Source of the DNA: Candidatus Cloacimonadota bacterium
GTDB lineage: Bacteria; Cloacimonadota; Cloacimonadia; Cloacimonadales; JAJBBL01
Direction: 5' to 3'
Assembly: GCA_019429305.1 (NCBI GenBank)
Contig: JAHYIR010000002.1
Span: forward strand, 43,574-107,573
Length of the DNA stretch: 64,000 nucleotides
Part shown: positions 1 to 64,000 of the stretch, piece by piece
Numbering within the stretch: position 1 is the first letter of the stretch
Layout of the letters: every line of letters begins with the position of its first letter
Translations under genes and position numbers: made by a program
The notes under the pieces: generated by a model
Database searches by the model: none
Seen by the model: the letters and a program-made list of their open reading frames with translations, nothing else
Told to the model about the DNA's origin: nothing

Positions 1-1
1 T

Positions 2-1753
2 GGTGACCTGTTAAGGATACAAAGAAACTATCAGAGAGCCGGTTTTTTGAACATCAAAATTGAGGAACCGGTTTTGATCTACAATGCTCCCGAAACAAAA
101 GTAACGATTAGATTAATTCTCGATGAAGGAGAGCGAGTAAGAGTCCGAAACATAAATTTTCGTTTCCCAGAATCTCCATCAGAAAATTTTGCAGAAGAAA
201 AGATCATTGCCTTAAAAAAAGCTTTACAGTTAAAAGAACAATCTCCTTTTACTGATGCTGTCTTCCGCGAAGATATAAAAACAGTCAGCAATTATTTCGA
301 CAGACTTGGTTATCCATTTATCAAAGTAGCTCATGATTTATTTTTAACCGAGTCTGAACAAGAAGTAGATATAACATATCTGGTTGATCCCGGTCCCAAA
401 GCTTATCTTGCTGAAATCCGATTCACCGGTTTAGATAAAATTTCGGAGCATTTACTAACCCGTATCATCAATATAAAGACCGGTGATGAATACAGCCAAA
501 GAAGACTGGAACAAACGAGAAGTCGTTTACAATCATTAGGAGTGTTTCAATTTGTTAGTGTCAATTTAAGATTAGACACGGTTAGAGAAAATGTGCCTGT
601 AGAAATTACTGTGCGTGAGAATGATACTATAACACTTAATTTCGGTATCGGTTATGAAGTTGAAATTGAAGAGATAGATAAATACTCAGATTTAATTCAA
701 GAAAGACGCTTCCGATATTTTACAGAAGTAAATAGACTGAGATTCTTGGGTGGTTTAAGAAAAGGTACCCTACTAGTTAAAAGATCTTATTTGGAGCCGA
801 TCCATATCAATTTCAGATTATATCAACCAGCTTTCCCAACAACCCTTTCTAATGTAATTCTCAATCCCTTTTATCGTCAAGAAAGAGAGCCCGGATATCG
901 GATAGAGAGGATCGGTGGCAATACGACCTTAAACTATTGGGTTTCGCAGCGAACAAGCACCTACCTAACCTATACCTATGAAGATAATAACTTGATAGAG
1001 AGTGCTGAGATAATTGAAATAAGAGGAAACAGAGAATTAAATAATGATCATATTCTGGAAGCTTTTTTTCATACAACTGGATTTTCGTTTATGGAGAACA
1101 ATGAACCTCATTTTTCAGATTTTATGGACAGAAATTTACTGGAAACTCCAAGATATTATCGTAAATCAAGTATAACCTGGGGTATATTGCGCGATTCTTC
1201 CCGACCAGTATTCTATCCTAGAAATGGGTCTTTAGTGTCTAACTCAATCACTCTTTCTGGTATAGGATTTGGCTCAGATTTCCGTTTTGTCCGTATTGTA
1301 ACAGATGGAAGAATGTATCGTGGTTTATCATCTGATTTAGTGCTCGCTTTAAGGCTAAAAGGTGGCGCTATCAAAGGTTTGGCAGAAGGCGAATATATCC
1401 CTATTGAGGATCGACTTTATGCTGGTGGATCTTATTCGGTTAGGGGCTGGACACGTTCAGATTTAGGCCCTAAGTCACCTGAAGGACAACCTTTAGGAGG
1501 TAAAAGTCTCTTAGAAGGTAGCATTGAATTAAGATATCCGTTATGGAAACAACTATCAGTTGTAGGTTTCTATGATTTTGGCAATGTTTGGGAAGATACT
1601 TTTGATCACGATTTTCAAGATCTCAGATATGCAGCCGGTGGTGGATTGCGTTTTGCAACTCCTGTCGGTCCATTTAGACTCGATATTGGAACTCCCATAG
1701 GTGAAGGTAGTAAGCCGGTGCAGGTTTTTATTAGTATTGGACAGGCATTTTAA
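2..1753 (+). CDS. tamA: Omp85/BamA-family outer-membrane protein (TamA-like), 5' end cut by window edge
   Basis: The frame is open from nt 2 (GDLLRIQRNYQRAGF precedes the tracked TTG at 47), so the gene starts off-window. POTRA-like repeats are followed by an Omp85 barrel ending ...VFISIGQAF. The stop overlaps the ATG of the TamB-like gene (TAATG at 1751-1755). Confidence 0.75.
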   Translation, partial: GDLLRIQRNYQRAGFLNIKIEEPVLIYNAPETKVTIRLILDEGERVRVRNINFRFPESPSENFAEEKIIALKKALQLKEQSPFTDAVFREDIKTVSNYFDRLGYPFIKVAHDLFLTESEQEVDITYLVDPGPKAYLAEIRFTGLDKISEHLLTRIINIKTGDEYSQRRLEQTRSRLQSLGVFQFVSVNLRLDTVRENVPVEITVRENDTITLNFGIGYEVEIEEIDKYSDLIQERRFRYFTEVNRLRFLGGLRKGTLLVKRSYLEPIHINFRLYQPAFPTTLSNVILNPFYRQEREPGYRIERIGGNTTLNYWVSQRTSTYLTYTYEDNNLIESAEIIEIRGNRELNNDHILEAFFHTTGFSFMENNEPHFSDFMDRNLLETPRYYRKSSITWGILRDSSRPVFYPRNGSLVSNSITLSGIGFGSDFRFVRIVTDGRMYRGLSSDLVLALRLKGGAIKGLAEGEYIPIEDRLYAGGSYSVRGWTRSDLGPKSPEGQPLGGKSLLEGSIELRYPLWKQLSVVGFYDFGNVWEDTFDHDFQDLRYAAGGGLRFATPVGPFRLDIGTPIGEGSKPVQVFISIGQAF

Positions 1754-4700
1754 TGATGAAAAAACTCAAAAAGCTGTTACTAATTCTACTACTATTATTA
1801 GTGATCTTCTTCTTCCTGCTTTTCTTGTTTGCTGTATTTACCCAAACTGCTCCCTTCCGCTCTTTATTAACTAAGATCATTATCAATCAGAGTGAAAAAT
1901 ACTTGGCTGGTGAACTCTCTATTGGTTCATTAGAGGGTAATTTTTATAATCACATAATAGTACGAGATATTGAGATCATTGACCAGGGTGAGCAAGTTTT
2001 CTATCTATCTGAGCTCTCTCTGTACTACCAGCTCAGACCTTTATTGAAGAAACAAGTTATTGTTACTAAAGTCCTGTTAAATGATTTAGATATCATAATT
2101 GCAGAAGAAGAGTATGGTTGGAACTGGCAAAGAATTCTCAAATTAGCACCTTTCCAAGAGATAGCCGAACAGGAAACTAAACCTGAAAAAGAGGGGCAAG
2201 AACTGGGATGGGAGATAGATGTAGAAAATATATCACTGACAAATTTCGACATAGTAATTCGTACATTGAATGAAGAAGAACAGTTCATTCCCTCTTCCAT
2301 AAACGATTTCAATTTAGAAAGTACTTTTAGCATGAAAGCTGACTTACTCAAATTTGATCTGCAAAAAACTGCGCTACAGATAAATTGGCAAAATGGATTT
2401 TCTCTCAATATCAATAACATATCATTCTTTGCTGATATGTCGGACGATGAGATAAGTTTAGCAGATTTTATACTTGATACTGACAATTTTTTATTAACGG
2501 CATCCAGCAAAACAAAAATTGACTTAACAAAACTCACTGCCGAATTAGAATTAACACTTCATAATAGTTCTGATTTTACCCGTCTCTTCCCCAATCTAAA
2601 GCAGGATACAGATTTGCGGCTCATTGTAGATCTGAGGGGCGAAGCCGAAAAGTTAGACTTAAGTCTGGCTCTACAGGATGACATGGGTAGGCTTGATCTG
2701 ACATTAGCGATGATCAATCCTCCATATCTTGATTCAGAAATGGTCCCGGAATATACTGCCAATATTAGCGTTGTTGATTTCAATCCTGCAGCATGGTTAA
2801 TCGATGATTCTTTTTATTCATTGCTCAATGGGAATATCATACTCTCGGGTAACGGATTTGATTATCTAACCGGTTTTTTTACTGTCAGCATCGATCTGTA
2901 TAATTCTGTCTTTCATGCACAAGACATTATCCGAGAACCAATATTGATCAAGGTATTTAGCTTAGATACTGAGTTAAATAACAAAGTCTTACAAACGGAT
3001 TTGCATCTATTAACCGAAGACTTTGGTTTGTTAGGTTTAATAGCCCACATGGGAGATATTGAGCATTTAAGCGATTTTCAATTAACAGGTAGAATTGAGA
3101 GTCTTGATTTGGCATTTATAAGTGCTCTTGAAGATCTGCCCAGCAATCTTAACATAACATTTGCAGTAAGTGGTAAGAACCCTGAAGAAAGACCAATTGA
3201 ATTTCAGCTGGAAGTAACCGCTTCTGAATTTGCCGGTTTCCCGATAGAGAAAGTAGAGCTCAAAGCATCTTTAATAGAAAAGGGTGTTCAAATCGATACC
3301 CTCTTTTGTAATATCGTTGAGAATGTCTTGCAGGTTAGTGGCTTTATCAGTGAAACCGAAGAGAGCAAAGCAGATTTTATACTATCTATCAACAATATAT
3401 CACCTATCTTATCCTGGATAGATGAAGAACTAATAACAAACGACTTGGAAGAAGAGAGAGACCCTTCTCTACCTCTGGCAGAAATGATTGAAACTCAAGG
3501 AGTCTTGAGTGGTAGTGTAACAGGAATTCTTGGAGAGTTATCTGTTAATGGGATTTTGAATTTAAAAGATTCCCGTTATGGCAACATATTCTCTGAAGAG
3601 ATTTATAATGAGTTTACAATAACACAAGAAGAAGATCTATTTCTCGCTCAGATAGAATTATTCTTGCGAAATGTATTAATAAATGAGATCCATCTGGAAA
3701 CTTTAACTTTAAACGGTCAATTGGATAGAGAAAAGGTCAATATTGGGTTAATTGTAAACCAATCACCTGATATTGCATTGACTTTAAACGCTGATATTTA
3801 TCAGAATGACGAGATTGAAATAGTGCTGCATCGGCTGGACCTCAACCTACTAGAAGATTTTTGGTACTTATCTGAGGATAATGCTTTTATCGGTATCAAA
3901 GGAGACACTTTTGATTTTACTGATTTCACGCTCAAGAATCAAGAGCAGGTATTTAAAATAGACGGTTTGTTATCTTTATCGGAAAGCAACAATTTCCGAC
4001 TGGTAATTGAAGAATTTAATCTATCTCCGCTACTTGAACTTTTTGAAGTTTTACCTGTCTCTTCCGGTATATTGACCATTGATTTGTCATTACTCGGTAC
4101 TATGATTAAACCCGAGTTGAATAGCGATATATATCTTACAGAGATCAGAATTCATGATCTGCCTGATCTATCAACTATTGCTTCAATGCAATACATTTCA
4201 TCAACAGAAACTCTACAAGCAGACCTTAATCTGCTACTACAGGAAGTCCCTTATGCTGACATTGTGCTCTATTTACCAATAAAACTCTCCTTAGAAGATG
4301 GTTTGAAGCTGCACGAAGATCGTAATTTCTATGTAAATCTAAGAACGAGTGACATCGCTTTAACCACTTTTGATGGTATGATCGCTGATATCAGGGGTCT
4401 TAACGGTATCTTGGAAGCAGAATTAACTATAGGTAACTTTATAAACGACATTAGAGCTATAGGATCTGTAGAGATCAGCAATGCTGGTTTTTCTTTACCT
4501 GTTATCAATACTAGATACCGAAATTTCAACCTTCTCCTTGAGCTGGATAATAACCGATTTGATCTGAAGCAGTTCAACCTCAATGCTAATCAAGGGAGAC
4601 TGAGTAGCGACGGCTATATAATACTCGGTAAAGATCTTGCAGGTGCGTCTAATGGTCTTATGGATGAAGAATTGACAGTGTTCAATTTACAGTTAAGAAC

Positions 4701-5718
4701 TGATAATTTCCAGCTCATCAATACTGCTGCCCTTGATCTTTTGATCGATAGCAGACTTACGATTGAAGGTAGTCCAGATCATCCCCTGTTTAGTGGTAGA
4801 ATAGATATTAATCGCGGAAGAATAGATATCGACAGATTGGTTGGAGACATGCTCACTGATAGCAAAGAAAAACCTTTACTGCTACAAACTAGAGAGAGAC
4901 AAACTATAAGTGAAGATGAAATAGTAACGAAAAGTCCAGCAGATAAATTTGAGATGCAAAATTTGAGAGGTGAGATTGCTGTTTCTTTCCCACGAAATAC
5001 TTGGATTAGAAGTTCTGATATGAATATCGAAATGAGTGGTGACTTGAACATAGTAGTTGATGGACCTCATATTGAGATCTTTGGTAACCTGAGTACTCTC
5101 CGTGGATATTATGTCTTTTTCGGCAAAAGATTTAATATAGAAATGGGAGAGATTGTATTTTCTGGTGGTCGGGAACTCGATCCTAGTCTTGCTTTACAGG
5201 CAATTTATAGTTTTCGTGGTCTTGATTCTACTCGCAATAGCTTACGTCTGATAGTCACCGGTTCCTTGGAAGATATGCAAATCGCTTTTGAATTAAATGA
5301 TCAACCGATTGAAGAAGCAGATGCCATCTCCTACATACTCTTTGGTCGTTCTTTTGATGAGCTGACTCAAGGTGAAAAAACGGAAGCTCAGAATCAGGCA
5401 TTAGTTGTAGGTGGCTTTCTGGCTAACAGATTAACAGATCAACTTAGCACTGTAATCGGTGAAAGTTTTCAACTCGATGTCTTAGAGTTTCGTTCAGATA
5501 CAACAAGATCTGAGATCGGATTGGAAATTGGTAAATATATAACAGATAACCTTTTTGTCAGCTATAAAAGGGATTTCAGTTTTGATAAAACTCAGGATCA
5601 GGTATTTGAAGAAATTTTAGTTGAATATGCCATTACCCGCTTTCTTTATCTTCAAGCATCGAGAAGAGAAACAAACGATTTCGGAGTGGATATTATCTGG
5701 CGTTTTCGCTGGAGATAA
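1753..5718 (+). CDS. tamB: translocation/assembly module TamB-like protein (DUF490 C-terminus)
   Basis: 1321 aa. N-terminal signal anchor (KKLLLILLLLLVIFFFLLFLFAVF), a long beta-rich body and a TamB/DUF490-type end (IGKYITDNLFVSYKRDF...GVDIIWRFRWR). Start codon is coupled to the stop of the Omp85 gene. Confidence 0.75.
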   Translation: MMKKLKKLLLILLLLLVIFFFLLFLFAVFTQTAPFRSLLTKIIINQSEKYLAGELSIGSLEGNFYNHIIVRDIEIIDQGEQVFYLSELSLYYQLRPLLKKQVIVTKVLLNDLDIIIAEEEYGWNWQRILKLAPFQEIAEQETKPEKEGQELGWEIDVENISLTNFDIVIRTLNEEEQFIPSSINDFNLESTFSMKADLLKFDLQKTALQINWQNGFSLNINNISFFADMSDDEISLADFILDTDNFLLTASSKTKIDLTKLTAELELTLHNSSDFTRLFPNLKQDTDLRLIVDLRGEAEKLDLSLALQDDMGRLDLTLAMINPPYLDSEMVPEYTANISVVDFNPAAWLIDDSFYSLLNGNIILSGNGFDYLTGFFTVSIDLYNSVFHAQDIIREPILIKVFSLDTELNNKVLQTDLHLLTEDFGLLGLIAHMGDIEHLSDFQLTGRIESLDLAFISALEDLPSNLNITFAVSGKNPEERPIEFQLEVTASEFAGFPIEKVELKASLIEKGVQIDTLFCNIVENVLQVSGFISETEESKADFILSINNISPILSWIDEELITNDLEEERDPSLPLAEMIETQGVLSGSVTGILGELSVNGILNLKDSRYGNIFSEEIYNEFTITQEEDLFLAQIELFLRNVLINEIHLETLTLNGQLDREKVNIGLIVNQSPDIALTLNADIYQNDEIEIVLHRLDLNLLEDFWYLSEDNAFIGIKGDTFDFTDFTLKNQEQVFKIDGLLSLSESNNFRLVIEEFNLSPLLELFEVLPVSSGILTIDLSLLGTMIKPELNSDIYLTEIRIHDLPDLSTIASMQYISSTETLQADLNLLLQEVPYADIVLYLPIKLSLEDGLKLHEDRNFYVNLRTSDIALTTFDGMIADIRGLNGILEAELTIGNFINDIRAIGSVEISNAGFSLPVINTRYRNFNLLLELDNNRFDLKQFNLNANQGRLSSDGYIILGKDLAGASNGLMDEELTVFNLQLRTDNFQLINTAALDLLIDSRLTIEGSPDHPLFSGRIDINRGRIDIDRLVGDMLTDSKEKPLLLQTRERQTISEDEIVTKSPADKFEMQNLRGEIAVSFPRNTWIRSSDMNIEMSGDLNIVVDGPHIEIFGNLSTLRGYYVFFGKRFNIEMGEIVFSGGRELDPSLALQAIYSFRGLDSTRNSLRLIVTGSLEDMQIAFELNDQPIEEADAISYILFGRSFDELTQGEKTEAQNQALVVGGFLANRLTDQLSTVIGESFQLDVLEFRSDTTRSEIGLEIGKYITDNLFVSYKRDFSFDKTQDQVFEEILVEYAITRFLYLQASRRETNDFGVDIIWRFRWR

Positions 5719-5722
5719 GAAC

Positions 5723-6163
5723 TTAGCTAATATCTGCTAAAAACTCTTTATTGCTTTCTATAATAGCTGATCTACCCTCTAGAGAATATTGAAAATAAAC
5801 CTTAATAGTTCTCTCATTAAAGAATAACTCAGCCAGTAAAGGCCACTCTATAACTGTGACCCCATCTTCGAGGATATCGTCAATTCCCAGGCCTAAGACA
5901 TCATTTTCATTGTGTAGACGAAATAGATCTATATGATTTATTTTAAATTCAGTAGCTTCATATTGATTGATCAAAACAAAGCTGGGACTGGTTACCAGTT
6001 CTTTAACACCCAACGCCTTGCATAAATAACGGGTGAAGAATGTCTTGCCTGTTCCTAAATCTCCATAGAGAGCAATAATATCACCTCTCTTGATAAAGGG
6101 AGAAATTCTTTCAGCAAGCTTAATTGTATCCTCTTCCCTATCGATATTAAATGCTTTCATCAT
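5723..6163 (-). CDS. tsaE: tRNA t6A37 biosynthesis ATPase TsaE (YjeE)
   Basis: 146 aa. P-loop YGDLGTGKTFFTRYLCKALGV plus VTSPSFVLINQY...HIDLFRL, the TsaE signature. Confidence 0.9.
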   Translation of the reverse strand: MMKAFNIDREEDTIKLAERISPFIKRGDIIALYGDLGTGKTFFTRYLCKALGVKELVTSPSFVLINQYEATEFKINHIDLFRLHNENDVLGLGIDDILEDGVTVIEWPLLAELFFNERTIKVYFQYSLEGRSAIIESNKEFLADIS

Positions 6164-6212
6164 TAGGACTATGTAAATCTAAAGTGTCTTTTATTAACAA
6201 AAGATAATCTAA

Positions 6213-7766
6213 TTATTTAGTTCTGCAAATTGCCAGGGGAAGAATCATCTCTTCCATAGAGATTCCACCATGCTGGAAAGTTCCGTTGAACTGCTTCTGG
6301 TATTGATGATAAGAATTAGGATACACGAAATAATAGTCGTCTTTAGCAAAGATAAAATTATCAACTATATTCTTAGCCGGTAAGCCAAAGAGATTTGGGC
6401 TTTTGGCAAATACCGCATGTCTCTCATTGGAAGTCAGATTCTTTCCTTGTTTGTATCGGACTGTTAATGTAGTCTCTTTGTCGCCAACAGCTTGGGTTGC
6501 CCTGTTAACTCGAATTGATCCGTGATCAGTACTGACAATAACTATTGCATCCTGTTTACTGATTACTTTTAACGCTTCATAGAATGATGAATGGAGAAAC
6601 CAGTGTTTCGTAAAAGCTCGTAACGCTTGCTCATTAGGAATAGTCTCCTGTAGGATCTGATCACGAGATCTATGGTGAGTAAGTAAATCGAGAAAGTTAT
6701 AAACCAGTACAATTAGTTTATCATTGTTCCAAGCTTCTATCTTTCTGATAACGAAGTTACCCTCCTCAATGTTGAATATCTTTACATATTTACTCGATGG
6801 TTCTAAATGATGACCCAAGTCGTTCAAATGAGCATCTAATAATTGATGTTCATTCCGGTTTCGGCTATTTTCCATCTCTGCTAAATCAACCCAATAAGAA
6901 GGAAATTCATTTGCTATATCAACTGGAAGTAAACCGCTGAAAAGCGAATTTCTGGAATATGGCGTGGCAGTCGGAAGAATAGAATAGTAAAGATTCAGTT
7001 TAATATCAAATAGCTCGGAAATAAAGGGTTCAATCGCATAGTATTGATCAAGACGAAGACAATCCAGGATAATAAAATAAACAGGTTTATTCTCTTTGAA
7101 TAGCGGGGTTATATATTCACTTACCACATCATAAGATAAAGCCGGTCGTTCGTCACTCTTTAACCACCGGGGATATTGTTCTTCAATATAATTACAGAAC
7201 TCGGAATTACTATTACGTTTCTCCAAAAAATGTGTTTGAGCTAAGGCGGGATCATTGATCTCATCAATTACCAAATCCCATTTACACATTTCACGATAGA
7301 TTTCTGCCCAATCATCCCAGTTAGGTTTGGCAAATAGCTTTTGGTTTATTTTTGTAGAAAACTGGGAGTATTCTTCACCAATACGATTTTGTCGTATCTC
7401 GTCTGCTTGAAAGATCTTTTTAACAGCCATAATAATCTGGTTCGGATTTACCGGCTTAATTAGGTAATCGGCTATCTGACTTGCTATCGCTTTCTCCATC
7501 AGACCTTCTTCTTCATTCTTAGTTATCATTACAACGGGCAATGAAGAATTGATAAGTTTAATCTCCTGAAGCGTACTAAGTCCATCTAAACCGGGCATCA
7601 TTTCATCGAGCAGTATCAGATCAAATTGTTCTTGCAAAATACAATCAATAGCATCTCTACCGTTAGTTACGGTTTTTACACCATAATCTCTTTCTTCCAA
7701 AAACATTATATGTGGTTTAAAATGTTCAATTTCATCGTCTACCCAAAGTATTTTAACTTTCTGCAT
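6213..7766 (-). CDS. porX: PorX-type response regulator (CheY receiver fused to PglZ/alkaline-phosphatase-superfamily domain)
   Basis: 517 aa. Receiver motifs: ILWVDDE, FDLILLDEMMPGLDG, ADYLIKPVNPNQI. PglZ-type motifs: YYSILPTATPYSRNSLFSG, VYNFLDLLTHHR, VSTDHGS, FQHGGISMEEMILP. No DNA-binding domain. Architecture and length match PorX of Bacteroidota. Confidence 0.8.
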   Translation of the reverse strand: MQKVKILWVDDEIEHFKPHIMFLEERDYGVKTVTNGRDAIDCILQEQFDLILLDEMMPGLDGLSTLQEIKLINSSLPVVMITKNEEEGLMEKAIASQIADYLIKPVNPNQIIMAVKKIFQADEIRQNRIGEEYSQFSTKINQKLFAKPNWDDWAEIYREMCKWDLVIDEINDPALAQTHFLEKRNSNSEFCNYIEEQYPRWLKSDERPALSYDVVSEYITPLFKENKPVYFIILDCLRLDQYYAIEPFISELFDIKLNLYYSILPTATPYSRNSLFSGLLPVDIANEFPSYWVDLAEMENSRNRNEHQLLDAHLNDLGHHLEPSSKYVKIFNIEEGNFVIRKIEAWNNDKLIVLVYNFLDLLTHHRSRDQILQETIPNEQALRAFTKHWFLHSSFYEALKVISKQDAIVIVSTDHGSIRVNRATQAVGDKETTLTVRYKQGKNLTSNERHAVFAKSPNLFGLPAKNIVDNFIFAKDDYYFVYPNSYHQYQKQFNGTFQHGGISMEEMILPLAICRTK

Positions 7767-7806
7767 AATTTTATCCTCTATATATAATTATTAGTAATTC
7801 AGTTTT

Positions 7807-8394
7807 TTAAGTGATCAGATCACTCTCTTTAAATTTTAGTTGCTTATCTTTGATCGTTTTCTCAATATTATTCAGATCACAGTCTTGGAAGTACAAAGCT
7901 AATTTAAACATCAATTCCTTCTGAGAACAATTGAAGAAGGTTACAAAATTCTCTACAAATTGCTCGGTAATGACATCCTTCATACTTTTTTTCTTGCTCT
8001 TTTCTTTTAAATCTTTGATAGTTTCTTTCAACTTCGTTGACTTCTCGTTCTGAGCTTTTTGTAACCATTCTTCTTGTTCTAACTGATTAGCTTTCTTTAT
8101 GATGGGTCGCAATAGATTTAATTTGTCCAAGCCAATAGTGACTAAAGCGTTTTCATCCAGATTAAGCTGCCCAACATAATACTTATAGTTGCTAACTAGT
8201 TTATTTACTAAAGAACCTGGTAAATTAAACTCGTCTTCAACGAAATCCTTGAACGACTCGTATCCATAAATTCTGAAAATCTGTTCCTTTTTCATTTCAC
8301 TAAGCAACTGTCCCAATTCCACAAAATGCTCTTCCATTTTTTCACGCATCGCTGTCAATGCTTGTCTTCTCTCTTCCAAATTCATTAATATCAA
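7807..8394 (-). CDS. hypothetical protein, helical, possible HTH-like N-terminal region and Lys/Glu-rich coiled-coil centre
   Basis: 195-aa ORF, 41 nt upstream of and co-directional with the PorX-like gene. The segment LGQLLSEMKKEQIFRIYGYESFKDFVEDEFNLPGSLVNKLVSNY resembles DUF3102/ParB-type helix-turn-helix leaders. No family was firmly recognised. The start could be the Met at 8385. Confidence 0.5.
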   Translation of the reverse strand: MILMNLEERRQALTAMREKMEEHFVELGQLLSEMKKEQIFRIYGYESFKDFVEDEFNLPGSLVNKLVSNYKYYVGQLNLDENALVTIGLDKLNLLRPIIKKANQLEQEEWLQKAQNEKSTKLKETIKDLKEKSKKKSMKDVITEQFVENFVTFFNCSQKELMFKLALYFQDCDLNNIEKTIKDKQLKFKESDLIT

Positions 8395-8451
8395 CTCCCG
8401 TATTTAAGCAGTTTAAATCTCGTCCCCTTCATATTTTAAACTCAAATATCA

Positions 8452-9264
8452 TTATTCCGTATCAGTTAAGGGATAATATATATGCTCCTTCTCAGGAAAT
8501 TTTTTATCCCTCACATCTTGTGCATATTTCATTAAGTTTTTGGTAATTATATCGGCTAAATCAATGTATTGTTTGGCAAACTTGGGCTGATAGTCTGATA
8601 ATCCGAAAAGATCATTATACACCAAAACTTGTCCATCAGTATATCTACCAGCGCCGATTCCGATAGTTATGATTTTAAGCTCATCAGTAACCTGTTTAGC
8701 CAATTTTTCCGGTATAGCTTCTAAAACAAGCATAAAGGCACCGGCTTTTTCTATTTCTATGGCTTGTTTGATAAGCCGTTCCGCCTCTTTCTCTTGTTTC
8801 GCTTGTACTTTATAACCACCAAATTTATGTATTGATTGAGGAGTTAAACCGAGATGACCTACTGCCGGAATTTCACAATCTACGATACCCTTGATCATGT
8901 CTATACGACTCGGACTTCCCCCCTCTAATTTAACCGCATCAGCTCCACCTTCTACAATTAATTTCGCTGAATTCTTCTTAGTCTCTTCTATATTTACGTG
9001 AAAACTCATATAGGGTAAATCTGCTATTATAAAAGTGTCTCCTGCGCCTTTTCTTACTGCTTTCGTATGATAGACAATATCTTCAATTGATACTCCAAGA
9101 GTGTTCTTATTTCCTTTAATAACCATACCTAAGCTATCACCGACCAAAATAATATCTATACCTGCTTTCTCGACAAGCTTAGCAGCATAATAATCATACG
9201 CTGTGATCATGGTAATTATTTCTTGTCTTTCTTTCTTGGTCTTTAACTCAAGTATCCCGATCAT
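8452..9264 (-). CDS. panB: 3-methyl-2-oxobutanoate hydroxymethyltransferase
   Basis: 270 aa. ITMITAYDYYAAKLVEKAGIDIILVGDSLGMV, ADLPYMSF and VKLEGG are PanB hallmarks. Confidence 0.9.
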   Translation of the reverse strand: MIGILELKTKKERQEIITMITAYDYYAAKLVEKAGIDIILVGDSLGMVIKGNKNTLGVSIEDIVYHTKAVRKGAGDTFIIADLPYMSFHVNIEETKKNSAKLIVEGGADAVKLEGGSPSRIDMIKGIVDCEIPAVGHLGLTPQSIHKFGGYKVQAKQEKEAERLIKQAIEIEKAGAFMLVLEAIPEKLAKQVTDELKIITIGIGAGRYTDGQVLVYNDLFGLSDYQPKFAKQYIDLADIITKNLMKYAQDVRDKKFPEKEHIYYPLTDTE

Positions 9265-9373
9265 TATTTATCCTCAACTTTTTATTTTAATTACCTTTTT
9301 GAACCGATATTTTGTCAATATAATCTTATTGTAACTTTTTATGATCAAACTACCTAAACCACTTTTTAATCTA

Positions 9374-10516
<1,143 letters not shown>

Positions 10517-10524
10517 CTACCTCG

Positions 10525-11865
10525 CTAATATGAGTTTTCAGGGATTTCAATGTTTTCTATAGTTTGTTGCTGGCTCTTTATTGCGAGATCTCGCCTGAAT
10601 AATCTGGTAATATCATTATAGAAAACAAAGATCATTAATGCTATGAGAATCATAAAACCAATTTGTTGGATCAAAGCTTGAGTCTTGAGTGGTATCGGCT
10701 TTTTGAATATTCCTTCAATAAAGTAAAAGAATATATGTCCACCATCCAGTATTGGGATTGGTAGGAGATTCATAATCATCAGAATTAAACTAATGGAAGC
10801 AACAAAATAGATTATTGCACCCCACCCCAAAGCTGTAGTTTGCTTGGACATGGCAACAATCATTACGGGTCCGCCAAGTTGGTCTTTTGCCATGATTGGC
10901 CTTGAAATCAGACGAAACAAGGCGTAGTAATTAACTACTATGAATGTAACCGTAGAAATAGCTCCATAATTTATCGATTGGAAAAAACCAAATCTTTGAA
11001 AATAACTGACCGGTTGTTTTTGAGTGATCCCGATCATTTTCTGTTCTGTATCGAATAAGATGTTCTTTTCCAATTCAATAGCAATAGTAAGAGTATCTTC
11101 CTCTCTTCTGATAGTGAGTTCGACTGTTTCTTGCTGATGATTAGCTATTAACTCTCGCATATCGTACCAACTGTCAACTTCTTGATCATCTACGGCAATA
11201 ACTAAATCATCTACCTGCAAACCTGCACGATAAGCAGGCATTCCGGGAGTTACCGAACCAACTATGGGTAACACTGCTGGCTGTATATCGGTATACCAAG
11301 TAGTGGGTTGTATATCTCTCGTTACCATTTTGATAAGTAGTTCATCCCTCAAAATAACAACTTCGTTGATATCATCTTTTCTTGTCTTCTCGGGTAACTG
11401 ACTCCAGTATTCAATATCATTATTGTTCAGAGCAACAATTTGATCCTGAGGTAATAATAGATTCTCGTACTGAGAAGATACTTTGCCAACTATTGGCTTA
11501 TGATCTTCAACTGTTCGACCAATCCAAAAAGAGAATGTAAACAACAATAAACCCAAGAGCAGATTCGCTATTGGTCCTGCAAATACAATAACAGCCCTTT
11601 GCCACCATTTCTTACCATAGAAGTCCTTATTGCTGAACTCTACTCCATCTTTTGGCTCATCTCCACTCATCTTAACATAACCACCGAGAGGAATTAAAGA
11701 TATAAGGAAATTTGTCCCTTTATATTTATATCCCAATAACTTAGGACCGAAGCCAATGGAAAACTTTTCTACTTCAACACCAAAAGAGCGAGCTGCAATA
11801 TAATGTCCAAACTCGTGAACAACTACAAGTATTCCTAGAACAATCAAGACACCTATGATAAACAA
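10525..11865 (-). CDS. rseP: RIP (site-2) zinc metalloprotease RseP
   Basis: 446 aa. HEFGHYIAA (HExxH) in TM1, a PDZ region (GMPAYRAGLQVDDLVIAVD) and LNLLPIPILDGGH in the C-terminal TM. Confidence 0.9.
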   Translation of the reverse strand: MFIIGVLIVLGILVVVHEFGHYIAARSFGVEVEKFSIGFGPKLLGYKYKGTNFLISLIPLGGYVKMSGDEPKDGVEFSNKDFYGKKWWQRAVIVFAGPIANLLLGLLLFTFSFWIGRTVEDHKPIVGKVSSQYENLLLPQDQIVALNNNDIEYWSQLPEKTRKDDINEVVILRDELLIKMVTRDIQPTTWYTDIQPAVLPIVGSVTPGMPAYRAGLQVDDLVIAVDDQEVDSWYDMRELIANHQQETVELTIRREEDTLTIAIELEKNILFDTEQKMIGITQKQPVSYFQRFGFFQSINYGAISTVTFIVVNYYALFRLISRPIMAKDQLGGPVMIVAMSKQTTALGWGAIIYFVASISLILMIMNLLPIPILDGGHIFFYFIEGIFKKPIPLKTQALIQQIGFMILIALMIFVFYNDITRLFRRDLAIKSQQQTIENIEIPENSY

Positions 11866-12069
11866 GACAATCCTCCAATATATGTTAAACTAAAATTGTT
11901 GTTCCCAAACTCTTTGCCACTGTGATAAGGTCAAGAGTTTTCTCGTATTTAAATTCTATTGAAATTTTTCTTCATAAAAAAGATTGACTTCGTATATTGA
12001 CTCGTTTTTTCTTAAATAGTTTCAATCTAAATTTATCTGTTTAAAGAAAGAATATATCGGAGGTATTAG

Positions 12070-12558
12070 ATGACAGATTTTTCAGTCAACGAGATTATTG
12101 AAATGGCAATCCAAATTGAAAAAAGTGGTTATGCTTTTTATGACGGTGCTTTACAAAGAAAAAACCTAAACGAAAAAGGAAGAGAATTATTGTTAAAACT
12201 TCGCGATCAAGAAAGACAGCATGAAATTACCTTTAATAATTTACACACTAAAGATGATTTTGAACTTTTAGACTTGGGTAGTGAACAAGAAGTCGTTAGT
12301 GATTATCTAAAATCAATCGTTAATTATAGAGTCTTTAATAATCCTAATGCAGCGATTAAGACTGTTGAACAGGCAAAAGATGAATTATCCTTGATAGAAA
12401 CTGCTATCAATTTTGAAAAGGATACTCTGCTCTATTTCCAAGGTATCAGAGATATAATAAAAGAGTCGAAAGCTAAAGATGTTTTGGAAAAAATAATCAA
12501 GGAAGAGATTTCTCACATACTCTGGCTTTCGCTATATAGAGATAAGATCATAGTTTAA
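12070..12558 (+). CDS. ferritin-like di-iron protein (rubrerythrin-family four-helix bundle, no rubredoxin domain)
   Basis: 162 aa. Two E...ExxH pairs (IQIEKSGYAFY...DQERQHE and INFEKDTLLYF...EEISHILW). GGAGG RBS 7 nt upstream of the ATG. Confidence 0.65.
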   Translation: MTDFSVNEIIEMAIQIEKSGYAFYDGALQRKNLNEKGRELLLKLRDQERQHEITFNNLHTKDDFELLDLGSEQEVVSDYLKSIVNYRVFNNPNAAIKTVEQAKDELSLIETAINFEKDTLLYFQGIRDIIKESKAKDVLEKIIKEEISHILWLSLYRDKIIV

Positions 12559-12612
12559 GAAATAACAACAACAGAAATCAGGACAGAACTTTACATAGGA
12601 GGAATTAATTAC

Positions 12613-14283
12613 ATGCTCAGTGATATAGAAATAGCTCAAAAGACTAAACTAAAAGGAATAACAGATATTGGAAAAACGATTGGTTTAAAACCCGAAGAAC
12701 TTGAACTTTACGGGAGCAGTAAGGCAAAATTAACTTATAAAGCCCTAAAAAGAATCGAAAAGTTGCCTTATGGTAAACTTATACTTGTTTCTGCCATTAC
12801 TCCCACTCCTGCCGGTGAAGGGAAAACAACAACTTCTATCGGGCTCTCTATGGCACTAAACAAGATTGGTAACAAATGTATAGTTGCTATTCGTGAACCA
12901 TCACTCGGACCGACTTTAGGAGTCAAAGGTGGTGCAGCCGGTGGCGGATATTCTCAAGTCCTACCTATGGAAGACATCAATCTTCATTTTACCGGTGATA
13001 TGCATGCTATAACAGCAGCTCATAATACACTCGCCGCCTTGGTTGATAATCATATTTATTCCGGTAATAAATTGAACATAGACCCTGTAAAAGTGGTCTG
13101 GCGAAGAGTATTAGACGTTAATGACCGATCCTTACGTCGTGTTATTATAGGGTTAGGTGGGAAAGGACAAGGAATACCAAGAGAAGAAGGATTTGATATT
13201 ACTTCAGCTTCCGAATTCATGGCTATCCTCTGCCTATCCAATAACCTTGATGAGTTAAAAGAAAAAATTGGTGACATCATAGTAGCTTATACTTTTGATG
13301 ATCAACCAGTTTCAGTGAGCATGTTAGGTGTACAAGGAAGTTTAGCAGCACTTTTAAAAGATGCCTTACGCCCAAATTTAGTGCAAACTACTGAGAATAC
13401 ACCTGCCTTTGTACATGGTGGTCCATTTGCCAACATAGCACAAGGTGCTAATAGTATTATTGCTACCAAAACTGCTCTTCGATTGGCTGATTATGTCGTC
13501 ACTGAAGCTGGGTTTGGTTTTGATTTAGGTGCTGAGAAATTCTTTGATATTGTTTGCCGCTATGGTCAATTCTGTACTTCCGCTGTTGTTTTAGTTGCAA
13601 CAGTTAGAGCTTTAAAAATGCATGGAGATGCAAAACTAAAGGATTTGGCATATCCCGACCCTGAAGCAGTAAAAAAAGGTCTGGTAAACTTAGAGAAACA
13701 CATAGAAAATATTAACAAGTTTGGCATGAAGTCAGTAGTTGCACTCAATCGCTTTTCTACCGACACAGAAAAAGAGATAAAAATTATTACAGACTTTTGC
13801 CGAAAAAAGAACACTGCTATCGAGATAGTAGATTATTTCCAAAAAGGAAGTGCCGGTGGTCTTAATCTGGCTGAAAAAGTCGTTGGCTTAATTGATAAAG
13901 AAAAGTGTGAATTGAATCCGCTCTATGATTGGAATTCTCCGGTAGAAGAAAAGATCTATAAGATCGCAACTGAAATTTACGGTGCAGTAAATATTGACTT
14001 CACTTCTTATGCTCGCAAAGAGTTAAAAAAAATATACAAACATGGCTTTGATAAGCTTCCTGTTTGTATTGCTAAGACTCAAAAATCTCTTTCTGATAAT
14101 CCAGAACTATTAGGAAGACCTAAAGACTTCTTAGTTACTGTTAGGGAGATTTTGGTAGCAGCAGGTGCAGGATTCTTGATCCCTATAACAGGAGAAATCA
14201 TGAGAATGCCGGGCTTACCAAAGAAACCGAACGCGGAGATCATCGATATAGATAACGATGGCAATATCAAAGGGTTGTCATAA
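12613..14283 (+). CDS. fhs: formate--tetrahydrofolate ligase
   Basis: 556 aa. ITPTPAGEGKTTTSIGL, EPSLGPTLGVKGGAAGGGYSQV and FANIAQG motifs. AGGAGG RBS. Confidence 0.95.
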   Translation: MLSDIEIAQKTKLKGITDIGKTIGLKPEELELYGSSKAKLTYKALKRIEKLPYGKLILVSAITPTPAGEGKTTTSIGLSMALNKIGNKCIVAIREPSLGPTLGVKGGAAGGGYSQVLPMEDINLHFTGDMHAITAAHNTLAALVDNHIYSGNKLNIDPVKVVWRRVLDVNDRSLRRVIIGLGGKGQGIPREEGFDITSASEFMAILCLSNNLDELKEKIGDIIVAYTFDDQPVSVSMLGVQGSLAALLKDALRPNLVQTTENTPAFVHGGPFANIAQGANSIIATKTALRLADYVVTEAGFGFDLGAEKFFDIVCRYGQFCTSAVVLVATVRALKMHGDAKLKDLAYPDPEAVKKGLVNLEKHIENINKFGMKSVVALNRFSTDTEKEIKIITDFCRKKNTAIEIVDYFQKGSAGGLNLAEKVVGLIDKEKCELNPLYDWNSPVEEKIYKIATEIYGAVNIDFTSYARKELKKIYKHGFDKLPVCIAKTQKSLSDNPELLGRPKDFLVTVREILVAAGAGFLIPITGEIMRMPGLPKKPNAEIIDIDNDGNIKGLS

Positions 14284-14329
14284 TCAATAGAGACATTAGT
14301 TATTATAATTAATTAACTGTCTATAGAAT

Positions 14330-14359
14330 AAAAAAAGGGGAGCAAGTTTGCTCCCCTTT
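14330..14359. terminator. bidirectional rho-independent terminator between fhs (+) and the giant surface-protein gene (-)
   Basis: A7 run, stem GGGGAGCA / TGCTCCCC (14337-14356) with loop AGTT, then TTT. Read on the minus strand the stem is followed by T7. Confidence 0.8.
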
Positions 14360-14378
14360 ACATTTATAGTGGTTATAC

Positions 14379-16782
14379 TTTATTTCATGAGGATCATTTT
14401 CTTGGTTGAGTTATATGATCCTGACTTCATTCTATAGAAGAAGATACCGCTACCGGCTTCTCTTCCCTGATCATTACGTCCATTCCAGACTACTGTATGA
14501 TAGCCCGCTTCCATATCTCCATTTACCAGTGTTCGAACTCGTTGACCCTTGACATTGTAGATCTCGATCGTTACATGAGAGAACTCTTTCAAGCTGAAAC
14601 TAATATTAGTATCAGGATTGAATGGATTCGGATAGTTGCCTCGAAGCTCAGTAACTAACGGAACTAAGATATTATCATCATCAGTGCCGACAAAAGATAT
14701 CTCTTCGGTCTCGACTGCCTCAGCTTCTCCTGATGTATATTGAGCTATTACTCCATAGACATAGGTTCCGGTCGGAACGTTAAGATCCGTGTAAGTTAAC
14801 TCTTGCAGACCTTCTACTAGTACTACATCGTTACGCATTACCTTATAACCGGTAAAGGCACGATTAGGTTCAATGTCTCTTTGAATTGAGCTTGTTCGTG
14901 TTGTTTGGCTGGTTCCTTTAGATTCACTGATCAGATCGGTTGCTCGGAATGTCATATCGCCTACACTGATATCATCTACATACCAGATATACCAGAGACC
15001 ATCATTAGTCGGTCCATCTACTGCCTGCCATGCCAACATGATCTCCTGTCCGGCATAACTTGCCAAAGATACACTCATTGGAGTATTGTAATAATTCCAA
15101 CCTCCGGTCATAGCTGATAGGTCTTGCAGCACAGTCCAATTACTACCGCCATCTGTTGATACTTTCACATAGTAATGGTCGGCATAGGTTGATCCTAAGT
15201 AACCTACAGTCCAGTATACAAGCTCTGCATTCGGAGGACATACAAACTCAGGGGTCTTTAACCATTCATCCTGATGATTGTAACTCCACCAGAGACCACA
15301 ATGATACTGTCCAATTGGACTATAATCTGCTGATGAGTAGTTATTCACTGTCCAGTAACCCGGGGTAGGACCACTGGCATCGGTATTGACTCCCGTTATT
15401 GCCCAACCAGCAGGTAATTGACCTGTCTCGAAACCGTTCTCCCAATATTCACCAAAGGTATGACCCGGTTCGTACCAGTTCAAGGTGATATTGTTGTTAT
15501 CAAAGATATCATAAGTCAGTTCGACTACTGGCAGTAACAACTCTATCAGTTCGATATCATACATGAACGTATCGTCTAAGATAGGCACACCAAAGGCCTC
15601 ATAATGCTCGAAGCCTGCTAAATGTGCTTCTATCGTATAAGTTCCACGCCAGACATTAGGAAATACTACTATACCACTTGCCGGTGATGACATGGTATAT
15701 ACATGGTTCGGATCACCATCATCATTGATTAAGGTAACTAGCGTTCCCGTAACAGGATCTCCTGAGTTGGTTGTCAAGTTAATGGTTACCAGTGAGGTCA
15801 TGCTGTGTTCCAAGGTATTGGAAAACGCAGGTGCTGACAGAACATTATTGGTGTAGATCGCCTTGATCGCATATTGGTATACACCGGCATCCAAGGTTGA
15901 CCACTCTGTATCAGTATAAGTTGTATCGGTTGGTGATGTTATCGTTCCTATCTCGGACCAGAGGTTTTCATTACCCTGATCCTGAGCTAAGAAACGATAT
16001 GCTAAATATCCCTCTAATGCTCTGGTCTCACGGTTAATTTGTGCTTGAGCTTCATATCCGATAGCTCGTTCTCTGCTCTTATAAACAGGACCATCTACCT
16101 TGATACCTCTGGGACTGCTACTACCGGTTGATAAACCGATCACTTCTCTACTAGGTCTGGAATCCATTGCTCTCGTATCTCTACTTACGGCTACTTCTTC
16201 TGCTGTACGGGTTAACTCACCATAATCATAACCTATCGCCCTGAGCAGATAGCTTACAAAGAAAGAGAAATTCTCGATCGGATCCCAAACATTTCCTGTA
16301 TAATCTCCAGTGAAGAACTGGGTATTAGGAACAAATGCCCAAGGGTCTCCTAATCCATCATCTGTTGCTAAACCCAAGAATCCGGCGTAACTGAGACCAA
16401 CCAAGAAACCATTAGGTGCATCGATAGGATCCGGTAATTCAAATACATTCCATTGCATATCAACATTGGGAACATTCATCTGGGAGAAGAGTATATCGTT
16501 ACCATTGGGCATACCTGCTGCATTCAAACCAAAGATGAACAGATTGATCGCATTGTGAGGACCACCCTCGCTGGTGGTCATCCAGGTTACTTCATGGATC
16601 TGGGCATCTCTTCTATGGACAGCTCCCAGTACGGTATTATTGGTTCCACCGGTGCTCCCTAACTGAGCTACCTGTACTCCGTCATCATATCGGAACTCAG
16701 TTAATACACCGCTACCCGGTGTGTTCCAGATCAGATCTACATTGTTCTCTGCTGTAAGTTCTGCTATTACGTTAGATACAGG
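14379..16782. repeat. copy 1 of a 2,404-bp apparently perfect direct repeat (3' cassette of the giant gene)
   Basis: Matches 20212-22615 at offset 5,833. The main-frame translation (800 aa) is identical. Three off-frame ORFs in the track are also identical (14905-15117=20738-20950, 15156-15368=20989-21201, 16453-16662=22286-22495). Confidence 0.9.
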
Positions 16783-19700
16783 GAAGGGGATTTCTGTAAC
16801 CATAACATCAAGTACTGTTACATCTTGTATTGGAATATTTGATTGAGTATAAGTAGCATAACCGGTTAAGGTTACTTCCAGATCATAATTACCCTGCAAT
16901 ACATTATTGAATTGAGCTACAGCAGGAAATGATCCAACTGCTACTTGGGTATAGACAGGACTATTACCGTCAGGATCCTGATCAAGGCAGAAAAGTGTAA
17001 CTTCAGCTCCTTCAGCACTAGTGCCATCATTAGTAGTAATATTAACGGTCACATTGGTTGTTAAATCTTTACCTACCCAGTTGGAGATAGCTGCTGCAGA
17101 AACAACATCATTAGTATGTACTGACTTCACACCATACCGATAATATCCACCATCAACAGTAGCCCAACCATTATCGGTATATGTGGTATCAGTAACTGTC
17201 GCTAATTCTACCCAGTTATCTTCATTATCCGTATCTTCATTGAGGAAACGGTAAATCCTAAATCCCTCAAGGACTCTATTAGAATCTCTGAAATTTCGAG
17301 AAGATAATTGTCCAATACTATCAATAAAGCTCTGGTCAATATTATCTGCTCTTCTTCCTTGAGGTTCTGAACCGATATATACATCATCTATATACCAACC
17401 GGCATAATTTACAACAGTAGTTGCGTAGTGTTCAAAGACAATTTCAACTTCAGATAAACCATCAAAAGCTGAAAGATCTATCACTACCTCTTGCCATTGA
17501 GTATTTGTGTAATCCCATGCCGGTCCCCAAACAATCTGACCATTTACTCTTACCTGACCATAATCAAAATTACCGAAAGAATCGTTCCAGCTCCAGAAGA
17601 TCATAGTAGCATCGGTGAAAGTAGTAAAGTCAAATGTCTGAGACAGATAACTAAAACCACCGGAATTAGTGTGATTGGTAAAAATCACAGTTCCCCATAA
17701 TCCTGTACCTGAATAAGCAAACGGTGGTGGTGTTGCGGTATCTGAACCGGAATTATACCAGTTATTAACATCATAATTGTTTGCCCATTCCCAGTCACCT
17801 ACAGGATGCCAATCTGCTGTAGCTTCCCAGCCACCATCATCATTTTCGAAATCTGAGAAGTAGTAATCAATAGCTAAAGGTGAACTCCAGATCAAATCAA
17901 CATAGGTATCATCAGGACTCTGAGTAGCAACAACATTGTAAGGTGGATAAGCGATCTCATCAACAATGATAACACCAACATCCAGATCCACTTCACCCAC
18001 TGTAACCTGACCTGTATAGGGAGCATAACCCTCTACCATTACACTGATATTGTAGGTTTGATTAGTATATACCCCGGGTATAGAAAACATCCCATTAGCG
18101 CCGGTTGTTGTGCTATAGTTTTCGTAACCGGTAAGATTTACTAGACCACCTACCAATCCTACGGTCGGTTGATCACTCCCAACTACCTGACCTGATACTG
18201 TAACGTTATCAAGCTGTACTAAATAGAAGGAGATGGTTGTAGTCTCGTCTTCTTCAACTAAAACGTCTTCTAATATCAGATCATTATAGCCAAAGATAGA
18301 TGCTTTAACATCATAAGTCCCTTCCGGTACATAAGGGAATACAAAATAACCATTATTATTGGTTACAGCGTTATAGTTGGTGCCGATTACCTCTACAGCA
18401 GCCCCTGCTAAAGGATCATTTGTGTCGCTGTTATAAACATATCCGTCTAAAACACCCATACCGGCTGTAACAAAATACAAAGTTGTATTAGGAACTCGAT
18501 TTGTCAGAGTACCAGTAGTGGGTGGATTGTCAGGAAAGTATTCCGTAGCATCAGCTTGCACATTCCTTGATCTATTGGCAAATGCTGTCACGGAATAAAA
18601 GAAATGATTCGTAGATTGATAATATTGAGTATCCATTGGTCTATTGGCTAATATTACCAGATTCGAACCACTATAAGCATAAGGATTCTGTAAAGCAATA
18701 TTAATCGTATTCTGACCAATAGGAAAATCAATTGTACCGTCAAATACTAATTGCAGCTGGGTAGCTGGTATCCAACCAGCAGATAGGTTATCAAGATCTG
18801 TCTCTCCTACCCAGATCTTTACTGGCATGTTCGGTAAATCTTGGGTAAAATTGCTATAATATGTGATCCCCGTTAACAAGCCACCAATATTGAGCTCCGA
18901 AGCCATGTAGATAGTCTGAGACATACTGTTTCTATAGAAAAAGTTGAGAGGTAAAGTGTTAGCTGTTGTTGTATCTGTTCCTATATTAACCGCTGCCGTG
19001 CCGGATGGTTGTACTGCCACATTCAAGTTCGGTGTAATATTGTTACCGGGAACTTCATCATCAGTTAACACTACCTCACCGTACAGATAAGTTGCTCCCG
19101 CCACATCAGGCGTCCAGGTAAAGACATAGTCAATAACTTGGCCTTGTTCTATTGTGGTACCGGCAGTAGAACCAAGTTCAATTCCACCCTCTTGCATCAA
19201 CTTAACAGTATAATCGGACTGAGTATTCATACCTGCATTACGAACTGCAATAGTATAATCAACCGGAATACCAACCGTCGCACTATTAGGACCTGTTAAG
19301 CTCAATGCCTGTAGGTCGTTATCAAAAGATCCTTCAATAGCTAAATGATAAATCCTCCACCAGTTGATATTCCAGGTACTTGTCCCCCAGGAACGGAAAC
19401 GTAGTTGAACGTCCTGATTTTGGAACGGTACTAATGACAATGTTAACAGTTGACCTCCATCAGCACCCCAATCAGTTCCACTGTGAGTCCATAGAACTGT
19501 TGGTGTCCCGTCAACAAGCACTGCTATCTCGAATGCCTCATCTACATAAGAATAGTAATTAACCCATTGCGTAACATGCAGATCACCCGCATTATCCGGG
19601 ATCGTTATTACTGGGGAAGTAGCCGAAAAATTATAGTTCTCGGTTGTGGGTGACCAGTAAAACTGAAGATAACCGGATGTTATGGACCAATGAGATTCTA

Positions 19701-19821
19701 AAGTCCAAGTACCCGGATCCACAGCAAAATCTTCTTCCCAAACAAAGGTCTGACCGTAAATGAAAGTAGTCATCACTAAGATCGAAAAGACTAATAACAG
19801 CTTAAAATGATTTGTTTTCAT
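14380..19821 (-). CDS. giant secreted adhesin-like protein with T9SS type-A C-terminal sorting domain
   Basis: 1813 aa with a signal peptide (LLLVFSILVMTTFIYGQ). Contains CARDB-like, carboxypeptidase-regulatory-like (GYVYNSDTNDPLAGAAVEV), FN3-like and MAM/choice-of-anchor-like modules. No catalytic motif recognised. The C-terminus NYPNPFNPDTNISF...SGIFFYRMKSG...KKMILMK is a Por-secretion-tail type domain. Confidence 0.85.
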   Translation of the reverse strand: MKTNHFKLLLVFSILVMTTFIYGQTFVWEEDFAVDPGTWTLESHWSITSGYLQFYWSPTTENYNFSATSPVITIPDNAGDLHVTQWVNYYSYVDEAFEIAVLVDGTPTVLWTHSGTDWGADGGQLLTLSLVPFQNQDVQLRFRSWGTSTWNINWWRIYHLAIEGSFDNDLQALSLTGPNSATVGIPVDYTIAVRNAGMNTQSDYTVKLMQEGGIELGSTAGTTIEQGQVIDYVFTWTPDVAGATYLYGEVVLTDDEVPGNNITPNLNVAVQPSGTAAVNIGTDTTTANTLPLNFFYRNSMSQTIYMASELNIGGLLTGITYYSNFTQDLPNMPVKIWVGETDLDNLSAGWIPATQLQLVFDGTIDFPIGQNTINIALQNPYAYSGSNLVILANRPMDTQYYQSTNHFFYSVTAFANRSRNVQADATEYFPDNPPTTGTLTNRVPNTTLYFVTAGMGVLDGYVYNSDTNDPLAGAAVEVIGTNYNAVTNNNGYFVFPYVPEGTYDVKASIFGYNDLILEDVLVEEDETTTISFYLVQLDNVTVSGQVVGSDQPTVGLVGGLVNLTGYENYSTTTGANGMFSIPGVYTNQTYNISVMVEGYAPYTGQVTVGEVDLDVGVIIVDEIAYPPYNVVATQSPDDTYVDLIWSSPLAIDYYFSDFENDDGGWEATADWHPVGDWEWANNYDVNNWYNSGSDTATPPPFAYSGTGLWGTVIFTNHTNSGGFSYLSQTFDFTTFTDATMIFWSWNDSFGNFDYGQVRVNGQIVWGPAWDYTNTQWQEVVIDLSAFDGLSEVEIVFEHYATTVVNYAGWYIDDVYIGSEPQGRRADNIDQSFIDSIGQLSSRNFRDSNRVLEGFRIYRFLNEDTDNEDNWVELATVTDTTYTDNGWATVDGGYYRYGVKSVHTNDVVSAAAISNWVGKDLTTNVTVNITTNDGTSAEGAEVTLFCLDQDPDGNSPVYTQVAVGSFPAVAQFNNVLQGNYDLEVTLTGYATYTQSNIPIQDVTVLDVMVTEIPFPVSNVIAELTAENNVDLIWNTPGSGVLTEFRYDDGVQVAQLGSTGGTNNTVLGAVHRRDAQIHEVTWMTTSEGGPHNAINLFIFGLNAAGMPNGNDILFSQMNVPNVDMQWNVFELPDPIDAPNGFLVGLSYAGFLGLATDDGLGDPWAFVPNTQFFTGDYTGNVWDPIENFSFFVSYLLRAIGYDYGELTRTAEEVAVSRDTRAMDSRPSREVIGLSTGSSSPRGIKVDGPVYKSRERAIGYEAQAQINRETRALEGYLAYRFLAQDQGNENLWSEIGTITSPTDTTYTDTEWSTLDAGVYQYAIKAIYTNNVLSAPAFSNTLEHSMTSLVTINLTTNSGDPVTGTLVTLINDDGDPNHVYTMSSPASGIVVFPNVWRGTYTIEAHLAGFEHYEAFGVPILDDTFMYDIELIELLLPVVELTYDIFDNNNITLNWYEPGHTFGEYWENGFETGQLPAGWAITGVNTDASGPTPGYWTVNNYSSADYSPIGQYHCGLWWSYNHQDEWLKTPEFVCPPNAELVYWTVGYLGSTYADHYYVKVSTDGGSNWTVLQDLSAMTGGWNYYNTPMSVSLASYAGQEIMLAWQAVDGPTNDGLWYIWYVDDISVGDMTFRATDLISESKGTSQTTRTSSIQRDIEPNRAFTGYKVMRNDVVLVEGLQELTYTDLNVPTGTYVYGVIAQYTSGEAEAVETEEISFVGTDDDNILVPLVTELRGNYPNPFNPDTNISFSLKEFSHVTIEIYNVKGQRVRTLVNGDMEAGYHTVVWNGRNDQGREAGSGIFFYRMKSGSYNSTKKMILMK

Positions 19822-20139
19822 AAATTTTTCCTCATAATTTTGTTTTGTTGGTTATCTGACTAACATTTGATAATCGATATTAAGTACATATACTTCATAT
19901 CCCTAAGATGATAAAAAATTCTTCACAGCAAATTTGATAATCGAAGTTATCATTCACTATTTAATCAATTTTAAGGTATTATCCATGATAAATGTTCCTC
20001 ATCTCCACCGTAGATACTATAAATTTCCCATATTCAAATTGATAGGATAGTATCTAAGAACTATATCTTTTTAGTCAACCTTTTTTATCGGAGAATTTGT
20101 TAGGGCGATTTTTAAAACAAGAATGTTCAATGATAAAGC

Positions 20140-20173
20140 AAAAGGGACGCATAGCTTATATGCGTCCCTTTTG
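20140..20173 (-). terminator. rho-independent terminator downstream of the 1758-aa gene
   Basis: Stem GGGACGCATA / TATGCGTCCC (20144-20168) with loop GCTTA, flanked by A4 and T4. Located 40 nt 3' of the stop codon. Confidence 0.8.
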
Positions 20174-20211
20174 TAGAATTATTTACTCCGATTAATATCG
20201 GAACTCAAGTG

Positions 20212-22615
20212 TTTATTTCATGAGGATCATTTTCTTGGTTGAGTTATATGATCCTGACTTCATTCTATAGAAGAAGATACCGCTACCGGCTTCTCTTCCC
20301 TGATCATTACGTCCATTCCAGACTACTGTATGATAGCCCGCTTCCATATCTCCATTTACCAGTGTTCGAACTCGTTGACCCTTGACATTGTAGATCTCGA
20401 TCGTTACATGAGAGAACTCTTTCAAGCTGAAACTAATATTAGTATCAGGATTGAATGGATTCGGATAGTTGCCTCGAAGCTCAGTAACTAACGGAACTAA
20501 GATATTATCATCATCAGTGCCGACAAAAGATATCTCTTCGGTCTCGACTGCCTCAGCTTCTCCTGATGTATATTGAGCTATTACTCCATAGACATAGGTT
20601 CCGGTCGGAACGTTAAGATCCGTGTAAGTTAACTCTTGCAGACCTTCTACTAGTACTACATCGTTACGCATTACCTTATAACCGGTAAAGGCACGATTAG
20701 GTTCAATGTCTCTTTGAATTGAGCTTGTTCGTGTTGTTTGGCTGGTTCCTTTAGATTCACTGATCAGATCGGTTGCTCGGAATGTCATATCGCCTACACT
20801 GATATCATCTACATACCAGATATACCAGAGACCATCATTAGTCGGTCCATCTACTGCCTGCCATGCCAACATGATCTCCTGTCCGGCATAACTTGCCAAA
20901 GATACACTCATTGGAGTATTGTAATAATTCCAACCTCCGGTCATAGCTGATAGGTCTTGCAGCACAGTCCAATTACTACCGCCATCTGTTGATACTTTCA
21001 CATAGTAATGGTCGGCATAGGTTGATCCTAAGTAACCTACAGTCCAGTATACAAGCTCTGCATTCGGAGGACATACAAACTCAGGGGTCTTTAACCATTC
21101 ATCCTGATGATTGTAACTCCACCAGAGACCACAATGATACTGTCCAATTGGACTATAATCTGCTGATGAGTAGTTATTCACTGTCCAGTAACCCGGGGTA
21201 GGACCACTGGCATCGGTATTGACTCCCGTTATTGCCCAACCAGCAGGTAATTGACCTGTCTCGAAACCGTTCTCCCAATATTCACCAAAGGTATGACCCG
21301 GTTCGTACCAGTTCAAGGTGATATTGTTGTTATCAAAGATATCATAAGTCAGTTCGACTACTGGCAGTAACAACTCTATCAGTTCGATATCATACATGAA
21401 CGTATCGTCTAAGATAGGCACACCAAAGGCCTCATAATGCTCGAAGCCTGCTAAATGTGCTTCTATCGTATAAGTTCCACGCCAGACATTAGGAAATACT
21501 ACTATACCACTTGCCGGTGATGACATGGTATATACATGGTTCGGATCACCATCATCATTGATTAAGGTAACTAGCGTTCCCGTAACAGGATCTCCTGAGT
21601 TGGTTGTCAAGTTAATGGTTACCAGTGAGGTCATGCTGTGTTCCAAGGTATTGGAAAACGCAGGTGCTGACAGAACATTATTGGTGTAGATCGCCTTGAT
21701 CGCATATTGGTATACACCGGCATCCAAGGTTGACCACTCTGTATCAGTATAAGTTGTATCGGTTGGTGATGTTATCGTTCCTATCTCGGACCAGAGGTTT
21801 TCATTACCCTGATCCTGAGCTAAGAAACGATATGCTAAATATCCCTCTAATGCTCTGGTCTCACGGTTAATTTGTGCTTGAGCTTCATATCCGATAGCTC
21901 GTTCTCTGCTCTTATAAACAGGACCATCTACCTTGATACCTCTGGGACTGCTACTACCGGTTGATAAACCGATCACTTCTCTACTAGGTCTGGAATCCAT
22001 TGCTCTCGTATCTCTACTTACGGCTACTTCTTCTGCTGTACGGGTTAACTCACCATAATCATAACCTATCGCCCTGAGCAGATAGCTTACAAAGAAAGAG
22101 AAATTCTCGATCGGATCCCAAACATTTCCTGTATAATCTCCAGTGAAGAACTGGGTATTAGGAACAAATGCCCAAGGGTCTCCTAATCCATCATCTGTTG
22201 CTAAACCCAAGAATCCGGCGTAACTGAGACCAACCAAGAAACCATTAGGTGCATCGATAGGATCCGGTAATTCAAATACATTCCATTGCATATCAACATT
22301 GGGAACATTCATCTGGGAGAAGAGTATATCGTTACCATTGGGCATACCTGCTGCATTCAAACCAAAGATGAACAGATTGATCGCATTGTGAGGACCACCC
22401 TCGCTGGTGGTCATCCAGGTTACTTCATGGATCTGGGCATCTCTTCTATGGACAGCTCCCAGTACGGTATTATTGGTTCCACCGGTGCTCCCTAACTGAG
22501 CTACCTGTACTCCGTCATCATATCGGAACTCAGTTAATACACCGCTACCCGGTGTGTTCCAGATCAGATCTACATTGTTCTCTGCTGTAAGTTCTGCTAT
22601 TACGTTAGATACAGG
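20212..22615. repeat. copy 2 of the 2,404-bp apparently perfect direct repeat
   Basis: See copy 1. Identity starts 1 nt 3' of the stop codon and ends at the linker EI(P/A)|FPVSNV. The sequences then diverge abruptly (gggaagggga vs aaaagcaatc). Confidence 0.9.
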
Positions 22616-25489
22616 AAAAGCAATCTCTTCCAAAACTATTGTTGGAACTACTAAATCGGTATTTCCGACAACTATTTCTCCGTTATAAGTTTGATAACCC
22701 GGATAAGCTACTGTAATTGAGTATGTATGATCAGCATAAACTCCGGGGATAGTAAAATCACCAGTAGCATCTGTTTCTACTTCATAATTATCGTAACCTT
22801 GAAGACTAACGGTAGCACCGTCAAGTCCTATACCAGGAGCATCACTGCCAACTACATCACCGGAGACAGTTACTTGTGGTAAGCTGACTAAATTAAATGT
22901 TACATCTGTGGTCTCACCTTCAATGATCGTGACAGTTTCTACTCCATCATAATAACCAAATTTTGTAGCGGTTATATCGTGAGTTCCTACCGGAACATAA
23001 CCAAAGAAGAAATGTCCCTGAGAGCTGGTGGTCTGAGTCATTGTATAACCTTCGATATGAATAACAGCCCCCTGAATAGGATCATTTGTTACACTATCAT
23101 AAACATACCCCTCTAACGATCCCATATCACTAACAGTAAATGTTAATCTGGTATTGGGAACATTGGAAATAAGTGTACCACCGGTTAAGTTATATGGATC
23201 ATATACAATACTATCTGATAGCAGATATCTTGTTCTGTTGGGATATTGAGGAGTAGCAGTATAGTAGAATTGATCAAGCGAACTATAATATTGATCATCC
23301 ATCGGTCTATGGTAAGTTATCGCAATATTTCCGGAACCATAGAAAAATGGTGTTTGTAACTGAATACTAATCTCATTCTGCCCTGAGGGGAAATTTACTA
23401 ATCCATCAAAGACAAGTGTTTGCTGGTCAACCGGAGCCCATCCACCGGAAAGATCATTTAAAGTTGTTTCTCCTATCCAAATCGCTACCGGCATATTTGG
23501 TAAGTTTGTTGAGAAAGTATTGAAGAATGTTACATGTGTGATCAGTCCGCCGACATAGATCTCATTATCATAATATATTGTCTGGCTAACACTGTTGCGA
23601 TAGTAGAAATTCCAAGGGATATAATACCCGGAGGTAGTTCCTGTACCGATCTGTACGTTAGCGGTACCTTCTGGATAAACTGTTACATTAATTGGTTGGG
23701 TATTATCGTTAACAGGATTCTCATCACCGGTTAAGACAACACGACCCCAAATATCAAAAACTCCATCTGTCGTTGGCGTCCAATTAAGATCAAAAGTAGC
23801 AGATTCATACTGATTCAACGGAGTTGTGGCAGTATATGTTGCTACTTCAACATTATCTGTTATAATTAACTTAACTTGATAGTTATCCTGCAGTTCAGTA
23901 CCCATGTTACGGACAGTTACTGAATATGTGGATGGAGTACCTACAGTAGCTCCTATCGGACCGGTAATATTGGTCGCTGCCATATCATCTTCATATATAG
24001 TACCGGGTTGAAAAGCCATCTGGATTTGTGGTTTATAATCAACGGTAGCTGTAGTAGTGGCATCTCCTTGATCAGATGAATCACTGCGGACATAACGCAT
24101 TCCAACCGGAGATGAGAAAATCCTCTGCTGACCTGAAGAACTCCAGTTAGCAACCATATCAAATGTTGTATCGATCAAGATGTTATCTACCCCGTTCCAA
24201 TCAAAGGGAGTAGTAAAGGGAAGCAGGTTCCATTCATTAACAACTGGCATATAGGAAGCATTCTGATAAACCAGTTCAAAAGGTCCGGCGTCATGAGCAC
24301 CGGCATTAGTGGCTGTAGTATGCTTGACTCTGATCCTGAAATTCGGTAATGCCAGATTCGGCAGACCGGTGACATAATAAGCGATCGATAAAAGATCATT
24401 GGCACCAAAAATCCCTGCTGCATTAAGTTCAGCAACTGTATAGACAGTTTGTGTTCTTAAACTGCGATAGAAAATATTAACTGGTGCAGCTTCAGAAGTT
24501 CCATTTGTTGTTTCTCCAGTTCCTATTGTGGCGACAAGAATTCCCGAAGGCATGACAACTACATTGAGATTTGGTGTGGTATTATTTCCCGGATTTTCAT
24601 CGTCCGGTATTACAACTTCACCATATAAATAGGTTGCACCTTCGACATCAGGTGTCCAGCTCAAAGTATACTCAGCAGTTTCACCTTGAGCTAAACTTTC
24701 TGTTCCGACCATTGTATCAAGTTCAATTCCACCCTCTTGCATCAATTTTACAGTATAGTTATTCTGTACAACCTGGCCAACATTAAGCACAGTTATTGTG
24801 TATTGAGCTGTTGTACCAACAGATGGTGAAGTCGGTCCGATAATACTCGTTGCTGCCATATCGGTTTGAATAAAAGTTCCGCCTTCAAAAACCATCCTGA
24901 TCTGAGGTTTGTAATTTTCAGTTGTTGTTGTTGCAACATCAGTTTGATCTGCTAAGTCCGAACGAACATATCGCATCCCATTAGCTGCATCATAAATTCT
25001 TTGCTGTCCGGTTGAACTATAATTATCAAGCAAGCTAAAAGCTGTGTCGATCAGAATATTATCTGTTCCGTTCCAATCGAAATCGGTTGTAAATACGAGC
25101 ATGTACCAATCTCCAGCAACAGGCATCAAAGAAGGATTGGTATAAACGGTTGTGAAGGGCCCATTATCGTGCGCAGAGGCATCGGTAGCTGTAGTATGTT
25201 TAACACGAAGAATAAAATTGGGTAATGCATACAACGGTACGTCAGTTACATAATAACCGATCTGCTGCAAGGTTGCCGGTCCGCCAAAACCGATTGCATT
25301 CAGTTCCATTGCAGTATAGACTGTTTGAGTTCTCAAACTCTTATACCAGATATTGAATGGGGCAGCTCCTGTTGTAGTATTCGTTTCCGTTCCCTCACCC
25401 AGATCAATAGTAATCGTCTGAGCACTCAGCATTACTGCCATACCGACTATTAACATAATAAATAGCGGTTTAATTAGATTTTGTTTCAT
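20213..25489 (-). CDS. giant secreted adhesin-like protein with T9SS type-A C-terminal sorting domain (paralogue of 14380-19821)
   Basis: 1758 aa with a signal peptide (LFIMLIVGMAVMLSAQ). A ~290-aa module is tandemly duplicated at the N-terminus, followed by a carboxypeptidase-regulatory-like domain. The last 800 aa are identical to the neighbour, including the CTD. Confidence 0.85.
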   Translation of the reverse strand: MKQNLIKPLFIMLIVGMAVMLSAQTITIDLGEGTETNTTTGAAPFNIWYKSLRTQTVYTAMELNAIGFGGPATLQQIGYYVTDVPLYALPNFILRVKHTTATDASAHDNGPFTTVYTNPSLMPVAGDWYMLVFTTDFDWNGTDNILIDTAFSLLDNYSSTGQQRIYDAANGMRYVRSDLADQTDVATTTTENYKPQIRMVFEGGTFIQTDMAATSIIGPTSPSVGTTAQYTITVLNVGQVVQNNYTVKLMQEGGIELDTMVGTESLAQGETAEYTLSWTPDVEGATYLYGEVVIPDDENPGNNTTPNLNVVVMPSGILVATIGTGETTNGTSEAAPVNIFYRSLRTQTVYTVAELNAAGIFGANDLLSIAYYVTGLPNLALPNFRIRVKHTTATNAGAHDAGPFELVYQNASYMPVVNEWNLLPFTTPFDWNGVDNILIDTTFDMVANWSSSGQQRIFSSPVGMRYVRSDSSDQGDATTTATVDYKPQIQMAFQPGTIYEDDMAATNITGPIGATVGTPSTYSVTVRNMGTELQDNYQVKLIITDNVEVATYTATTPLNQYESATFDLNWTPTTDGVFDIWGRVVLTGDENPVNDNTQPINVTVYPEGTANVQIGTGTTSGYYIPWNFYYRNSVSQTIYYDNEIYVGGLITHVTFFNTFSTNLPNMPVAIWIGETTLNDLSGGWAPVDQQTLVFDGLVNFPSGQNEISIQLQTPFFYGSGNIAITYHRPMDDQYYSSLDQFYYTATPQYPNRTRYLLSDSIVYDPYNLTGGTLISNVPNTRLTFTVSDMGSLEGYVYDSVTNDPIQGAVIHIEGYTMTQTTSSQGHFFFGYVPVGTHDITATKFGYYDGVETVTIIEGETTDVTFNLVSLPQVTVSGDVVGSDAPGIGLDGATVSLQGYDNYEVETDATGDFTIPGVYADHTYSITVAYPGYQTYNGEIVVGNTDLVVPTIVLEEIAFPVSNVIAELTAENNVDLIWNTPGSGVLTEFRYDDGVQVAQLGSTGGTNNTVLGAVHRRDAQIHEVTWMTTSEGGPHNAINLFIFGLNAAGMPNGNDILFSQMNVPNVDMQWNVFELPDPIDAPNGFLVGLSYAGFLGLATDDGLGDPWAFVPNTQFFTGDYTGNVWDPIENFSFFVSYLLRAIGYDYGELTRTAEEVAVSRDTRAMDSRPSREVIGLSTGSSSPRGIKVDGPVYKSRERAIGYEAQAQINRETRALEGYLAYRFLAQDQGNENLWSEIGTITSPTDTTYTDTEWSTLDAGVYQYAIKAIYTNNVLSAPAFSNTLEHSMTSLVTINLTTNSGDPVTGTLVTLINDDGDPNHVYTMSSPASGIVVFPNVWRGTYTIEAHLAGFEHYEAFGVPILDDTFMYDIELIELLLPVVELTYDIFDNNNITLNWYEPGHTFGEYWENGFETGQLPAGWAITGVNTDASGPTPGYWTVNNYSSADYSPIGQYHCGLWWSYNHQDEWLKTPEFVCPPNAELVYWTVGYLGSTYADHYYVKVSTDGGSNWTVLQDLSAMTGGWNYYNTPMSVSLASYAGQEIMLAWQAVDGPTNDGLWYIWYVDDISVGDMTFRATDLISESKGTSQTTRTSSIQRDIEPNRAFTGYKVMRNDVVLVEGLQELTYTDLNVPTGTYVYGVIAQYTSGEAEAVETEEISFVGTDDDNILVPLVTELRGNYPNPFNPDTNISFSLKEFSHVTIEIYNVKGQRVRTLVNGDMEAGYHTVVWNGRNDQGREAGSGIFFYRMKSGSYNSTKKMILMK
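23666..25411 (-). repeat. intragenic tandem duplication, two ~290-aa units (approx. residues 27-316 and 318-608)
   Basis: Unit 1: GAAPFNIWYKSLRTQTVYTAMELNA...NFILRVKHTTATDASAHDNGPF...DWNGTDNILIDTAF...GMRYVRSD...YKPQIRMVF followed by a CARDB-like part. Unit 2 has the same order: EAAPVNIFYRSLRTQTVYTVAELNA...NFRIRVKHTTATNAGAHDAGPF...DWNGVDNILIDTTF...GMRYVRSD...YKPQIQMAF. Confidence 0.8.
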
Positions 25490-25957
25490 AAATCTCTCCT
25501 TGTTTAGTTTTCACTGGTTAATTTATTTATCATATTCAAGGTCAACATCTTACAGTTAAAGCTGGAGTCACAACAAGTATCCCAACTTTTCTCTACAAAA
25601 GCAACCTTAAAAGTTTGTATTACGAAGTTCAACGTTATATCCTCTTACATAACTGTCTGAAACCAATATGTTCAAAGATTCTCTACTCCACTTACCTGTA
25701 CCAATTAAAAAATTGATACCAGGGCAGAGAACATGATTTCCTTTAAATATCTTATATTCCATTGAAAAACATGTTCAATATTAACTAATAATTCTGTCAA
25801 ACTTTTTTATCCCATTACAGCATAAAATATCAATATTCGGGCTGATAGACCCTTGCAAATCATTGTTTCATATATCCTGTGTGGATAATTAATTCGATTG
25901 ACAATAACCTATAATCTAGATAGTAAGGTATTCAAATATCATCAAAGGATTGAGCGA

Positions 25958-26401
25958 ATGAGATTGTTTACTAATAGAGCAGCCAAACATAATTATTTCT
26001 TTTTGAATGAATTTGAAGCCGGTATTGTTCTGGTTGGTACTGAGATCAAATCGATTCGGGCAGGCAAGATAAATTTCAAAGACAGCTTTGCCAGAGTAGA
26101 GAAAGGAGAAGTCTGGCTCTATAATCTCCATATCAGTCCTTATGAAAAAGGGAACATTTTTAATCACGACCCGGAGAGAAAAAGAAAATTGCTGCTTAAT
26201 AAAAGCGAGATCAGACGACTGAGTAAAAAAACAGAAGAACAGGGACTCACTCTGATACCTAAGGATATTTTCATTAATGAAAAGGGACTCTGCAAGGTGA
26301 CAATAGTTTTAGCAAAAGGTAAGAAGCAATACGATAAACGGGAAGATATCCAGAAACGTGATCTGGAAAGAGAGATCGACAGAAGAAAAAAGGTTGAATA
26401 A
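25958..26401 (+). CDS. smpB: SsrA-binding protein SmpB
   Basis: [39 protein letters not shown] and a basic tail. I prefer the ATG at 25958 (AAGGA 9 nt upstream). The tracked TTG at 25898 adds 20 non-conserved residues. Confidence 0.9.
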
Positions 26402-26437
26402 AAAAGACGGTAACACAATGTTTACCGTCTCTTTAGT
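26402..26437. terminator. hairpin terminator between convergent smpB and tpx
   Basis: A-run, stem AGACGGTAA / TTACCGTCT (26405-26430), then a T-rich tail CTCTTTAGTT. Confidence 0.6.
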
Positions 26438-26463
26438 TATTATTACATCTTACTCAGTTCTAA

Positions 26464-26964
26464 TTATTTGAAAACAGCTAACACCTTCTCATAGTCAGGT
26501 TCATTACCTATTTCCGGTACTAATTGAGTATAGATTATTTTTCCTTCTTTATCAATGCCAATTACTGCTCTACTGAGTAAACCCTTCATTGGACCTGAAG
26601 TAATTAATAATCCATACTCTTTACCAAAATCCGGAGCTCTAAAGGCAGAAAGAGGAATGATGTTATTTAATCCCTCTGCTGCACAATGGCGCTGTAGTGC
26701 AAAAGGAAGATCATGGGAAATTCCTAATACTACAGTATCTGGTAGTTTATCAGCTGCTTCGTTAAATTTTCTTACCGACATAGCACAGACAGATGTATCA
26801 ATACTGGGGAAAATGTTGAGGATCAAGTTTTTTCCCTTGAAATCATCTATTGTAACCTCGGAGAGGTCTGATTTAACCAATCGGAAATATGGTGCCTTGG
26901 ATTCCCTATCCGGTAAGTCACCATAAAGCTGTACCGGATTCCCTTTCAAAGTTACTGTTGCCAT
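26464..26964 (-). CDS. tpx: thiol peroxidase (atypical 2-Cys peroxiredoxin Tpx)
   Basis: VTLKGNPV, FPSIDTSVCAMSVRKFNE (peroxidatic Cys) and LPFALQRHCAAEG (resolving Cys). The ATG at 26964 has a GGAGG RBS 5 nt upstream. The tracked TTG at 26976 lies inside that RBS. Confidence 0.9.
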   Translation of the reverse strand: MATVTLKGNPVQLYGDLPDRESKAPYFRLVKSDLSEVTIDDFKGKNLILNIFPSIDTSVCAMSVRKFNEAADKLPDTVVLGISHDLPFALQRHCAAEGLNNIIPLSAFRAPDFGKEYGLLITSGPMKGLLSRAVIGIDKEGKIIYTQLVPEIGNEPDYEKVLAVFK

Positions 26965-27152
26965 AACAACCTCCAAACTCTTTTTTCTTATAAAATCTAA
27001 TCAATTCTGGTACTATGGCAATTATTTTTGAGTTAAAAGACACCTGAGTTTTTGAATCGGGAGAAAAGAGTTTATTTATGATTGTTTTTGAAGGGCAATT
27101 CGTGAATTGCCCCTACAAAGAGTTCTACATGTTTATCTAATCTTGTGTTTTT

Positions 27153-27626
27153 TTACTTTGTAAATCTATATTCGTGATCGAGTAGTTTTTGTTTCAGATC
27201 ATCACCGGCAGAGAAACCGCCAAAGGAACCATCTTTCCTCAACACTCTATGGCAGGGAATAATGATCAAAAAGGGATTTTTGCCACAAGCATTCCCTACA
27301 GCTCTGACTGCCTGCTCCTTGCTTATTTTTTTTGCGATCTCACTATATGATGCGGTCTTGGCATAAGGAATCTGACTTAATGCCTGCCAGACACCTTTTT
27401 GGAAAGATGTATGTCCTTCAAAGCTAAGTTTTAAATGGAAATACTTCCTCTTACCGGAAAAATACTCTTTTAACTGGTTGATAGTCTCGGTAATGATCTC
27501 ATTTAATTCTTGTTTCTTTGGTTTCCCGGTACCAAGGAATGAGATTGAAAGTAAATCTGTTTCAGAAGAGATTATCCCTAACAAACCAATTGGAGAGTCA
27601 TAATGATATCTGTATTGTTTCTTCAT
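27153..27626 (-). CDS. ogt: methylated-DNA--protein-cysteine methyltransferase
   Basis: 157 aa. Active-site IIIPCHRVLRKDGSFGGF and the YSEIAKKI helix. Confidence 0.9.
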   Translation of the reverse strand: MKKQYRYHYDSPIGLLGIISSETDLLSISFLGTGKPKKQELNEIITETINQLKEYFSGKRKYFHLKLSFEGHTSFQKGVWQALSQIPYAKTASYSEIAKKISKEQAVRAVGNACGKNPFLIIIPCHRVLRKDGSFGGFSAGDDLKQKLLDHEYRFTK

Positions 27627-27632
27627 ACATCA

Positions 27633-27662
27633 ATGAATATGAACAGACGGCAGAGTTGAAAC
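27633..27662 (-). terminator. candidate hairpin terminator after the 946-aa gene
   Basis: Stem ACAGACGG / CCGTCTGT with a 14-nt loop. On the minus strand it is followed by TCATATTCATT, a weak U-tract. It sits only 6 nt upstream of the ogt start. Confidence 0.35.
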
Positions 27663-27694
27663 TACCGTCTGTTCTCTACTCACCCTCCCTCCGT

Positions 27695-30535
27695 CTAATT
27701 AAGTAGCAAAAATTTTCGCACTAAATTACTGTTGTTAGTCACCATCTCATAAAAATAAATACCTTGAGCAACAGATCTGTTCTTACTGTCTCTTCCATCC
27801 CATTGCAGAGTATAATTACCCCGAGAAAAGTTTTCCTTAATGAGATTTTTCACTAACTGTCCTTTGATATTGTAAATGTTTATCTTCACAAGAGAATCTT
27901 GAGGTAGATTGAAATTGATGTTAACTGCTTGACTTCGGTTGCCTATATTGCGATAAACAGGGTTTGGGTAGTGATACAATTCAGGGTAAGGTATTAAATC
28001 TACGGTGTCAACTGACTGATATTCCAAAATCCCGTTAGCCAGATAGAGCTCACCGACTCCAGGAGCTATTGCTTCCTCTTCCAAGCCAATATGCAGAGTA
28101 AGGAAGATCTGGTTATCTTGAGCAATAAGACCCAGAGGACTTTTTGAGTTTTCGAAATCACTCCCTGGATGTCTTACAATACCGTGCTGCCAAATATATT
28201 GATCCAACAGATCTCCAGTAGGATTATAGACATTGAATTGAATTATCTCCTCATTTATTGAAGCAGCCCAGAATACATTCCCAACATCCGTTGCAATGCC
28301 TTGCTCCCAGTTAGGCAGTATTCGTTCATCGATTGTAAACAGTTCGTAACTCCCTGGATCAAATCTTTGCAGCTTATCTTGAGACAAAATAAAGATCCCT
28401 TCGGCACTATAAACCAGATCAATAATACTGTCGTTGGTAATGTCGAGTCCAAATTCCTGAAAGTTACTACCGGTTTCATCAGAAAGCAGCAAATTGTTAC
28501 TCATCAAGATAGCCACTCTATTGTTATGGGCGTCAATCAACAAGTTATCCTTAAAGCGGATTAAATCCTCAGATAGAACGGGACTAAAATCCTCTGAGCC
28601 CTCTTCCTGCCTCCAATAATGAAAAGCAAAATTAGCTGCACCATCTAAAATACTACTACTCGGAACATCGAGTGGTCTTAGATACTCCAAGCGGGAATCA
28701 TGAAAATAGTTTTTATCATAACCGCTTGCCCCACCGGGTGGAGTTAATCCATTAGAGTGATGTCCAAAAAAGTGATTATCTATATCCCAGATACCGGTAT
28801 CGTAATCTGCATTCCCGCTACGACGGACATAACCACATCTTCTGGAGGCAAAACCACCGAAAAGATTGATAGACCCCCTTAAGTATGTAACACTGGGTGC
28901 TCCATGAGGATTGGGGATAGGTATAGAATATGGTGCTCCTGGACTAAAGATAGGACCGGGTTCAGGCCAAAGCGGATTATACCAAGGATAATCCAAACCG
29001 GGAGGCCAAGGATCTAAAGATGAAGTAGGATATCTTCGCAGGTGCAGATCAATCTGGGTATAAAAATCGCCTTGAAACATTTGATCGGGGGTAGATCCTT
29101 TGGGAAATTGATACTGGAAAGAAAAGATCCCATCTTTATAATGAACCCCTGCAGGTGTAGTCTCTCCCTGACCATCACCGAGAGCAAAGAGATAACCATA
29201 GATGTTCACACTGTTGCAGTTAGGTTTGTATCTCATGCCATCGGTAGGATCACGGTATCCATACTGGATCAGAATAGATTTCTCAGAAACGAGAGCTAAC
29301 ATGTCAGTCTCATTGACCGGATATTCACCATCTAAACCACCATCAGGGGGTTGACCAACGATAGTGTTTTGATAAGTAAGATCATCTTTAATATAGATAT
29401 TATGCGAACTGCCCCATGTCTGTAAACCTGCAACATTACCGGAAATCCACAATTCAAAAGGAACCCAATAAGAAGTATCATTAGACAGAGTTCCGCTCAT
29501 TACAACCCATGTTGTATCATGTCTGGCGATATAATTGACCCCTATTTGATTACCTATAGGACCATAAGGAGGATATTGATCGTAAATAATAAACTCTTCC
29601 GGTGGATGAATTTCTTCAATATGACCGATCCGTGCATTATATAATAAACCATTGATATTAACAAAGGCAATTTTGTTATCAGACTGAGATTCTCCAAATA
29701 ACCTAACTCCGTTTCGCCTGATCAAATCTGCTCCTCCAGGTAGATCAAAATGTTGATAGTTTTCGATCAAACCACCGCGGAATACCTGTTCTATCGGATA
29801 AGCACCTCCACCAAAAACCCTTATTTCGCCGACAGTCGTTACCAGTCCATAGAAGGTTGGCCAACCGTTATTATCTCCCCCTCCGATCTGTCTGATCCAG
29901 ATGTCAGTATTACTATGAACTCTGCCATGAATTACATCCTGCCCATAAAACCTGACATTCCCCTCTACATCATCTAATGAGCTATATTTATCGAAGAATA
30001 AATGATAATCAATGATATCTAACTCATGTTCGAAACCATTTTTAAAGAGGAGATGAAGATTGTCGTCATCGTTGACAACAGCGGCTGTTGTGTAAACACT
30101 CTGATAGATCGATTCAGTAGAGACAATAATTCCTTCGGGACTTATTTCCGTCTTCATTAAATGATAAATCTCATCATCGATGTTATAAAGTGGATAGAAA
30201 ATGAGAACTCTCCCGTCGGACATCAATTCCAATACCGGATCTCCAAAGATCACCCCCCAGTGATCCATCATTTCCGCAATTTCCAGAACCGAGAACTCAT
30301 TGAATGGTTCGCTTGATTTAGTATATACTATTTGGGGGGAGTAGTCATTACCTGGACCATATGTCCGATAAGTTAGATGAACGGTATCTCCTGCCTGTCT
30401 TAGTCCTTTCTGCCCGGCAGATAAGATCCACTCATATTCCTGATTGATCTTGATCGGCTCCCCCATTTGAGCACATAGAAGTGTAAACATTGTGAACATC
30501 AAAACAAGAAACGCTATGATTACTCTCTCTCTCAT
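27695..30535 (-). CDS. secreted protein of unknown function with T9SS type-A C-terminal sorting domain
   Basis: 946 aa with a signal peptide (IIAFLVLMFTMFTLLCAQ). C-terminus: HYPNPVYRN...INIYNIKGQLVKNL...GNYTLQWDGRD...QGIYFYEMV. No catalytic family recognised. Confidence 0.75.
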   Translation of the reverse strand: MRERVIIAFLVLMFTMFTLLCAQMGEPIKINQEYEWILSAGQKGLRQAGDTVHLTYRTYGPGNDYSPQIVYTKSSEPFNEFSVLEIAEMMDHWGVIFGDPVLELMSDGRVLIFYPLYNIDDEIYHLMKTEISPEGIIVSTESIYQSVYTTAAVVNDDDNLHLLFKNGFEHELDIIDYHLFFDKYSSLDDVEGNVRFYGQDVIHGRVHSNTDIWIRQIGGGDNNGWPTFYGLVTTVGEIRVFGGGAYPIEQVFRGGLIENYQHFDLPGGADLIRRNGVRLFGESQSDNKIAFVNINGLLYNARIGHIEEIHPPEEFIIYDQYPPYGPIGNQIGVNYIARHDTTWVVMSGTLSNDTSYWVPFELWISGNVAGLQTWGSSHNIYIKDDLTYQNTIVGQPPDGGLDGEYPVNETDMLALVSEKSILIQYGYRDPTDGMRYKPNCNSVNIYGYLFALGDGQGETTPAGVHYKDGIFSFQYQFPKGSTPDQMFQGDFYTQIDLHLRRYPTSSLDPWPPGLDYPWYNPLWPEPGPIFSPGAPYSIPIPNPHGAPSVTYLRGSINLFGGFASRRCGYVRRSGNADYDTGIWDIDNHFFGHHSNGLTPPGGASGYDKNYFHDSRLEYLRPLDVPSSSILDGAANFAFHYWRQEEGSEDFSPVLSEDLIRFKDNLLIDAHNNRVAILMSNNLLLSDETGSNFQEFGLDITNDSIIDLVYSAEGIFILSQDKLQRFDPGSYELFTIDERILPNWEQGIATDVGNVFWAASINEEIIQFNVYNPTGDLLDQYIWQHGIVRHPGSDFENSKSPLGLIAQDNQIFLTLHIGLEEEAIAPGVGELYLANGILEYQSVDTVDLIPYPELYHYPNPVYRNIGNRSQAVNINFNLPQDSLVKINIYNIKGQLVKNLIKENFSRGNYTLQWDGRDSKNRSVAQGIYFYEMVTNNSNLVRKFLLLN

Positions 30536-30771
30536 TTTTACCTCCGATAAATGTCGAATTCTATCGATAGATTAAAGGTTTCAATGATCTCTTTCTGCAG
30601 AAAACTTATTCTTTCAAGAAAAACTAATAGAGATTATCATTCTATTTGCAAACTTTAGTGCAATTTCTGTTCCATCCATATTGATACTTTGCTTATTTCA
30701 CCTAGATTGAAAACTCGGAAAATCAAAGAGGATGTAATCATTGATCATCCCTTGTATTATTGTCTTTTACT

Positions 30772-30819
30772 ATTAGTCACTCTACGAGTCGGCTAGGTCC
30801 GACTCGTAGGGTGACTAAT
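30772..30819. repeat. 48-nt near-perfect palindrome (21-bp arms, 6-nt loop) in a divergent intergenic region
   Basis: ATTAGTCACTCTACGAGTCGG ctaggt CCGACTCGTAGGGTGACTAAT. There is one T/G mismatch, which is a wobble pair in RNA. No flanking U-tract on either strand. Confidence 0.85.
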
Positions 30820-30915
30820 GGTAAGAGAATGGTATCTCTTTGAAGAAGGCAGTAATAATAAGATTTTCTTTACAAATAATTCAATACTGAATTGATAGTA
30901 AATTTGAGGAAAAAT

Positions 30916-32061
30916 ATGAGTGAGCCAAAAAAGACAATCTTCTGGGTAGCTGGAGAAAATTCGGGTGATTTGCATTCCTCGATGGTATTGAAAGCGTTAA
31001 AGGAACAAGGTGTTGATTATCGTCATATAGGGATTGGTGGTCACCGTATGCAGGCGGAAGGTTTCACTCCATTATTCCCCTTTCGCAAGTTTTCTTTAAT
31101 GGGTTTTTGGGAGGTATTAAAAAGTTTGCCTTTCATCTGGCGAGTGGAAAAAGAGACCAAGAAATACTTTCAGAATATCAAGCCCGATTTGGTAGTCCTG
31201 GTAGATTATCCGGGGCTTAATCTCAGATTAGCCAAGATGGCTTATGAACTCGATATTCCGGTCCTATACTTTATTTGTCCGCAATTTTGGGCATGGCGGC
31301 ACGGTAGAGTAAAAAAATTGTATGAATATACTAATTTTGTTGCTTCCATTCTCCCTTTTGAAAAGGAGTTGCTCGATTTACATCGGGTAACTTCCGAATA
31401 TGTAGGTCATCCAATAGCTGAAGAGATAAAGGTAGAGGTGGATCGAGAACAATTTGCCCGTACATTTGGTTTGAATCCGGAGAAGCAATGGCTCGGATTT
31501 ATGCCTGGCAGTAGAGACACTGAGATCAAGAAGATACTCCCCGTTTTTATGGAAGCGATCAGGAAATTCTCCGATGAAGATTACGAGTTCCTTCTCTCAA
31601 AATCTCATACTGTCAGCAACGAGCTTTTTATGAGTTTCATACCCGTAGAAATGGTTAAAAATATCTTTATTATTGACGGCTATATGTATGAGATGATGAA
31701 ATACTCACATTTTATGGCAGTAACATCGGGAACAGCTACTTTAGAAACGGCATTTATCGGTACTCCGTTCATAATCGTCTATAAAACGAGTAAAATATCC
31801 TATACAATAGCTAAGGAATTGGTCAGGATCAAACGCATCGGTTTACCGAATATCATCTTAGAGGATGATGTCATACCGGAACTCATTCAGGACGATGTCA
31901 ACGGTGATAAGATATACAGCAACATAAAAGATTATCTTTCTAATCAGAGTGAATACAATAAGATTAAAACCGAACTGGCAAAAATAAAGGACCTACTCAG
32001 TGAGAAATCTGCATCAAAAGAGGTTGCTTCAATAATCGAGAGGATGGTAGAGAAGGAATAG
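30916..32061 (+). CDS. lpxB: lipid-A-disaccharide synthase
   Basis: IFWVAGENSGDLH, VDYPGLNLRLAK and TSGTATLE motifs. The ATG at 30916 has a GAGGA RBS. The tracked TTG at 30892 adds 8 residues. Confidence 0.9.
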   Translation: MSEPKKTIFWVAGENSGDLHSSMVLKALKEQGVDYRHIGIGGHRMQAEGFTPLFPFRKFSLMGFWEVLKSLPFIWRVEKETKKYFQNIKPDLVVLVDYPGLNLRLAKMAYELDIPVLYFICPQFWAWRHGRVKKLYEYTNFVASILPFEKELLDLHRVTSEYVGHPIAEEIKVEVDREQFARTFGLNPEKQWLGFMPGSRDTEIKKILPVFMEAIRKFSDEDYEFLLSKSHTVSNELFMSFIPVEMVKNIFIIDGYMYEMMKYSHFMAVTSGTATLETAFIGTPFIIVYKTSKISYTIAKELVRIKRIGLPNIILEDDVIPELIQDDVNGDKIYSNIKDYLSNQSEYNKIKTELAKIKDLLSEKSASKEVASIIERMVEKE

Positions 32062-32694
32062 ATGTTAACAAAGCTGCTCTTTTTTCTGGAAAAGCATCTT
32101 GTGTGTTGGATGATTCTTCTTCTCGGGAAAACGTTGATTTATCGAGAACAGACACCACGACCGGCAACCCCCTGTATTTACGTTTTCTGGCATCGCAATA
32201 TCATCCCTCTGATGTATCTCTACAGAAAGCAAAATGTTGCTATTATCGTGTCTCAATCGAAAGAGGGTGAGATCATTGCCGGACCAACCGAGTTACTTGG
32301 TTATAAAGTAGTTCGGGGATCTTCCACAAGAAGAGGTACGGAGGCATTGCTTCAGTTCCTGAAAATAGCCGGTGAACATAGCTTAGCTGTAACACCTGAC
32401 GGACCGTTAGGTCCTCGTGAAGTTTTAAAGAAAAGTATATTATTTATGGCTTATCATACCAACTTGCCGTTAATCCCTATGGCTGTTGATATTGACCGGG
32501 AATGGCTCTTCCCGACTTGGGATCTCTTTCGGGTACCAAAACCAAAGAGCATTATCAGCGTCTCTTGTGGAGAACCGGTGTTTATCAACACCAAAGAGGA
32601 AATAGAGAGCAAAATGACAGAATTCCAATTTGAAATGGACAGATTACAGTATGTAAATAGAGATTATCGGAATAGAGAAATACAAGAAAGATAG
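32062..32694 (+). CDS. DUF374 / lysophospholipid-acyltransferase-family protein
   Basis: 210 aa. IIVSQSKEGEIIAGPTELLGYKVVRGSSTRRGTEAL...AVTPDGPLGPRE matches the DUF374 core. Its ATG abuts the lpxB stop (TAGATG). Confidence 0.65.
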   Translation: MLTKLLFFLEKHLVCWMILLLGKTLIYREQTPRPATPCIYVFWHRNIIPLMYLYRKQNVAIIVSQSKEGEIIAGPTELLGYKVVRGSSTRRGTEALLQFLKIAGEHSLAVTPDGPLGPREVLKKSILFMAYHTNLPLIPMAVDIDREWLFPTWDLFRVPKPKSIISVSCGEPVFINTKEEIESKMTEFQFEMDRLQYVNRDYRNREIQER

Positions 32695-32706
32695 AGGAGA
32701 ATAATA

Positions 32707-33903
32707 ATGAAATTATCACAACGAGCTTATGATGTACAGGCATCACCGATCCGTAAACTGATGCCTTATGCTAATTCAGCCAAACAAAAGGGGATCAAGG
32801 TCTATCATCTCAATATCGGACAACCTGACATTGAGACCCCACAAGTAATGATGGATGCTTACCATCGCTTCAGTGAAAAGGTTTTAGGGTATGGACCTTC
32901 GCAAGGTTTAGATGAATACCGTCAGGGGCTTGCCGGTTATTATCAAAAATGCGGACTGAAGGTTGAAGCGGATGACATAATCGTCACCGTAGCGGGTTCG
33001 GAAGCTATTGTTTTTGCCTTTTATGTTACCTGTAACGAAGGTGATGAGATCATTATACCGGAACCTTTATACACCAACTATAATGGCTTTGCCACAATGG
33101 CAGGCATCAAGATCGTTCCTTTAACTACCTTTGCCGAAAATGGTTTTGCTTTGCCAACTAAAGAAGAGATCGCAAAATTGATAACTCCGAGAACGAGAGC
33201 CATAATGCTCTGTAATCCCGGTAATCCTACAGGAACGGTCTATACTAAGGAGGAATTACAGAGAGTAGTAGAATTAGCCAAGGAGCATAATCTCTTTGTC
33301 ATTTCTGATGAGGTTTATCGTGAGTTTGTATATGATGGTTTGCATCATACCAGCATTTTGGAATTTACCGATATATCTGACCGGACGATGATAGTTGACA
33401 GTGTCTCTAAAAGATATAGTGCCTGTGGTGCACGAGTAGGATGTATCGTATCGAAGAACAGAGATCTGATGGCTGCTGTACTGAAATTTGCTCAAGCACG
33501 GCTCTGCCCCCCCACTATTGATCAATATGCCTCAAATGCCTGTTTAGAGCTTGGTGATGATTATTTTACAGGAATAATCAAGGAGTATACTAAACGTCGT
33601 GATCTGGTTTATGCTGAATTGCAAAAAAATCCTGAGATAGTATGTACTAAGCCGGGTGGAGCTTTTTATATTTTCCCCAAACTACCTGTTATGGATGCTG
33701 AGAAATTCATCATCTGGCTGTTAAGTGAATTCGAAATAGACGGAGAGACGGTAATGGCAGCTCCGGCTGAAGGATTCTATGCCACACCTGAACGTGGTAA
33801 AGATGAATTGAGAATAGCTTATGTGCTTAATACTGATGCCCTGCTCAAAGCAATGAATATCTTGCTGACAGGTCTGGAAAGATACCGCAAGATAGAAGAA
33901 TAA
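32707..33903 (+). CDS. class I/II pyridoxal-phosphate-dependent aminotransferase (aspartate-aminotransferase-like)
   Basis: 398 aa. LCNPGNPTG and the PLP-lysine motif SVSKRYSACGARVG. Confidence 0.8.
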   Translation: MKLSQRAYDVQASPIRKLMPYANSAKQKGIKVYHLNIGQPDIETPQVMMDAYHRFSEKVLGYGPSQGLDEYRQGLAGYYQKCGLKVEADDIIVTVAGSEAIVFAFYVTCNEGDEIIIPEPLYTNYNGFATMAGIKIVPLTTFAENGFALPTKEEIAKLITPRTRAIMLCNPGNPTGTVYTKEELQRVVELAKEHNLFVISDEVYREFVYDGLHHTSILEFTDISDRTMIVDSVSKRYSACGARVGCIVSKNRDLMAAVLKFAQARLCPPTIDQYASNACLELGDDYFTGIIKEYTKRRDLVYAELQKNPEIVCTKPGGAFYIFPKLPVMDAEKFIIWLLSEFEIDGETVMAAPAEGFYATPERGKDELRIAYVLNTDALLKAMNILLTGLERYRKIEE

Positions 33904-33935
33904 AAAAAAGTTAGTTTTTCAAGGATAAGTAAGAA

Positions 33936-34721
33936 ATGAATGAGAGATTTTACGGCAAAATAGACCTTAATGAAGAGATTCATCAAAATCTAACATTATT
34001 AAAAGAGCTGGAGCTAAATCTGGAATTGTGCATTACCGACTCATCTTATCTTTATGAAAAATATCAACCATTTGCAAGAACATTAGCGCATACTATTTCC
34101 GAACTGAATCTTAGAACAATATTCCATCTACCCTTTTATGGATTACAGCTTGGTTGCAAGGATACCTACATTCGAAAACTATCTTATGAAATTATCATAC
34201 AGGGATTGAAACGCTGTTCTGAGCTAAATATGAAAAGGGCAGTAATGCATGTTGCAACCCCTTCTTATATACCAGCAATAGGTTTGGAAAAATGGTTACA
34301 GAGCTTTTATCAAAATCTGGAGAAAATACTCGGATACTGTGAAGAAAAAGATATTACACTTTTGTTAGAGAATACTTTTGAACCGGATCCGGAGATCTTT
34401 GCAACCATTTTCCAGCGTTTTCCATCGGATAAGTTATCAATATGTCTTGATATAGCACATATTTATTGTTATTCTGAAGCTAATTTCCTTGATTGGTGGA
34501 GTTCTCTCAGTCAAAAAATACAACATATTCATCTGAGTGATAATAACGGTGAAGAGGATAGTCATCTTGCTCTGGGAGAGGGTATTATTGATTTTCAGGA
34601 AGTGTTCGAGCACAGTTTTACTCTACCTGTTACTTACACATTAGAGACCGAAAAATCCTGTTTTAGAAAGTCAATCCATTATTTAAAGAGTTTGATAACC
34701 CCCCAAGAGAAAATTTCATGA
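33936..34721 (+). CDS. sugar-phosphate isomerase/epimerase (xylose-isomerase-like TIM barrel)
   Basis: 261 aa. AVMHVATP, LLLENTFEP, ICLDIAHIY and HIHLSDNNGEEDSHLALGEGIIDF. Confidence 0.65.
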   Translation: MNERFYGKIDLNEEIHQNLTLLKELELNLELCITDSSYLYEKYQPFARTLAHTISELNLRTIFHLPFYGLQLGCKDTYIRKLSYEIIIQGLKRCSELNMKRAVMHVATPSYIPAIGLEKWLQSFYQNLEKILGYCEEKDITLLLENTFEPDPEIFATIFQRFPSDKLSICLDIAHIYCYSEANFLDWWSSLSQKIQHIHLSDNNGEEDSHLALGEGIIDFQEVFEHSFTLPVTYTLETEKSCFRKSIHYLKSLITPQEKIS

Positions 34722-34748
34722 AGAATGATTGAGTAACAGGTTAGATAA

Positions 34749-36761
<2,013 letters not shown>

Positions 36762-36789
36762 TAACTTTCGCTAGAGGAAAGACAAGATA

Positions 36790-38100
36790 ATGAAAATATT
36801 AGAGCGTTACATCCTAAGAGAGAATGTAAAACCCTTTATTATCGCCTCGATGGTCTTAACTTTTATTTTTCTGCTCGATAAATTGATCGACCTGCTCAAT
36901 CTGATTATCGAAAAACGGCTCGATATTCCGGCAATTATTTCAGTATTTAGTCTCAGCTTACCCTTCATGTTAGCTCTCTCGATACCTATGGCTGTATTAT
37001 TGGCAACAATAATGTCCTTCGGCAGATTATCGGTAGATAACGAGTTATCTGCCTTTAAATCTTGCGGGATCAATATTTATACTTTGATGCGTTCAACTGT
37101 TATAGCCGCCTTTTTTCTCTCACTTTTTATGATATATTTCAATCATCATATCCTACCAGAGACCAATCATAAACTAAAAAACCTGCTGATCAGATTACAT
37201 TATCGTCGTCCTGTAACAAATATTACACCGGGTGTCTTTACTACTATTAAGAACTATACTATTTATACTTCTGAGATCAGAAATGATGAACTGATCGGAG
37301 TTACCATCTATAATAGACAGGGGACCGGTTTCCCTCAAACTATTACTGCTGAAAGAGGTTTGATAGAGCTGACGGACGGAGGTAATAATTTTAAAGCTAC
37401 TCTTTTCAGTGGAGAAGTACATGAAAGAGATGCCCGTGACCCGGCACGTTATACTCTCCAAAAATTTGCCCGCTTGGTCATCCATTTACCAGATCTGGGA
37501 TACCAGATGAATATTGACGATTCAGACTATCGAAGTGATCGGGAGATGAATACGTCAACGATGTTGCAGATCAATAGAGAGCGCAGGCAGGAGATCCTTG
37601 ATACACAAGCCCAGATAGAACGGCTGCAGAATCGTAACGAGCTTCTTGAACCTGAAATTCATCTATCTCAGGTTAGAACTGAGGTTGAGCGAAACACTAA
37701 TCTAATAGGTATATCACAGAACAAGATCGAGGATCTGGAACAGCGGGTACGAGAATTTCAAGTAGAGATCCATAAGAAGTATGCAATAGCTTTCGCTTGC
37801 TTGATCTTTGTCTTTTTAGGTGTGCCTATCGGAATGATGATCCGTAGTAGTGGTGTTGGAGTTGCTTTCTCCACCAGTGCTATAATTTTTATTATCTACT
37901 ACATTTTTCTTGTAAGCGGTGAACAACTGGGTGATAAGGGGTATGTTGCTCCATGGATCGCTATGTGGGCACCAAATTTCTTCTTTGGTGCTGTTGGTAT
38001 ATATCTGGTGATCACTTCAACTAAAGACATGAAAACTATTAAGTGGGAAATCTGGAAAGAAAAGATCTCTGCCTTTAAGAGAAGATTTCTTAAGAGATAA
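36790..38100 (+). CDS. LptF/LptG-family LPS export permease (LptF-like)
   Basis: 436 aa. MKILERYILRENVKPF start, six predicted TM segments and an ~85-aa charged coiled-coil insertion before TM4. Confidence 0.75.
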   Translation: MKILERYILRENVKPFIIASMVLTFIFLLDKLIDLLNLIIEKRLDIPAIISVFSLSLPFMLALSIPMAVLLATIMSFGRLSVDNELSAFKSCGINIYTLMRSTVIAAFFLSLFMIYFNHHILPETNHKLKNLLIRLHYRRPVTNITPGVFTTIKNYTIYTSEIRNDELIGVTIYNRQGTGFPQTITAERGLIELTDGGNNFKATLFSGEVHERDARDPARYTLQKFARLVIHLPDLGYQMNIDDSDYRSDREMNTSTMLQINRERRQEILDTQAQIERLQNRNELLEPEIHLSQVRTEVERNTNLIGISQNKIEDLEQRVREFQVEIHKKYAIAFACLIFVFLGVPIGMMIRSSGVGVAFSTSAIIFIIYYIFLVSGEQLGDKGYVAPWIAMWAPNFFFGAVGIYLVITSTKDMKTIKWEIWKEKISAFKRRFLKR

Positions 38101-38105
38101 CAAAA

Positions 38106-39194
38106 ATGCGAATTCTCGATAGATATATAATAACTCAGTTCTTGAAGACTTTCATCATCATAAGTTTATCCTTGGCATTTGTGTTTATTGTAGTGGATGT
38201 TTTTGACAGATTACCGAGATTACTTAGAACAACCAGTGAATTACATTTCCTTATTCAGTACTTTCTGCTTCGCATTCCTTACCTTTTTGTTATTACTTCA
38301 CCAGTTACAGTACTTTTAGCCGGCCTCTTTTTAATGGACATGCTTTCCAAATACAATGAATCAATAGCTATTCGGGCTTCCGGAGTAAGCATTAACCGCT
38401 TAGTTACTCCCCTTTTCGTATTCGGAATAATCTACAGTATTTTTATTATGTTTTTTGGTGATCTTATACTACCAAAAGCAGAAGATCATCGAGAATACCT
38501 GTTTAGGGTGAAAATTCGCGGACAGGAACATGAAGATGTCCGGATGCGTTCCAATATTCAATATCGTGGAGAAGGTAATACTCTTTATAATATCGGGTTC
38601 TTTGATGGTTTCCGAAATACGCTGAGAATGATTGATATTACAACCATTAATCCGAAAACGTATGAAATAGAAAGAAAACTCACTGCTGTAACTGCAAGAT
38701 GGCAAAATGATCAGTGGATCTTCGACGATTGTGTCATCCGTACTTTCCAAGATGGAAAGTTGTTATCAACCAAGCATTACAAGTCCATATCACTCGATGA
38801 CATAAATGTCACTCCAACCGATTTTGTAAAGAGTGCAAAAAGTCCGATGTCAATGAATTACTTTGAGCTTAGTGATTATATCGCTCGGTTAAAGCGTGTA
38901 GGTGAGAATTATAATACCGAACTGGTTGATCTCTATACCAAAATATCCTTTCCTTTTGCTAATTTCATCATCATGCTCTTTTGTGTACCTCTTGCTACTG
39001 TATCTATGCGGAGTAGATATCGAGGCATGATCTTTATCATCGGGATAATTATCTGCTTTCTCTATCTTACTGTAGTCCGAATTAGTCAAAGTCTTGGATA
39101 TAATGAAGTTTTACACCCAGCAACCGCAGCTTGGTTACCACACGCTGTCTTTTTCTTGACCGGTATTATGTTCGTTTCCAAAGCCGAAGTATAG
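38106..39194 (+). CDS. LptF/LptG-family LPS export permease (LptG-like)
   Basis: 362 aa. MRILDRYIITQFLKTF start and a YjgP/YjgQ layout. Lies 5 nt after the preceding permease gene. Confidence 0.75.
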   Translation: MRILDRYIITQFLKTFIIISLSLAFVFIVVDVFDRLPRLLRTTSELHFLIQYFLLRIPYLFVITSPVTVLLAGLFLMDMLSKYNESIAIRASGVSINRLVTPLFVFGIIYSIFIMFFGDLILPKAEDHREYLFRVKIRGQEHEDVRMRSNIQYRGEGNTLYNIGFFDGFRNTLRMIDITTINPKTYEIERKLTAVTARWQNDQWIFDDCVIRTFQDGKLLSTKHYKSISLDDINVTPTDFVKSAKSPMSMNYFELSDYIARLKRVGENYNTELVDLYTKISFPFANFIIMLFCVPLATVSMRSRYRGMIFIIGIIICFLYLTVVRISQSLGYNEVLHPATAAWLPHAVFFLTGIMFVSKAEV

Positions 39195-39218
39195 ATAATT
39201 TCTTAGATGGTCTGATCT

Positions 39219-40391
39219 ATGAATATTTTAATGCTTTTAGAACACCATTTTCCACCTGATATCAGGGTAGAGAAGGAAATTAAAACTCTTTTGGCAAATG
39301 GTTATCAGATCACTGTTGCTTGTGTTTCAGACAAAGATGAGACTGAGACTAATGATAACAAAAATTTAACAATAATTAGAAAAAGGATCCCGAAGTTTGT
39401 CTATAAATCTAGCGTCGGTGCCTTGAAATTTCCCTTTTATTTTAACTTTTGGAGAGCTTTCGTTAATTCGATAATAAAGCAAGAACAAATTGATGTTCTT
39501 CATGTTCATGACCTTCCACTGGCTAAGATAGCTTGGGAGATTCGTGAAAAACATAGTATCCTCTTTGTTCTCGATCTTCATGAAAATTACCCCTATATGC
39601 TACAAGTATCTCCCCATACAAAAACTATACCAGGCAAATTATTATCATCTTTTAACCAATGGCTTGAATATGAAAAAACTATGATCAAAGAAGCAGATTT
39701 AGTTCTTAGTGTAATCGAAGAACAAAAAGATCGTCTTGTTGCTCTTGGTGCAGATCCTGAAAAAATCTATCTCGTCTCCAATACTCCCATCATCGAAAAA
39801 GATATGATCCATGAAGAAACTACTCTTAACAAGAAGAGAAACGTTTTTCTATATGCTGGCAATTTTTACAGTGCACGAGGCTTGAATATCTTGATACCGG
39901 CTTTTAATGCAATAGCTTTACAAGTTTCTGATACTCAATTATGGCTTGTTGGTAACGGGAAAAACCTGCAGAAAATGAAACAATATGCCCATCAGTTTCC
40001 AACTTATGACAGGATAGTTTTTTATGGTTGGCAGACTTATGAGAAAACTCTCTCTTTAATAGCAGAATCAGATTTCACAATTATTCCGCACCTGAGAAAT
40101 GGACACAGTGATAATACCATACCGAACAAATTGTTTCAATATATGATGTTGGGAAAAACTGTGATCTCAAGTAATTGTCCTCCTATAGAGAGAATTTTAA
40201 CTGAATGTCAAGCTGGACTTACTTATAATGATAAGGATATTCAAGAACTAAGTGATAAAATGCTTTATGCTATCCATCATCGTGAAGAGATGAGAATGAT
40301 GGGTCAAAATGGCAGAAAAGCTGTGGTGGAAAAATATAACTGGAACTTTGCAGCTAAGAACCTGATAGCGGGATATCAACATTTATTCTAA
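39219..40391 (+). CDS. GT-B glycosyltransferase (family 4-like)
   Basis: 390 aa. N-terminal HHFPPDIRVEKE and a C-terminal Rossmann half (LWLVGNGKN...IPNKLFQYMMLGKTVISS). Confidence 0.6.
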   Translation: MNILMLLEHHFPPDIRVEKEIKTLLANGYQITVACVSDKDETETNDNKNLTIIRKRIPKFVYKSSVGALKFPFYFNFWRAFVNSIIKQEQIDVLHVHDLPLAKIAWEIREKHSILFVLDLHENYPYMLQVSPHTKTIPGKLLSSFNQWLEYEKTMIKEADLVLSVIEEQKDRLVALGADPEKIYLVSNTPIIEKDMIHEETTLNKKRNVFLYAGNFYSARGLNILIPAFNAIALQVSDTQLWLVGNGKNLQKMKQYAHQFPTYDRIVFYGWQTYEKTLSLIAESDFTIIPHLRNGHSDNTIPNKLFQYMMLGKTVISSNCPPIERILTECQAGLTYNDKDIQELSDKMLYAIHHREEMRMMGQNGRKAVVEKYNWNFAAKNLIAGYQHLF

Positions 40392-40722
40392 ACCTGACAA
40401 AACCTGAGAAAATCCACAAAATTAATGACTATACTTTCTAAGCATTTTAGTATGTACTACAGCATAGAAAATTCTTTATATATCTCTCAAAAAGAAACAC
40501 TTAAATTATAGTAGAATGAAGAAATTGAATATTAATCCCTCAACCAGTATTTTTGATTGACAAATCTGACGAAAATTGAGATTTGCCTAAAAGTCATGTA
40601 GAAGAAGAGTCTCTCTTCGGAAGATGGATTTAATAAAAAGGGTGAAGGGTTACATCTAATCCGAATCTAATTTAAATCGTGGAAATGAAGCAATGAAAAA
40701 TAATAAACAAAGGAAGTAGATA

Positions 40723-41673
40723 ATGAAAAAGATATTGGTCATCGGTTCAGCCGGTCAAATTGGATCAGAATTAGTTCCCGAGCTGCGCAGAATATATGGG
40801 ACTAATAATGTCGTTGCCTCCGACATTCAACAGAACCCTCCGGAAATTTTGCTTAATGGTCCTTATGAAATAATAGACTGTTTGGATGCAGAAAAGATTA
40901 AAACCGTTATAAAACATAATGACATAGATACTGTATACAATCTAGCTGCTCTGCTTTCTTCAATTGGTGAACGCAATCCTCAACTCTCCTGGAAAATCAA
41001 TATCGGCGGTTTGATGAACTTGCTGGAACTGGCGACTGAATTTAAGTTTGCTCTCTTTACCCCTTCTTCTATCGGCGCTTTCGGGCCAACAACACCACAT
41101 GACAACACACCACAAGATACTATTATGCGACCTACTTCCATGTATGGAGTAACAAAAGTAGCCGGTGAGTTACTCTGCGATTATTATCATCTGAAATTCG
41201 GAGTAGATGCTCGGGGTGTCCGCTATCCAGGTATTATTTCTAATGTGACCTTACCCGGTGGAGGAACTACAGATTATGCAGTTGATATCTATTATAAAGC
41301 TATCCTGGAAGGAGAATTCACTTGTAATCTTAAAGCAGGAACTTATCTTGATATGATGTACATGCCTGATTGTTTAAGGGCAGCTATCGAGCTCATGGAA
41401 GCAGATCCGGCAAAATTAATTCACAGAAATTGTTATAATGTAGCCGCAATGAGTTTTGAACCGGAAGAAATTGCAGCTGAAATCCGGAAACATATTCCTG
41501 AGTTTAAATTGAAATATGATATAGATCCTGTTCGCCAAGCTATTGCTGACAGTTGGCCTAATAAGATGGATGACTCTGTTGCTCGATCAGAATGGAATTG
41601 GCAACATGAATATAATCTTCCTGAGATGACAGTTGATATGTTGAATGTACTAAGAAAAAAACTAAAAAAATGA
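40723..41673 (+). CDS. tdh: L-threonine 3-dehydrogenase, SDR (UDP-glucose-4-epimerase-like) type
   Basis: 316 aa. KILVIGSAGQIGSEL, PSSIGAFGPTTP, YGVTKVAGE, PGGGTTDYAVDIY and DPVRQAIADSWP match the short-chain TDH family, including the mammalian enzyme. Confidence 0.85.
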   Translation: MKKILVIGSAGQIGSELVPELRRIYGTNNVVASDIQQNPPEILLNGPYEIIDCLDAEKIKTVIKHNDIDTVYNLAALLSSIGERNPQLSWKINIGGLMNLLELATEFKFALFTPSSIGAFGPTTPHDNTPQDTIMRPTSMYGVTKVAGELLCDYYHLKFGVDARGVRYPGIISNVTLPGGGTTDYAVDIYYKAILEGEFTCNLKAGTYLDMMYMPDCLRAAIELMEADPAKLIHRNCYNVAAMSFEPEEIAAEIRKHIPEFKLKYDIDPVRQAIADSWPNKMDDSVARSEWNWQHEYNLPEMTVDMLNVLRKKLKK

Positions 41674-42062
41674 TCTTCGGTATTGGTATTGATAATATAG
41701 AAGTTGAAAGAGTCCAAAAGCAATTGGAGAAAAACGGCTTCAAAGAAAAAATATTCTCTGAAAAGGAAATTGAATATTGTTCTGCTAAGAAAACCTATGC
41801 TGAGAGTTTTGCTGCCAGATTTGCAGCTAAAGAGGCATTTTTTAAGGCAATTGGAACCGGATGGCGAGGTGGAATGAGTTTCAAGGATATTGAGATTGTT
41901 AACAATGATCTAGGAAAACCTACCATTTGTTTGCACGGTAAAGCGAAGCAATTTGCTTTAGAAAACAAGCTTGACAAAATCTATGTATCATTAACTCATC
42001 TAAAATCTTGTGCTGGAGCGATCGTCATCATAGAGAAGAAAGATTTTACTTCAATAAAATAA
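41670..42062 (+). CDS. acpS: holo-[acyl-carrier-protein] synthase (4'-phosphopantetheinyl transferase)
   Basis: 130 aa. IFGIGIDNIEVERV, FAAKEAFFKA and SLTH motifs. Overlaps the tdh stop by 4 nt. Confidence 0.85.
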   Translation: MIFGIGIDNIEVERVQKQLEKNGFKEKIFSEKEIEYCSAKKTYAESFAARFAAKEAFFKAIGTGWRGGMSFKDIEIVNNDLGKPTICLHGKAKQFALENKLDKIYVSLTHLKSCAGAIVIIEKKDFTSIK

Positions 42063-42085
42063 ATTAAGGATAAAGGAGAGGTTTT

Positions 42086-43792
42086 ATGTCAAACATAGGA
42101 TCATACGAAGAGAGAATCAGGAACTTTGATTGGTCAATTTCCGAACAAGAACTCGGTTATAAAGAGGGGGATAATATCAACATTGGTTGGTATTGTTCCG
42201 ATCGCATCTGTGAAATGGGAAAAGCCGATAAAATCGCACTCTATTGGGAAGGAATGAATGATAAGAGAAAGCAATATACATTCGATCAGGTCCGCATCAA
42301 CAGTAATAAAATTGGTGATTTTCTTCGTAGTCTGGGGATCAAGAACGAGGATCGAGTTTGTCTCTTTATGGACAAGATCCCTGAACTTTACATAGGTTTT
42401 TTAGGAGTTCTTAAAATTGGTGCTATTGCTCAACCGCTTTTTTCAGCTTTTGGCGATGAATCTTTACACGTTAGATTAGATAATGCCAAGACATCAGCTA
42501 TTATTACTCAAAGAAAACATGTCGGCAAGGTTCGTAAATTACTTGAAATAAGCCCGTATCTGAAACATATAATAGTTGTAGATTCTGATCTGAGCAAACC
42601 ATTAAAGGAAAGAGAAATAGCTTTTGATATGGAGAATTATCCGGAACCACAAAATTTTGAGATCTATCCGACAAAAGCCGAATCACCATCTGTTTTGCAT
42701 TATACTTCCGGTACGACAGGACAACCTAAAGGTGTTAAACATGTTCACTATTCACTTATCTCGCAATTTTTAACGACAAAATGGGTACTTGATCTGCAGG
42801 ATGATGATATCTACTGGTGTACTGCAGACCCTGGTTGGGTTACAGGAACCTCTTACGGAATAATTGGTCCATGGAGTCTCGGTGTCACCCAATTTGTTTC
42901 TGATGTTGGATTCAGTGCTGAGAACTGGTATCATTTCATAGAGAAATATAAAGTTTCCATGTGGTACTCTGCTCCAACCGCTATTCGTTCATTGATGAAA
43001 GCAGGGGATGAAGTTGTAAAAAAATTCGATCTATCTTCTCTCCGTCATCTGGCAAGTGTGGGTGAACCACTCAATGCCACAGCGGTTATCTGGAGTGAAA
43101 AAGTTTATGGTCATCCTTTCCACGATACTTTCTGGCAAACTGAGACCGGATCTATTATGTTGACCAATTTCCCGGGTATGAAAATCAAACCCGGTTCGAT
43201 GGGAAAACCTTTCCCGGGTATTACTGCTACTGTTTTAGATCCTAAGACTTTCGAACCTTTTACTGAGCCGGGAAAGATCGGTCTGATAGCTTTTCGTCCC
43301 GGTTGGCCTGCCATGATTCGTACTTACTGGAATAATGAAGAGACCTACAAATCAAAATTCAAAAATGGTTGGTATTTGTCCGGTGATAGGGCATCTATTG
43401 ATCATGAAGGTTATTACTGGTTTGTGGGTAGAGATGATGATGTTATCAATACCGGTGGACACCTGGTAAGCCCCTTCGAGATAGAATCAGCACTGCTTGA
43501 ACATGAAGCTGTTGCTGAAAGTGCTGTTGTATCAAAGCCGGATGAAGTAAATATGGAAGTAGTAAAAGCATTCGTATTATTAAAACCGGGATACGAACCT
43601 GATGATATGTTGGAGTTGAGCATAATGAATTTTATCCGCAAGAAATTATCTTCGTTCGCTATGCCTCAGGAAATAGAATATGTAGATAGTTTACCCAAAA
43701 CACGCAGCGGTAAAATAATGCGTCGCTTACTACATGCTAAAGAATGGGGAGAAGAGATCGGAGATACATCTACATTGGAAGACGATGAATAA
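42086..43792 (+). CDS. acsA: AMP-forming acetyl-CoA synthetase, short AcsA type (acyl-adenylate ligase)
   Basis: 568 aa. YTSGTTGQPKGV, DIYWCTADPGWVTGTSYG, WQTETG, GDRASIDHEGYYWFVGRDDDVI and KTRSGKIMRR. Collinear with my recollection of Bacillus AcsA. Confidence 0.8.
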   Translation: MSNIGSYEERIRNFDWSISEQELGYKEGDNINIGWYCSDRICEMGKADKIALYWEGMNDKRKQYTFDQVRINSNKIGDFLRSLGIKNEDRVCLFMDKIPELYIGFLGVLKIGAIAQPLFSAFGDESLHVRLDNAKTSAIITQRKHVGKVRKLLEISPYLKHIIVVDSDLSKPLKEREIAFDMENYPEPQNFEIYPTKAESPSVLHYTSGTTGQPKGVKHVHYSLISQFLTTKWVLDLQDDDIYWCTADPGWVTGTSYGIIGPWSLGVTQFVSDVGFSAENWYHFIEKYKVSMWYSAPTAIRSLMKAGDEVVKKFDLSSLRHLASVGEPLNATAVIWSEKVYGHPFHDTFWQTETGSIMLTNFPGMKIKPGSMGKPFPGITATVLDPKTFEPFTEPGKIGLIAFRPGWPAMIRTYWNNEETYKSKFKNGWYLSGDRASIDHEGYYWFVGRDDDVINTGGHLVSPFEIESALLEHEAVAESAVVSKPDEVNMEVVKAFVLLKPGYEPDDMLELSIMNFIRKKLSSFAMPQEIEYVDSLPKTRSGKIMRRLLHAKEWGEEIGDTSTLEDDE

Positions 43793-43818
43793 ATAAATCA
43801 AAATAAGAGGAGAAAAAA

Positions 43819-44064
43819 ATGGAAGAGATTAAAGACATTGTATTGGAATATGTGATCAACGAGTATCTGGAAGATGAAGATGAAGAACTTACTTATGATA
43901 CCCCGCTTATTTCAGGTGGGATCGTAGATTCATTTTCAATGGTATCATTAAAACGATTTTTGGAAGCAAAATATAAGATATCTATCCCTGATGATAAAGC
44001 TACACCGGAAGCTTTTGATACTGTGAATAAGATCACACAATTAGTGAAAGAATTTATTGGTTAA
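43819..44064 (+). CDS. stand-alone acyl/peptidyl carrier protein (non-AcpP type)
   Basis: 81 aa, acidic. The phosphopantetheine-Ser context GGIVDSFSMVSLKRFLE is DltC-like rather than the AcpP DSLD motif. Confidence 0.7.
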   Translation: MEEIKDIVLEYVINEYLEDEDEELTYDTPLISGGIVDSFSMVSLKRFLEAKYKISIPDDKATPEAFDTVNKITQLVKEFIG

Positions 44065-44148
44065 TCTACCCTTGAGTTGATCAAAGTAATCAAATTTACA
44101 GGATAAAACATTTAAGGGTAATTTGTAAATTTCTAATAAGGAGTAAAG

Positions 44149-45396
44149 ATGAGTTATAGCGACAAAATAAGAGGAATATATCAGGAACAGCTTAAATCTA
44201 TTCAAGATGCAGGAATCTTTAAAGTAGAACGATTTATTCATTCTGCTCAAGCTGCTGATATCGAAGTAGAATTTCCTACCGGTTCCTCACTAAAGAAAGT
44301 TATAAATATGTGTGCTAATAATTATCTGGGGTTATCCAGCCATCCGGAAGTTGTGAAAGCAGCACATGAAGGATTAGATACCAGAGGTTATGGAATGTCC
44401 TCGGTTCGTTTTATTTGCGGGACACAGGATATACACAAAGAACTGGAAAGAAAAGTTACTGAATTTCTGGGAACAGAAGATACAATCCTTTTCCCAAGCT
44501 GTATGGATGCCAATGCTGGTGTTTTCGAAGCAGTACTCACTGATCAAGATGTAATGATCTCCGATCGTTTGGTTCATGCATCAATTATTGACGGTATCCG
44601 CCTTTGCAGTGCTATGCATGATACTTTTAAGCATTCAAATATGCAACATCTGGAAGAGAAACTGCAACTTCACAGTGATAAAAGGTTTAAAATGGTCATT
44701 ACCGACGGTGTTTTTAGTATGGACGGAGACACAGCAAAATTAGCCGAAATGGTTGAATTATGTGAAATATATGATGCCATGCTCTTTGTTGATGATTCAC
44801 ACTCCTCAGGTTTTATTGGAAAAACCGGAAGAGGAACACATGAGCATTGTGGAGTAATGGGAAAGATTGATATCATTACAACAACTTTTGGGAAAGCTCT
44901 GGGTGGGGCTTCCGGTGGTTGTGTTTCAGGAAGAAAAGAGCTTGTAGAGATGTGCCGTCAAAAGGCGCGTCCTTATCTTTTCTCTAACACTATTGCACCT
45001 GTAGTGGTTAGTGGCGTTTTAAAGGTTCTGGATATTCTTTCGGAAAGCACAGAAAGAAGAGATAAGTTAGAAAAAAATACCGAATATTGGCGAAAAGGAC
45101 TCACCGAAGCGGGATTCGTGTTGCAACCAGGAGATACTCCAATTGTTCCGGTCATGCTCTTCAATGCTAAACTATCTCAAGACTTCTCTAAAGATCTTTA
45201 TGATGAAGGGATCTATGCTATTGGTTTCTTCTTCCCTGTTGTTCCCAATGGAAAGGCGAGAATAAGAACCCAGATCTCGGCGGGACATGAAATTCACCAT
45301 CTTGATAAAGCTCTTGATGCTTTCATCAAAGTTGGTAAGAAATATGACATACTTGGAAAAACTAAACAGGAAATCATCGAAAAATACGGACTATAA
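44149..45396 (+). CDS. kbl: glycine C-acetyltransferase (2-amino-3-ketobutyrate CoA ligase)
   Basis: 415 aa. CANNYLGLS, SVRFICGTQDIHKELE, HASIIDG, DGVFSMDGD, DDSHSSGF, PLP-lysine TFGKALGGASGG, PYLFSN and ARIRTQISAGH. Collinear with E. coli Kbl. Confidence 0.9.
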   Translation: MSYSDKIRGIYQEQLKSIQDAGIFKVERFIHSAQAADIEVEFPTGSSLKKVINMCANNYLGLSSHPEVVKAAHEGLDTRGYGMSSVRFICGTQDIHKELERKVTEFLGTEDTILFPSCMDANAGVFEAVLTDQDVMISDRLVHASIIDGIRLCSAMHDTFKHSNMQHLEEKLQLHSDKRFKMVITDGVFSMDGDTAKLAEMVELCEIYDAMLFVDDSHSSGFIGKTGRGTHEHCGVMGKIDIITTTFGKALGGASGGCVSGRKELVEMCRQKARPYLFSNTIAPVVVSGVLKVLDILSESTERRDKLEKNTEYWRKGLTEAGFVLQPGDTPIVPVMLFNAKLSQDFSKDLYDEGIYAIGFFFPVVPNGKARIRTQISAGHEIHHLDKALDAFIKVGKKYDILGKTKQEIIEKYGL

Positions 45397-45401
45397 AGCT
45401 T

Positions 45402-45438
45402 AAAAACCTGCAGTTGATAAACAGCTGCAGGTTTTTTA
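45402..45438 (+). terminator. rho-independent terminator after kbl
   Basis: Stem ACCTGCAGTTG / CAGCTGCAGGT with one G-U pair and loop ATAAA, followed by TTTTTT. Confidence 0.8.
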
Positions 45439-45452
45439 TTTAAGGAGATGGT

Positions 45453-46022
45453 ATGGAAAATAAATTAGCAAATCCAGCCCCACTTGGTTTAATGGGTTTT
45501 GGTATGACTACTGTCCTTTTAAATATTCATAATGCCGGATTCTTTCCTATTAGTGCTATGATCCTTAGTATGGGAATATTCTACGGCGGTATGGCTCAAA
45601 TATTTGCTGGTATTATGGAGTTTAAAAAAGGAAATTCATTTGCAACTACTGCTTTTACTTCTTACGGGCTTTTCTGGATATCATTAGTCTTTATCTGGGT
45701 TTTCCCTAAACTTGGATGGTCACAAGAAACTCCACTTGCTTATATGGGTTGGTATCTCTTCATGTGGGGATTATTTACTTTCTTTATGTGGATAGGAACT
45801 TTCGGAAAAAATCGAGCTCTGCAATTCGTATTCCTATCTTTGACCATTTTATTTTGGTTACTGGCAATAAGAGATTGGACAGGTAATGAATTGATCGGGA
45901 TAATAGCTGGCTGGGAAGGTATTATTTGTGGTTTATCAGCTATATATCTGGCAATGGCTGAAATAATCAATGAATCACATGGAAAAACTGTTTTACCGAT
46001 AGGTGAAAGACAAGTTACTTAA
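45453..46022 (+). CDS. satP: GPR1/FUN34/YaaH-family acetate (succinate-acetate/H+) transporter
   Basis: 189 aa with six TM segments. N-terminal signature NPAPLGLMGFGMTTVLLN and FxxYGxFW. Confidence 0.85.
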   Translation: MENKLANPAPLGLMGFGMTTVLLNIHNAGFFPISAMILSMGIFYGGMAQIFAGIMEFKKGNSFATTAFTSYGLFWISLVFIWVFPKLGWSQETPLAYMGWYLFMWGLFTFFMWIGTFGKNRALQFVFLSLTILFWLLAIRDWTGNELIGIIAGWEGIICGLSAIYLAMAEIINESHGKTVLPIGERQVT

Positions 46023-46204
46023 CACTGGATCGGGTTTTTCACTTCTAATTAAAACTCGGATATTTAACAAGTTACGAGAAATCAAAGCTTATCTAAGGAG
46101 ACTTATTTAGTGATTAAAGTCGTCAGATCAACTAATCGGGTTTGAAGTGCCTAAAAAGAATTTTTTACTGACTTGCATTATATTTAATTGAAAACTATAC
46201 AACC

Positions 46205-47044
46205 ATGAATAAAGGTACTTTGTACATTATTCCAACCCCCATAGGTAATCTGGGAGATATAACTTATCGGGCTGTGGAAACTTTAAAAAATGTTGCTTTA
46301 ATTGGTGCAGAGGATACAAGACATTCTGCACTACTACTAAAATACTATCAGATTAGCACGCCAACAATCAGTTACCATAAGTTTAATGAAAGGAGTAGAA
46401 TAGATAAATTTTTGGCATTGCTTGAAGAAGGTAAGGATGTTGCCATTATTTCTGATGCAGGCACTCCGGGAATATCGGATCCGGCAGCTATTGTAATCAA
46501 AGAAGCTATCATAAACGATTTTAATGTTTGCACATTACCCGGAGCTACTGCCTTACTACCCGCTTTAGTAAGTTCCGGATTAAATACGGAAAGATTTCTC
46601 TTCTGCGGTTTTTTACCAGCTAAAGAGAGTGAGCAAAAAAAACTCTTTGAAGAAATAGCACCCTTGACTTCTACTTTAATTTTTTACGAAGCCCCACATA
46701 GAATAACTACTTTTCTGAAGAAGTTATACGATAATCTCGGAGACCGAGAAGTAACTATTGGCAGAGAATTAACAAAGAAATTCGAAACCTATTATCGAAA
46801 CAAATTGAGTTACTTCATCGAAAACAATGATGTTATTAAGCATAAGGGAGAAATTGTTATTATATGTGAAGGTTTCCCCGAAGAAAAGGAAATTACTGAC
46901 GAAGAGATCCTGAATTGTATCAACAACTTATTAGAAAATGGTGAAACTACAAGTTACGCGGTTAACAAAGTAAGTAAAGAACTCAAGATACCAAAAAACA
47001 GAGTTTATGCTTTAGCTCATAAAAAAGATGAAAATGATAAGTAG
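46205..47044 (+). CDS. rsmI: 16S rRNA (cytidine1402-2'-O)-methyltransferase
   Basis: GTLYIIPTPIGNLGDITYRAVETLK, AEDTRHS, SDAGTPGISDP and FYEAPHR. Confidence 0.9.
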   Translation: MNKGTLYIIPTPIGNLGDITYRAVETLKNVALIGAEDTRHSALLLKYYQISTPTISYHKFNERSRIDKFLALLEEGKDVAIISDAGTPGISDPAAIVIKEAIINDFNVCTLPGATALLPALVSSGLNTERFLFCGFLPAKESEQKKLFEEIAPLTSTLIFYEAPHRITTFLKKLYDNLGDREVTIGRELTKKFETYYRNKLSYFIENNDVIKHKGEIVIICEGFPEEKEITDEEILNCINNLLENGETTSYAVNKVSKELKIPKNRVYALAHKKDENDK

Positions 47045-47184
47045 TTTTTTTCTAAGAACGATAGTAACTATTATCCAAAGCTTTATTGCAGTATGATCTT
47101 AAGGAAATCATAATCGATCTTGAAAAATCTTGACAGATAGTTCGTTAATACGATGATTTATAAAAAAAAGAGGAGTGATAAATT

Positions 47185-47511
47185 ATGTTCCCAGGTGGAA
47201 AGAAAGGTTTGAAAGACCTTATGAATCAAGCTAAGAAGATGCAAGATGACTTAGCTAAAGCACAAGAAGAACTTGCTAATAAGACTGTCGAAGCTACTTC
47301 TGGTGGCGGTATGGTTAAACTCGAAATGAACGGCAAATATGAGATAAAAAAGCTAAAAATTGATCCGGAAGTTATAGATCCAAATGATGCTGAAATGCTT
47401 GAGGATCTTATAATTGCTGCATTTAACGAAGCTCACGAAAAAATAGCTCGCAATTCTCAGGAAGAGATGTCAAAATTAACTGGTGGTATAAATATTCCCG
47501 GTTTGATGTAA
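47185..47511 (+). CDS. ybaB: YbaB/EbfC-family nucleoid-associated protein
   Basis: 108 aa. MNQAKKMQDDLAKAQEEL...EATSGGGMVKLEMNG. Sits immediately upstream of recR, the classic arrangement. Confidence 0.9.
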   Translation: MFPGGKKGLKDLMNQAKKMQDDLAKAQEELANKTVEATSGGGMVKLEMNGKYEIKKLKIDPEVIDPNDAEMLEDLIIAAFNEAHEKIARNSQEEMSKLTGGINIPGLM

Positions 47512-48107
47512 TGAAATTCAATAAAACACTTGATGAGCTTAAGAATGGTTTGAAGCAACTACCGGGTGTAGGAGAAAAAACCGCTCAAAGATATGCCCTA
47601 TATCTGCTCAATCAGGACAAAGAAAAAGCCATAGACTTAGCTGATACTATCAAAGAGGCAGTAGAACTACACTCATATTGCCCAAAATGTAATATGTTGA
47701 GTGATTCTAATCCCTGTTCAATATGTGCTGACCCGGATCGTGATAAGAGGCTTATTTGTATTGTTGAGAATACTTACGATGTATACTTGATCGAAAATAC
47801 TGGAGAATACTCCGGTTTTTATTTTGTTTTAGGTCACCTACTATCTCCAATGGACGGTATCGGAACAAATGAAATTCATCTTCCGGAGCTTCTTAAAAGT
47901 ATAGAAGCATCGGAGATCGAAGAAATCATACTGGCATTAAATCCATCTACTGAGGGTGAAACTACTATAGAACTCATTGCCACAGAGATAGCACATTTGA
48001 ATAAAAAAATAACTCGTCTTTCAACCGGCTTACCTTTCGGTGGTAACATTGAGTATAGCAGCCCAATAACACTTTCTAATGCTCTTAGAAGACGCTATCC
48101 TATTTAA
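47511..48107 (+). CDS. recR: recombination protein RecR
   Basis: LPGVGEKTAQRYA (HhH), C4 zinc finger CPKCN...CSICAD and a Toprim region (ICIVENTYDV). Confidence 0.95.
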   Translation: MKFNKTLDELKNGLKQLPGVGEKTAQRYALYLLNQDKEKAIDLADTIKEAVELHSYCPKCNMLSDSNPCSICADPDRDKRLICIVENTYDVYLIENTGEYSGFYFVLGHLLSPMDGIGTNEIHLPELLKSIEASEIEEIILALNPSTEGETTIELIATEIAHLNKKITRLSTGLPFGGNIEYSSPITLSNALRRRYPI

Positions 48108-48114
48108 GTATATT

Positions 48115-48747
48115 ATGTTCACTGGTATTATTCAAGAAATCGGCACAGTAAGAAAATGCTTACAAAAAGGAACAAGCAAGGTTATTGTCATTGAATGTAC
48201 TAACATGTTAGCAGATCTAACATTAGGTGATAGCATTGCTTGTGACGGATTATGTCTTACCGTTTCGGACTTCTCTAATAACAGTATCACTGTTGAAGCA
48301 ATGCCAGAAACTATTAAGACAACAACACTTAGTCTGTGGTATCCAGGTTATCAGGTGAATCTCGAAAGAGCCCTTAGAGCCGACTCTAAGCTTGATGGAC
48401 ATATTGTTCAAGGACATGTAGATTGCATCACAAGTGTCTTACAGATTATACATCATACTGGTAGCTTGATCATTGAATTTGCTTTACCGTCTCTCTATAA
48501 GAATTTCATTGTAGATAAAGGTTCTATTGCAGTTAATGGAGTTAGCTTGACAGTAGCTTCCCTGAATACCGGTTCTTTCTCTGTTTCAATTGTGACGTTT
48601 ACTCAAGAGCACACTAATCTAAACAACTTAAAACCGGGTAGTAAAGTGAATTTGGAATTCGATATCATAGGAAAATATATCAACCGTTTCTTAACAAATG
48701 CAAACCAACAACTAACAAGGGAGAAACTTCTTGAAAAGGGCTTTTAA
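48115..48747 (+). CDS. ribE: riboflavin synthase (alpha chain)
   Basis: Starts MFTGIIQEIG, with an internal repeat GHIVQGHVD and DGVSLTV-type motifs. The tracked start at 48079 overlaps recR and adds 12 non-conserved residues. Confidence 0.9.
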   Translation: MFTGIIQEIGTVRKCLQKGTSKVIVIECTNMLADLTLGDSIACDGLCLTVSDFSNNSITVEAMPETIKTTTLSLWYPGYQVNLERALRADSKLDGHIVQGHVDCITSVLQIIHHTGSLIIEFALPSLYKNFIVDKGSIAVNGVSLTVASLNTGSFSVSIVTFTQEHTNLNNLKPGSKVNLEFDIIGKYINRFLTNANQQLTREKLLEKGF

Positions 48748-50032
48748 ACTATCTTTTATTGTTTTGTTCGTTTTATTACTTAATGCATGTGGTAACAGAA
48801 GAGCCCCAACAGGTGGTGAAGTTGATACTGAGAGTCCTGTTATAGTATCAATCATCCCTGAACAATTCAGTGACATTACTGATCAGAATATTGAAATTAC
48901 TTTTTCTAAACCCATTGATCGATCTTCTATCTATGAAGGTGAAAGAGGAATTTTGTTCTATCCTCTTATAGATGATAAAAGATTCCGGTGGAGTGATAAT
49001 AATCTGATCATTGAGATCAATGAAGAGTTAAAGCAAGATCGAAATTACTTTCTGACACTATCTAAACAAATCAGAGATTTAAGAAGAAATAGTCTGGAAG
49101 AGGATTATCTCTTTGTTTTCCATACCGGCGTACTCACAAACAATAGAGTTTTTGGTAATATCCGTTATGAAGTAACAGATGATATTGGTAAGGAGATTTC
49201 ACTCTCTCTCCTATCAGCAGACAGTCTCAGAATTTTTAGTAAGATTATTAGCGGAAGAAATTATAATCTTGAGAATATTGATGATGGTGATTTCATTCTA
49301 AGAGCATTTATTGATAAAAATAACAACAGAAGATACGATAGAGGAACTGAACCATATTTTGAGACTGCTTTCTCTGCTGTTAGGAATAAAGAAGTTAATC
49401 TTTTCTTAGATTATTACGACGATACTAAACCTGATATTCAATCTATTCGAGCTGAGAATAATTCTCTCATCAGGGTTACTTTTACTAAACCAGTTAAATC
49501 TATTGCCGACTTACAGATAACAACTGCTGATTCTCTGCAAAAATCTCTCAATATTCGTGATTATGATATTATAGATAAACAACTAGAGATTGTTACAGTT
49601 GCCATGGATTCAGTTTCCTATTCACTTACGCTGTTAGATACAAGAGATTTTAAAAACAATATCTCTAACGAACTAGTTATGGAATACCTTGGAAATAATG
49701 TGATTGATGACATTCAACCAGCAATAGTAAATTCGATACCTCGAAATGGTGGTATAGTCGACAATTTAACCCCTTCACTAATAATTACTTTTAATAAATT
49801 TATGACTGTTGATAATATTGATATGCTAATGATCAATACTATCACAGGTGAAAAGATACCAATTAAGTTGCAACGTGATAGCTCCAGACAATTTACAGTA
49901 ATTCCACAAAAAAATCTTACTAATCGTACGCCCTATCATTTAGAAATTTTTGATAGCTCTAAGGATATGTCTGGCAACACCTTAGCCAATACTTACGTCT
50001 TGCAGTTTTTACCTATATCCCCTGATTTTTAA
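48731..50032 (+). CDS. lipoprotein with repeated Ig-like (SbsA/Big-type) domains, function unknown
   Basis: 433 aa with a TTG start. Signal peptide MKRAFKLSFIVLFVLLLNAC carries a lipobox Cys. Repeated P.I....P.....V......I...FSKP-type Ig-like strands. Overlaps the ribE end by 17 nt. Confidence 0.6.
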   Translation: MKRAFKLSFIVLFVLLLNACGNRRAPTGGEVDTESPVIVSIIPEQFSDITDQNIEITFSKPIDRSSIYEGERGILFYPLIDDKRFRWSDNNLIIEINEELKQDRNYFLTLSKQIRDLRRNSLEEDYLFVFHTGVLTNNRVFGNIRYEVTDDIGKEISLSLLSADSLRIFSKIISGRNYNLENIDDGDFILRAFIDKNNNRRYDRGTEPYFETAFSAVRNKEVNLFLDYYDDTKPDIQSIRAENNSLIRVTFTKPVKSIADLQITTADSLQKSLNIRDYDIIDKQLEIVTVAMDSVSYSLTLLDTRDFKNNISNELVMEYLGNNVIDDIQPAIVNSIPRNGGIVDNLTPSLIITFNKFMTVDNIDMLMINTITGEKIPIKLQRDSSRQFTVIPQKNLTNRTPYHLEIFDSSKDMSGNTLANTYVLQFLPISPDF

Positions 50033-50144
50033 GGGTTTAGGTCGCTACTCCTACCTTTTTTTATTGACAACTTTACACTATATTAAAATGATTCACCTTG
50101 TAGATACTCATTACAGATGAGTGTATCCTAAAAAAGGAGGAGAT

Positions 50145-51326
50145 ATGAAAAAATTTATTCTTGTGCTGATAGTGTTCACCCTTTTTGCATCTTTTGTTTA
50201 TGCAGATTTATTAACAAGAGGGGAACTAAGAACTCGAATGGCTCTCTATTATGAAATTGGCAAAGATATGCCAACTCAATCTTTCATTGACAGCAGATTC
50301 CAGATGACTTTTGAAAAGGCCTTCAGCAACTACTTAACCGCAGTTTGGAAAGTTCAGGTTGGCGATCTAGTTTGGGGTCAAGGTGGAGCTGGATTCCCAG
50401 CTGGAGAAGTAAACATCGAAACAAGAAATCTGTATTTGGGATTTCTATGCCCACTTACAGGAGTGAACGCTAAATTAGGTATTCAAGAATGGAAAGATCC
50501 ACGTAGCTTAGTATTAGATGATGACCAGGCACCCTTCGCCGGTATTATGATCAACAAAATGTTTGGCGAAGATATTATGTTAGAATTTGGTACAGCCAAG
50601 TTGTATGAAGGCGAAATCGATTATGATGACGACATCGATCTTTTCTTCATTAATTTCGACAAAGGAAAGATGTTTGGATTAAACAATATTATCAGAAGAT
50701 GGAATGCCGGTAATAATATTGATGCTTGGATCATGCCCTACTTCAATTACATGTTTGATGGTTTCGATATCAACCTGTTAGCCGCTTACAACATGGCTTC
50801 TTACTCAGAATGGATCCCTACTGAAGATGGATGGAAAGATTACTCCAACGGTGGTTTTGCTGTTTCTTTGAAAGCTGGTTATGACTTTGAAGTAGCCATG
50901 GTAGGACTTGATTTCTTATACACCAGTGGAGATGATGAAAGTGATCCTGAATCAACTACCATCTTCAATTCAATCCATCCATATTATAAAAATGGATTAG
51001 AGATTTTTGGTATTGGTATTCACTCAGGTGCTTCAGCAGGTTATGTTGAACCGGGTAACGATGGACAAGGACTTATGAGCATAGTTCTGAATGGTGCTTA
51101 TCCGGTAAATGACGAGTTAACTCTTAAAGCCGCTTTTGGTATGCTTAATGCAGTTGAAGCTGATGAAACAGATATGGGAATGGAAGTAAACTTGGGTATG
51201 AATTACAAACTATATCAGAATCTTCACTTTGATCTAGTCGGTGCTATGGCTATGCCAGGTAAATACTATGGTGATGATGTAGACAACACAATGGCTCTGG
51301 TTTCCAGATTCATGTATAGATTCTAA
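50145..51326 (+). CDS. outer-membrane beta-barrel protein (porin-like), family not recognised
   Basis: The ATG at 50145 follows AGGAGG; the tracked GTG at 50121 is less likely. Signal peptide KKFILVLIVFTLFASFVYA, alternating amphipathic strands and a C-terminal aromatic ...SRFMYRF. Confidence 0.65.
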   Translation: MKKFILVLIVFTLFASFVYADLLTRGELRTRMALYYEIGKDMPTQSFIDSRFQMTFEKAFSNYLTAVWKVQVGDLVWGQGGAGFPAGEVNIETRNLYLGFLCPLTGVNAKLGIQEWKDPRSLVLDDDQAPFAGIMINKMFGEDIMLEFGTAKLYEGEIDYDDDIDLFFINFDKGKMFGLNNIIRRWNAGNNIDAWIMPYFNYMFDGFDINLLAAYNMASYSEWIPTEDGWKDYSNGGFAVSLKAGYDFEVAMVGLDFLYTSGDDESDPESTTIFNSIHPYYKNGLEIFGIGIHSGASAGYVEPGNDGQGLMSIVLNGAYPVNDELTLKAAFGMLNAVEADETDMGMEVNLGMNYKLYQNLHFDLVGAMAMPGKYYGDDVDNTMALVSRFMYRF

Positions 51327-51355
51327 TATAGAAGATATAGATTAAACTTATTCTT

Positions 51356-51386
51356 AAAAGCTGCTTCGACGAAGCAGCTTTTTTTT
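51356..51386 (+). terminator. rho-independent terminator
   Basis: Stem AAAAGCTGCTTC / GAAGCAGCTTTT with loop GAC; the 3' arm runs into a T8 run (51379-51386). Confidence 0.85.
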
Positions 51387-51515
51387 ACTCATTTAAATGC
51401 CTTCTTATAAAATGACAATTAATACGAAAATTTAAATAAAAATCAATTCTATCTAAAATTTCTTGACGTAATATTATAATCCTCTTTTATAGTCAAAATT
51501 TCATAGGAGTTTGAA

Positions 51516-52058
51516 ATGAGAATTAGTTTAATTTCTCTATTGGTCTTGTTGCTAGTTACGAGTTTATCCGCTTTTTATCAGGGGACTATTAATGTTGGTG
51601 GTAGCGCAACTTACGCAAGTTACAAATCTGATTCTGATGCAAATGCTATTTCAATTATTTCTTTTGCACCACAATTTGGCTACTTCTTTGTAGATAATCT
51701 TGTGGCAGATTTTTTGCTTAATTATGAAAGATTAAGTAGCGATGATTGGTCATCATCGACTTTTTCTATTGGTGTTGGAGGAAGATACTTCTACAATCAA
51801 CTTTATGGTGGATTAGGATTTATGATGCAATTCTATAGCGAAGAAGATGATTGGTATGGAGATTTTAAATACTCTGCTAATTATCTTGATTTTAAGGCAG
51901 GATACCTACTTCCTGTAGTCCAAAATGTATTTGTTGACTTTGGCTTAGGTTATGCATTAGGTTTAGGAAAATATGGTGGAGATTATGATATTTATGACAA
52001 TGAAGAGAGTATTTTTGGGATCTATGTTGGATTACAAATCTTTTTTCCAGCTAGATAA
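51516..52058 (+). CDS. small outer-membrane beta-barrel protein (OmpW/OmpA-barrel-like, 8-strand size)
   Basis: 180 aa. Signal peptide LISLLVLLLVTSLSAF, Gly/Tyr-rich alternating strands and a C-terminal ...GLQIFFPAR. Confidence 0.6.
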   Translation: MRISLISLLVLLLVTSLSAFYQGTINVGGSATYASYKSDSDANAISIISFAPQFGYFFVDNLVADFLLNYERLSSDDWSSSTFSIGVGGRYFYNQLYGGLGFMMQFYSEEDDWYGDFKYSANYLDFKAGYLLPVVQNVFVDFGLGYALGLGKYGGDYDIYDNEESIFGIYVGLQIFFPAR

Positions 52059-52078
52059 TTAATGATCTAAATATTTCG

Positions 52079-52108
52079 AGCCCGAAGGAGAATTCGGGCT
52101 TTTTTTTC
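52079..52108 (+). terminator. rho-independent terminator
   Basis: Stem AGCCCGAA / TTCGGGCT with loop GGAGAA, followed by T8. Confidence 0.85.
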
Positions 52109-52265
52109 TTAAAGAAAGACTTCTTAAGTTAAGCAGCTTTTTTTATTTGTAACTCTACTCTTAACTAATACTTAACAATCGGTTTATTCTTACTTAAATA
52201 GTCCCTCCTATAAATAGATATAATAATAAGCTCATTTTTAATGAGTTAACTAAGAGGAGGAACAA

Positions 52266-53309
52266 ATGAAACGATTAATACTCGTTTTGATGGTATTATT
52301 TATCTTTGCTTCAACAGCATTAATGGCTGAATTCAACCCTTACGGCAGTGCTAGGATCGGTTATTGGTATAATAGTGAGAACGAAGACTGGAGTAGCACT
52401 GGTGAAAATGAATTGAATATGGACTACTATTTACAAAGTAATAGTCGTTTTGGAGCTCGTTTTAACAATGATGATGTTAGTGGACGAGTAGAGTTTGGTG
52501 GTACCGGCAGCATTCGTCTTCTATATGGTAAATACAAGATGTCCGGCTGGTCATTATTGATTGGACAGGAACAGGGTAAGATTGAGATGAAGTCAAAGCA
52601 GGTTTGGGGTTCAGATAAGAATCTCGTTGGATGGGGTGGTATTGATGAAAGTCGTAAACCCCAAATCCGTATTGAAGTTGACAATGGTTTGTACTTAAGC
52701 TTTATACAACCTGAAAAAGTTAATGCCCAAGGAACTGGAACCAACCAAGACAAAAAAGTCTTATTACCAAAAATCAACTTGGGTTATTCTGGTAAATTTA
52801 GTGAGAACATAAAATTCCATGGTACATTTGGTGTTAATCACTACACTTACAACGACAATGCCGGAGATCTCGATCAAGCTGTATTAGCTTATATTTTAGG
52901 TTTGCTACTTGATTTTAACTTTGACCCTATAATGTTTCGTACCCATTTTAATTATGGGCAGAATACTAAACATTACGGTTTAAACTCTGTAACACCTAAT
53001 ACAGCTATATACGAAGAATCAAAAGATGAAATAGTCGATGTAACAACTATGGGTGGTTTCGGCGAGTTTACTTACAAAATGTCACCTCAAACAGCATTTA
53101 CAGTAGGTGTTTCTTATGTAACCTCAAATTCTGATAGCTTTGACAATGCAGAAAGTGCTATGGCAGCTTTCGTTCAGATAGAGTATAGATTGCACAGAAA
53201 TTTCCACTTAATACCTGAAGTAGGTTATTTAGACAAAATGAAAGACATCAATGATAATGATCTTGGTAATATGGTCTATTTCGGGACACAGTTAAGAATG
53301 GACTTCTAA
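52266..53309 (+). CDS. outer-membrane beta-barrel protein (porin-like), family not recognised
   Basis: 347 aa. AGGAGG RBS, signal peptide LILVLMVLFIFASTALMA and a C-terminal ...GTQLRMDF. Confidence 0.65.
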   Translation: MKRLILVLMVLFIFASTALMAEFNPYGSARIGYWYNSENEDWSSTGENELNMDYYLQSNSRFGARFNNDDVSGRVEFGGTGSIRLLYGKYKMSGWSLLIGQEQGKIEMKSKQVWGSDKNLVGWGGIDESRKPQIRIEVDNGLYLSFIQPEKVNAQGTGTNQDKKVLLPKINLGYSGKFSENIKFHGTFGVNHYTYNDNAGDLDQAVLAYILGLLLDFNFDPIMFRTHFNYGQNTKHYGLNSVTPNTAIYEESKDEIVDVTTMGGFGEFTYKMSPQTAFTVGVSYVTSNSDSFDNAESAMAAFVQIEYRLHRNFHLIPEVGYLDKMKDINDNDLGNMVYFGTQLRMDF

Positions 53310-53330
53310 CGTGTCTCCTCGTAGGAGAAG

Positions 53331-53360
53331 AGCCCGGAAGAAGTTCTTCCGGGCTTTTTT
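53331..53360 (+). terminator. rho-independent terminator
   Basis: Stem AGCCCGGAAGA / TCTTCCGGGCT with loop AGT, followed by TTTTTTGTTTT. Confidence 0.85.
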
Positions 53361-53385
53361 GTTTTATATGTATCGTTTAAATCTG

Positions 53386-54618
53386 TTAAAAACTATACTT
53401 AAGTGAGAGTTGTGTAGCAATACCGTTACTTTTCCCACCTATGAAGTTGGGACCATCAAAGAGGAAAGAGTCGCTTAGTACACCATCAATAGTAAAGTTC
53501 CTGAAATTTACAGCAAATCCTATGGATACATTGAAATTTGATTCATAGTAAGAGTATTTCTCAATCAGATAAGATTGATCACCATAAGTAAAATTCTTTT
53601 CATAACCAATAAAATGATATTGCTGATAAGCACCTACACGACCAGTTAGCCAGGAACTAATTCTTGATTCTAATCCTACACGATATTCAGGTAAAGTAGT
53701 TATTGTCTGCTCGATCTTAGTGACTTCTTTATCAGCATTTATTAACAGGTACTCCTCTTCATGTGCAGTCTTGGTCATTCCTAATGGTTTTAATCCCAAA
53801 ACCAGTAGATTATTATCATTGATTTGATAATTGATTCCTATTCCAAAGCTTACACCTAATAATGAGTGGTCATCCTTTTCGGTATAAAAAAGTGTATCTT
53901 CATCATAGTGTTTAAATTCAAAGGAGGTATTACTTAGTTTGATATCTAGTATTGTCATCATAGAGACATTGTCTTCATCAATAATAAAATAACGACCATT
54001 AAGACCCAACAATAACCCACTCAATTCACCTTTATCTAAACTAACTTCATTTTCGAGAATACCGTTTGGTAATTGCATTGTTAATCCAAGATCAAACATC
54101 TCATTAGAATAGCCACCCATGAACTCTAAAAGCAATGCATCGATACTAAATTCCAATTCTATTATGCTTCCTTCTTCTTCATAAACTTGTAAAGTATAAT
54201 TTGCTTGGTCCATAGCCATACCGAAACCTAGACCAAAATTATCCATAAAACCGAAGATAAAATTAATCTTATGATCCATATCAATAACATCCCAATCTCT
54301 GTAAGGACCACTATCGTAATCAAAATCATATAAATCAAGTTCAGTAGGCACATTGAATCTGAAACCAAATACATTGGTATAAAAGGGAATATTTCCACCA
54401 ACTGACCAATTACTTTTATTATTCCATGAACGCATTTCTGCAAAAACTAATCTGTTATAGCGATGTATTGATCCCGGGTATATCATTACATCTGTATCAT
54501 CTCTTAAAAACCCATACACACTGCCCATACTGAACATCCGGCTTTCTGAAGCAAAAGCTAAAGTTATAAACAGCAACATAAATAGATTGACGACCAATGT
54601 CTTAAAGCTATACATCAA
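53386..54618 (-). CDS. outer-membrane beta-barrel protein, family not recognised
   Basis: 410 aa. Signal peptide LVVNLFMLLFITLAFA, alternating strands and a C-terminal ...QLSLKYSF. Lies downstream of and co-directional with the two 1,300-aa cargo genes. Confidence 0.6.
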   Translation of the reverse strand: MMYSFKTLVVNLFMLLFITLAFASESRMFSMGSVYGFLRDDTDVMIYPGSIHRYNRLVFAEMRSWNNKSNWSVGGNIPFYTNVFGFRFNVPTELDLYDFDYDSGPYRDWDVIDMDHKINFIFGFMDNFGLGFGMAMDQANYTLQVYEEEGSIIELEFSIDALLLEFMGGYSNEMFDLGLTMQLPNGILENEVSLDKGELSGLLLGLNGRYFIIDEDNVSMMTILDIKLSNTSFEFKHYDEDTLFYTEKDDHSLLGVSFGIGINYQINDNNLLVLGLKPLGMTKTAHEEEYLLINADKEVTKIEQTITTLPEYRVGLESRISSWLTGRVGAYQQYHFIGYEKNFTYGDQSYLIEKYSYYESNFNVSIGFAVNFRNFTIDGVLSDSFLFDGPNFIGGKSNGIATQLSLKYSF

Positions 54619-54743
54619 ACCTCCAAGTCCTTACTTTTCATTTCAGTTAATGTTTGTTAATATGACATGTTCATTTCAATTTTGTCAACAGATATTTTCT
54701 AAACGGAAGATAAAAAAAAATTAACTAACTATACCATATAAAG

Positions 54744-54764
54744 ATAGTCATCAGTAATGACTAT
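54744..54764 (-). terminator. weak AT-rich hairpin after the 1328-aa gene (possible terminator)
   Basis: Stem ATAGTCAT / ATGACTAT with loop CAGTA. On the minus strand it is followed by CTTTATAT. Low stem stability. Confidence 0.3.
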
Positions 54765-54785
54765 AAAGCATATCTAGATATAAGT

Positions 54786-57700
54786 TTATTTTAGAAGCAT
54801 CATTTTCTTTACTGCAGACATTCTATTGCCTACAGATAAGCGATAAAGATATACTCCTGACGCTAACTGTCTGTTCCTGTTATCTCTCCCATCCCAACAA
54901 ACCGTGTGCTTTCCAGCGTTTCTTTTCTCATCTAGAAGTATTATTATCCTTTGTCCCTTAATATTAAAAATCTCTAACTTTACATCGTCAGATCTATCAA
55001 TATAAAAACTAATATTAGTACCTATACTCTTATCAGTTGATGAAGAGATATTGAAAGGGTTAGGGTAATTACTAAAGAGCACTGGTAATTCCGGTAACTC
55101 TTCAACAGAACTAACATCTTTATTAGTAACTAGTATTTTTCCAATTATCAGATCGGATGTTGGTTGAAATACAAACTCCAGTTCATCCGTAAGAACAACA
55201 AAAAAATCTTCAATCATGAGAACAATTCTATACTCTGTAGGTAAACTAGAATTTGATAAATTAAAAACAACTGGCTGTAATTCAGAAGACCATTCCAATA
55301 CAAAATTCCACAGGAGTGAATCTAATCCTACTTGATACAAATCACTTTTAAACTCAGAGTGCAATTTTTGAAAAGGATGAGATTGTTGGTCAGGCAAGAG
55401 ATAAAGATAAACATCTGAATTAGGTCTGGCTGGAGGTTTTGGTAAATCGTAGAGATAATTATAGTTTTCATCGGTAAACAAAGCACTACCGATTAATATT
55501 TGATCTCTAACCCCATCATATCGACTTACTTCAATCTCAGATTGCCAACTAACTGGAAAATCTAAATAATCATTAGTAATGTGGAAAGGTCTTAATCTTA
55601 ATAACAAATCGGTACTATTTACCCATATCCATACAGATTCACCACTATATAAATAATCGCTCAAGTAGTACCCGCTATCTCTGATCCCAATTACTCCCCT
55701 GTTAACTATATTGTATTGCATGGCTTGTCTAAAAGTGTATTGATTATCCTGAGTAACAAAAAGAAGATCACTGACTTTGATATCCGACAGAAATACATTG
55801 GGAATTAAATTCCATCCTTGAACTAATACAATATCATAAGTCTGCTGTCTGATACGACCTCTTTTTTCTGTATTATAATGGACAGGCATATAGACAAAAT
55901 GGCCTAAACCAAATTGATAAAGTAATACGTCATCATATTCTTCTTCAATACTATTATAAGCAAATAATTGTGACTGGTTTCCAAAAACATCGGTACCGAA
56001 GATGTAGGGAAGTTCGAGAAAATTCGCAGTCATATGCCAACCAGCTTGGTTAGCGAATGGAATATAAGCAGGTACAAGTCCAAACATATATGGGGAATAA
56101 TGTTCTAGAGGATATCCATCGATAACAATAGTTCTTACAACTAGTTGAGCATTTTCTAAAAGATGATCATCCGGAACATACCAAGAATAAGTTGTTGTGT
56201 CTGAGGGTAAGTTACTGGCAATCAACAGACTATCATTCTCTGTTTTTATATATAAATCTATAGTATCAACAAGGAATTCTCTGTTAATAATCCAACTGTA
56301 AACTACAAAATCATTAGCCTGAAGGAAGTGATAATCAAAAGGGGTGAAAACAACTTCTGGTAATAAATCACCCCAATAAAGAGTGAAATACCTAAACCCG
56401 ACGGTTTCTGCTTCGTAAGTGAAAGAACTCGCAGTTAAATCATGAAAAACACCCTCTAACTGATCAAAAAGATATAACTTTTCACTATTTCTTTGAAAAT
56501 TAGTTGATATAGAAATATCGAGTGGTTCAAGTAACTGGTCTGTAGCAACTCTGATAACCCAATTTTTTAGTTCATTATCTGGATCAAAAGGGCTATAAAT
56601 GTCCCGATGTAAATTACGAAATGATGAAGGCCAACTGCTTTTATATGACATTGCCCATATATAAGCTTCATTAGGATGGCTACCTTTAACAATATCGAAA
56701 TTAGCGTCATAATTATCCGTTGCAAATAGGTTGCAACCAAATTCAACCGTATCGTAAATGGTTCCATTCTGATTATTAATTATAAGAGAATATATAGGGC
56801 TTGATGCCGCTTCAGCAATAACATCATGATAGTATTCATTAGTTTCAGTATCATTAGTGGTCAATATATAATAATATTTGTTCCCATTAACAACTGCTGA
56901 GTCCTGATAATTATAGATAACATTTTGATTTTCAGTCCCTACCAAGGAACGATCTGTTTCCCAAGAAGAAATTAGAGTAAAAACATTCTCTTCCTCTTCT
57001 CTTCTGAAAATATTAAACCCAAGATTATCATACTGAAATCTCGCTAACCAACTCACTCCGATATAATTATCTCGTCCATAGGCAGCAAAATCAGCGATGG
57101 AGACCATTCCAGTATAACGTGCGGTCGAATTAGAAAATAGAGAGTAGTTATTATTATAATCCTTAGCTCTGATTTTAAAGTAATACTGAGTTTCAGGTAT
57201 TAACCCGGAAATCGTGATCTGATCTGCTGCCTGAGTTCCAAAAAATGGAATAACAGATCTGTCATATAGTAGATAATCGTCTTCATTTGAGTCAAAAGGT
57301 TCTGTAGCCACCAGCAATTCGTAAGTCTTAAAATCATAAGCATAAGATCTATCCCAAACTAAATCAACAGTTGTATTACCTGACCCTACTACTCGTAAAT
57401 TAATTGGATCGGTTGGTGGTTCAAGATCGTTGAATTCAAATAAAGGCGGTAAAACTTGATCCATTGCTACTAACCAGCGTGTGTAGAAAGCTATAGCTTT
57501 GGTATAAAAATTTTCTGGATGCCAATTTCCCATTATATGATCATAATCATAAAACCATTTATAATGATATTCATCTTGAGGATAGATACTCGGAAGTTCT
57601 TCCATTTCAATATGAAAGAAAGGGGTAAACACATCATATTGTGACCAGTTTGACATTGGATATGACATTGGAAAACCTCCCACACCTGGTAAGTTTACTG

Positions 57701-58772
57701 CATTGGAAATAGGAAGCAATTCATCACCATGTTGATAAAACATACCATGTTGATCATAATAAACTGAATAGTAATCAGTAACAAGAACATCAGAATGTAT
57801 ACCGATTGTATTTGCAGGGATGATCAAATAAGGTGAGGCGTTCACAATATCAAGAAAATTGCCACTTAAATCCCTAATAGGCAATTGTGGATATTGATGG
57901 GAAGTAGCAGATATTTGTAAGCATTTTCTACCCATATGGCTATAATCAAAACTGTGAATTTGAACCGATAATTCCCTTCTATTAAAATTCATCCTGATTT
58001 CATCAGCAAATTCTTTAAAGGCAACATTAAAAACATGATTTGTGCTTCTAGACGGATCACTAATTGAGAGATTATTATGATATATAGGATAATTATCATG
58101 CCACATTACCTCTCTACCTGCTCCAGCAACCATCAGATAACGGGCATTCCACTTTTGAAAAGCATGAACAGCTACAGGTAGAGCGATAAAATCATCTTTT
58201 GGATGTACTACATTGATAATTACCGGTACTTCAGATAATGGATCATAAATATATATTCCCCAGCCGTAATCAAAACTTCCGTGTTGATGTATCTGGGGTT
58301 GGTTTGGTTCATTATTATCATCAAAATAGTCCATGTTAAGGAATTCTCTAAGCATATAGTAAGTTCTGTTTTTATCTGTATCATGAAATTGCACTATTTC
58401 GTAGGGAAAATTAAACCAATCTATTGCAGCTTGCGCTGCATCAAAATCTTCAGTCAAAAAAAGATTTATTATTGTTCTCCAATCTTCTCTCTGAGCAGCA
58501 TTAGCATGAATATAATTCCCAAACCCATTTGTTTGAACATCCCAAGGAGCATACAAATTATAACCTGGGCGAGCCAATCCCTCAACTACATGACCAACCC
58601 AATTATCGTATGAGGTCGCATCAGTAAAGCCATACATAAAATCTCTTAATGATGCTGTTTCTCGTGCAATTGATAATATTGATGTTGTTGATAGAATAAG
58701 ACAAATAAAGATAAAAAAGCTTTTGGGTAGCTGAATAATGATAGATTTCAACCACAGAATAAAGGGTGGCAT
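54786..58772 (-). CDS. large secreted protein with possible zinc-carboxypeptidase-like N-terminal core, FN3 domain and T9SS type-A CTD
   Basis: 1328 aa. Conserved NVVHPKDDF (H190), RRELSVQIHSFDYSHMG (H273) and TPFFHIEMEELP (E389-392). FN3-like PPTDPINLRVVGSGNTTVDLVW...YYFKIRAKDYNNNYS. CTD: NYPNPFN...LEIFNIKGQR...SGVYLYRL...KKMMLLK. Confidence 0.75.
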   Translation of the reverse strand: MPPFILWLKSIIIQLPKSFFIFICLILSTTSILSIARETASLRDFMYGFTDATSYDNWVGHVVEGLARPGYNLYAPWDVQTNGFGNYIHANAAQREDWRTIINLFLTEDFDAAQAAIDWFNFPYEIVQFHDTDKNRTYYMLREFLNMDYFDDNNEPNQPQIHQHGSFDYGWGIYIYDPLSEVPVIINVVHPKDDFIALPVAVHAFQKWNARYLMVAGAGREVMWHDNYPIYHNNLSISDPSRSTNHVFNVAFKEFADEIRMNFNRRELSVQIHSFDYSHMGRKCLQISATSHQYPQLPIRDLSGNFLDIVNASPYLIIPANTIGIHSDVLVTDYYSVYYDQHGMFYQHGDELLPISNAVNLPGVGGFPMSYPMSNWSQYDVFTPFFHIEMEELPSIYPQDEYHYKWFYDYDHIMGNWHPENFYTKAIAFYTRWLVAMDQVLPPLFEFNDLEPPTDPINLRVVGSGNTTVDLVWDRSYAYDFKTYELLVATEPFDSNEDDYLLYDRSVIPFFGTQAADQITISGLIPETQYYFKIRAKDYNNNYSLFSNSTARYTGMVSIADFAAYGRDNYIGVSWLARFQYDNLGFNIFRREEEENVFTLISSWETDRSLVGTENQNVIYNYQDSAVVNGNKYYYILTTNDTETNEYYHDVIAEAASSPIYSLIINNQNGTIYDTVEFGCNLFATDNYDANFDIVKGSHPNEAYIWAMSYKSSWPSSFRNLHRDIYSPFDPDNELKNWVIRVATDQLLEPLDISISTNFQRNSEKLYLFDQLEGVFHDLTASSFTYEAETVGFRYFTLYWGDLLPEVVFTPFDYHFLQANDFVVYSWIINREFLVDTIDLYIKTENDSLLIASNLPSDTTTYSWYVPDDHLLENAQLVVRTIVIDGYPLEHYSPYMFGLVPAYIPFANQAGWHMTANFLELPYIFGTDVFGNQSQLFAYNSIEEEYDDVLLYQFGLGHFVYMPVHYNTEKRGRIRQQTYDIVLVQGWNLIPNVFLSDIKVSDLLFVTQDNQYTFRQAMQYNIVNRGVIGIRDSGYYLSDYLYSGESVWIWVNSTDLLLRLRPFHITNDYLDFPVSWQSEIEVSRYDGVRDQILIGSALFTDENYNYLYDLPKPPARPNSDVYLYLLPDQQSHPFQKLHSEFKSDLYQVGLDSLLWNFVLEWSSELQPVVFNLSNSSLPTEYRIVLMIEDFFVVLTDELEFVFQPTSDLIIGKILVTNKDVSSVEELPELPVLFSNYPNPFNISSSTDKSIGTNISFYIDRSDDVKLEIFNIKGQRIIILLDEKRNAGKHTVCWDGRDNRNRQLASGVYLYRLSVGNRMSAVKKMMLLK

Positions 58773-58837
58773 TTTACACCTATTGACCCTATATAAATCT
58801 CTTTACATAAGGTATTTTGTAACACAAACTTCCAGTT

Positions 58838-61800
58838 TTATTTTAGCAACATCATTTTCTTGATTTGCGATTTAGTTTCTCCAGTAGTTAAACGATAGAA
58901 GTAAACACCTGAGGAAACGGTTCTATTTCTATTGTCGTTCCCTTCCCAACGGACGATATGTTTCCCGGATCCCATTTTTTCATCAATAAGAGTAGTTACT
59001 CTTTGTCCTCTAATATTAAAAATTTCTAATTTAACTCTTTCTTCTGTATGAAGATAAAAAGCAATGTTCGTTCCGGTGTTTCTTCTTGAGGATGCTCCAG
59101 CAAAGAATGGGTTAGGATAATTACTAAATAACAGAGGCGATTCAATGAGCTCGTCAGTTGAGCTCCCATAAGAATTAGTCACCATGATCTGACCGTTTAT
59201 TGTAGTAGAAGTTGGAATATAGACATAATCTTCATCTTCAGAGAGAACTTCCATAATCCCATCTAACAGCAAAACAACAGTATAATTTGTCGGTAAATTT
59301 GTATCACTTTTTCTGAAATAAATAGGTTGTATTTCTTCATCAATATCAATGACAAAATCCCAGAAACGTGATTCTTCTAAGTCATTATTTAAATCTGTCT
59401 TAAACTTGGAATACAATTTGTTGAATGGTTGTGCATCTTGATTTCCAGGTATATAGAAATAGAAATCTGTTTCTGGTCTTTTCGGAGGTTTTGGTAGATC
59501 AAAGAAACGATTAAATTCATCTGTAGTATTATGCCAGCTTCCTATTAAGATTTCGTCCCCAATGAAATTTACTTGTTGAGCAATTATTTTTGTCTTCCAT
59601 AGTGAAGGATATCCTGAGTAATCAGGATTTTGTTGGAAAGGAACTATTTTCAAAACCAAATCAGTGATGTTGGAGTATATCCATAATGATTCTTGACTTG
59701 GCAGAAAATCACTCAAAAAATAACGGTTATTATTCATACCATAGAGAGAACGTTCAACCATATTATATTGCATTGCTTCAACGAAATTAAACTGCTGGTC
59801 TTGATATAGAAAGAGGAAATCGCGAATATTTATATCAGATAGAAATACATTCGGAATAAGATTCCAACCTTCTTGGAGTGAAATCTCATACTGCAATTTA
59901 CGGATTGTTCCTGTAGTAGCTAACTCATAATCAACAGGCATATAGAGCCAATATCCTTGACCGAATTGGTATGATAATACTTCCATATATGATTGGTCAT
60001 TAAAGTTATAAGAATATAATTGAGATTCTTGCCCAAAAAGTGTTGTTCCAATGAAATTTGGACTTTCAAGAGGATTAGATTTCATATGCCATCCAGCTTC
60101 ATTCGAAAATTGAACCGTGGAAGGTATTATACCGAGCTTGAAATTTGAGTAATTGTCATATGCATATCCATCAACTATATTAGCTCTAACTACCAAATTT
60201 GCATCTAACATCATAACATTATCGGGAACTGTCCAATTATACGAAGTAGTTGTTACAGGTAGACCATTGGCAATCGAAAGAACATTTGATCCGTTTGTCA
60301 GATAGAGATCGAAATTGTTTACTAATAAAGGAAAATTAACTGACCAATTAAAGTTAATAGAATCTCCTGCTTGTAAAAATCTATTATTCATACCAGTAAT
60401 GCCCACGTTGGGTAGCAAATTACCCCAATAAAGAGTAAAAGTACGATATGCTGCACTTGTTGCCTGATACACAAAGCTATCTTGCGTCAGATCGACCATA
60501 TTGCCGGTTGTGGCATCTCTAAGATATACTTTTTCACTGTTCCTCGAAAAGTTATCAGAAAGTAAGATTGTTATTGGTTGATTTGTTTGATTGGTACTAA
60601 TTCTAATTACATAGGTTTTAAGATATAAATCGGGATCAAAAAAGCCATAAATATCTCTTTGGAGGTTTCTTAGATTAACGTTCCAATTACTATGATAAGA
60701 CATGGCAAAGATATAATCACCGCCTGGGTTATCGCCTTTTAATATATCGAAATTCGAATCATATCCATCTGTAGCAAAAGGGTTAGAACCGAACTCTACT
60801 GTATCATAGATCAAACCGTTATCGTTTTGCACAATGAGACTATAGATATTTTGGGGTGAAGCAGAATAAACAAAATCATGTATAAATTCATTAAATGTGC
60901 TATCTACTGAAGCTACTTTATAATCATAGATTAAACCATTTTCTATATTGTTATCTACAAAAGCATAACTAACGTTATTATTAGGAGAACCTAAAAGGTC
61001 AGTTTCAGTCTCCCAAGAAGCAATCATTATATAATCATCAGTTCCGCTTATAGCCCGCCAGATATTGAATCCTTGATTATTACTCTGATATTGAGCCAAC
61101 CAACTAATATCAACGTAACTATCTCGTCCGTAAGCCCTCAAATTGGCTATAGTCGCCGAACCGGTATATATTGATATTTCATTAGAAAACTGAGAATATA
61201 GACCATTATAATCCCGAGCTCTCAATCTAAAAAAATACTGGGAAGCAGGTTGTAAACCAGTAATAGTTGCTTTAGTAAATGCTTGTCCAGCTAAGGTTGT
61301 TATATTGCTCCGGGTTATGGTAGAGTAATTTGGATTTATTAGATCAATAGGTTCAGTTGCATAGATGATTTCATATGTTTCAAAATCGTATGAATGAGAT
61401 CTTTCCCACTCTAAAACTATATTATTATAAGAGGCACTAACTAAACTCAAGTTTGTTGGATTAGAAGGCGGTAGATCATCATTTAGATTCAGAACAGTCG
61501 GTAAGATTAGGGCATAGTGTTCTAACCACGGTGTATAGAATGCTAAAGCTTGTGTCCAAAAATCTTGAGGATTCCATTGTTGATTAATTGCATCAAATCC
61601 ATAAAACCACCGGTAATAGTTCATTGTCTGAGGATAGGCACTTGGTAGCTCCTCCATCTCGATATGCATAAAGGGCGTAATTACATCATATTTATTCCAC
61701 CCGCTATTTGTATAAGCTACTTGATTGTTACCATCAGCACCCGGTAGATTAATGTTATTACTTATGGGTAGGAACTGACTACCAAAATTGAAAAATAATC

Positions 61801-62782
61801 CGTGTTGATCATAGAGCACCGAATAATAATCAGTTACCAAGATGTCTTCATGAGAACCTATTGTGTTAGCAGGAATAACAAGATATGGAGAAGAATTAAT
61901 CATATCCAAATAACCACCACTAACGTCTCTGACAGGTAGTCCGGGATAGTTATAATTCCATCCTCCACCACTTATCTGCAGATGATTGTAACCCATGTGA
62001 GTATAATCAAAACTGTGTATCTGGACTGAGAGCTCTCTTCTTCCGAAAGTGCTTCTAATCTCCTGGCACATTCTTTGGTAGGTTACATGAAAGACATGAT
62101 TGGCATTACGAGAAGGATCACTCAGTGATTTTGAATTAAAATATGGTGGTACATTTGTCCAAAGAACCTCTCTTCCAGCTCCAGCAATCATCATAAATCG
62201 TGCATCCCATAATTGAAAAGCTTTTGTAGCGACTGGTATGCTGATAAAATCATCTTTAGGATGGACTACATTAACAATCAGGGGTACATTAGAATCGGGA
62301 TTGAAAAGGTATATACCCCAACCGAAGTCAAAACTTCCTATCTGATGCATCTCCGGTTGATCAGGAAATCCATTATCATCAAAATGTGAGTAGTTAAGTT
62401 GTTCACGCAACATATAAAAAGTCCTGCCTGTATCAGTATCGTTGAACTGGACTACTTCGTAAGGGAATTCATATTGATTAATTAATGTCTGTGTCTCATC
62501 AAACAACCCTGATAGGAAAAGATCTACAATTTCACCCCAGTTAGTTCTCTGAGTAGTACTAGCATTAACGAAATTTCCAAAACCATTTGTTTGAACATCC
62601 CACGGGGCATATTGATTGTAACCGGGTGAAGCTAAACCCTCAACTACCCTATTATAGAAATTGTCATACGCTGTATCTTCTGTTGTTCCAAACATAAAAT
62701 CCGATAGTGATGCTGTCTCAACTACTAATGAGTTAAGAGCAACAACCGTTAAAAATAACCATAACAAAATGGTTAGTCTCAT
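58838..62782 (-). CDS. tandem paralogue of 54786-58772 (same architecture, T9SS type-A CTD)
   Basis: 1314 aa, collinear with its neighbour over the full length. Shares NVVHPKDDF, RRELSVQIHSFDYTHMG, TPFMHIEMEELP, the FN3 domain and a CTD ending KKMMLLK. Signal peptide LTILLWLFLTVVALNS. Confidence 0.75.
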   Translation of the reverse strand: MRLTILLWLFLTVVALNSLVVETASLSDFMFGTTEDTAYDNFYNRVVEGLASPGYNQYAPWDVQTNGFGNFVNASTTQRTNWGEIVDLFLSGLFDETQTLINQYEFPYEVVQFNDTDTGRTFYMLREQLNYSHFDDNGFPDQPEMHQIGSFDFGWGIYLFNPDSNVPLIVNVVHPKDDFISIPVATKAFQLWDARFMMIAGAGREVLWTNVPPYFNSKSLSDPSRNANHVFHVTYQRMCQEIRSTFGRRELSVQIHSFDYTHMGYNHLQISGGGWNYNYPGLPVRDVSGGYLDMINSSPYLVIPANTIGSHEDILVTDYYSVLYDQHGLFFNFGSQFLPISNNINLPGADGNNQVAYTNSGWNKYDVITPFMHIEMEELPSAYPQTMNYYRWFYGFDAINQQWNPQDFWTQALAFYTPWLEHYALILPTVLNLNDDLPPSNPTNLSLVSASYNNIVLEWERSHSYDFETYEIIYATEPIDLINPNYSTITRSNITTLAGQAFTKATITGLQPASQYFFRLRARDYNGLYSQFSNEISIYTGSATIANLRAYGRDSYVDISWLAQYQSNNQGFNIWRAISGTDDYIMIASWETETDLLGSPNNNVSYAFVDNNIENGLIYDYKVASVDSTFNEFIHDFVYSASPQNIYSLIVQNDNGLIYDTVEFGSNPFATDGYDSNFDILKGDNPGGDYIFAMSYHSNWNVNLRNLQRDIYGFFDPDLYLKTYVIRISTNQTNQPITILLSDNFSRNSEKVYLRDATTGNMVDLTQDSFVYQATSAAYRTFTLYWGNLLPNVGITGMNNRFLQAGDSINFNWSVNFPLLVNNFDLYLTNGSNVLSIANGLPVTTTSYNWTVPDNVMMLDANLVVRANIVDGYAYDNYSNFKLGIIPSTVQFSNEAGWHMKSNPLESPNFIGTTLFGQESQLYSYNFNDQSYMEVLSYQFGQGYWLYMPVDYELATTGTIRKLQYEISLQEGWNLIPNVFLSDINIRDFLFLYQDQQFNFVEAMQYNMVERSLYGMNNNRYFLSDFLPSQESLWIYSNITDLVLKIVPFQQNPDYSGYPSLWKTKIIAQQVNFIGDEILIGSWHNTTDEFNRFFDLPKPPKRPETDFYFYIPGNQDAQPFNKLYSKFKTDLNNDLEESRFWDFVIDIDEEIQPIYFRKSDTNLPTNYTVVLLLDGIMEVLSEDEDYVYIPTSTTINGQIMVTNSYGSSTDELIESPLLFSNYPNPFFAGASSRRNTGTNIAFYLHTEERVKLEIFNIRGQRVTTLIDEKMGSGKHIVRWEGNDNRNRTVSSGVYFYRLTTGETKSQIKKMMLLK

Positions 62783-64000
62783 CTATACTCTCCTTACTTG
62801 AATATATTACTCCATTTTCAAATATAAAAGCTTCTTTTCTTAGTTTAATGTCAAGATTTTTTCAAATTCTAGAACTCACATCCCCCCGTTTTTTTTATAG
62901 GGGATTAGAAGCTGTTGTGATTTTAACCATCTTCCGGCATACGGGTTAATGTTATATTTGGTTACTGAGGTGAAACACATTTGGACAAGTATAGACAGCC
63001 TATAATAAATAAAGTCATAGATCTTTTTCCACCTGGAATTACAGTATTTCATGATACTGGGAAAAGCCTCCAAAAAGAGATAAGCATATCGTTTTAAAGA
63101 GTAAAGAAAGCAGACTGCTATCAATAGAATCTGGTTCATGGTCTTCAGTCTGGTGTATGAAGTTAACTGTATCTTTTGGCTTCGCCGAGCTCGGAAGCAG
63201 CCACGAAGAAGACCTTTCCTCGGTTCCCAGCCGTAATCTTGTTTAACTTGCTTGTGTACCTCTTCTATCTTCCAACGGATTCCATACATCTTTACTACTT
63301 TCTCCATAATTGCCGGTTTCGATAAATGAGGTTGATTAGGGAAGTCACATAGGAAATAGAAAAATCCTGATTTATTTTTCTCATCGGAGATAAAGCGACA
63401 TATAATCAACCATGCCTCTATTGTTTCTGGATTTTTCTTAGGGTGGGGATCTGTTCGCAACTCTACCCTCTTGATCCCGCATCTTATCTGACGGTTTGAT
63501 CCCTTTAATTTGAACCAGTGTGTAAACTTGACTGACTTTGCTACTTCTATAAATTTCAGTTCATTACCATCAACTATTAAACTTCGTTTGCCGGTTAATC
63601 TGACAATAAAATTTAGTCCGTGTTGTTTTAAAAAAGAGAAGAACTTTCTAGTATCTAATCCCCTATCACCTATATATACTCCTTTCCCATTAACAGTGAT
63701 GGCTATGTCTACCAACCTATCTTCCAGGGTTTGAGAGATACTGTCCATTTCAAGATCACGGGATATTAAATCAGAACTTATTGGCTTGATCTCATATCCT
63801 TCCCCGTTATCCTGAAAGGCTATGATATTCAAAAGATTATAACCGGATTGATCATACCGTCCTGTACTGCCGTCTCTTACTTTCTTTAATCCTTCCATCT
63901 TCTTTGCCTTACTTTTGATAATATCACTGTCATCTATTATAATACCTGTATCGTTATCGATCCCCCGACACTGTTTCTTCATTGTTATTTTCTGAAGGAT
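62783..64000 (-). mobile_element. insertion sequence (partial). Its 3' end must lie within 62783-62875; the other end is off-window
   Basis: The transposase stop at 62876 is only 93 nt from the start codon of the 1314-aa gene. Terminal inverted repeats cannot be defined because one end is missing. Confidence 0.55.
62876..64000 (-). CDS. IS4-superfamily DDE transposase, N-terminus beyond the window edge
   Basis: Exact Y-2-R-3-E-6-K signature in YGIRWKIEEVHKQVK. D1-like IIIDDSD and D2-like YIGDRGLD. The frame stays open upstream of the tracked Met (ILQKIT-MKKQ...) to nt 64000, so the DNA-binding N-terminus is off-window. Confidence 0.8.
   Translation of the reverse strand: MLQKITMKKQCRGIDNDTGIIIDDSDIIKSKAKKMEGLKKVRDGSTGRYDQSGYNLLNIIAFQDNGEGYEIKPISSDLISRDLEMDSISQTLEDRLVDIAITVNGKGVYIGDRGLDTRKFFSFLKQHGLNFIVRLTGKRSLIVDGNELKFIEVAKSVKFTHWFKLKGSNRQIRCGIKRVELRTDPHPKKNPETIEAWLIICRFISDEKNKSGFFYFLCDFPNQPHLSKPAIMEKVVKMYGIRWKIEEVHKQVKQDYGWEPRKGLLRGCFRARRSQKIQLTSYTRLKTMNQILLIAVCFLYSLKRYAYLFLEAFPSIMKYCNSRWKKIYDFIYYRLSILVQMCFTSVTKYNINPYAGRWLKSQQLLIPYKKNGGM

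Follow-up and report, generated by a model that had tools for sequence, protein, structure and literature searches.

The window, a stretch of 64,000 nucleotides from a contig of a Candidatus Cloacimonadota bacterium, carries on its minus strand the genes rseP, tgt, panB, a gene for a conserved 195-aa protein, porX and tsaE, which are separated by intergenic gaps of 86, 109, 57, 40 and 49 nt, respectively (Table 1). The genes from rseP through tsaE probably form an operon, in which they would be co-transcribed. A scan for sigma-70 promoters and terminators between positions 5500 and 12200 gave the same counts as shuffled sequence and was hence uninformative, while the intergenic gaps contained no terminator-like site; searches with Rfam and for tRNA genes found nothing in the window. 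The flanking genes named by the original prediction (tsaE, a hypothetical gene, panB and tgt) were all recovered, the first by PF02367 and TIGR00150, the last two by Pfam, with the hypothetical one unmatched. What it described as a housekeeping operon reflects the conserved ancestral context of porX in the FCB group, seen as porX-tsaE adjacency in 60 of 76 loci.

Table 1. Genes, domains and cargo genes located in the 64 kb window
Feature	Position	Strand	Description or match
tsaE (UbK/YdiB/YjeE family P-loop protein)	5723..6163	minus	PF02367, E 1e-33; TIGR00150, 95 bits (cutoff 60.1)
porX	6213..7766	minus	517-aa response regulator, ATG start: receiver, helical linker, PglZ/alkaline-phosphatase-superfamily domain
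PorX effector domain (PglZ/alkaline-phosphatase superfamily), ~aa 206-517	6216..7151	minus	PF08665 (Pfam), aa 229-422, E 5e-16
PorX helical linker, ~aa 120-205	7152..7409	minus	counterpart of the three-helix bundle in solved PorX structures
PorX receiver (CheY-like) domain, aa 6-115	7422..7751	minus	Pfam PF00072 Response_reg, E 1.6e-22
conserved 195-aa all-helical protein	7807..8394	minus	no Pfam or NCBIfam match
panB	8452-9264	minus	Pfam
tgt	9374-10438	minus	Pfam
rseP/M50 site-2 protease	10525-11865	minus	Pfam
T9SS cargo gene, type-A C-terminal sorting domain	14380-19821	minus	TIGR04183, 32.6 bits; Pfam Por_Secre_tail
T9SS cargo gene, type-A C-terminal sorting domain	20213-25489	minus	TIGR04183, 32.6 bits; Pfam Por_Secre_tail
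T9SS cargo gene, type-A C-terminal sorting domain	27695-30535	minus	TIGR04183, 31.6 bits; Pfam Por_Secre_tail
T9SS cargo gene	54786-58772	minus	TIGR04183, 23.3 bits
T9SS cargo gene	58838-62782	minus	TIGR04183, 32.1 bits

The porX product is identical to MBW6515289.1, from a Candidatus Cloacimonetes MAG of the FCB group, which is publicly labelled merely "response regulator". Comparison with the PorX equivalog model NF052313 (T9SS_RR_PorX) gave 670.7 bits for a cutoff of 300, with aa 5-517 aligned on model positions 2-513 of 513, and comparison with the solved PorX structures gave E-values of 4e-131 for PDB 8ted (F. johnsoniae, 41% identity) and 4e-128 for 7pv7 (P. gingivalis, 38% identity), both aligned over aa 1-514 with few gaps; these scores are far above chance expectation. 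The domain matches of the receiver and the effector reached 80.2 bits (cutoff 30.2) and 59.6 bits (cutoff 25), respectively, and no DNA-binding domain was found with Pfam or NCBIfam. The linker, whose boundaries are approximate, being inferred and not computed, aligned nearly continuously to 7pv7 and 8ted, with two single-residue gaps; its description as a three-helix bundle follows PMC10951265. A length of 517 aa and the succession of receiver, helical bundle and PglZ domain are those of PorX and its orthologues, which measure 500-530 aa (PMC9757075). The ORF of the original prediction, with its CheY-like receiver, its PglZ domain, its lack of a DNA-binding domain and its motifs LLDEMMPG (aa 52-59), TDHGS (aa 413-417) and QHGG (aa 498-501), was thus found as described, and its assignment as a PorX-type regulator was borne out by the equivalog score, the full-length structure matches and the intact catalytic and metal-binding residues. 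These matches make it very probable that the ORF encodes the PorX orthologue of this bacterium.

Mapping of the residues listed for PorX in PMC9757075 showed that all 25 defining residues examined are identical to those of P. gingivalis PorX (PGN_1019; PDB 7PV7, 7PVA, 7PVK), including every residue defined as essential there. The receiver residues D10, D11, D54, T82 and K104 correspond to D14, D15, D58, T86 and K108 of the P. gingivalis protein (5/5), and each is kept in at least 78 of 82 FCB PorX sequences; the phospho-acceptor D54, which the original prediction had singled out for checking along with the PglZ metal-binding residues, is the codon at 7605-7607 and lies inside LLDEMMPG. The metal and catalytic residues D235, T268, D360, H364, D414, H415 and H499 correspond to D239, T272, D361, H365, D415, H416 and H500 (7/7), T268 occupying the nucleophile position of the two-zinc PglZ site, while the nucleotide contacts R272 and N357 correspond to R276 and N358 (2/2) and the core-fold residues are identical at 11 of 11 positions. 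The two proteins share the same three-part architecture and length class but differ at the residues that probe the dimer interface (R125, A384 and H388 here, I129, S385 and S389 in P. gingivalis) and at the position of the tyrosine targeted by the P. gingivalis kinase UbK1, where Tyr79 is replaced by Ser75; tyrosine is found at this position in 0 of 82 FCB PorX sequences. The nearest structural relative by sequence, F. johnsoniae PorX (Fjoh_2906; PDB 8TED, 8P6F), has the same domains and active site and an alanine, as read by eye from the alignment, at the position where serine is found here.

Cloacimonadota, most of which have not been cultured, inhabit anaerobic digesters and anoxic sediments. 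Among the best 120 homologues of the window PorX (88-66% identity) every named one belongs to Cloacimonadota, and the Cloacimonadota PorX sequences were monophyletic in a neighbour-joining tree. Identity to PorX of every other FCB phylum was 41-46% in the neighbour-joining comparison and 38-45% by tblastn; the former used simple ORF calls, and a few high-GC loci (among them L048 and some from Eisenbacteria) were mis-called and gave spurious identities of 15-16%, the tblastn identities being the values to trust. Judged by these comparisons, porX was inherited vertically within Cloacimonadota and was not borrowed from Bacteroidota, the phylum that hosts the P. gingivalis gene. The original view of a non-Bacteroidota lineage was therefore right, the host being a Candidatus Cloacimonadota bacterium of the FCB group. 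Earlier work had already recorded PorX in FCB members other than Bacteroidota (PMC9757075), and orphan PorX is likewise known from the literature.

The five cargo genes counted earlier in the 64 kb all reached the cutoff of the T9SS type-A sorting-domain model TIGR04183 (23 bits). Domain and profile scans of the window found no T9SS core gene, and neither a PorY-like kinase, an ECF sigma factor nor PorL/GldL is encoded within the 64 kb; in P. gingivalis the genes for PorY, SigP and PorL are unlinked as well. According to PMC9757075, PorX occurs only in the FCB group and together with the T9SS, and the orthology together with the cargo genes suggests that the window PorX may regulate this secretion system. 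F. johnsoniae PorX has only modest effects on secretion (summarised in PMC13241743), so strong control of the T9SS cannot be assumed in a distant phylum; this modest phenotype and the interaction with GldL are features of the F. johnsoniae protein.

Functions of the window PorX are all carried over from orthologues at 38-41% identity, from which the following mechanism would be expected (PMC9757075, PMC11320123, PMC10951265). A histidine kinase or acetyl phosphate would phosphorylate D54, which would lead PorX to dimerise, and the dimer would be the active zinc-dependent phosphodiesterase, cleaving short cyclic or linear oligonucleotides. PorX would act by binding proteins and not DNA, its predicted partners being a SigP-type ECF sigma factor and the cytoplasmic region of the PorL/GldL motor, and the product of the downstream tsaE would probably supply a second phosphorylation input of the Ser/Thr/Tyr type, as UbK1 does in P. 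gingivalis. The authors of PMC9757075 used E. coli RssB as a working analogy, since it is also a receiver protein that binds a sigma factor and not DNA; however, its effector domain is not homologous, its output is PP2C-like and inactive, in contrast to the active PglZ domain of PorX, and its effect on the sigma factor is opposite.

Among the non-overlapping ORFs of at least 110 aa in the 64 kb, none carried a HisKA or HATPase_c domain, and nine kinases linked to porX in other phyla gave only noise as tblastn queries against the window (best E 0.076). The original statement that no histidine kinase lies in the flanks thus stands, but it overlooks that tsaE belongs to the UbK/YdiB/YjeE family, whose P. 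gingivalis member phosphorylates PorX in vitro. The term orphan is likewise correct in that no histidine kinase is adjacent, but this is not peculiar to the window: in P. gingivalis porX and porY are also unlinked orphans (PMC11320123, PMC9757075), and porX there is likewise followed immediately by tsaE/ubK, although its upstream neighbours differ from the 195-aa gene, panB, tgt and rseP found here. The kinase that phosphorylates PorX is debated, because the phenotypes of porY and porX mutants barely overlap in P. gingivalis.

A census of Pfam domains combined with BLAST clustering at 80 porX loci, which identified kinases that regex detection had missed, revealed a conserved membrane histidine kinase (family A5) that is encoded upstream of porX and in the same orientation at 14 loci, which represent six FCB lineages other than Cloacimonadota. 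The kinase gene is directly adjacent to porX in 11 of these 14 loci and 0.9-5.5 kb distant in the other three. The A5 family was absent from all Cloacimonadota loci examined, and the slot upstream of the window porX is occupied by the phage-related 195-aa protein, which is unrelated to the kinase. A protein search with an A5 profile recovered only close relatives, for example from Zixibacteria and Eisenbacteria, and was uninformative on unlinked copies in Cloacimonadota or Bacteroidota (PorY). The best NCBIfam matches of the porX-linked kinases were AtoS/ZraS-like and below cutoff, and no PorY-named model was among the matches listed.

The tsaE product is identical to MBW6515288.1 and matched the TsaE-type PDB entries 6n9a, 5np9 and 9zw5. 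Its motifs are the Walker A motif (G34-T41), S59-P60-S61, H77-x-D79-x-F81-R82 and E106-W107; the Walker A, SPS and EW motifs of the UbK signature are present, whereas HxDxYR reads HIDLFR, a substitution of phenylalanine for tyrosine that is seen in 3 of 50 porX-linked TsaE sequences. Comparison with P. gingivalis UbK1, which shares the family, position and strand, showed that the counterparts of the residues required for UbK1 activity are conserved (K40 and T41 of the Walker A motif, the aspartate of HxD, D79, and the glutamate of EW, E106) (PMC13241743), whereas the tyrosine of HxDxYR and the substrate residue Y79 of PorX are not. UbK1 is always encoded downstream of porX and phosphorylates PorX in vitro; this link was known from P. 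gingivalis strains alone, was judged possibly species-specific, and the Y79A substitution caused no secretion phenotype (PMC13241743, 2026). The window TsaE is a candidate non-canonical PorX kinase. Comparison of gene order showed tsaE to be the next gene downstream of porX at 60 of the 76 informative loci, which span more than 10 FCB phyla, and the adjacency was found in every phylum label sampled except Rhodothermales; this context is therefore ancestral. Adjacency of tsaE and tsaB was found in 15 of 71 loci.

The 195-aa protein has 55 homologues, every named one of them from Cloacimonadota. The order panB-195-aa gene-porX is retained at loci L001, L002, L006, L086 and L087, and the longer order from rseP to porX is retained only in Cloacimonadota relatives. 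A paralogue of this protein lies inside a Mu-like prophage (locus L085), the protein itself matched phrog_17202 (E 2.6e-8) and BFVD entries (E down to 7e-5), and its AF2 model had a pLDDT of 82.6; by these matches the family is related to phage proteins.

A joint reading of these observations, which we put forward tentatively, is that the porX-tsaE(ubK) pair is ancestral to the FCB superphylum and is preceded in at least six non-Bacteroidota lineages by a conserved membrane kinase (HK-porX-tsaE-tsaB). PorX may have begun as an ordinary two-component regulator in a t6A operon, with the linked kinase family as the best candidate for its cognate kinase, which is disputed in P. gingivalis, and the coupling of PorX with TsaE/UbK may be functional across the superphylum by a route other than Tyr79. 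Cloacimonadota, this genome included, would have lost the linked kinase, and a domesticated Mu-like phage protein would have been fixed instead and might be a lineage-specific adaptor.

An alternative that we regard as unlikely is that the protein is a true PorX orthologue whose main role lies in a module with TsaE, and ancestrally with TsaB, that ties the turnover of oligonucleotides or nanoRNA and receiver signalling to the t6A and translation machinery, control of the T9SS being a lineage-specific addition that is clearest in P. gingivalis. The porX-tsaE adjacency (60/76) exceeds that of tsaE and tsaB (15/71), even though TsaE and TsaB share one complex; the block serS-HK-porX-tsaE-tsaB-GNAT of Zixibacteria is tightly packed; and a tRNA-modification gene, tgt, is part of the operon of the window, with queH at the equivalent position in one relative. 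Gingipain secretion also requires neither the phosphodiesterase activity nor the phosphorylation of Y79, and roles of PorX beyond the T9SS have been proposed (PMC13241743). However, PorX is reportedly confined to the FCB group and co-occurs there with the T9SS (PMC9757075), while TsaE is universal, so a purely t6A-linked role fails to explain the distribution of PorX; moreover, deletion of porX abolishes T9SS function in P. gingivalis, and gene order may stay conserved without functional coupling.

It is highly improbable that the protein is the regulator encoded by a conventional two-component operon with an adjacent kinase gene, or the remnant of an inactive pseudo-enzyme: the kinase upstream of porX in the 14 loci of other lineages would fit the former, but its family is missing from both the window and the examined Cloacimonadota loci, the upstream slot is filled by an unrelated helical protein, and the catalytic residues are all intact, which argues against a pseudo-enzyme. 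We rejected, as having practically no chance of being correct, an identity as the PglZ protein of a BREX-type phage defence system with an incidental receiver domain, since the BREX-3 PglZ phosphatase, which is described as the closest non-PorX relative of PorX and shares the PglZ fold and the metal-binding residues (PMC9757075), has no receiver and measures at least 600 aa, its model matched weakly (E 1.3e-20, 73.2 bits for a cutoff of 250, about 600 bits behind the PorX equivalog), and the neighbours tsaE, panB, tgt and rseP had no BREX-named NCBIfam or Pfam match save a sub-threshold BrxD match by TsaE.

The identification of PorX at this locus improves the annotation of a record called only a response regulator, and it adds evidence for regulated type IX secretion of large surface proteins in Cloacimonadota. 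The kinase family whose gene precedes porX in six FCB lineages is a concrete candidate PorX kinase for testing, and the link between UbK1 and PorX is now backed by a gene pair that is conserved in more than ten phyla.

Comparison of the 517-aa window protein with characterised PorX proteins showed that it is, by every test available at the level of sequence, a PorX orthologue, as the original prediction had proposed. The gene begins with ATG, and Pfam placed the expected receiver (aa 6-115, E 1.6e-22) and PglZ (aa 229-422, E 5e-16) domains, with no DNA-binding domain; the motifs LLDEMMPG (aa 52-59, with D54), TDHGS (aa 413-417) and QHGG (aa 498-501) are present as quoted. The NCBIfam equivalog model NF052313 ('T9SS response regulator signal transducer PorX') covered the whole protein and scored 670.7 bits (cutoff 300); the next-best model, BREX-3 PglZ, was rejected with 73 bits (cutoff 250). 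Full-length structure matches were to PorX crystal structures only, those of F. johnsoniae (8ted and 8p6f, E ~4e-131) and P. gingivalis (7pv7, E 4e-128), with identities of 41% and 38%, respectively. When the defining residues of the P. gingivalis structure (PMC9757075) were transferred by alignment, the receiver active site (5/5), the ligands of the two zinc ions with the catalytic Thr (7/7), the conserved nucleotide contacts (2/2) and the core-fold residues (11/11) were identical, including the phospho-acceptor Asp and the PglZ metal residues singled out in the prediction, whereas only the residues that served to probe the dimer interface in P. gingivalis differed (R125, A384 and H388 in the window protein).

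The exact sequence is MBW6515289.1, annotated just as 'response regulator'; it comes from a Candidatus Cloacimonetes MAG (contig of 220,289 bp), and the tsaE product is the neighbouring accession MBW6515288.1. The best 120 database relatives (88-66% identity) were from Cloacimonadota or Cloacimonetes wherever named, which bears out a lineage outside Bacteroidota; in the NCBI taxonomy this phylum belongs to the FCB group. A scan of the PorX alignment against one genome per GTDB species gave 589 relatives, and the best 80 of these came from Cloacimonadota, Latescibacterota, KSB1, Calditrichota, Eisenbacteria, Zixibacteria, Ignavibacteriota, Gemmatimonadota, Balneolaceae/Rhodothermales, Kapaibacteria, Fibrobacteraceae and Bacteroidota, with 38-46% identity outside the home phylum. 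Cloacimonadota PorX formed its own clade, roughly equidistant from every other phylum, which fits vertical descent. The gene is genuine, its identification was right, and the window protein is the orthologue to be expected within an FCB phylum. Three contigs labelled 'Limnocylindria' and 'Chromatiales' (loci L015, L036 and L044 of our numbered set from other genomes) encoded a full-length PorX with tsaE as the next gene; mis-binning or mislabelling of FCB sequences is a likelier explanation than true non-FCB occurrence.

The neighbours of porX are those predicted (tsaE, an unannotatable ORF, panB and tgt), and an M50/RseP protease gene comes next beyond tgt. The six genes from rseP to tsaE are all on the minus strand, with gaps of 86, 109, 57, 40 and 49 nt, and the 204 nt ahead of rseP are non-coding. 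The common strand and short gaps make a single operon from rseP through tsaE plausible; a scan for consensus promoters and terminators gave nothing informative on operon structure. The placement of rseP in the porX gene string was found in Cloacimonadota only. RseP-type site-2 proteases release ECF sigma factors from anti-sigma factors, and a link between the window protease and a SigP-like factor is conceivable; no sigma-factor domain was found in the ORFs of the 64-kb window. Queuosine-pathway genes (tgt in the window, queH in locus L086) also occur in the Cloacimonadota porX-tsaE string, which therefore spans two distinct tRNA-modification pathways. The Omp85 and TamB genes are convergent with tsaE, the stop codons being just 4 nt apart.

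Coordinates of the features discussed (window positions unless a locus is named)
Feature	Position	Strand	Remark
BamA/TamA-like Omp85 gene	47-1753	plus	truncated by window start
TamB gene	1753-5718	plus	1321 aa
tsaE	5723-6163	minus	
porX	6213-7766	minus	517 aa
195-aa gene	7807-8394	minus	directly upstream of porX
tgt	9374-10438	minus	
rseP-type M50 site-2 protease gene	10525-11865	minus	PDZ domain; first gene of probable operon
Tandem giant cargo genes	14380-19821, 20213-25489	minus	
Outer-membrane gene cluster	50121-54618		beside cargo genes
IS4/IS701-family DDE transposase gene	62876-63982	minus	adjoins last cargo gene, window edge
queH	L086 8653-9189		
195-aa paralogue	L085 10001-10624		Mu-like prophage early region
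Genes downstream of porX, no tsaE	L001 12639-15059		
Kinase-bearing loci	L007, L011-L015, L018-L021, L028, L031, L032, L048, L088, L089		kinase gene upstream of the porX match

The description of an orphan regulator in a housekeeping operon held as to its setting, but this setting is not peculiar to the window: it is the norm for porX, which is paired with tsaE elsewhere and which, like porY, is an unlinked orphan in P. gingivalis also (PMC11320123, PMC9757075). Of the 80 loci in the census, 76 had enough downstream sequence to judge, and in 60 of these the next gene after porX was a same-strand tsaE. This adjacency was found under every phylum label sampled but Rhodothermales (for example Bacteroidota 25/38, Ignavibacteriota 8/9, Eisenbacteria 3/3, Cloacimonadota 3/4), and the pairing is therefore ancient. 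The conservation of other porX neighbours was far below that of tsaE; the family most often found upstream, that of an HD-domain gene, was limited to 24 Bacteroidota loci, and tsaB followed tsaE in only 15/71 loci. The window tsaE is probably no bystander of porX. The gene for UbK1, a member of the TsaE/YjeE/YdiB family, lies directly downstream of porX in 81/81 P. gingivalis strains examined, and Tyr79 of the PorX receiver is an in vitro phosphorylation target of UbK1; gingipain secretion is unaffected by the Y79A substitution, and the UbK1-PorX link may be species-specific since Y79 is poorly conserved (PMC13241743, 2026). The equivalent residue is Ser in the window PorX and Tyr in 0/82 PorX sequences, so that the pairing, if functional, would be independent of Tyr79. 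The window TsaE retains the Walker A Lys/Thr, HxD Asp and EW Glu needed for UbK1 activity, while the Tyr of HxDxYR is replaced by Phe.

Locus L001 (Cloacimonadota, PorX 76% identical) has no tsaE downstream of porX, and carries there a gene for an ABC-3 permease, then genes for a GGDEF diguanylate cyclase that binds cNMP and for a phosphodiesterase of the GAF-HD-GYP type. PorX binds pGpG in a crystal complex and cleaves short oligonucleotides, which makes these nucleotide-signalling neighbours notable.

The five predicted T9SS cargo genes of the window were recovered as large minus-strand genes, each with a type-A C-terminal sorting domain scoring at least the TIGR04183 cutoff. T9SS in Cloacimonadota has a thin literature, in which it 'may also be present' on the basis of CTD-bearing proteins (PMC11285876, PMC8542988). 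In their C-terminal parts the tandem giant cargo genes share 97% identity across 836 aligned aa, with no differences over most of that length, while the N-terminal halves are only ~44% identical; the pattern points to recent gene conversion or duplication, or else to a repeat that was collapsed or duplicated when the MAG was assembled. The four porin-like or beta-barrel genes of the outer-membrane cluster (DESULF_POR1-like, OMP_b-brl, Porin_O_P-like and PopA-like) matched no T9SS component model.

As predicted, no histidine kinase lies near porX, the kinase domain being found in 0 ORFs of the 64-kb window. A histidine-kinase ATPase domain was present among the upstream neighbours in nine loci of the 80-locus census, and BLAST clustering and tblastn showed that the porX-upstream kinases form one membrane family with, as read from the sequences by eye, two predicted transmembrane segments, a periplasmic segment and an H-box with ETAHQLGTP. 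Fourteen loci have the kinase upstream of porX and in the same orientation; in 11 of them the two genes are direct neighbours, and in L014, L015 and L032 they are 0.9-5.5 kb apart. The lineages concerned are Latescibacterota, Eisenbacteria, Zixibacteria, Ignavibacteriales, Gemmatimonadota and Fibrobacteraceae, and a tightly packed serS-HK-porX-tsaE-tsaB-GNAT block occurs on two large gene-called contigs, one of which is a complete Zixibacteria chromosome. The family was not found in the window (best tblastn E 0.076) and was absent from all Cloacimonadota and Bacteroidota loci examined. No PorY-named model was among the NCBIfam matches listed for these kinases, and a final database search with the family returned close relatives only. 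This family is a candidate for the cognate kinase that PorX had ancestrally.

The 195-aa protein had 55 homologues, with Cloacimonadota names only, and the panB-hyp-porX-tsaE order was retained in relatives down to 46% identity. Its family matches phrog_17202 (function unknown), and a 44% identical paralogue is located in a prophage. The reasonably confident all-helical model (pLDDT 82.6) matched uncharacterised phage proteins and no solved structure. The gene is probably a domesticated phage gene, and in Cloacimonadota it occupies the slot that the porX-linked kinase has elsewhere; a role with PorX is speculation.

By analogy with characterised orthologues, phosphorylation of D54 would lead to dimerisation of PorX, and the dimer would be catalytically active, as a Zn-dependent phosphodiesterase that cleaves short oligonucleotides, and would bind both an ECF sigma factor of the SigP type and the motor PorL/GldL, by which T9SS expression or activity may be raised, with TsaE/UbK as a putative second phosphorylation input. 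The follow-up brought to light a superphylum-wide porX-tsaE/ubK pairing, a family of kinases that several FCB lineages encode near porX and, in Cloacimonadota, a probably phage-derived gene in the kinase's place.

Follow-up and report, generated by a model that had tools for sequence, protein, structure and literature searches.

A conserved acpS–ligase–carrier protein–Kbl gene cassette and a possible acetyl-carrier-protein relay in uncultured bacteria

The six-gene operon

The window, a stretch of 64,000 nucleotides from a Candidatus Cloacimonadota bacterium, carries six co-directional genes on the + strand (positions 40723 to 46022, confirmed by an ORF check), coding in this order for Tdh, AcpS, an AcsA-like ligase, a carrier protein (ACP), a Kbl-like enzyme and SatP. 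The first two overlap by 4 nt, and the gaps that follow are of 23, 26, 84 and 56 nt. These coordinates reproduce those of a first-pass annotation made from the sequence, whose gene identities are also correct: the products of acpS, the ligase gene, kbl and satP pass profile cut-offs, and that of tdh is recognised by matches to solved structures. Tdh (40723..41673; 316 aa) is an SDR-type (GalE-like) L-threonine 3-dehydrogenase, matching Pfam Epimerase and solved SDR-type L-threonine 3-dehydrogenases (E = 2.4e-125 to 1e-98), with a YGVTK catalytic motif at residues 141–145. The start of acpS overlaps the tdh stop, and translation of the operon is coupled to that of this genuine threonine dehydrogenase. 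AcpS (41670..42062; 130 aa) is an AcpS-type 4'-phosphopantetheinyl transferase (TIGR00516, 91.1 bits for a cut-off of 59.8; PF01648 is also matched). The AMP-forming ligase (42086..43792; 568 aa), which we propose to be an acetate:[carrier protein] ligase, scores 756.6 bits against the acetate–CoA ligase equivalog NF003313 (cut-off 729) and matches the 572-aa AcsA chain 9g79_B, which we take to be B. subtilis AcsA, with E = 1.4e-171. The dedicated carrier protein (43819..44064; 81 aa) was assigned from its homologues, predicted fold and attachment motif. The Kbl-clade PLP-dependent alpha-oxoamine synthase, or Kbl1 (44149..45396; 415 aa), scores 574.6 bits against TIGR01822 (cut-off 493) and matches solved Kbls with E = 3e-137, and SatP (45453..46022; 189 aa) is an acetate channel of the SatP/AceTr family (NF038013, 283.9 bits, cut-off 50). 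Between the last two genes lies a genuine and strong intrinsic terminator (45402..45442, + strand), as the first-pass annotation had it: a 15-bp stem closed by a 5-nt loop, with a T-run behind it, folds with a dG of -21.9 kcal/mol (z = -5.4; 0 of 200 shuffles equally stable). It was found by direct reading of the sequence and was missed by a consensus terminator scan.

Conservation of the cassette and its neighbours

With the ACP gene as the centre, we compared loci from 80 species-representative genomes; the counts below refer to 71, 73, 66 or 52 of them. The ligase gene adjoins the ACP gene upstream in 65 of 71 loci, a Kbl-like gene adjoins it downstream in 70 of 73, and acpS lies directly upstream of the ligase gene in 48 of 66; the ligase–ACP–Kbl order is kept in at least 593 species genomes, under about ten phylum-level labels. 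This arrangement is far beyond chance, and the conserved, ancestral unit is acpS–ligase–ACP–Kbl. Since tdh adjoins the cassette in only 4 of 52 well-flanked loci, and only in Cloacimonadota, Zixibacteria and Ignavibacteriales, it is a lineage-specific add-on. The earlier view that tdh and kbl had been split by inserted genes is therefore reversed, whereas the idea that went with it, that a carrier thioester is used, is supported by the shared gene order. The GC content of the cassette tracks that of the host (r = 0.97, over a range of 38–66%), and its proteins, AcpS excepted, are 71–96% identical across phyla (71–89% for the ligase). Because GC follows the host while the proteins stay so similar, the cassette appears to be under long-term constraint and not recently transferred. 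AcpS, only 30–78% identical among cassettes, is less well kept than the rest.

In other genomes, a second, canonical kbl and satP are frequent accessories of the cassette. In 26 of 52 loci a canonical kbl is no more than 5 kb away, and the canonical Kbl paralogues beside the cassette have neither the insert, the tail nor the signature of the cassette enzyme (see below); about half of the loci have a further oxoamine synthase next to the cassette, of which three types were seen. A satP gene, its product 71–78% identical, follows the Kbl-like gene in the same orientation in 14 of 66 loci, mostly of Aminicenantes, Acidobacteria and Bacteroidota; in L055, L066, L073 and L083 it starts before the Kbl stop codon. 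It is not present in the nearest relative, locus L008. Pat-like genes occur near the cassette in 12 loci, and a SIR2 gene in L006; both are regulators of acetate-activating Acs and are neighbours typical of a true Acs. No conserved lipid genes were found in the locus neighbourhoods.

The ligase, the carrier protein and the Kbl-like enzyme

Residues of 67 cassette ligases were mapped in Acs numbering. The acetate pocket V310/T311/V386/W414 is kept in 67/67 (the W414 position being W in 65 and F in 2), as is Lys609; in the window ligase the pocket tryptophan is Trp350 and the catalytic, acetylatable lysine is Lys543, within PKTRSGKIMRR. In the A8 motif (GGHLVSP, residues 457–463; 43454–43474), Leu460 replaces Acs Arg526, a position that is Leu in all cassette ligases mapped. 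Moreover, the CoA-binding loop, which starts with E188-G189 in S. enterica Acs, has become an invariant and basic Q-(K/R)-K-H-x-x-K-V-R-K, specific to the clade (QRKHVGKVRK in the window, residues 142–151; 42509–42538), and the thiol-acceptor site of the ligase has been remodelled. In Syntrophus Acs1 it is this loop that governs how CoA is placed and which way catalysis is biased (PMC13404658). The cassette ligases do keep R194 and R584, the CoA-phosphate contacts, so that CoA could still be used. Among distant ligases of the Leu type (41–48% identical), three of four (P0125, P0127 and P0138) adjoin carrier proteins of 77–79 aa, one of them homologous to the window ACP (29% identity, E = 7e-10), whereas none of three informative Arg-type cases does, a contrast drawn from a small sample (4 versus 3). 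The A8 leucine also occurs away from carriers, in P0126, which has none as a neighbour. The Leu-type ligases mostly cluster together in an NJ tree that is rough and has no support values. Some relatives sit in Dlt-like operons with an MBOAT gene, and these sister ligases make sense solely as loaders.

The carrier motif GGIVDSFSMV spans residues 33–42, with the predicted phosphopantetheine site, Ser38 (43930–43932), immediately ahead of helix 2. The protein is strongly acidic (pI 4.2, charge -11.5). Its homologues number more than 8000, and the top 120 are 81–96% identical; 38 columns are invariant in an alignment of 25 sequences labelled with several phyla, as is the helix-2 region. An AlphaFold2 model (pLDDT 87) has the three-helix carrier fold, and mitochondrial complex I is present among the fold matches. 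The closest solved relatives are PigG, PltL, DltC and 6cxt_A, not AcpP; PigG/PigI, PltL/PltF and DltC/DltA are stand-alone carriers with the stand-alone adenylating enzymes that charge them. The protein falls under all NCBIfam cut-offs. Its identification as AcpP was rejected (24.6 against an equivalog cut-off of 70.45), which agrees with its initial description as a non-AcpP carrier.

The Kbl-like enzyme has a median identity of 81% within its clade and 52% to E. coli Kbl. Its Schiff-base lysine is Lys249, and the cavity residues N50, V79, H136, H213, L272, F273 and R368 (assigned from PMC9814548), together with the PLP residues, are kept in 63–64 of 64 full-length members. The clade adds a 5-aa insert, EVEFP (residues 39–43), a basic C-terminal tail of 15 aa (residues 401–415) and a signature beside the PLP site, F115, P116, M119, V142, C269 and A273 (as Y108F, S109P, F112M, N135V, L264C and S268A). 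With cavity and PLP residues intact, the chemistry would be that of glycine plus an acetyl thioester and, because the glycine/acetyl cavity is kept, 2-amino-3-oxobutanoate most probably remains the product. The earlier suggestion of a product other than aminoketobutyrate runs against this conserved cavity, the acetate pocket of the ligase and the coupling to a true tdh.

A possible acetyl-carrier relay and its alternatives

From genomic context, we infer that the ACP is loaded by the ligase, that the Kbl-like enzyme uses acetyl-ACP and that flux runs in the loading direction, a tentative reading to which we give a probability of about 0.35. AcpS would convert the apo-carrier to its holo form by placing phosphopantetheine on Ser38, and the Acs-derived ligase would adenylate acetate and use the carrier thiol, rather than or in preference to CoA, as acceptor of the acetyl group, forming acetyl-S-ACP. 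The Kbl-derived enzyme would reversibly convert acetyl-S-ACP and glycine to 2-amino-3-oxobutanoate and holo-ACP; where tdh is present, as in this lineage, Tdh would interconvert that product and L-threonine with NAD(H). In the loading direction, acetate and ATP would give acetyl-ACP, glycine would then be added to form 2-amino-3-oxobutanoate, and Tdh, if encoded, would reduce this to threonine. SatP would move acetate across the membrane, and a private carrier pool would hold the flux separate from the acetyl-CoA pool. The relay is favoured because ligase, ACP and Kbl are co-conserved, because the ligase loop is basic and the carrier acidic, because Leu-type relatives are paired with carriers and the closest solved relatives of the ACP are stand-alone carriers, and because AasR/AcpR/Spt offers a precedent. 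The proposal of the first-pass annotation, that the ligase loads the carrier and the Kbl-family enzyme uses the thioester, thus gains from the co-conservation and the carrier-paired relatives, and loses its different product.

In the precedent, sphingolipid initiation in Caulobacter crescentus and E. coli BL21(DE3), AasR loads AcpR and not CoA, and acyl-AcpR is the substrate favoured by Spt (PMC9386255). An ANL-family ligase, a dedicated small carrier, an alpha-oxoamine synthase and an SDR gene in the cluster (ligase–SDR–ACP–spt in BL21) are common to both systems. In contrast, AasR carries the annotation of a fatty acyl-AMP ligase and shares 21% identity with the Acs-clade ligase, Spt is 32% identical to the Kbl-like enzyme, no sequence similarity was detectable between AcpR and the ACP, and C16 and serine are used there where C2 and glycine are predicted here. 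The relay is best read as a two-carbon analogue of that system, not a homologue. Dlt D-alanylation (DltA, DltC and the MBOAT DltB) also has a stand-alone adenylating enzyme that charges a small carrier, and the ACP is nearer to DltC than to AcpP; a DltC–AcpS interaction is reported (PDB 7r49; PMC9338922). DltA, however, adenylates an amino acid whereas the ligase is of Acs type with an acetate pocket, the acceptor here would be a soluble PLP enzyme, and no MBOAT or DltD gene was found in the window. Canonical Tdh–Kbl (E. coli kbl-tdh) and AcsA share enzyme families and predicted chemistry with the operon, which keeps their pocket, cavity, PLP and catalytic lysine residues; it differs in embedding AcpS and a dedicated carrier between the enzymes, in the A8 leucine and basic thiol-docking loop of the ligase, and in the signature, insert and tail of the Kbl. 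To our knowledge, the acetate:ACP ligases CitC, which serves citrate lyase, and MadH, which serves malonate decarboxylase, are the only known makers of acetyl-S-ACP from acetate and ATP. They belong to a protein family distinct from ANL/Acs, act on a 2'-(5''-phosphoribosyl)-3'-dephospho-CoA group and not on AcpS-installed phosphopantetheine, and are limited to priming the lyase complex.

The loading direction is narrowly favoured because all characterised carrier-protein ligases that we know of are loaders, because sister ligases lie in Dlt-like operons and because the Pat-like and SIR2 neighbours are regulators of acetate-activating Acs. Against it stand the Kbl reaction, thermodynamically easier as cleavage, the amino-acid fermentation predicted for the host lineages, the few lineages with an adjacent tdh, and the nearby canonical kbl, which fits better with catabolism. 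In the opposite direction, oxidation of threonine would give 2-amino-3-oxobutanoate, Kbl and holo-ACP would yield glycine and acetyl-ACP, and the reversed ligase would turn acetyl-ACP, AMP and PPi into acetate, ATP and holo-ACP, conserving ATP at substrate level on a private carrier, with export of acetate by SatP. Although we know of no carrier-protein ligase that physiologically runs in reverse, and rate this reading as possible but doubtful, cleavage is the usual direction for Tdh and Kbl, very high sequence conservation suits a high-flux core pathway, an anion channel would presumably favour efflux, and the nearby canonical kbl could divide acetyl into a biosynthetic share on CoA and an ATP-yielding share on the carrier. 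Amino-acid fermentation, of threonine among others, is predicted for the uncultured anaerobic hosts, and Cloacimonadota 'Clade B' has an acs interpreted as ATP-forming, ackA/pta being reported for Clade A (PMC12590816). Moreover, an AMP-forming Acs, Acs1, yields ATP in Syntrophus aciditrophicus (PMC4992975), and the bias of this enzyme has been traced to the two residues that open the CoA loop, which depart from consensus as they do here (PMC13404658). Acs1, however, uses acetyl-CoA, with no carrier described, and has G-T at these residues where, comparing by description, the cassette ligases have K-H and extra lysines; a carrier offers no thermodynamic advantage over CoA in ATP synthesis, the Leu-type sister ligases of Dlt-like operons must load, and the SatP family is mostly described as one of uptake (NCBIfam name).

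That the ligase and Kbl pass the equivalog cut-offs of CoA-dependent enzymes (acetate–CoA ligase and glycine C-acetyltransferase) counts against a carrier-specific relay, and would fit an ordinary Acs and Kbl accompanied by a carrier and AcpS that serve as structural or regulatory subunit, as acetyl buffer or in a linked separate pathway. We consider this unlikely. The CoA contacts R194 and R584, the Pat-like and SIR2 neighbours and the structural role of holo-ACPs elsewhere, as in mitochondrial complex I, speak for it; yet the position of the ACP between both enzymes, with AcpS, is difficult to account for if no thioester is involved, the cassette has no carrier-loading enzyme besides the ligase, the related Leu-type ligases are also carrier-paired, and, at or close to the site of the thiol substrate, both enzymes have changes that are invariant in their clades, specific to them and missing from canonical paralogues at the same loci. 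Least probable, in our view, is another small amino ketone or specialised metabolite, made from a propionyl or other short acyl carrier, by a decarboxylating condensation to aminoacetone or aminopropanol, or of pyrazine type, with the second oxoamine synthase contributing. The invariant six-residue signature of Kbl and the three types of adjacent synthase could be read in this way, a ligase, a carrier and an oxoamine synthase form a typical biosynthetic trio (PMC9386255), and pyrazines are possible from Tdh/Kbl operons (PMC9814548). The acetate-size pocket with its conserved Trp, the unaltered glycine-carboxylate/methyl-ketone cavity of Kbl and the translational coupling to a true threonine dehydrogenase argue otherwise, as do the lack of conserved tailoring enzymes in the locus neighbourhoods and a cross-phylum conservation so extreme as to be unusual in secondary metabolism.

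We found no published description of this system. That hundreds of uncultured species keep the four-gene core nearly constant suggests that acetate is handled in them on a carrier protein, in a way not yet described.

An acpS-ligase-carrier-kbl cassette in many phyla

The operon at 40723-46022 consists of six + strand ORFs, placed as in the first-pass annotation: tdh (40723-41673), acpS (41670-42062), a ligase gene (42086-43792), a carrier protein (ACP) gene (43819-44064), kbl (44149-45396) and satP (45453-46022), with a 4-nt overlap of tdh and acpS followed by gaps of 23, 26, 84 and 56 nt. The terminator noticed between kbl and satP was likewise verified, as a hairpin with a 15-bp stem and a T-run after it (ΔG -21.9 kcal/mol, z = -5.4), a structure that a simple terminator scan did not pick up. 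A promoter scan returned a number of sites not above that in shuffled sequence, and Rfam searches of the 330 nt upstream of tdh and of the whole operon found no riboswitch or leader RNA at E <= 1. Judged by family models, the gene assignments are firm: an SDR-type L-threonine 3-dehydrogenase (Tdh; matching solved TDHs at E = 2.4e-125 to 1e-98, with the Rossmann motif GxxGxxG read as GSAGQIG and YxxxK as YGVTK), an AcpS-type phosphopantetheinyl transferase (TIGR00516, 91.1 bits, cut-off 59.8; PF01648, 69.7 bits), a ligase scoring as acetate--CoA ligase (NF003313 equivalog, 756.6 bits, cut-off 729; PF00501 and PF13193), a protein scoring as glycine C-acetyltransferase (TIGR01822, 574.6 bits, cut-off 493; E = 3e-137 to solved Kbls) and a SatP/AceTr acetate channel (NF038013, 283.9 bits, cut-off 50; PF01184). 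The flanks are housekeeping genes, namely LptF/LptG (36790-39194, just upstream), a glycosyltransferase and an RsmI-type methylase. The window also holds five very large ORFs of 1314-1813 aa, at 14380-19821 (-), 20213-25489 (-), 1753-5718 (+), 54786-58772 (-) and 58838-62782 (-), and has no further copy of any cassette gene.

In a scan of one genome per species the carrier was present in at least 593 genomes. The best 80 of these, every one metagenome-assembled, are labelled Cloacimonadota, Bacteroidota, Ignavibacteriales, Zixibacteria, Delongbacteria, Aminicenantes/Acidobacteria, Elusimicrobia, KSB1, Chloroflexota, Bipolaricaulota, Marinimicrobia and 'Eubacteriales'. When the six window proteins were mapped onto the best-80 loci, the ligase lay directly upstream of the carrier in 65 of 71 loci, the Kbl-like gene directly downstream of it in 70/73, and AcpS directly upstream of the ligase in 48/66; the ligase-carrier and carrier-Kbl linkages noticed at first pass are thus co-conserved across phyla. 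The same annotation regarded tdh and kbl as partners split by an insertion, a view that the neighbour counts contradict, since tdh adjoins the cassette in only 4/52 loci and is found at any distance within the locus in 11/52. The original arrangement is acpS-ligase-ACP-kbl, to which tdh was added later in a few lineages, that of the window included.

Identity across phyla is 71-89% for the ligase, 77-94% for the Kbl-like protein and 71-96% for the carrier, AcpS being far less conserved (30-78%); the nearest relative, a Cloacimonadota locus (L008), is 88-96% identical across the five operon proteins, a similarity that assigns the window to the same phylum. The conservation reads as constraint, and recent horizontal transfer as the cause of this high identity was rejected on base composition: the GC of the cassette ranges from 38 to 66% and tracks that of its flanks (r = 0.97, n = 55), so that the genes have been resident long enough to adopt the composition of the host while the proteins barely changed.

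Several other genes occur near the cassette. A same-strand satP lies downstream in 14/66 loci, in some overlapping the Kbl stop codon, and the window satP is 71-78% identical to these cassette-linked copies, which include those of Aminicenantes and Bacteroidota. It is just 37-39% identical to opposite-strand copies in other Cloacimonadota loci, and is missing at the equivalent position in L008 (L008:11573-11926), where a methylase gene directly follows kbl. This distribution suggests modular gain and loss of satP. An iron-type alcohol dehydrogenase is found about 5-6 kb upstream of the cassette in 10 loci (for example, L045:4679-5815) and MFS-like ORFs of about 417 aa, typed from their sequence, at about 5-6 kb upstream in nine (for example, L055:5203-6453), both mainly in loci labelled Bacteroidales or Bacteroidetes.

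Residues of the ligase, carrier and Kbl-like enzyme

E. coli Acs and a 572-aa AcsA chain, 9g79_B, served as references in our alignment of 67 cassette ligases; we take 9g79_B to be B. subtilis AcsA, and the window ligase matches it at E = 1.4e-171. The acetate pocket (V310, T311, V386 and W414; the last is W in 65 and F in two) and the catalytic, acetylatable Lys609, within PKTRSGKIMRR, are kept in 67/67, and conservation of the pocket implies an acyl substrate of the size of acetate. The CoA-phosphate contacts R194 and R584 are also retained, and because of this the ligase may still bind CoA. The A8-loop arginine, R526 in Acs, is not kept, being replaced by leucine in all 67 (Leu460 in the window ligase; GGHLVSP). 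Moreover, the CoA-docking loop is in every cassette ligase an invariant basic cluster, Q-(K/R)-K-H-x-x-K-V-R-K, in which E188 has become Lys and G189 His; R191 is not conserved, and an additional lysine stands beside the R584 equivalent. The loop is defined here as in work on Syntrophus Acs1, in which the two residues at its start (E188-G189 in S. enterica Acs) govern CoA positioning and catalytic bias (PMC13404658, 2026 preprint). An enzyme that loads a carrier would presumably require such a basic surface for docking where the pantetheine tunnel opens.

Among 1.84 billion representatives, searched exhaustively, there was no full-length relative of the ligase above 50% identity; as these are 50%-identity representatives and the best full-length one is only 50% identical, they do not delimit the cassette clade. 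One predicted protein, P0222 (643 aa), has an AcpS-like start that runs into a cassette ligase. The two are joined by arginine-rich, frameshift-like low-complexity stretches on a high-GC contig, and we left this apparent fusion out of the evidence as probably a gene-calling artefact.

In 12 loci (for example, L045:12209-14890, L043:5108-7783 and L019:4661-6760), a gene 2-3 kb downstream of the cassette encodes a Pat-like protein of about 894 aa with an NDP-forming acyl-CoA synthetase domain and a C-terminal GNAT domain, and in a Zixibacteria locus (L006:12234-12977) a SIR2 deacetylase is encoded downstream of the cassette. These neighbours hint that the ligase lysine (PKTRSGK) is under acetylation control, as in true Acs.

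The carrier, of 81 aa with the motif GGIVDSFSMV, falls below every curated carrier-protein cut-off, including that of AcpP, and slightly below that of Pfam PP-binding (19.6 vs 20.8). In a confident AlphaFold2 model (pLDDT 87) it nevertheless adopts the three-helix fold of carriers (helices 2-16, 41-52 and 69-80), in which Ser38 of the VDSF motif is placed just before helix 2. With a pI of 4.2 and a net charge of about -11.5 the protein is strongly acidic, and among 25 carrier sequences 38 of the 81 columns are invariant, covering the entire attachment-serine and helix 2 region. It has more than 8000 relatives, of which the best 120 are 81-96% identical; those among the 120 named by organism come from Cloacimonetes, Zixibacteria, Bacteroidetes/Bacteroidales and Clostridiales. 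An exact-sequence look-up returned no record, its cluster members are named only 'acyl carrier protein' with no cultured host among them, and no plasmid match was found. Among solved structures, sequence profile and fold alike place it nearest to PigG, PltL, DltC (Foldseek probability 1.0 to each of these three), an aminoacyl carrier protein and 6cxt_A. Most of these carriers are stand-alone proteins, and so are the adenylating enzymes that charge them. It is not the housekeeping fatty-acid AcpP (TIGR00517, 24.6 bits vs 70.45; PDB AcpP chains only at E of about 0.01), nor the carrier of the ornithine-lipid OlsHI system, its best NCBIfam match (NF052616, 66.7 bits vs 130), of which no GH3-like or OlsI-like neighbour is found; OlsH itself requires neither ACP nor CoA (OlsH paper). 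An interaction between AcpS and DltC is reported (PMC9338922; PDB 7r49), a precedent for an AcpS-type enzyme acting on a DltC-like carrier. Within the cassette there is no second enzyme able to load or unload the carrier, whose function we infer throughout from sequence and gene context.

The cavity of C. necator Kbl is formed by N52, V81, H138, H215, L274, F275 and R370 (PMC9814548), a numbering two higher than that of the E. coli enzyme (N50, V79, H136, H213, L272, F273 and R368). Because 63-64 of the 64 full-length Kbl-like members keep this cavity together with the PLP-binding residues and the Schiff-base lysine, the chemistry is most likely the unchanged interconversion of glycine plus an acetyl thioester with 2-amino-3-oxobutanoate. 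The members share a median identity of 81% within the clade and of 52% with E. coli Kbl. Canonical residues adjacent to PLP are replaced by a signature (Y108F, S109P, F112M, N135V, L264C and S268A) in 62-64/64, and relative to the canonical length the clade is extended by an insert of 5 aa and by a basic C-terminal tail of 15 aa.

In 26/52 loci another gene of the Kbl family occurs no more than 5 kb from the cassette. The second alpha-oxoamine synthases are of three kinds, each tending to be lineage-specific: Kbl-scoring proteins of about 419 aa, 62% identical to the cassette Kbl; canonical Kbls of about 399 aa, 54% identical and higher on the Kbl models (627 bits); and proteins of about 411-474 aa, 32% identical and under all family cut-offs (examples of second synthases are L003:9545-10801, L045:6513-7709 and L018:12029-13261). 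The ~419-aa and ~399-aa paralogues retain the canonical PLP-adjacent residues. Heterodimers of a second synthase with the cassette Kbl are conceivable.

Distant ligases and known systems

The representative ligases nearest to the cassette clade in part retain the A8 arginine, as does the AcsA chain 9g79_B (Arg-type), and in part have leucine (Leu-type). Three Leu-type ligases, P0127, P0125 and P0138, each adjoin a carrier protein of 77-79 aa; a fourth, P0126, lies in a polysaccharide cluster with no carrier neighbour, and the Arg-type P0122, P0129 and P0132 have none either. Outside the cassette, then, a carrier neighbour is found for 3/4 Leu-type and 0/3 Arg-type ligases, a small sample in which P0132, on a short contig (L101) with only MurT/GatD-like neighbours, is counted as an informative control; the contig of P0121 (L099) stops right after the ligase and is too short to judge both flanks. 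A rough neighbour-joining tree, drawn without support values, separates most Leu-type ligases and the cassette clade from the Arg-type. Taken together, contexts and tree are independent evidence that this AcsA branch may work with carrier proteins. The leucine is not a marker unique to the cassette, as it is found in wider AcsA-like ligases at 41-48% identity, including the carrier-less P0126.

At L094:129-4630, and also in L095, the Leu-type ligase is part of a Dlt-like operon with a GDS-motif protein, an MBOAT, a 38-aa ORF and a 79-aa carrier (GLIDSFGM) that shows homology to the ACP of the window (29% identity, E = 7e-10); at L093:5001-10524 a Leu-type ligase and a 77-aa carrier have an MBOAT nearby, and L096:62-1936 is a further locus grouped with these Dlt-like operons. 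This suggests membrane O-acyltransferase systems fed by an acetyl-carrier, of which we found no description in the literature. The cassette itself differs from the Dlt system, in that MBOAT (DltB) and DltD are found neither in the window nor in the 80 cassette loci; Dlt-type partners occur only with the distant Leu-type ligases.

By its logic, the closest known system is AasR/AcpR/Spt of sphingolipid initiation, in which an acyl-CoA-synthetase-like enzyme acylates only the carrier dedicated to it, and this acyl-carrier is the preferred substrate of the oxoamine synthase (PMC9386255). In E. coli BL21 the order is ligase-SDR-ACP-spt. BLASTP against this cluster gave no match for the carrier, 21% identity for the ligase and 32% for Kbl/Spt, and the cassette is not a member of that system. 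On these comparisons the two appear analogous, not orthologous, the window system reading as a two-carbon version of the same design, built independently out of the Acs, Kbl and TDH lineages. The BL21 cluster also adjoins lptG/lptF (L092:4920-7066); the shared proximity to these genes is probably a coincidence, since LptF/G are not among the conserved neighbours of the cassette.

A proposed acetyl-carrier relay

The simplest model that employs every conserved part is a relay in four steps. AcpS would produce the holo-carrier; the ligase would interconvert acetate plus ATP and acetyl-S-carrier; the Kbl-like enzyme would interconvert acetyl-S-carrier plus glycine and 2-amino-3-oxobutanoate; and, in this lineage, Tdh would connect 2-amino-3-oxobutanoate with threonine, SatP moving acetate over the membrane. 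We tentatively favour the loading direction, in which acetate is consumed, with a rough probability of 0.35. To our knowledge, every characterised carrier-protein ligase is a loader, and the sister ligases of the Dlt-like operons could only be loaders; moreover, Pat-like and SIR2 proteins are encoded nearby, as around acetate-activating Acs, and the AasR/AcpR/Spt precedent is biosynthetic. Run in reverse, the relay would convert threonine to glycine and acetate, possibly with ATP. Cleavage is thermodynamically favoured at the Kbl step, a canonical kbl accompanies the cassette at 5 kb or less in half of the loci, and the hosts are fermentative, the acs of Cloacimonadota having been read as ATP-forming in one study (PMC12590816) and Syntrophus providing a precedent (PMC4992975); we consider this direction possible although doubtful. 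In a particular form of cleavage, which we regard as unlikely, the cassette would serve anaerobic amino-acid fermentation as an energy-conserving 'acetyl-ACP' branch. Starting from the keto acid derived from threonine, or from acetyl-CoA plus glycine via a co-encoded canonical Kbl, the Kbl-like enzyme would shift the acetyl group from 2-amino-3-oxobutanoate onto its private carrier, and the Acs-derived ligase would turn acetyl-ACP, AMP and PPi into acetate and ATP.

Acs and Kbl are textbook CoA-dependent enzymes, and the cassette could encode ordinary members of these families beside an unrelated carrier, an explanation consistent with the retained CoA-phosphate contacts that we nonetheless consider quite improbable given the conserved linkage and the Leu-type contexts. 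Still less probable is a different product of the cassette; the suggestion at first pass of one other than aminoketobutyrate is argued against by the conserved Kbl cavity. Of the earlier reading, then, the observation of the operon stands and the interpretation is partly supported: a ligase that loads the carrier for the Kbl-like enzyme fits the data, and neither the split partners nor the new product is supported.

The system is widespread, extremely conserved and uncharacterised. The literature searched contains no description of an Acs-type acetate:carrier ligase, an acetyl-ACP synthetase, an ACP-dependent Kbl or this cassette, whose components appear in public annotation under the names 'acetate--CoA ligase', 'glycine C-acetyltransferase' and 'acyl carrier protein'. 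If the relay is real, it would define a class of Acs-derived acetate:carrier-protein ligases with a simple sequence marker, the A8 leucine, a class that seems also to feed Dlt-like membrane acyltransferase systems. If the energy-conserving form were true, it would be a previously unknown, carrier-protein-based substrate-level phosphorylation common to hundreds of uncultured anaerobes now annotated simply with 'acs' and 'kbl'. In either case, a widespread carrier-dependent clade would mean that central two-carbon and amino-acid metabolism has an additional thiol currency, and would alter the interpretation of 'acs' (K01895) and 'kbl' when metabolism is reconstructed for uncultured Cloacimonadota, Aminicenantes, Zixibacteria, Bacteroidales and other anaerobes of digesters, sediments and peat.
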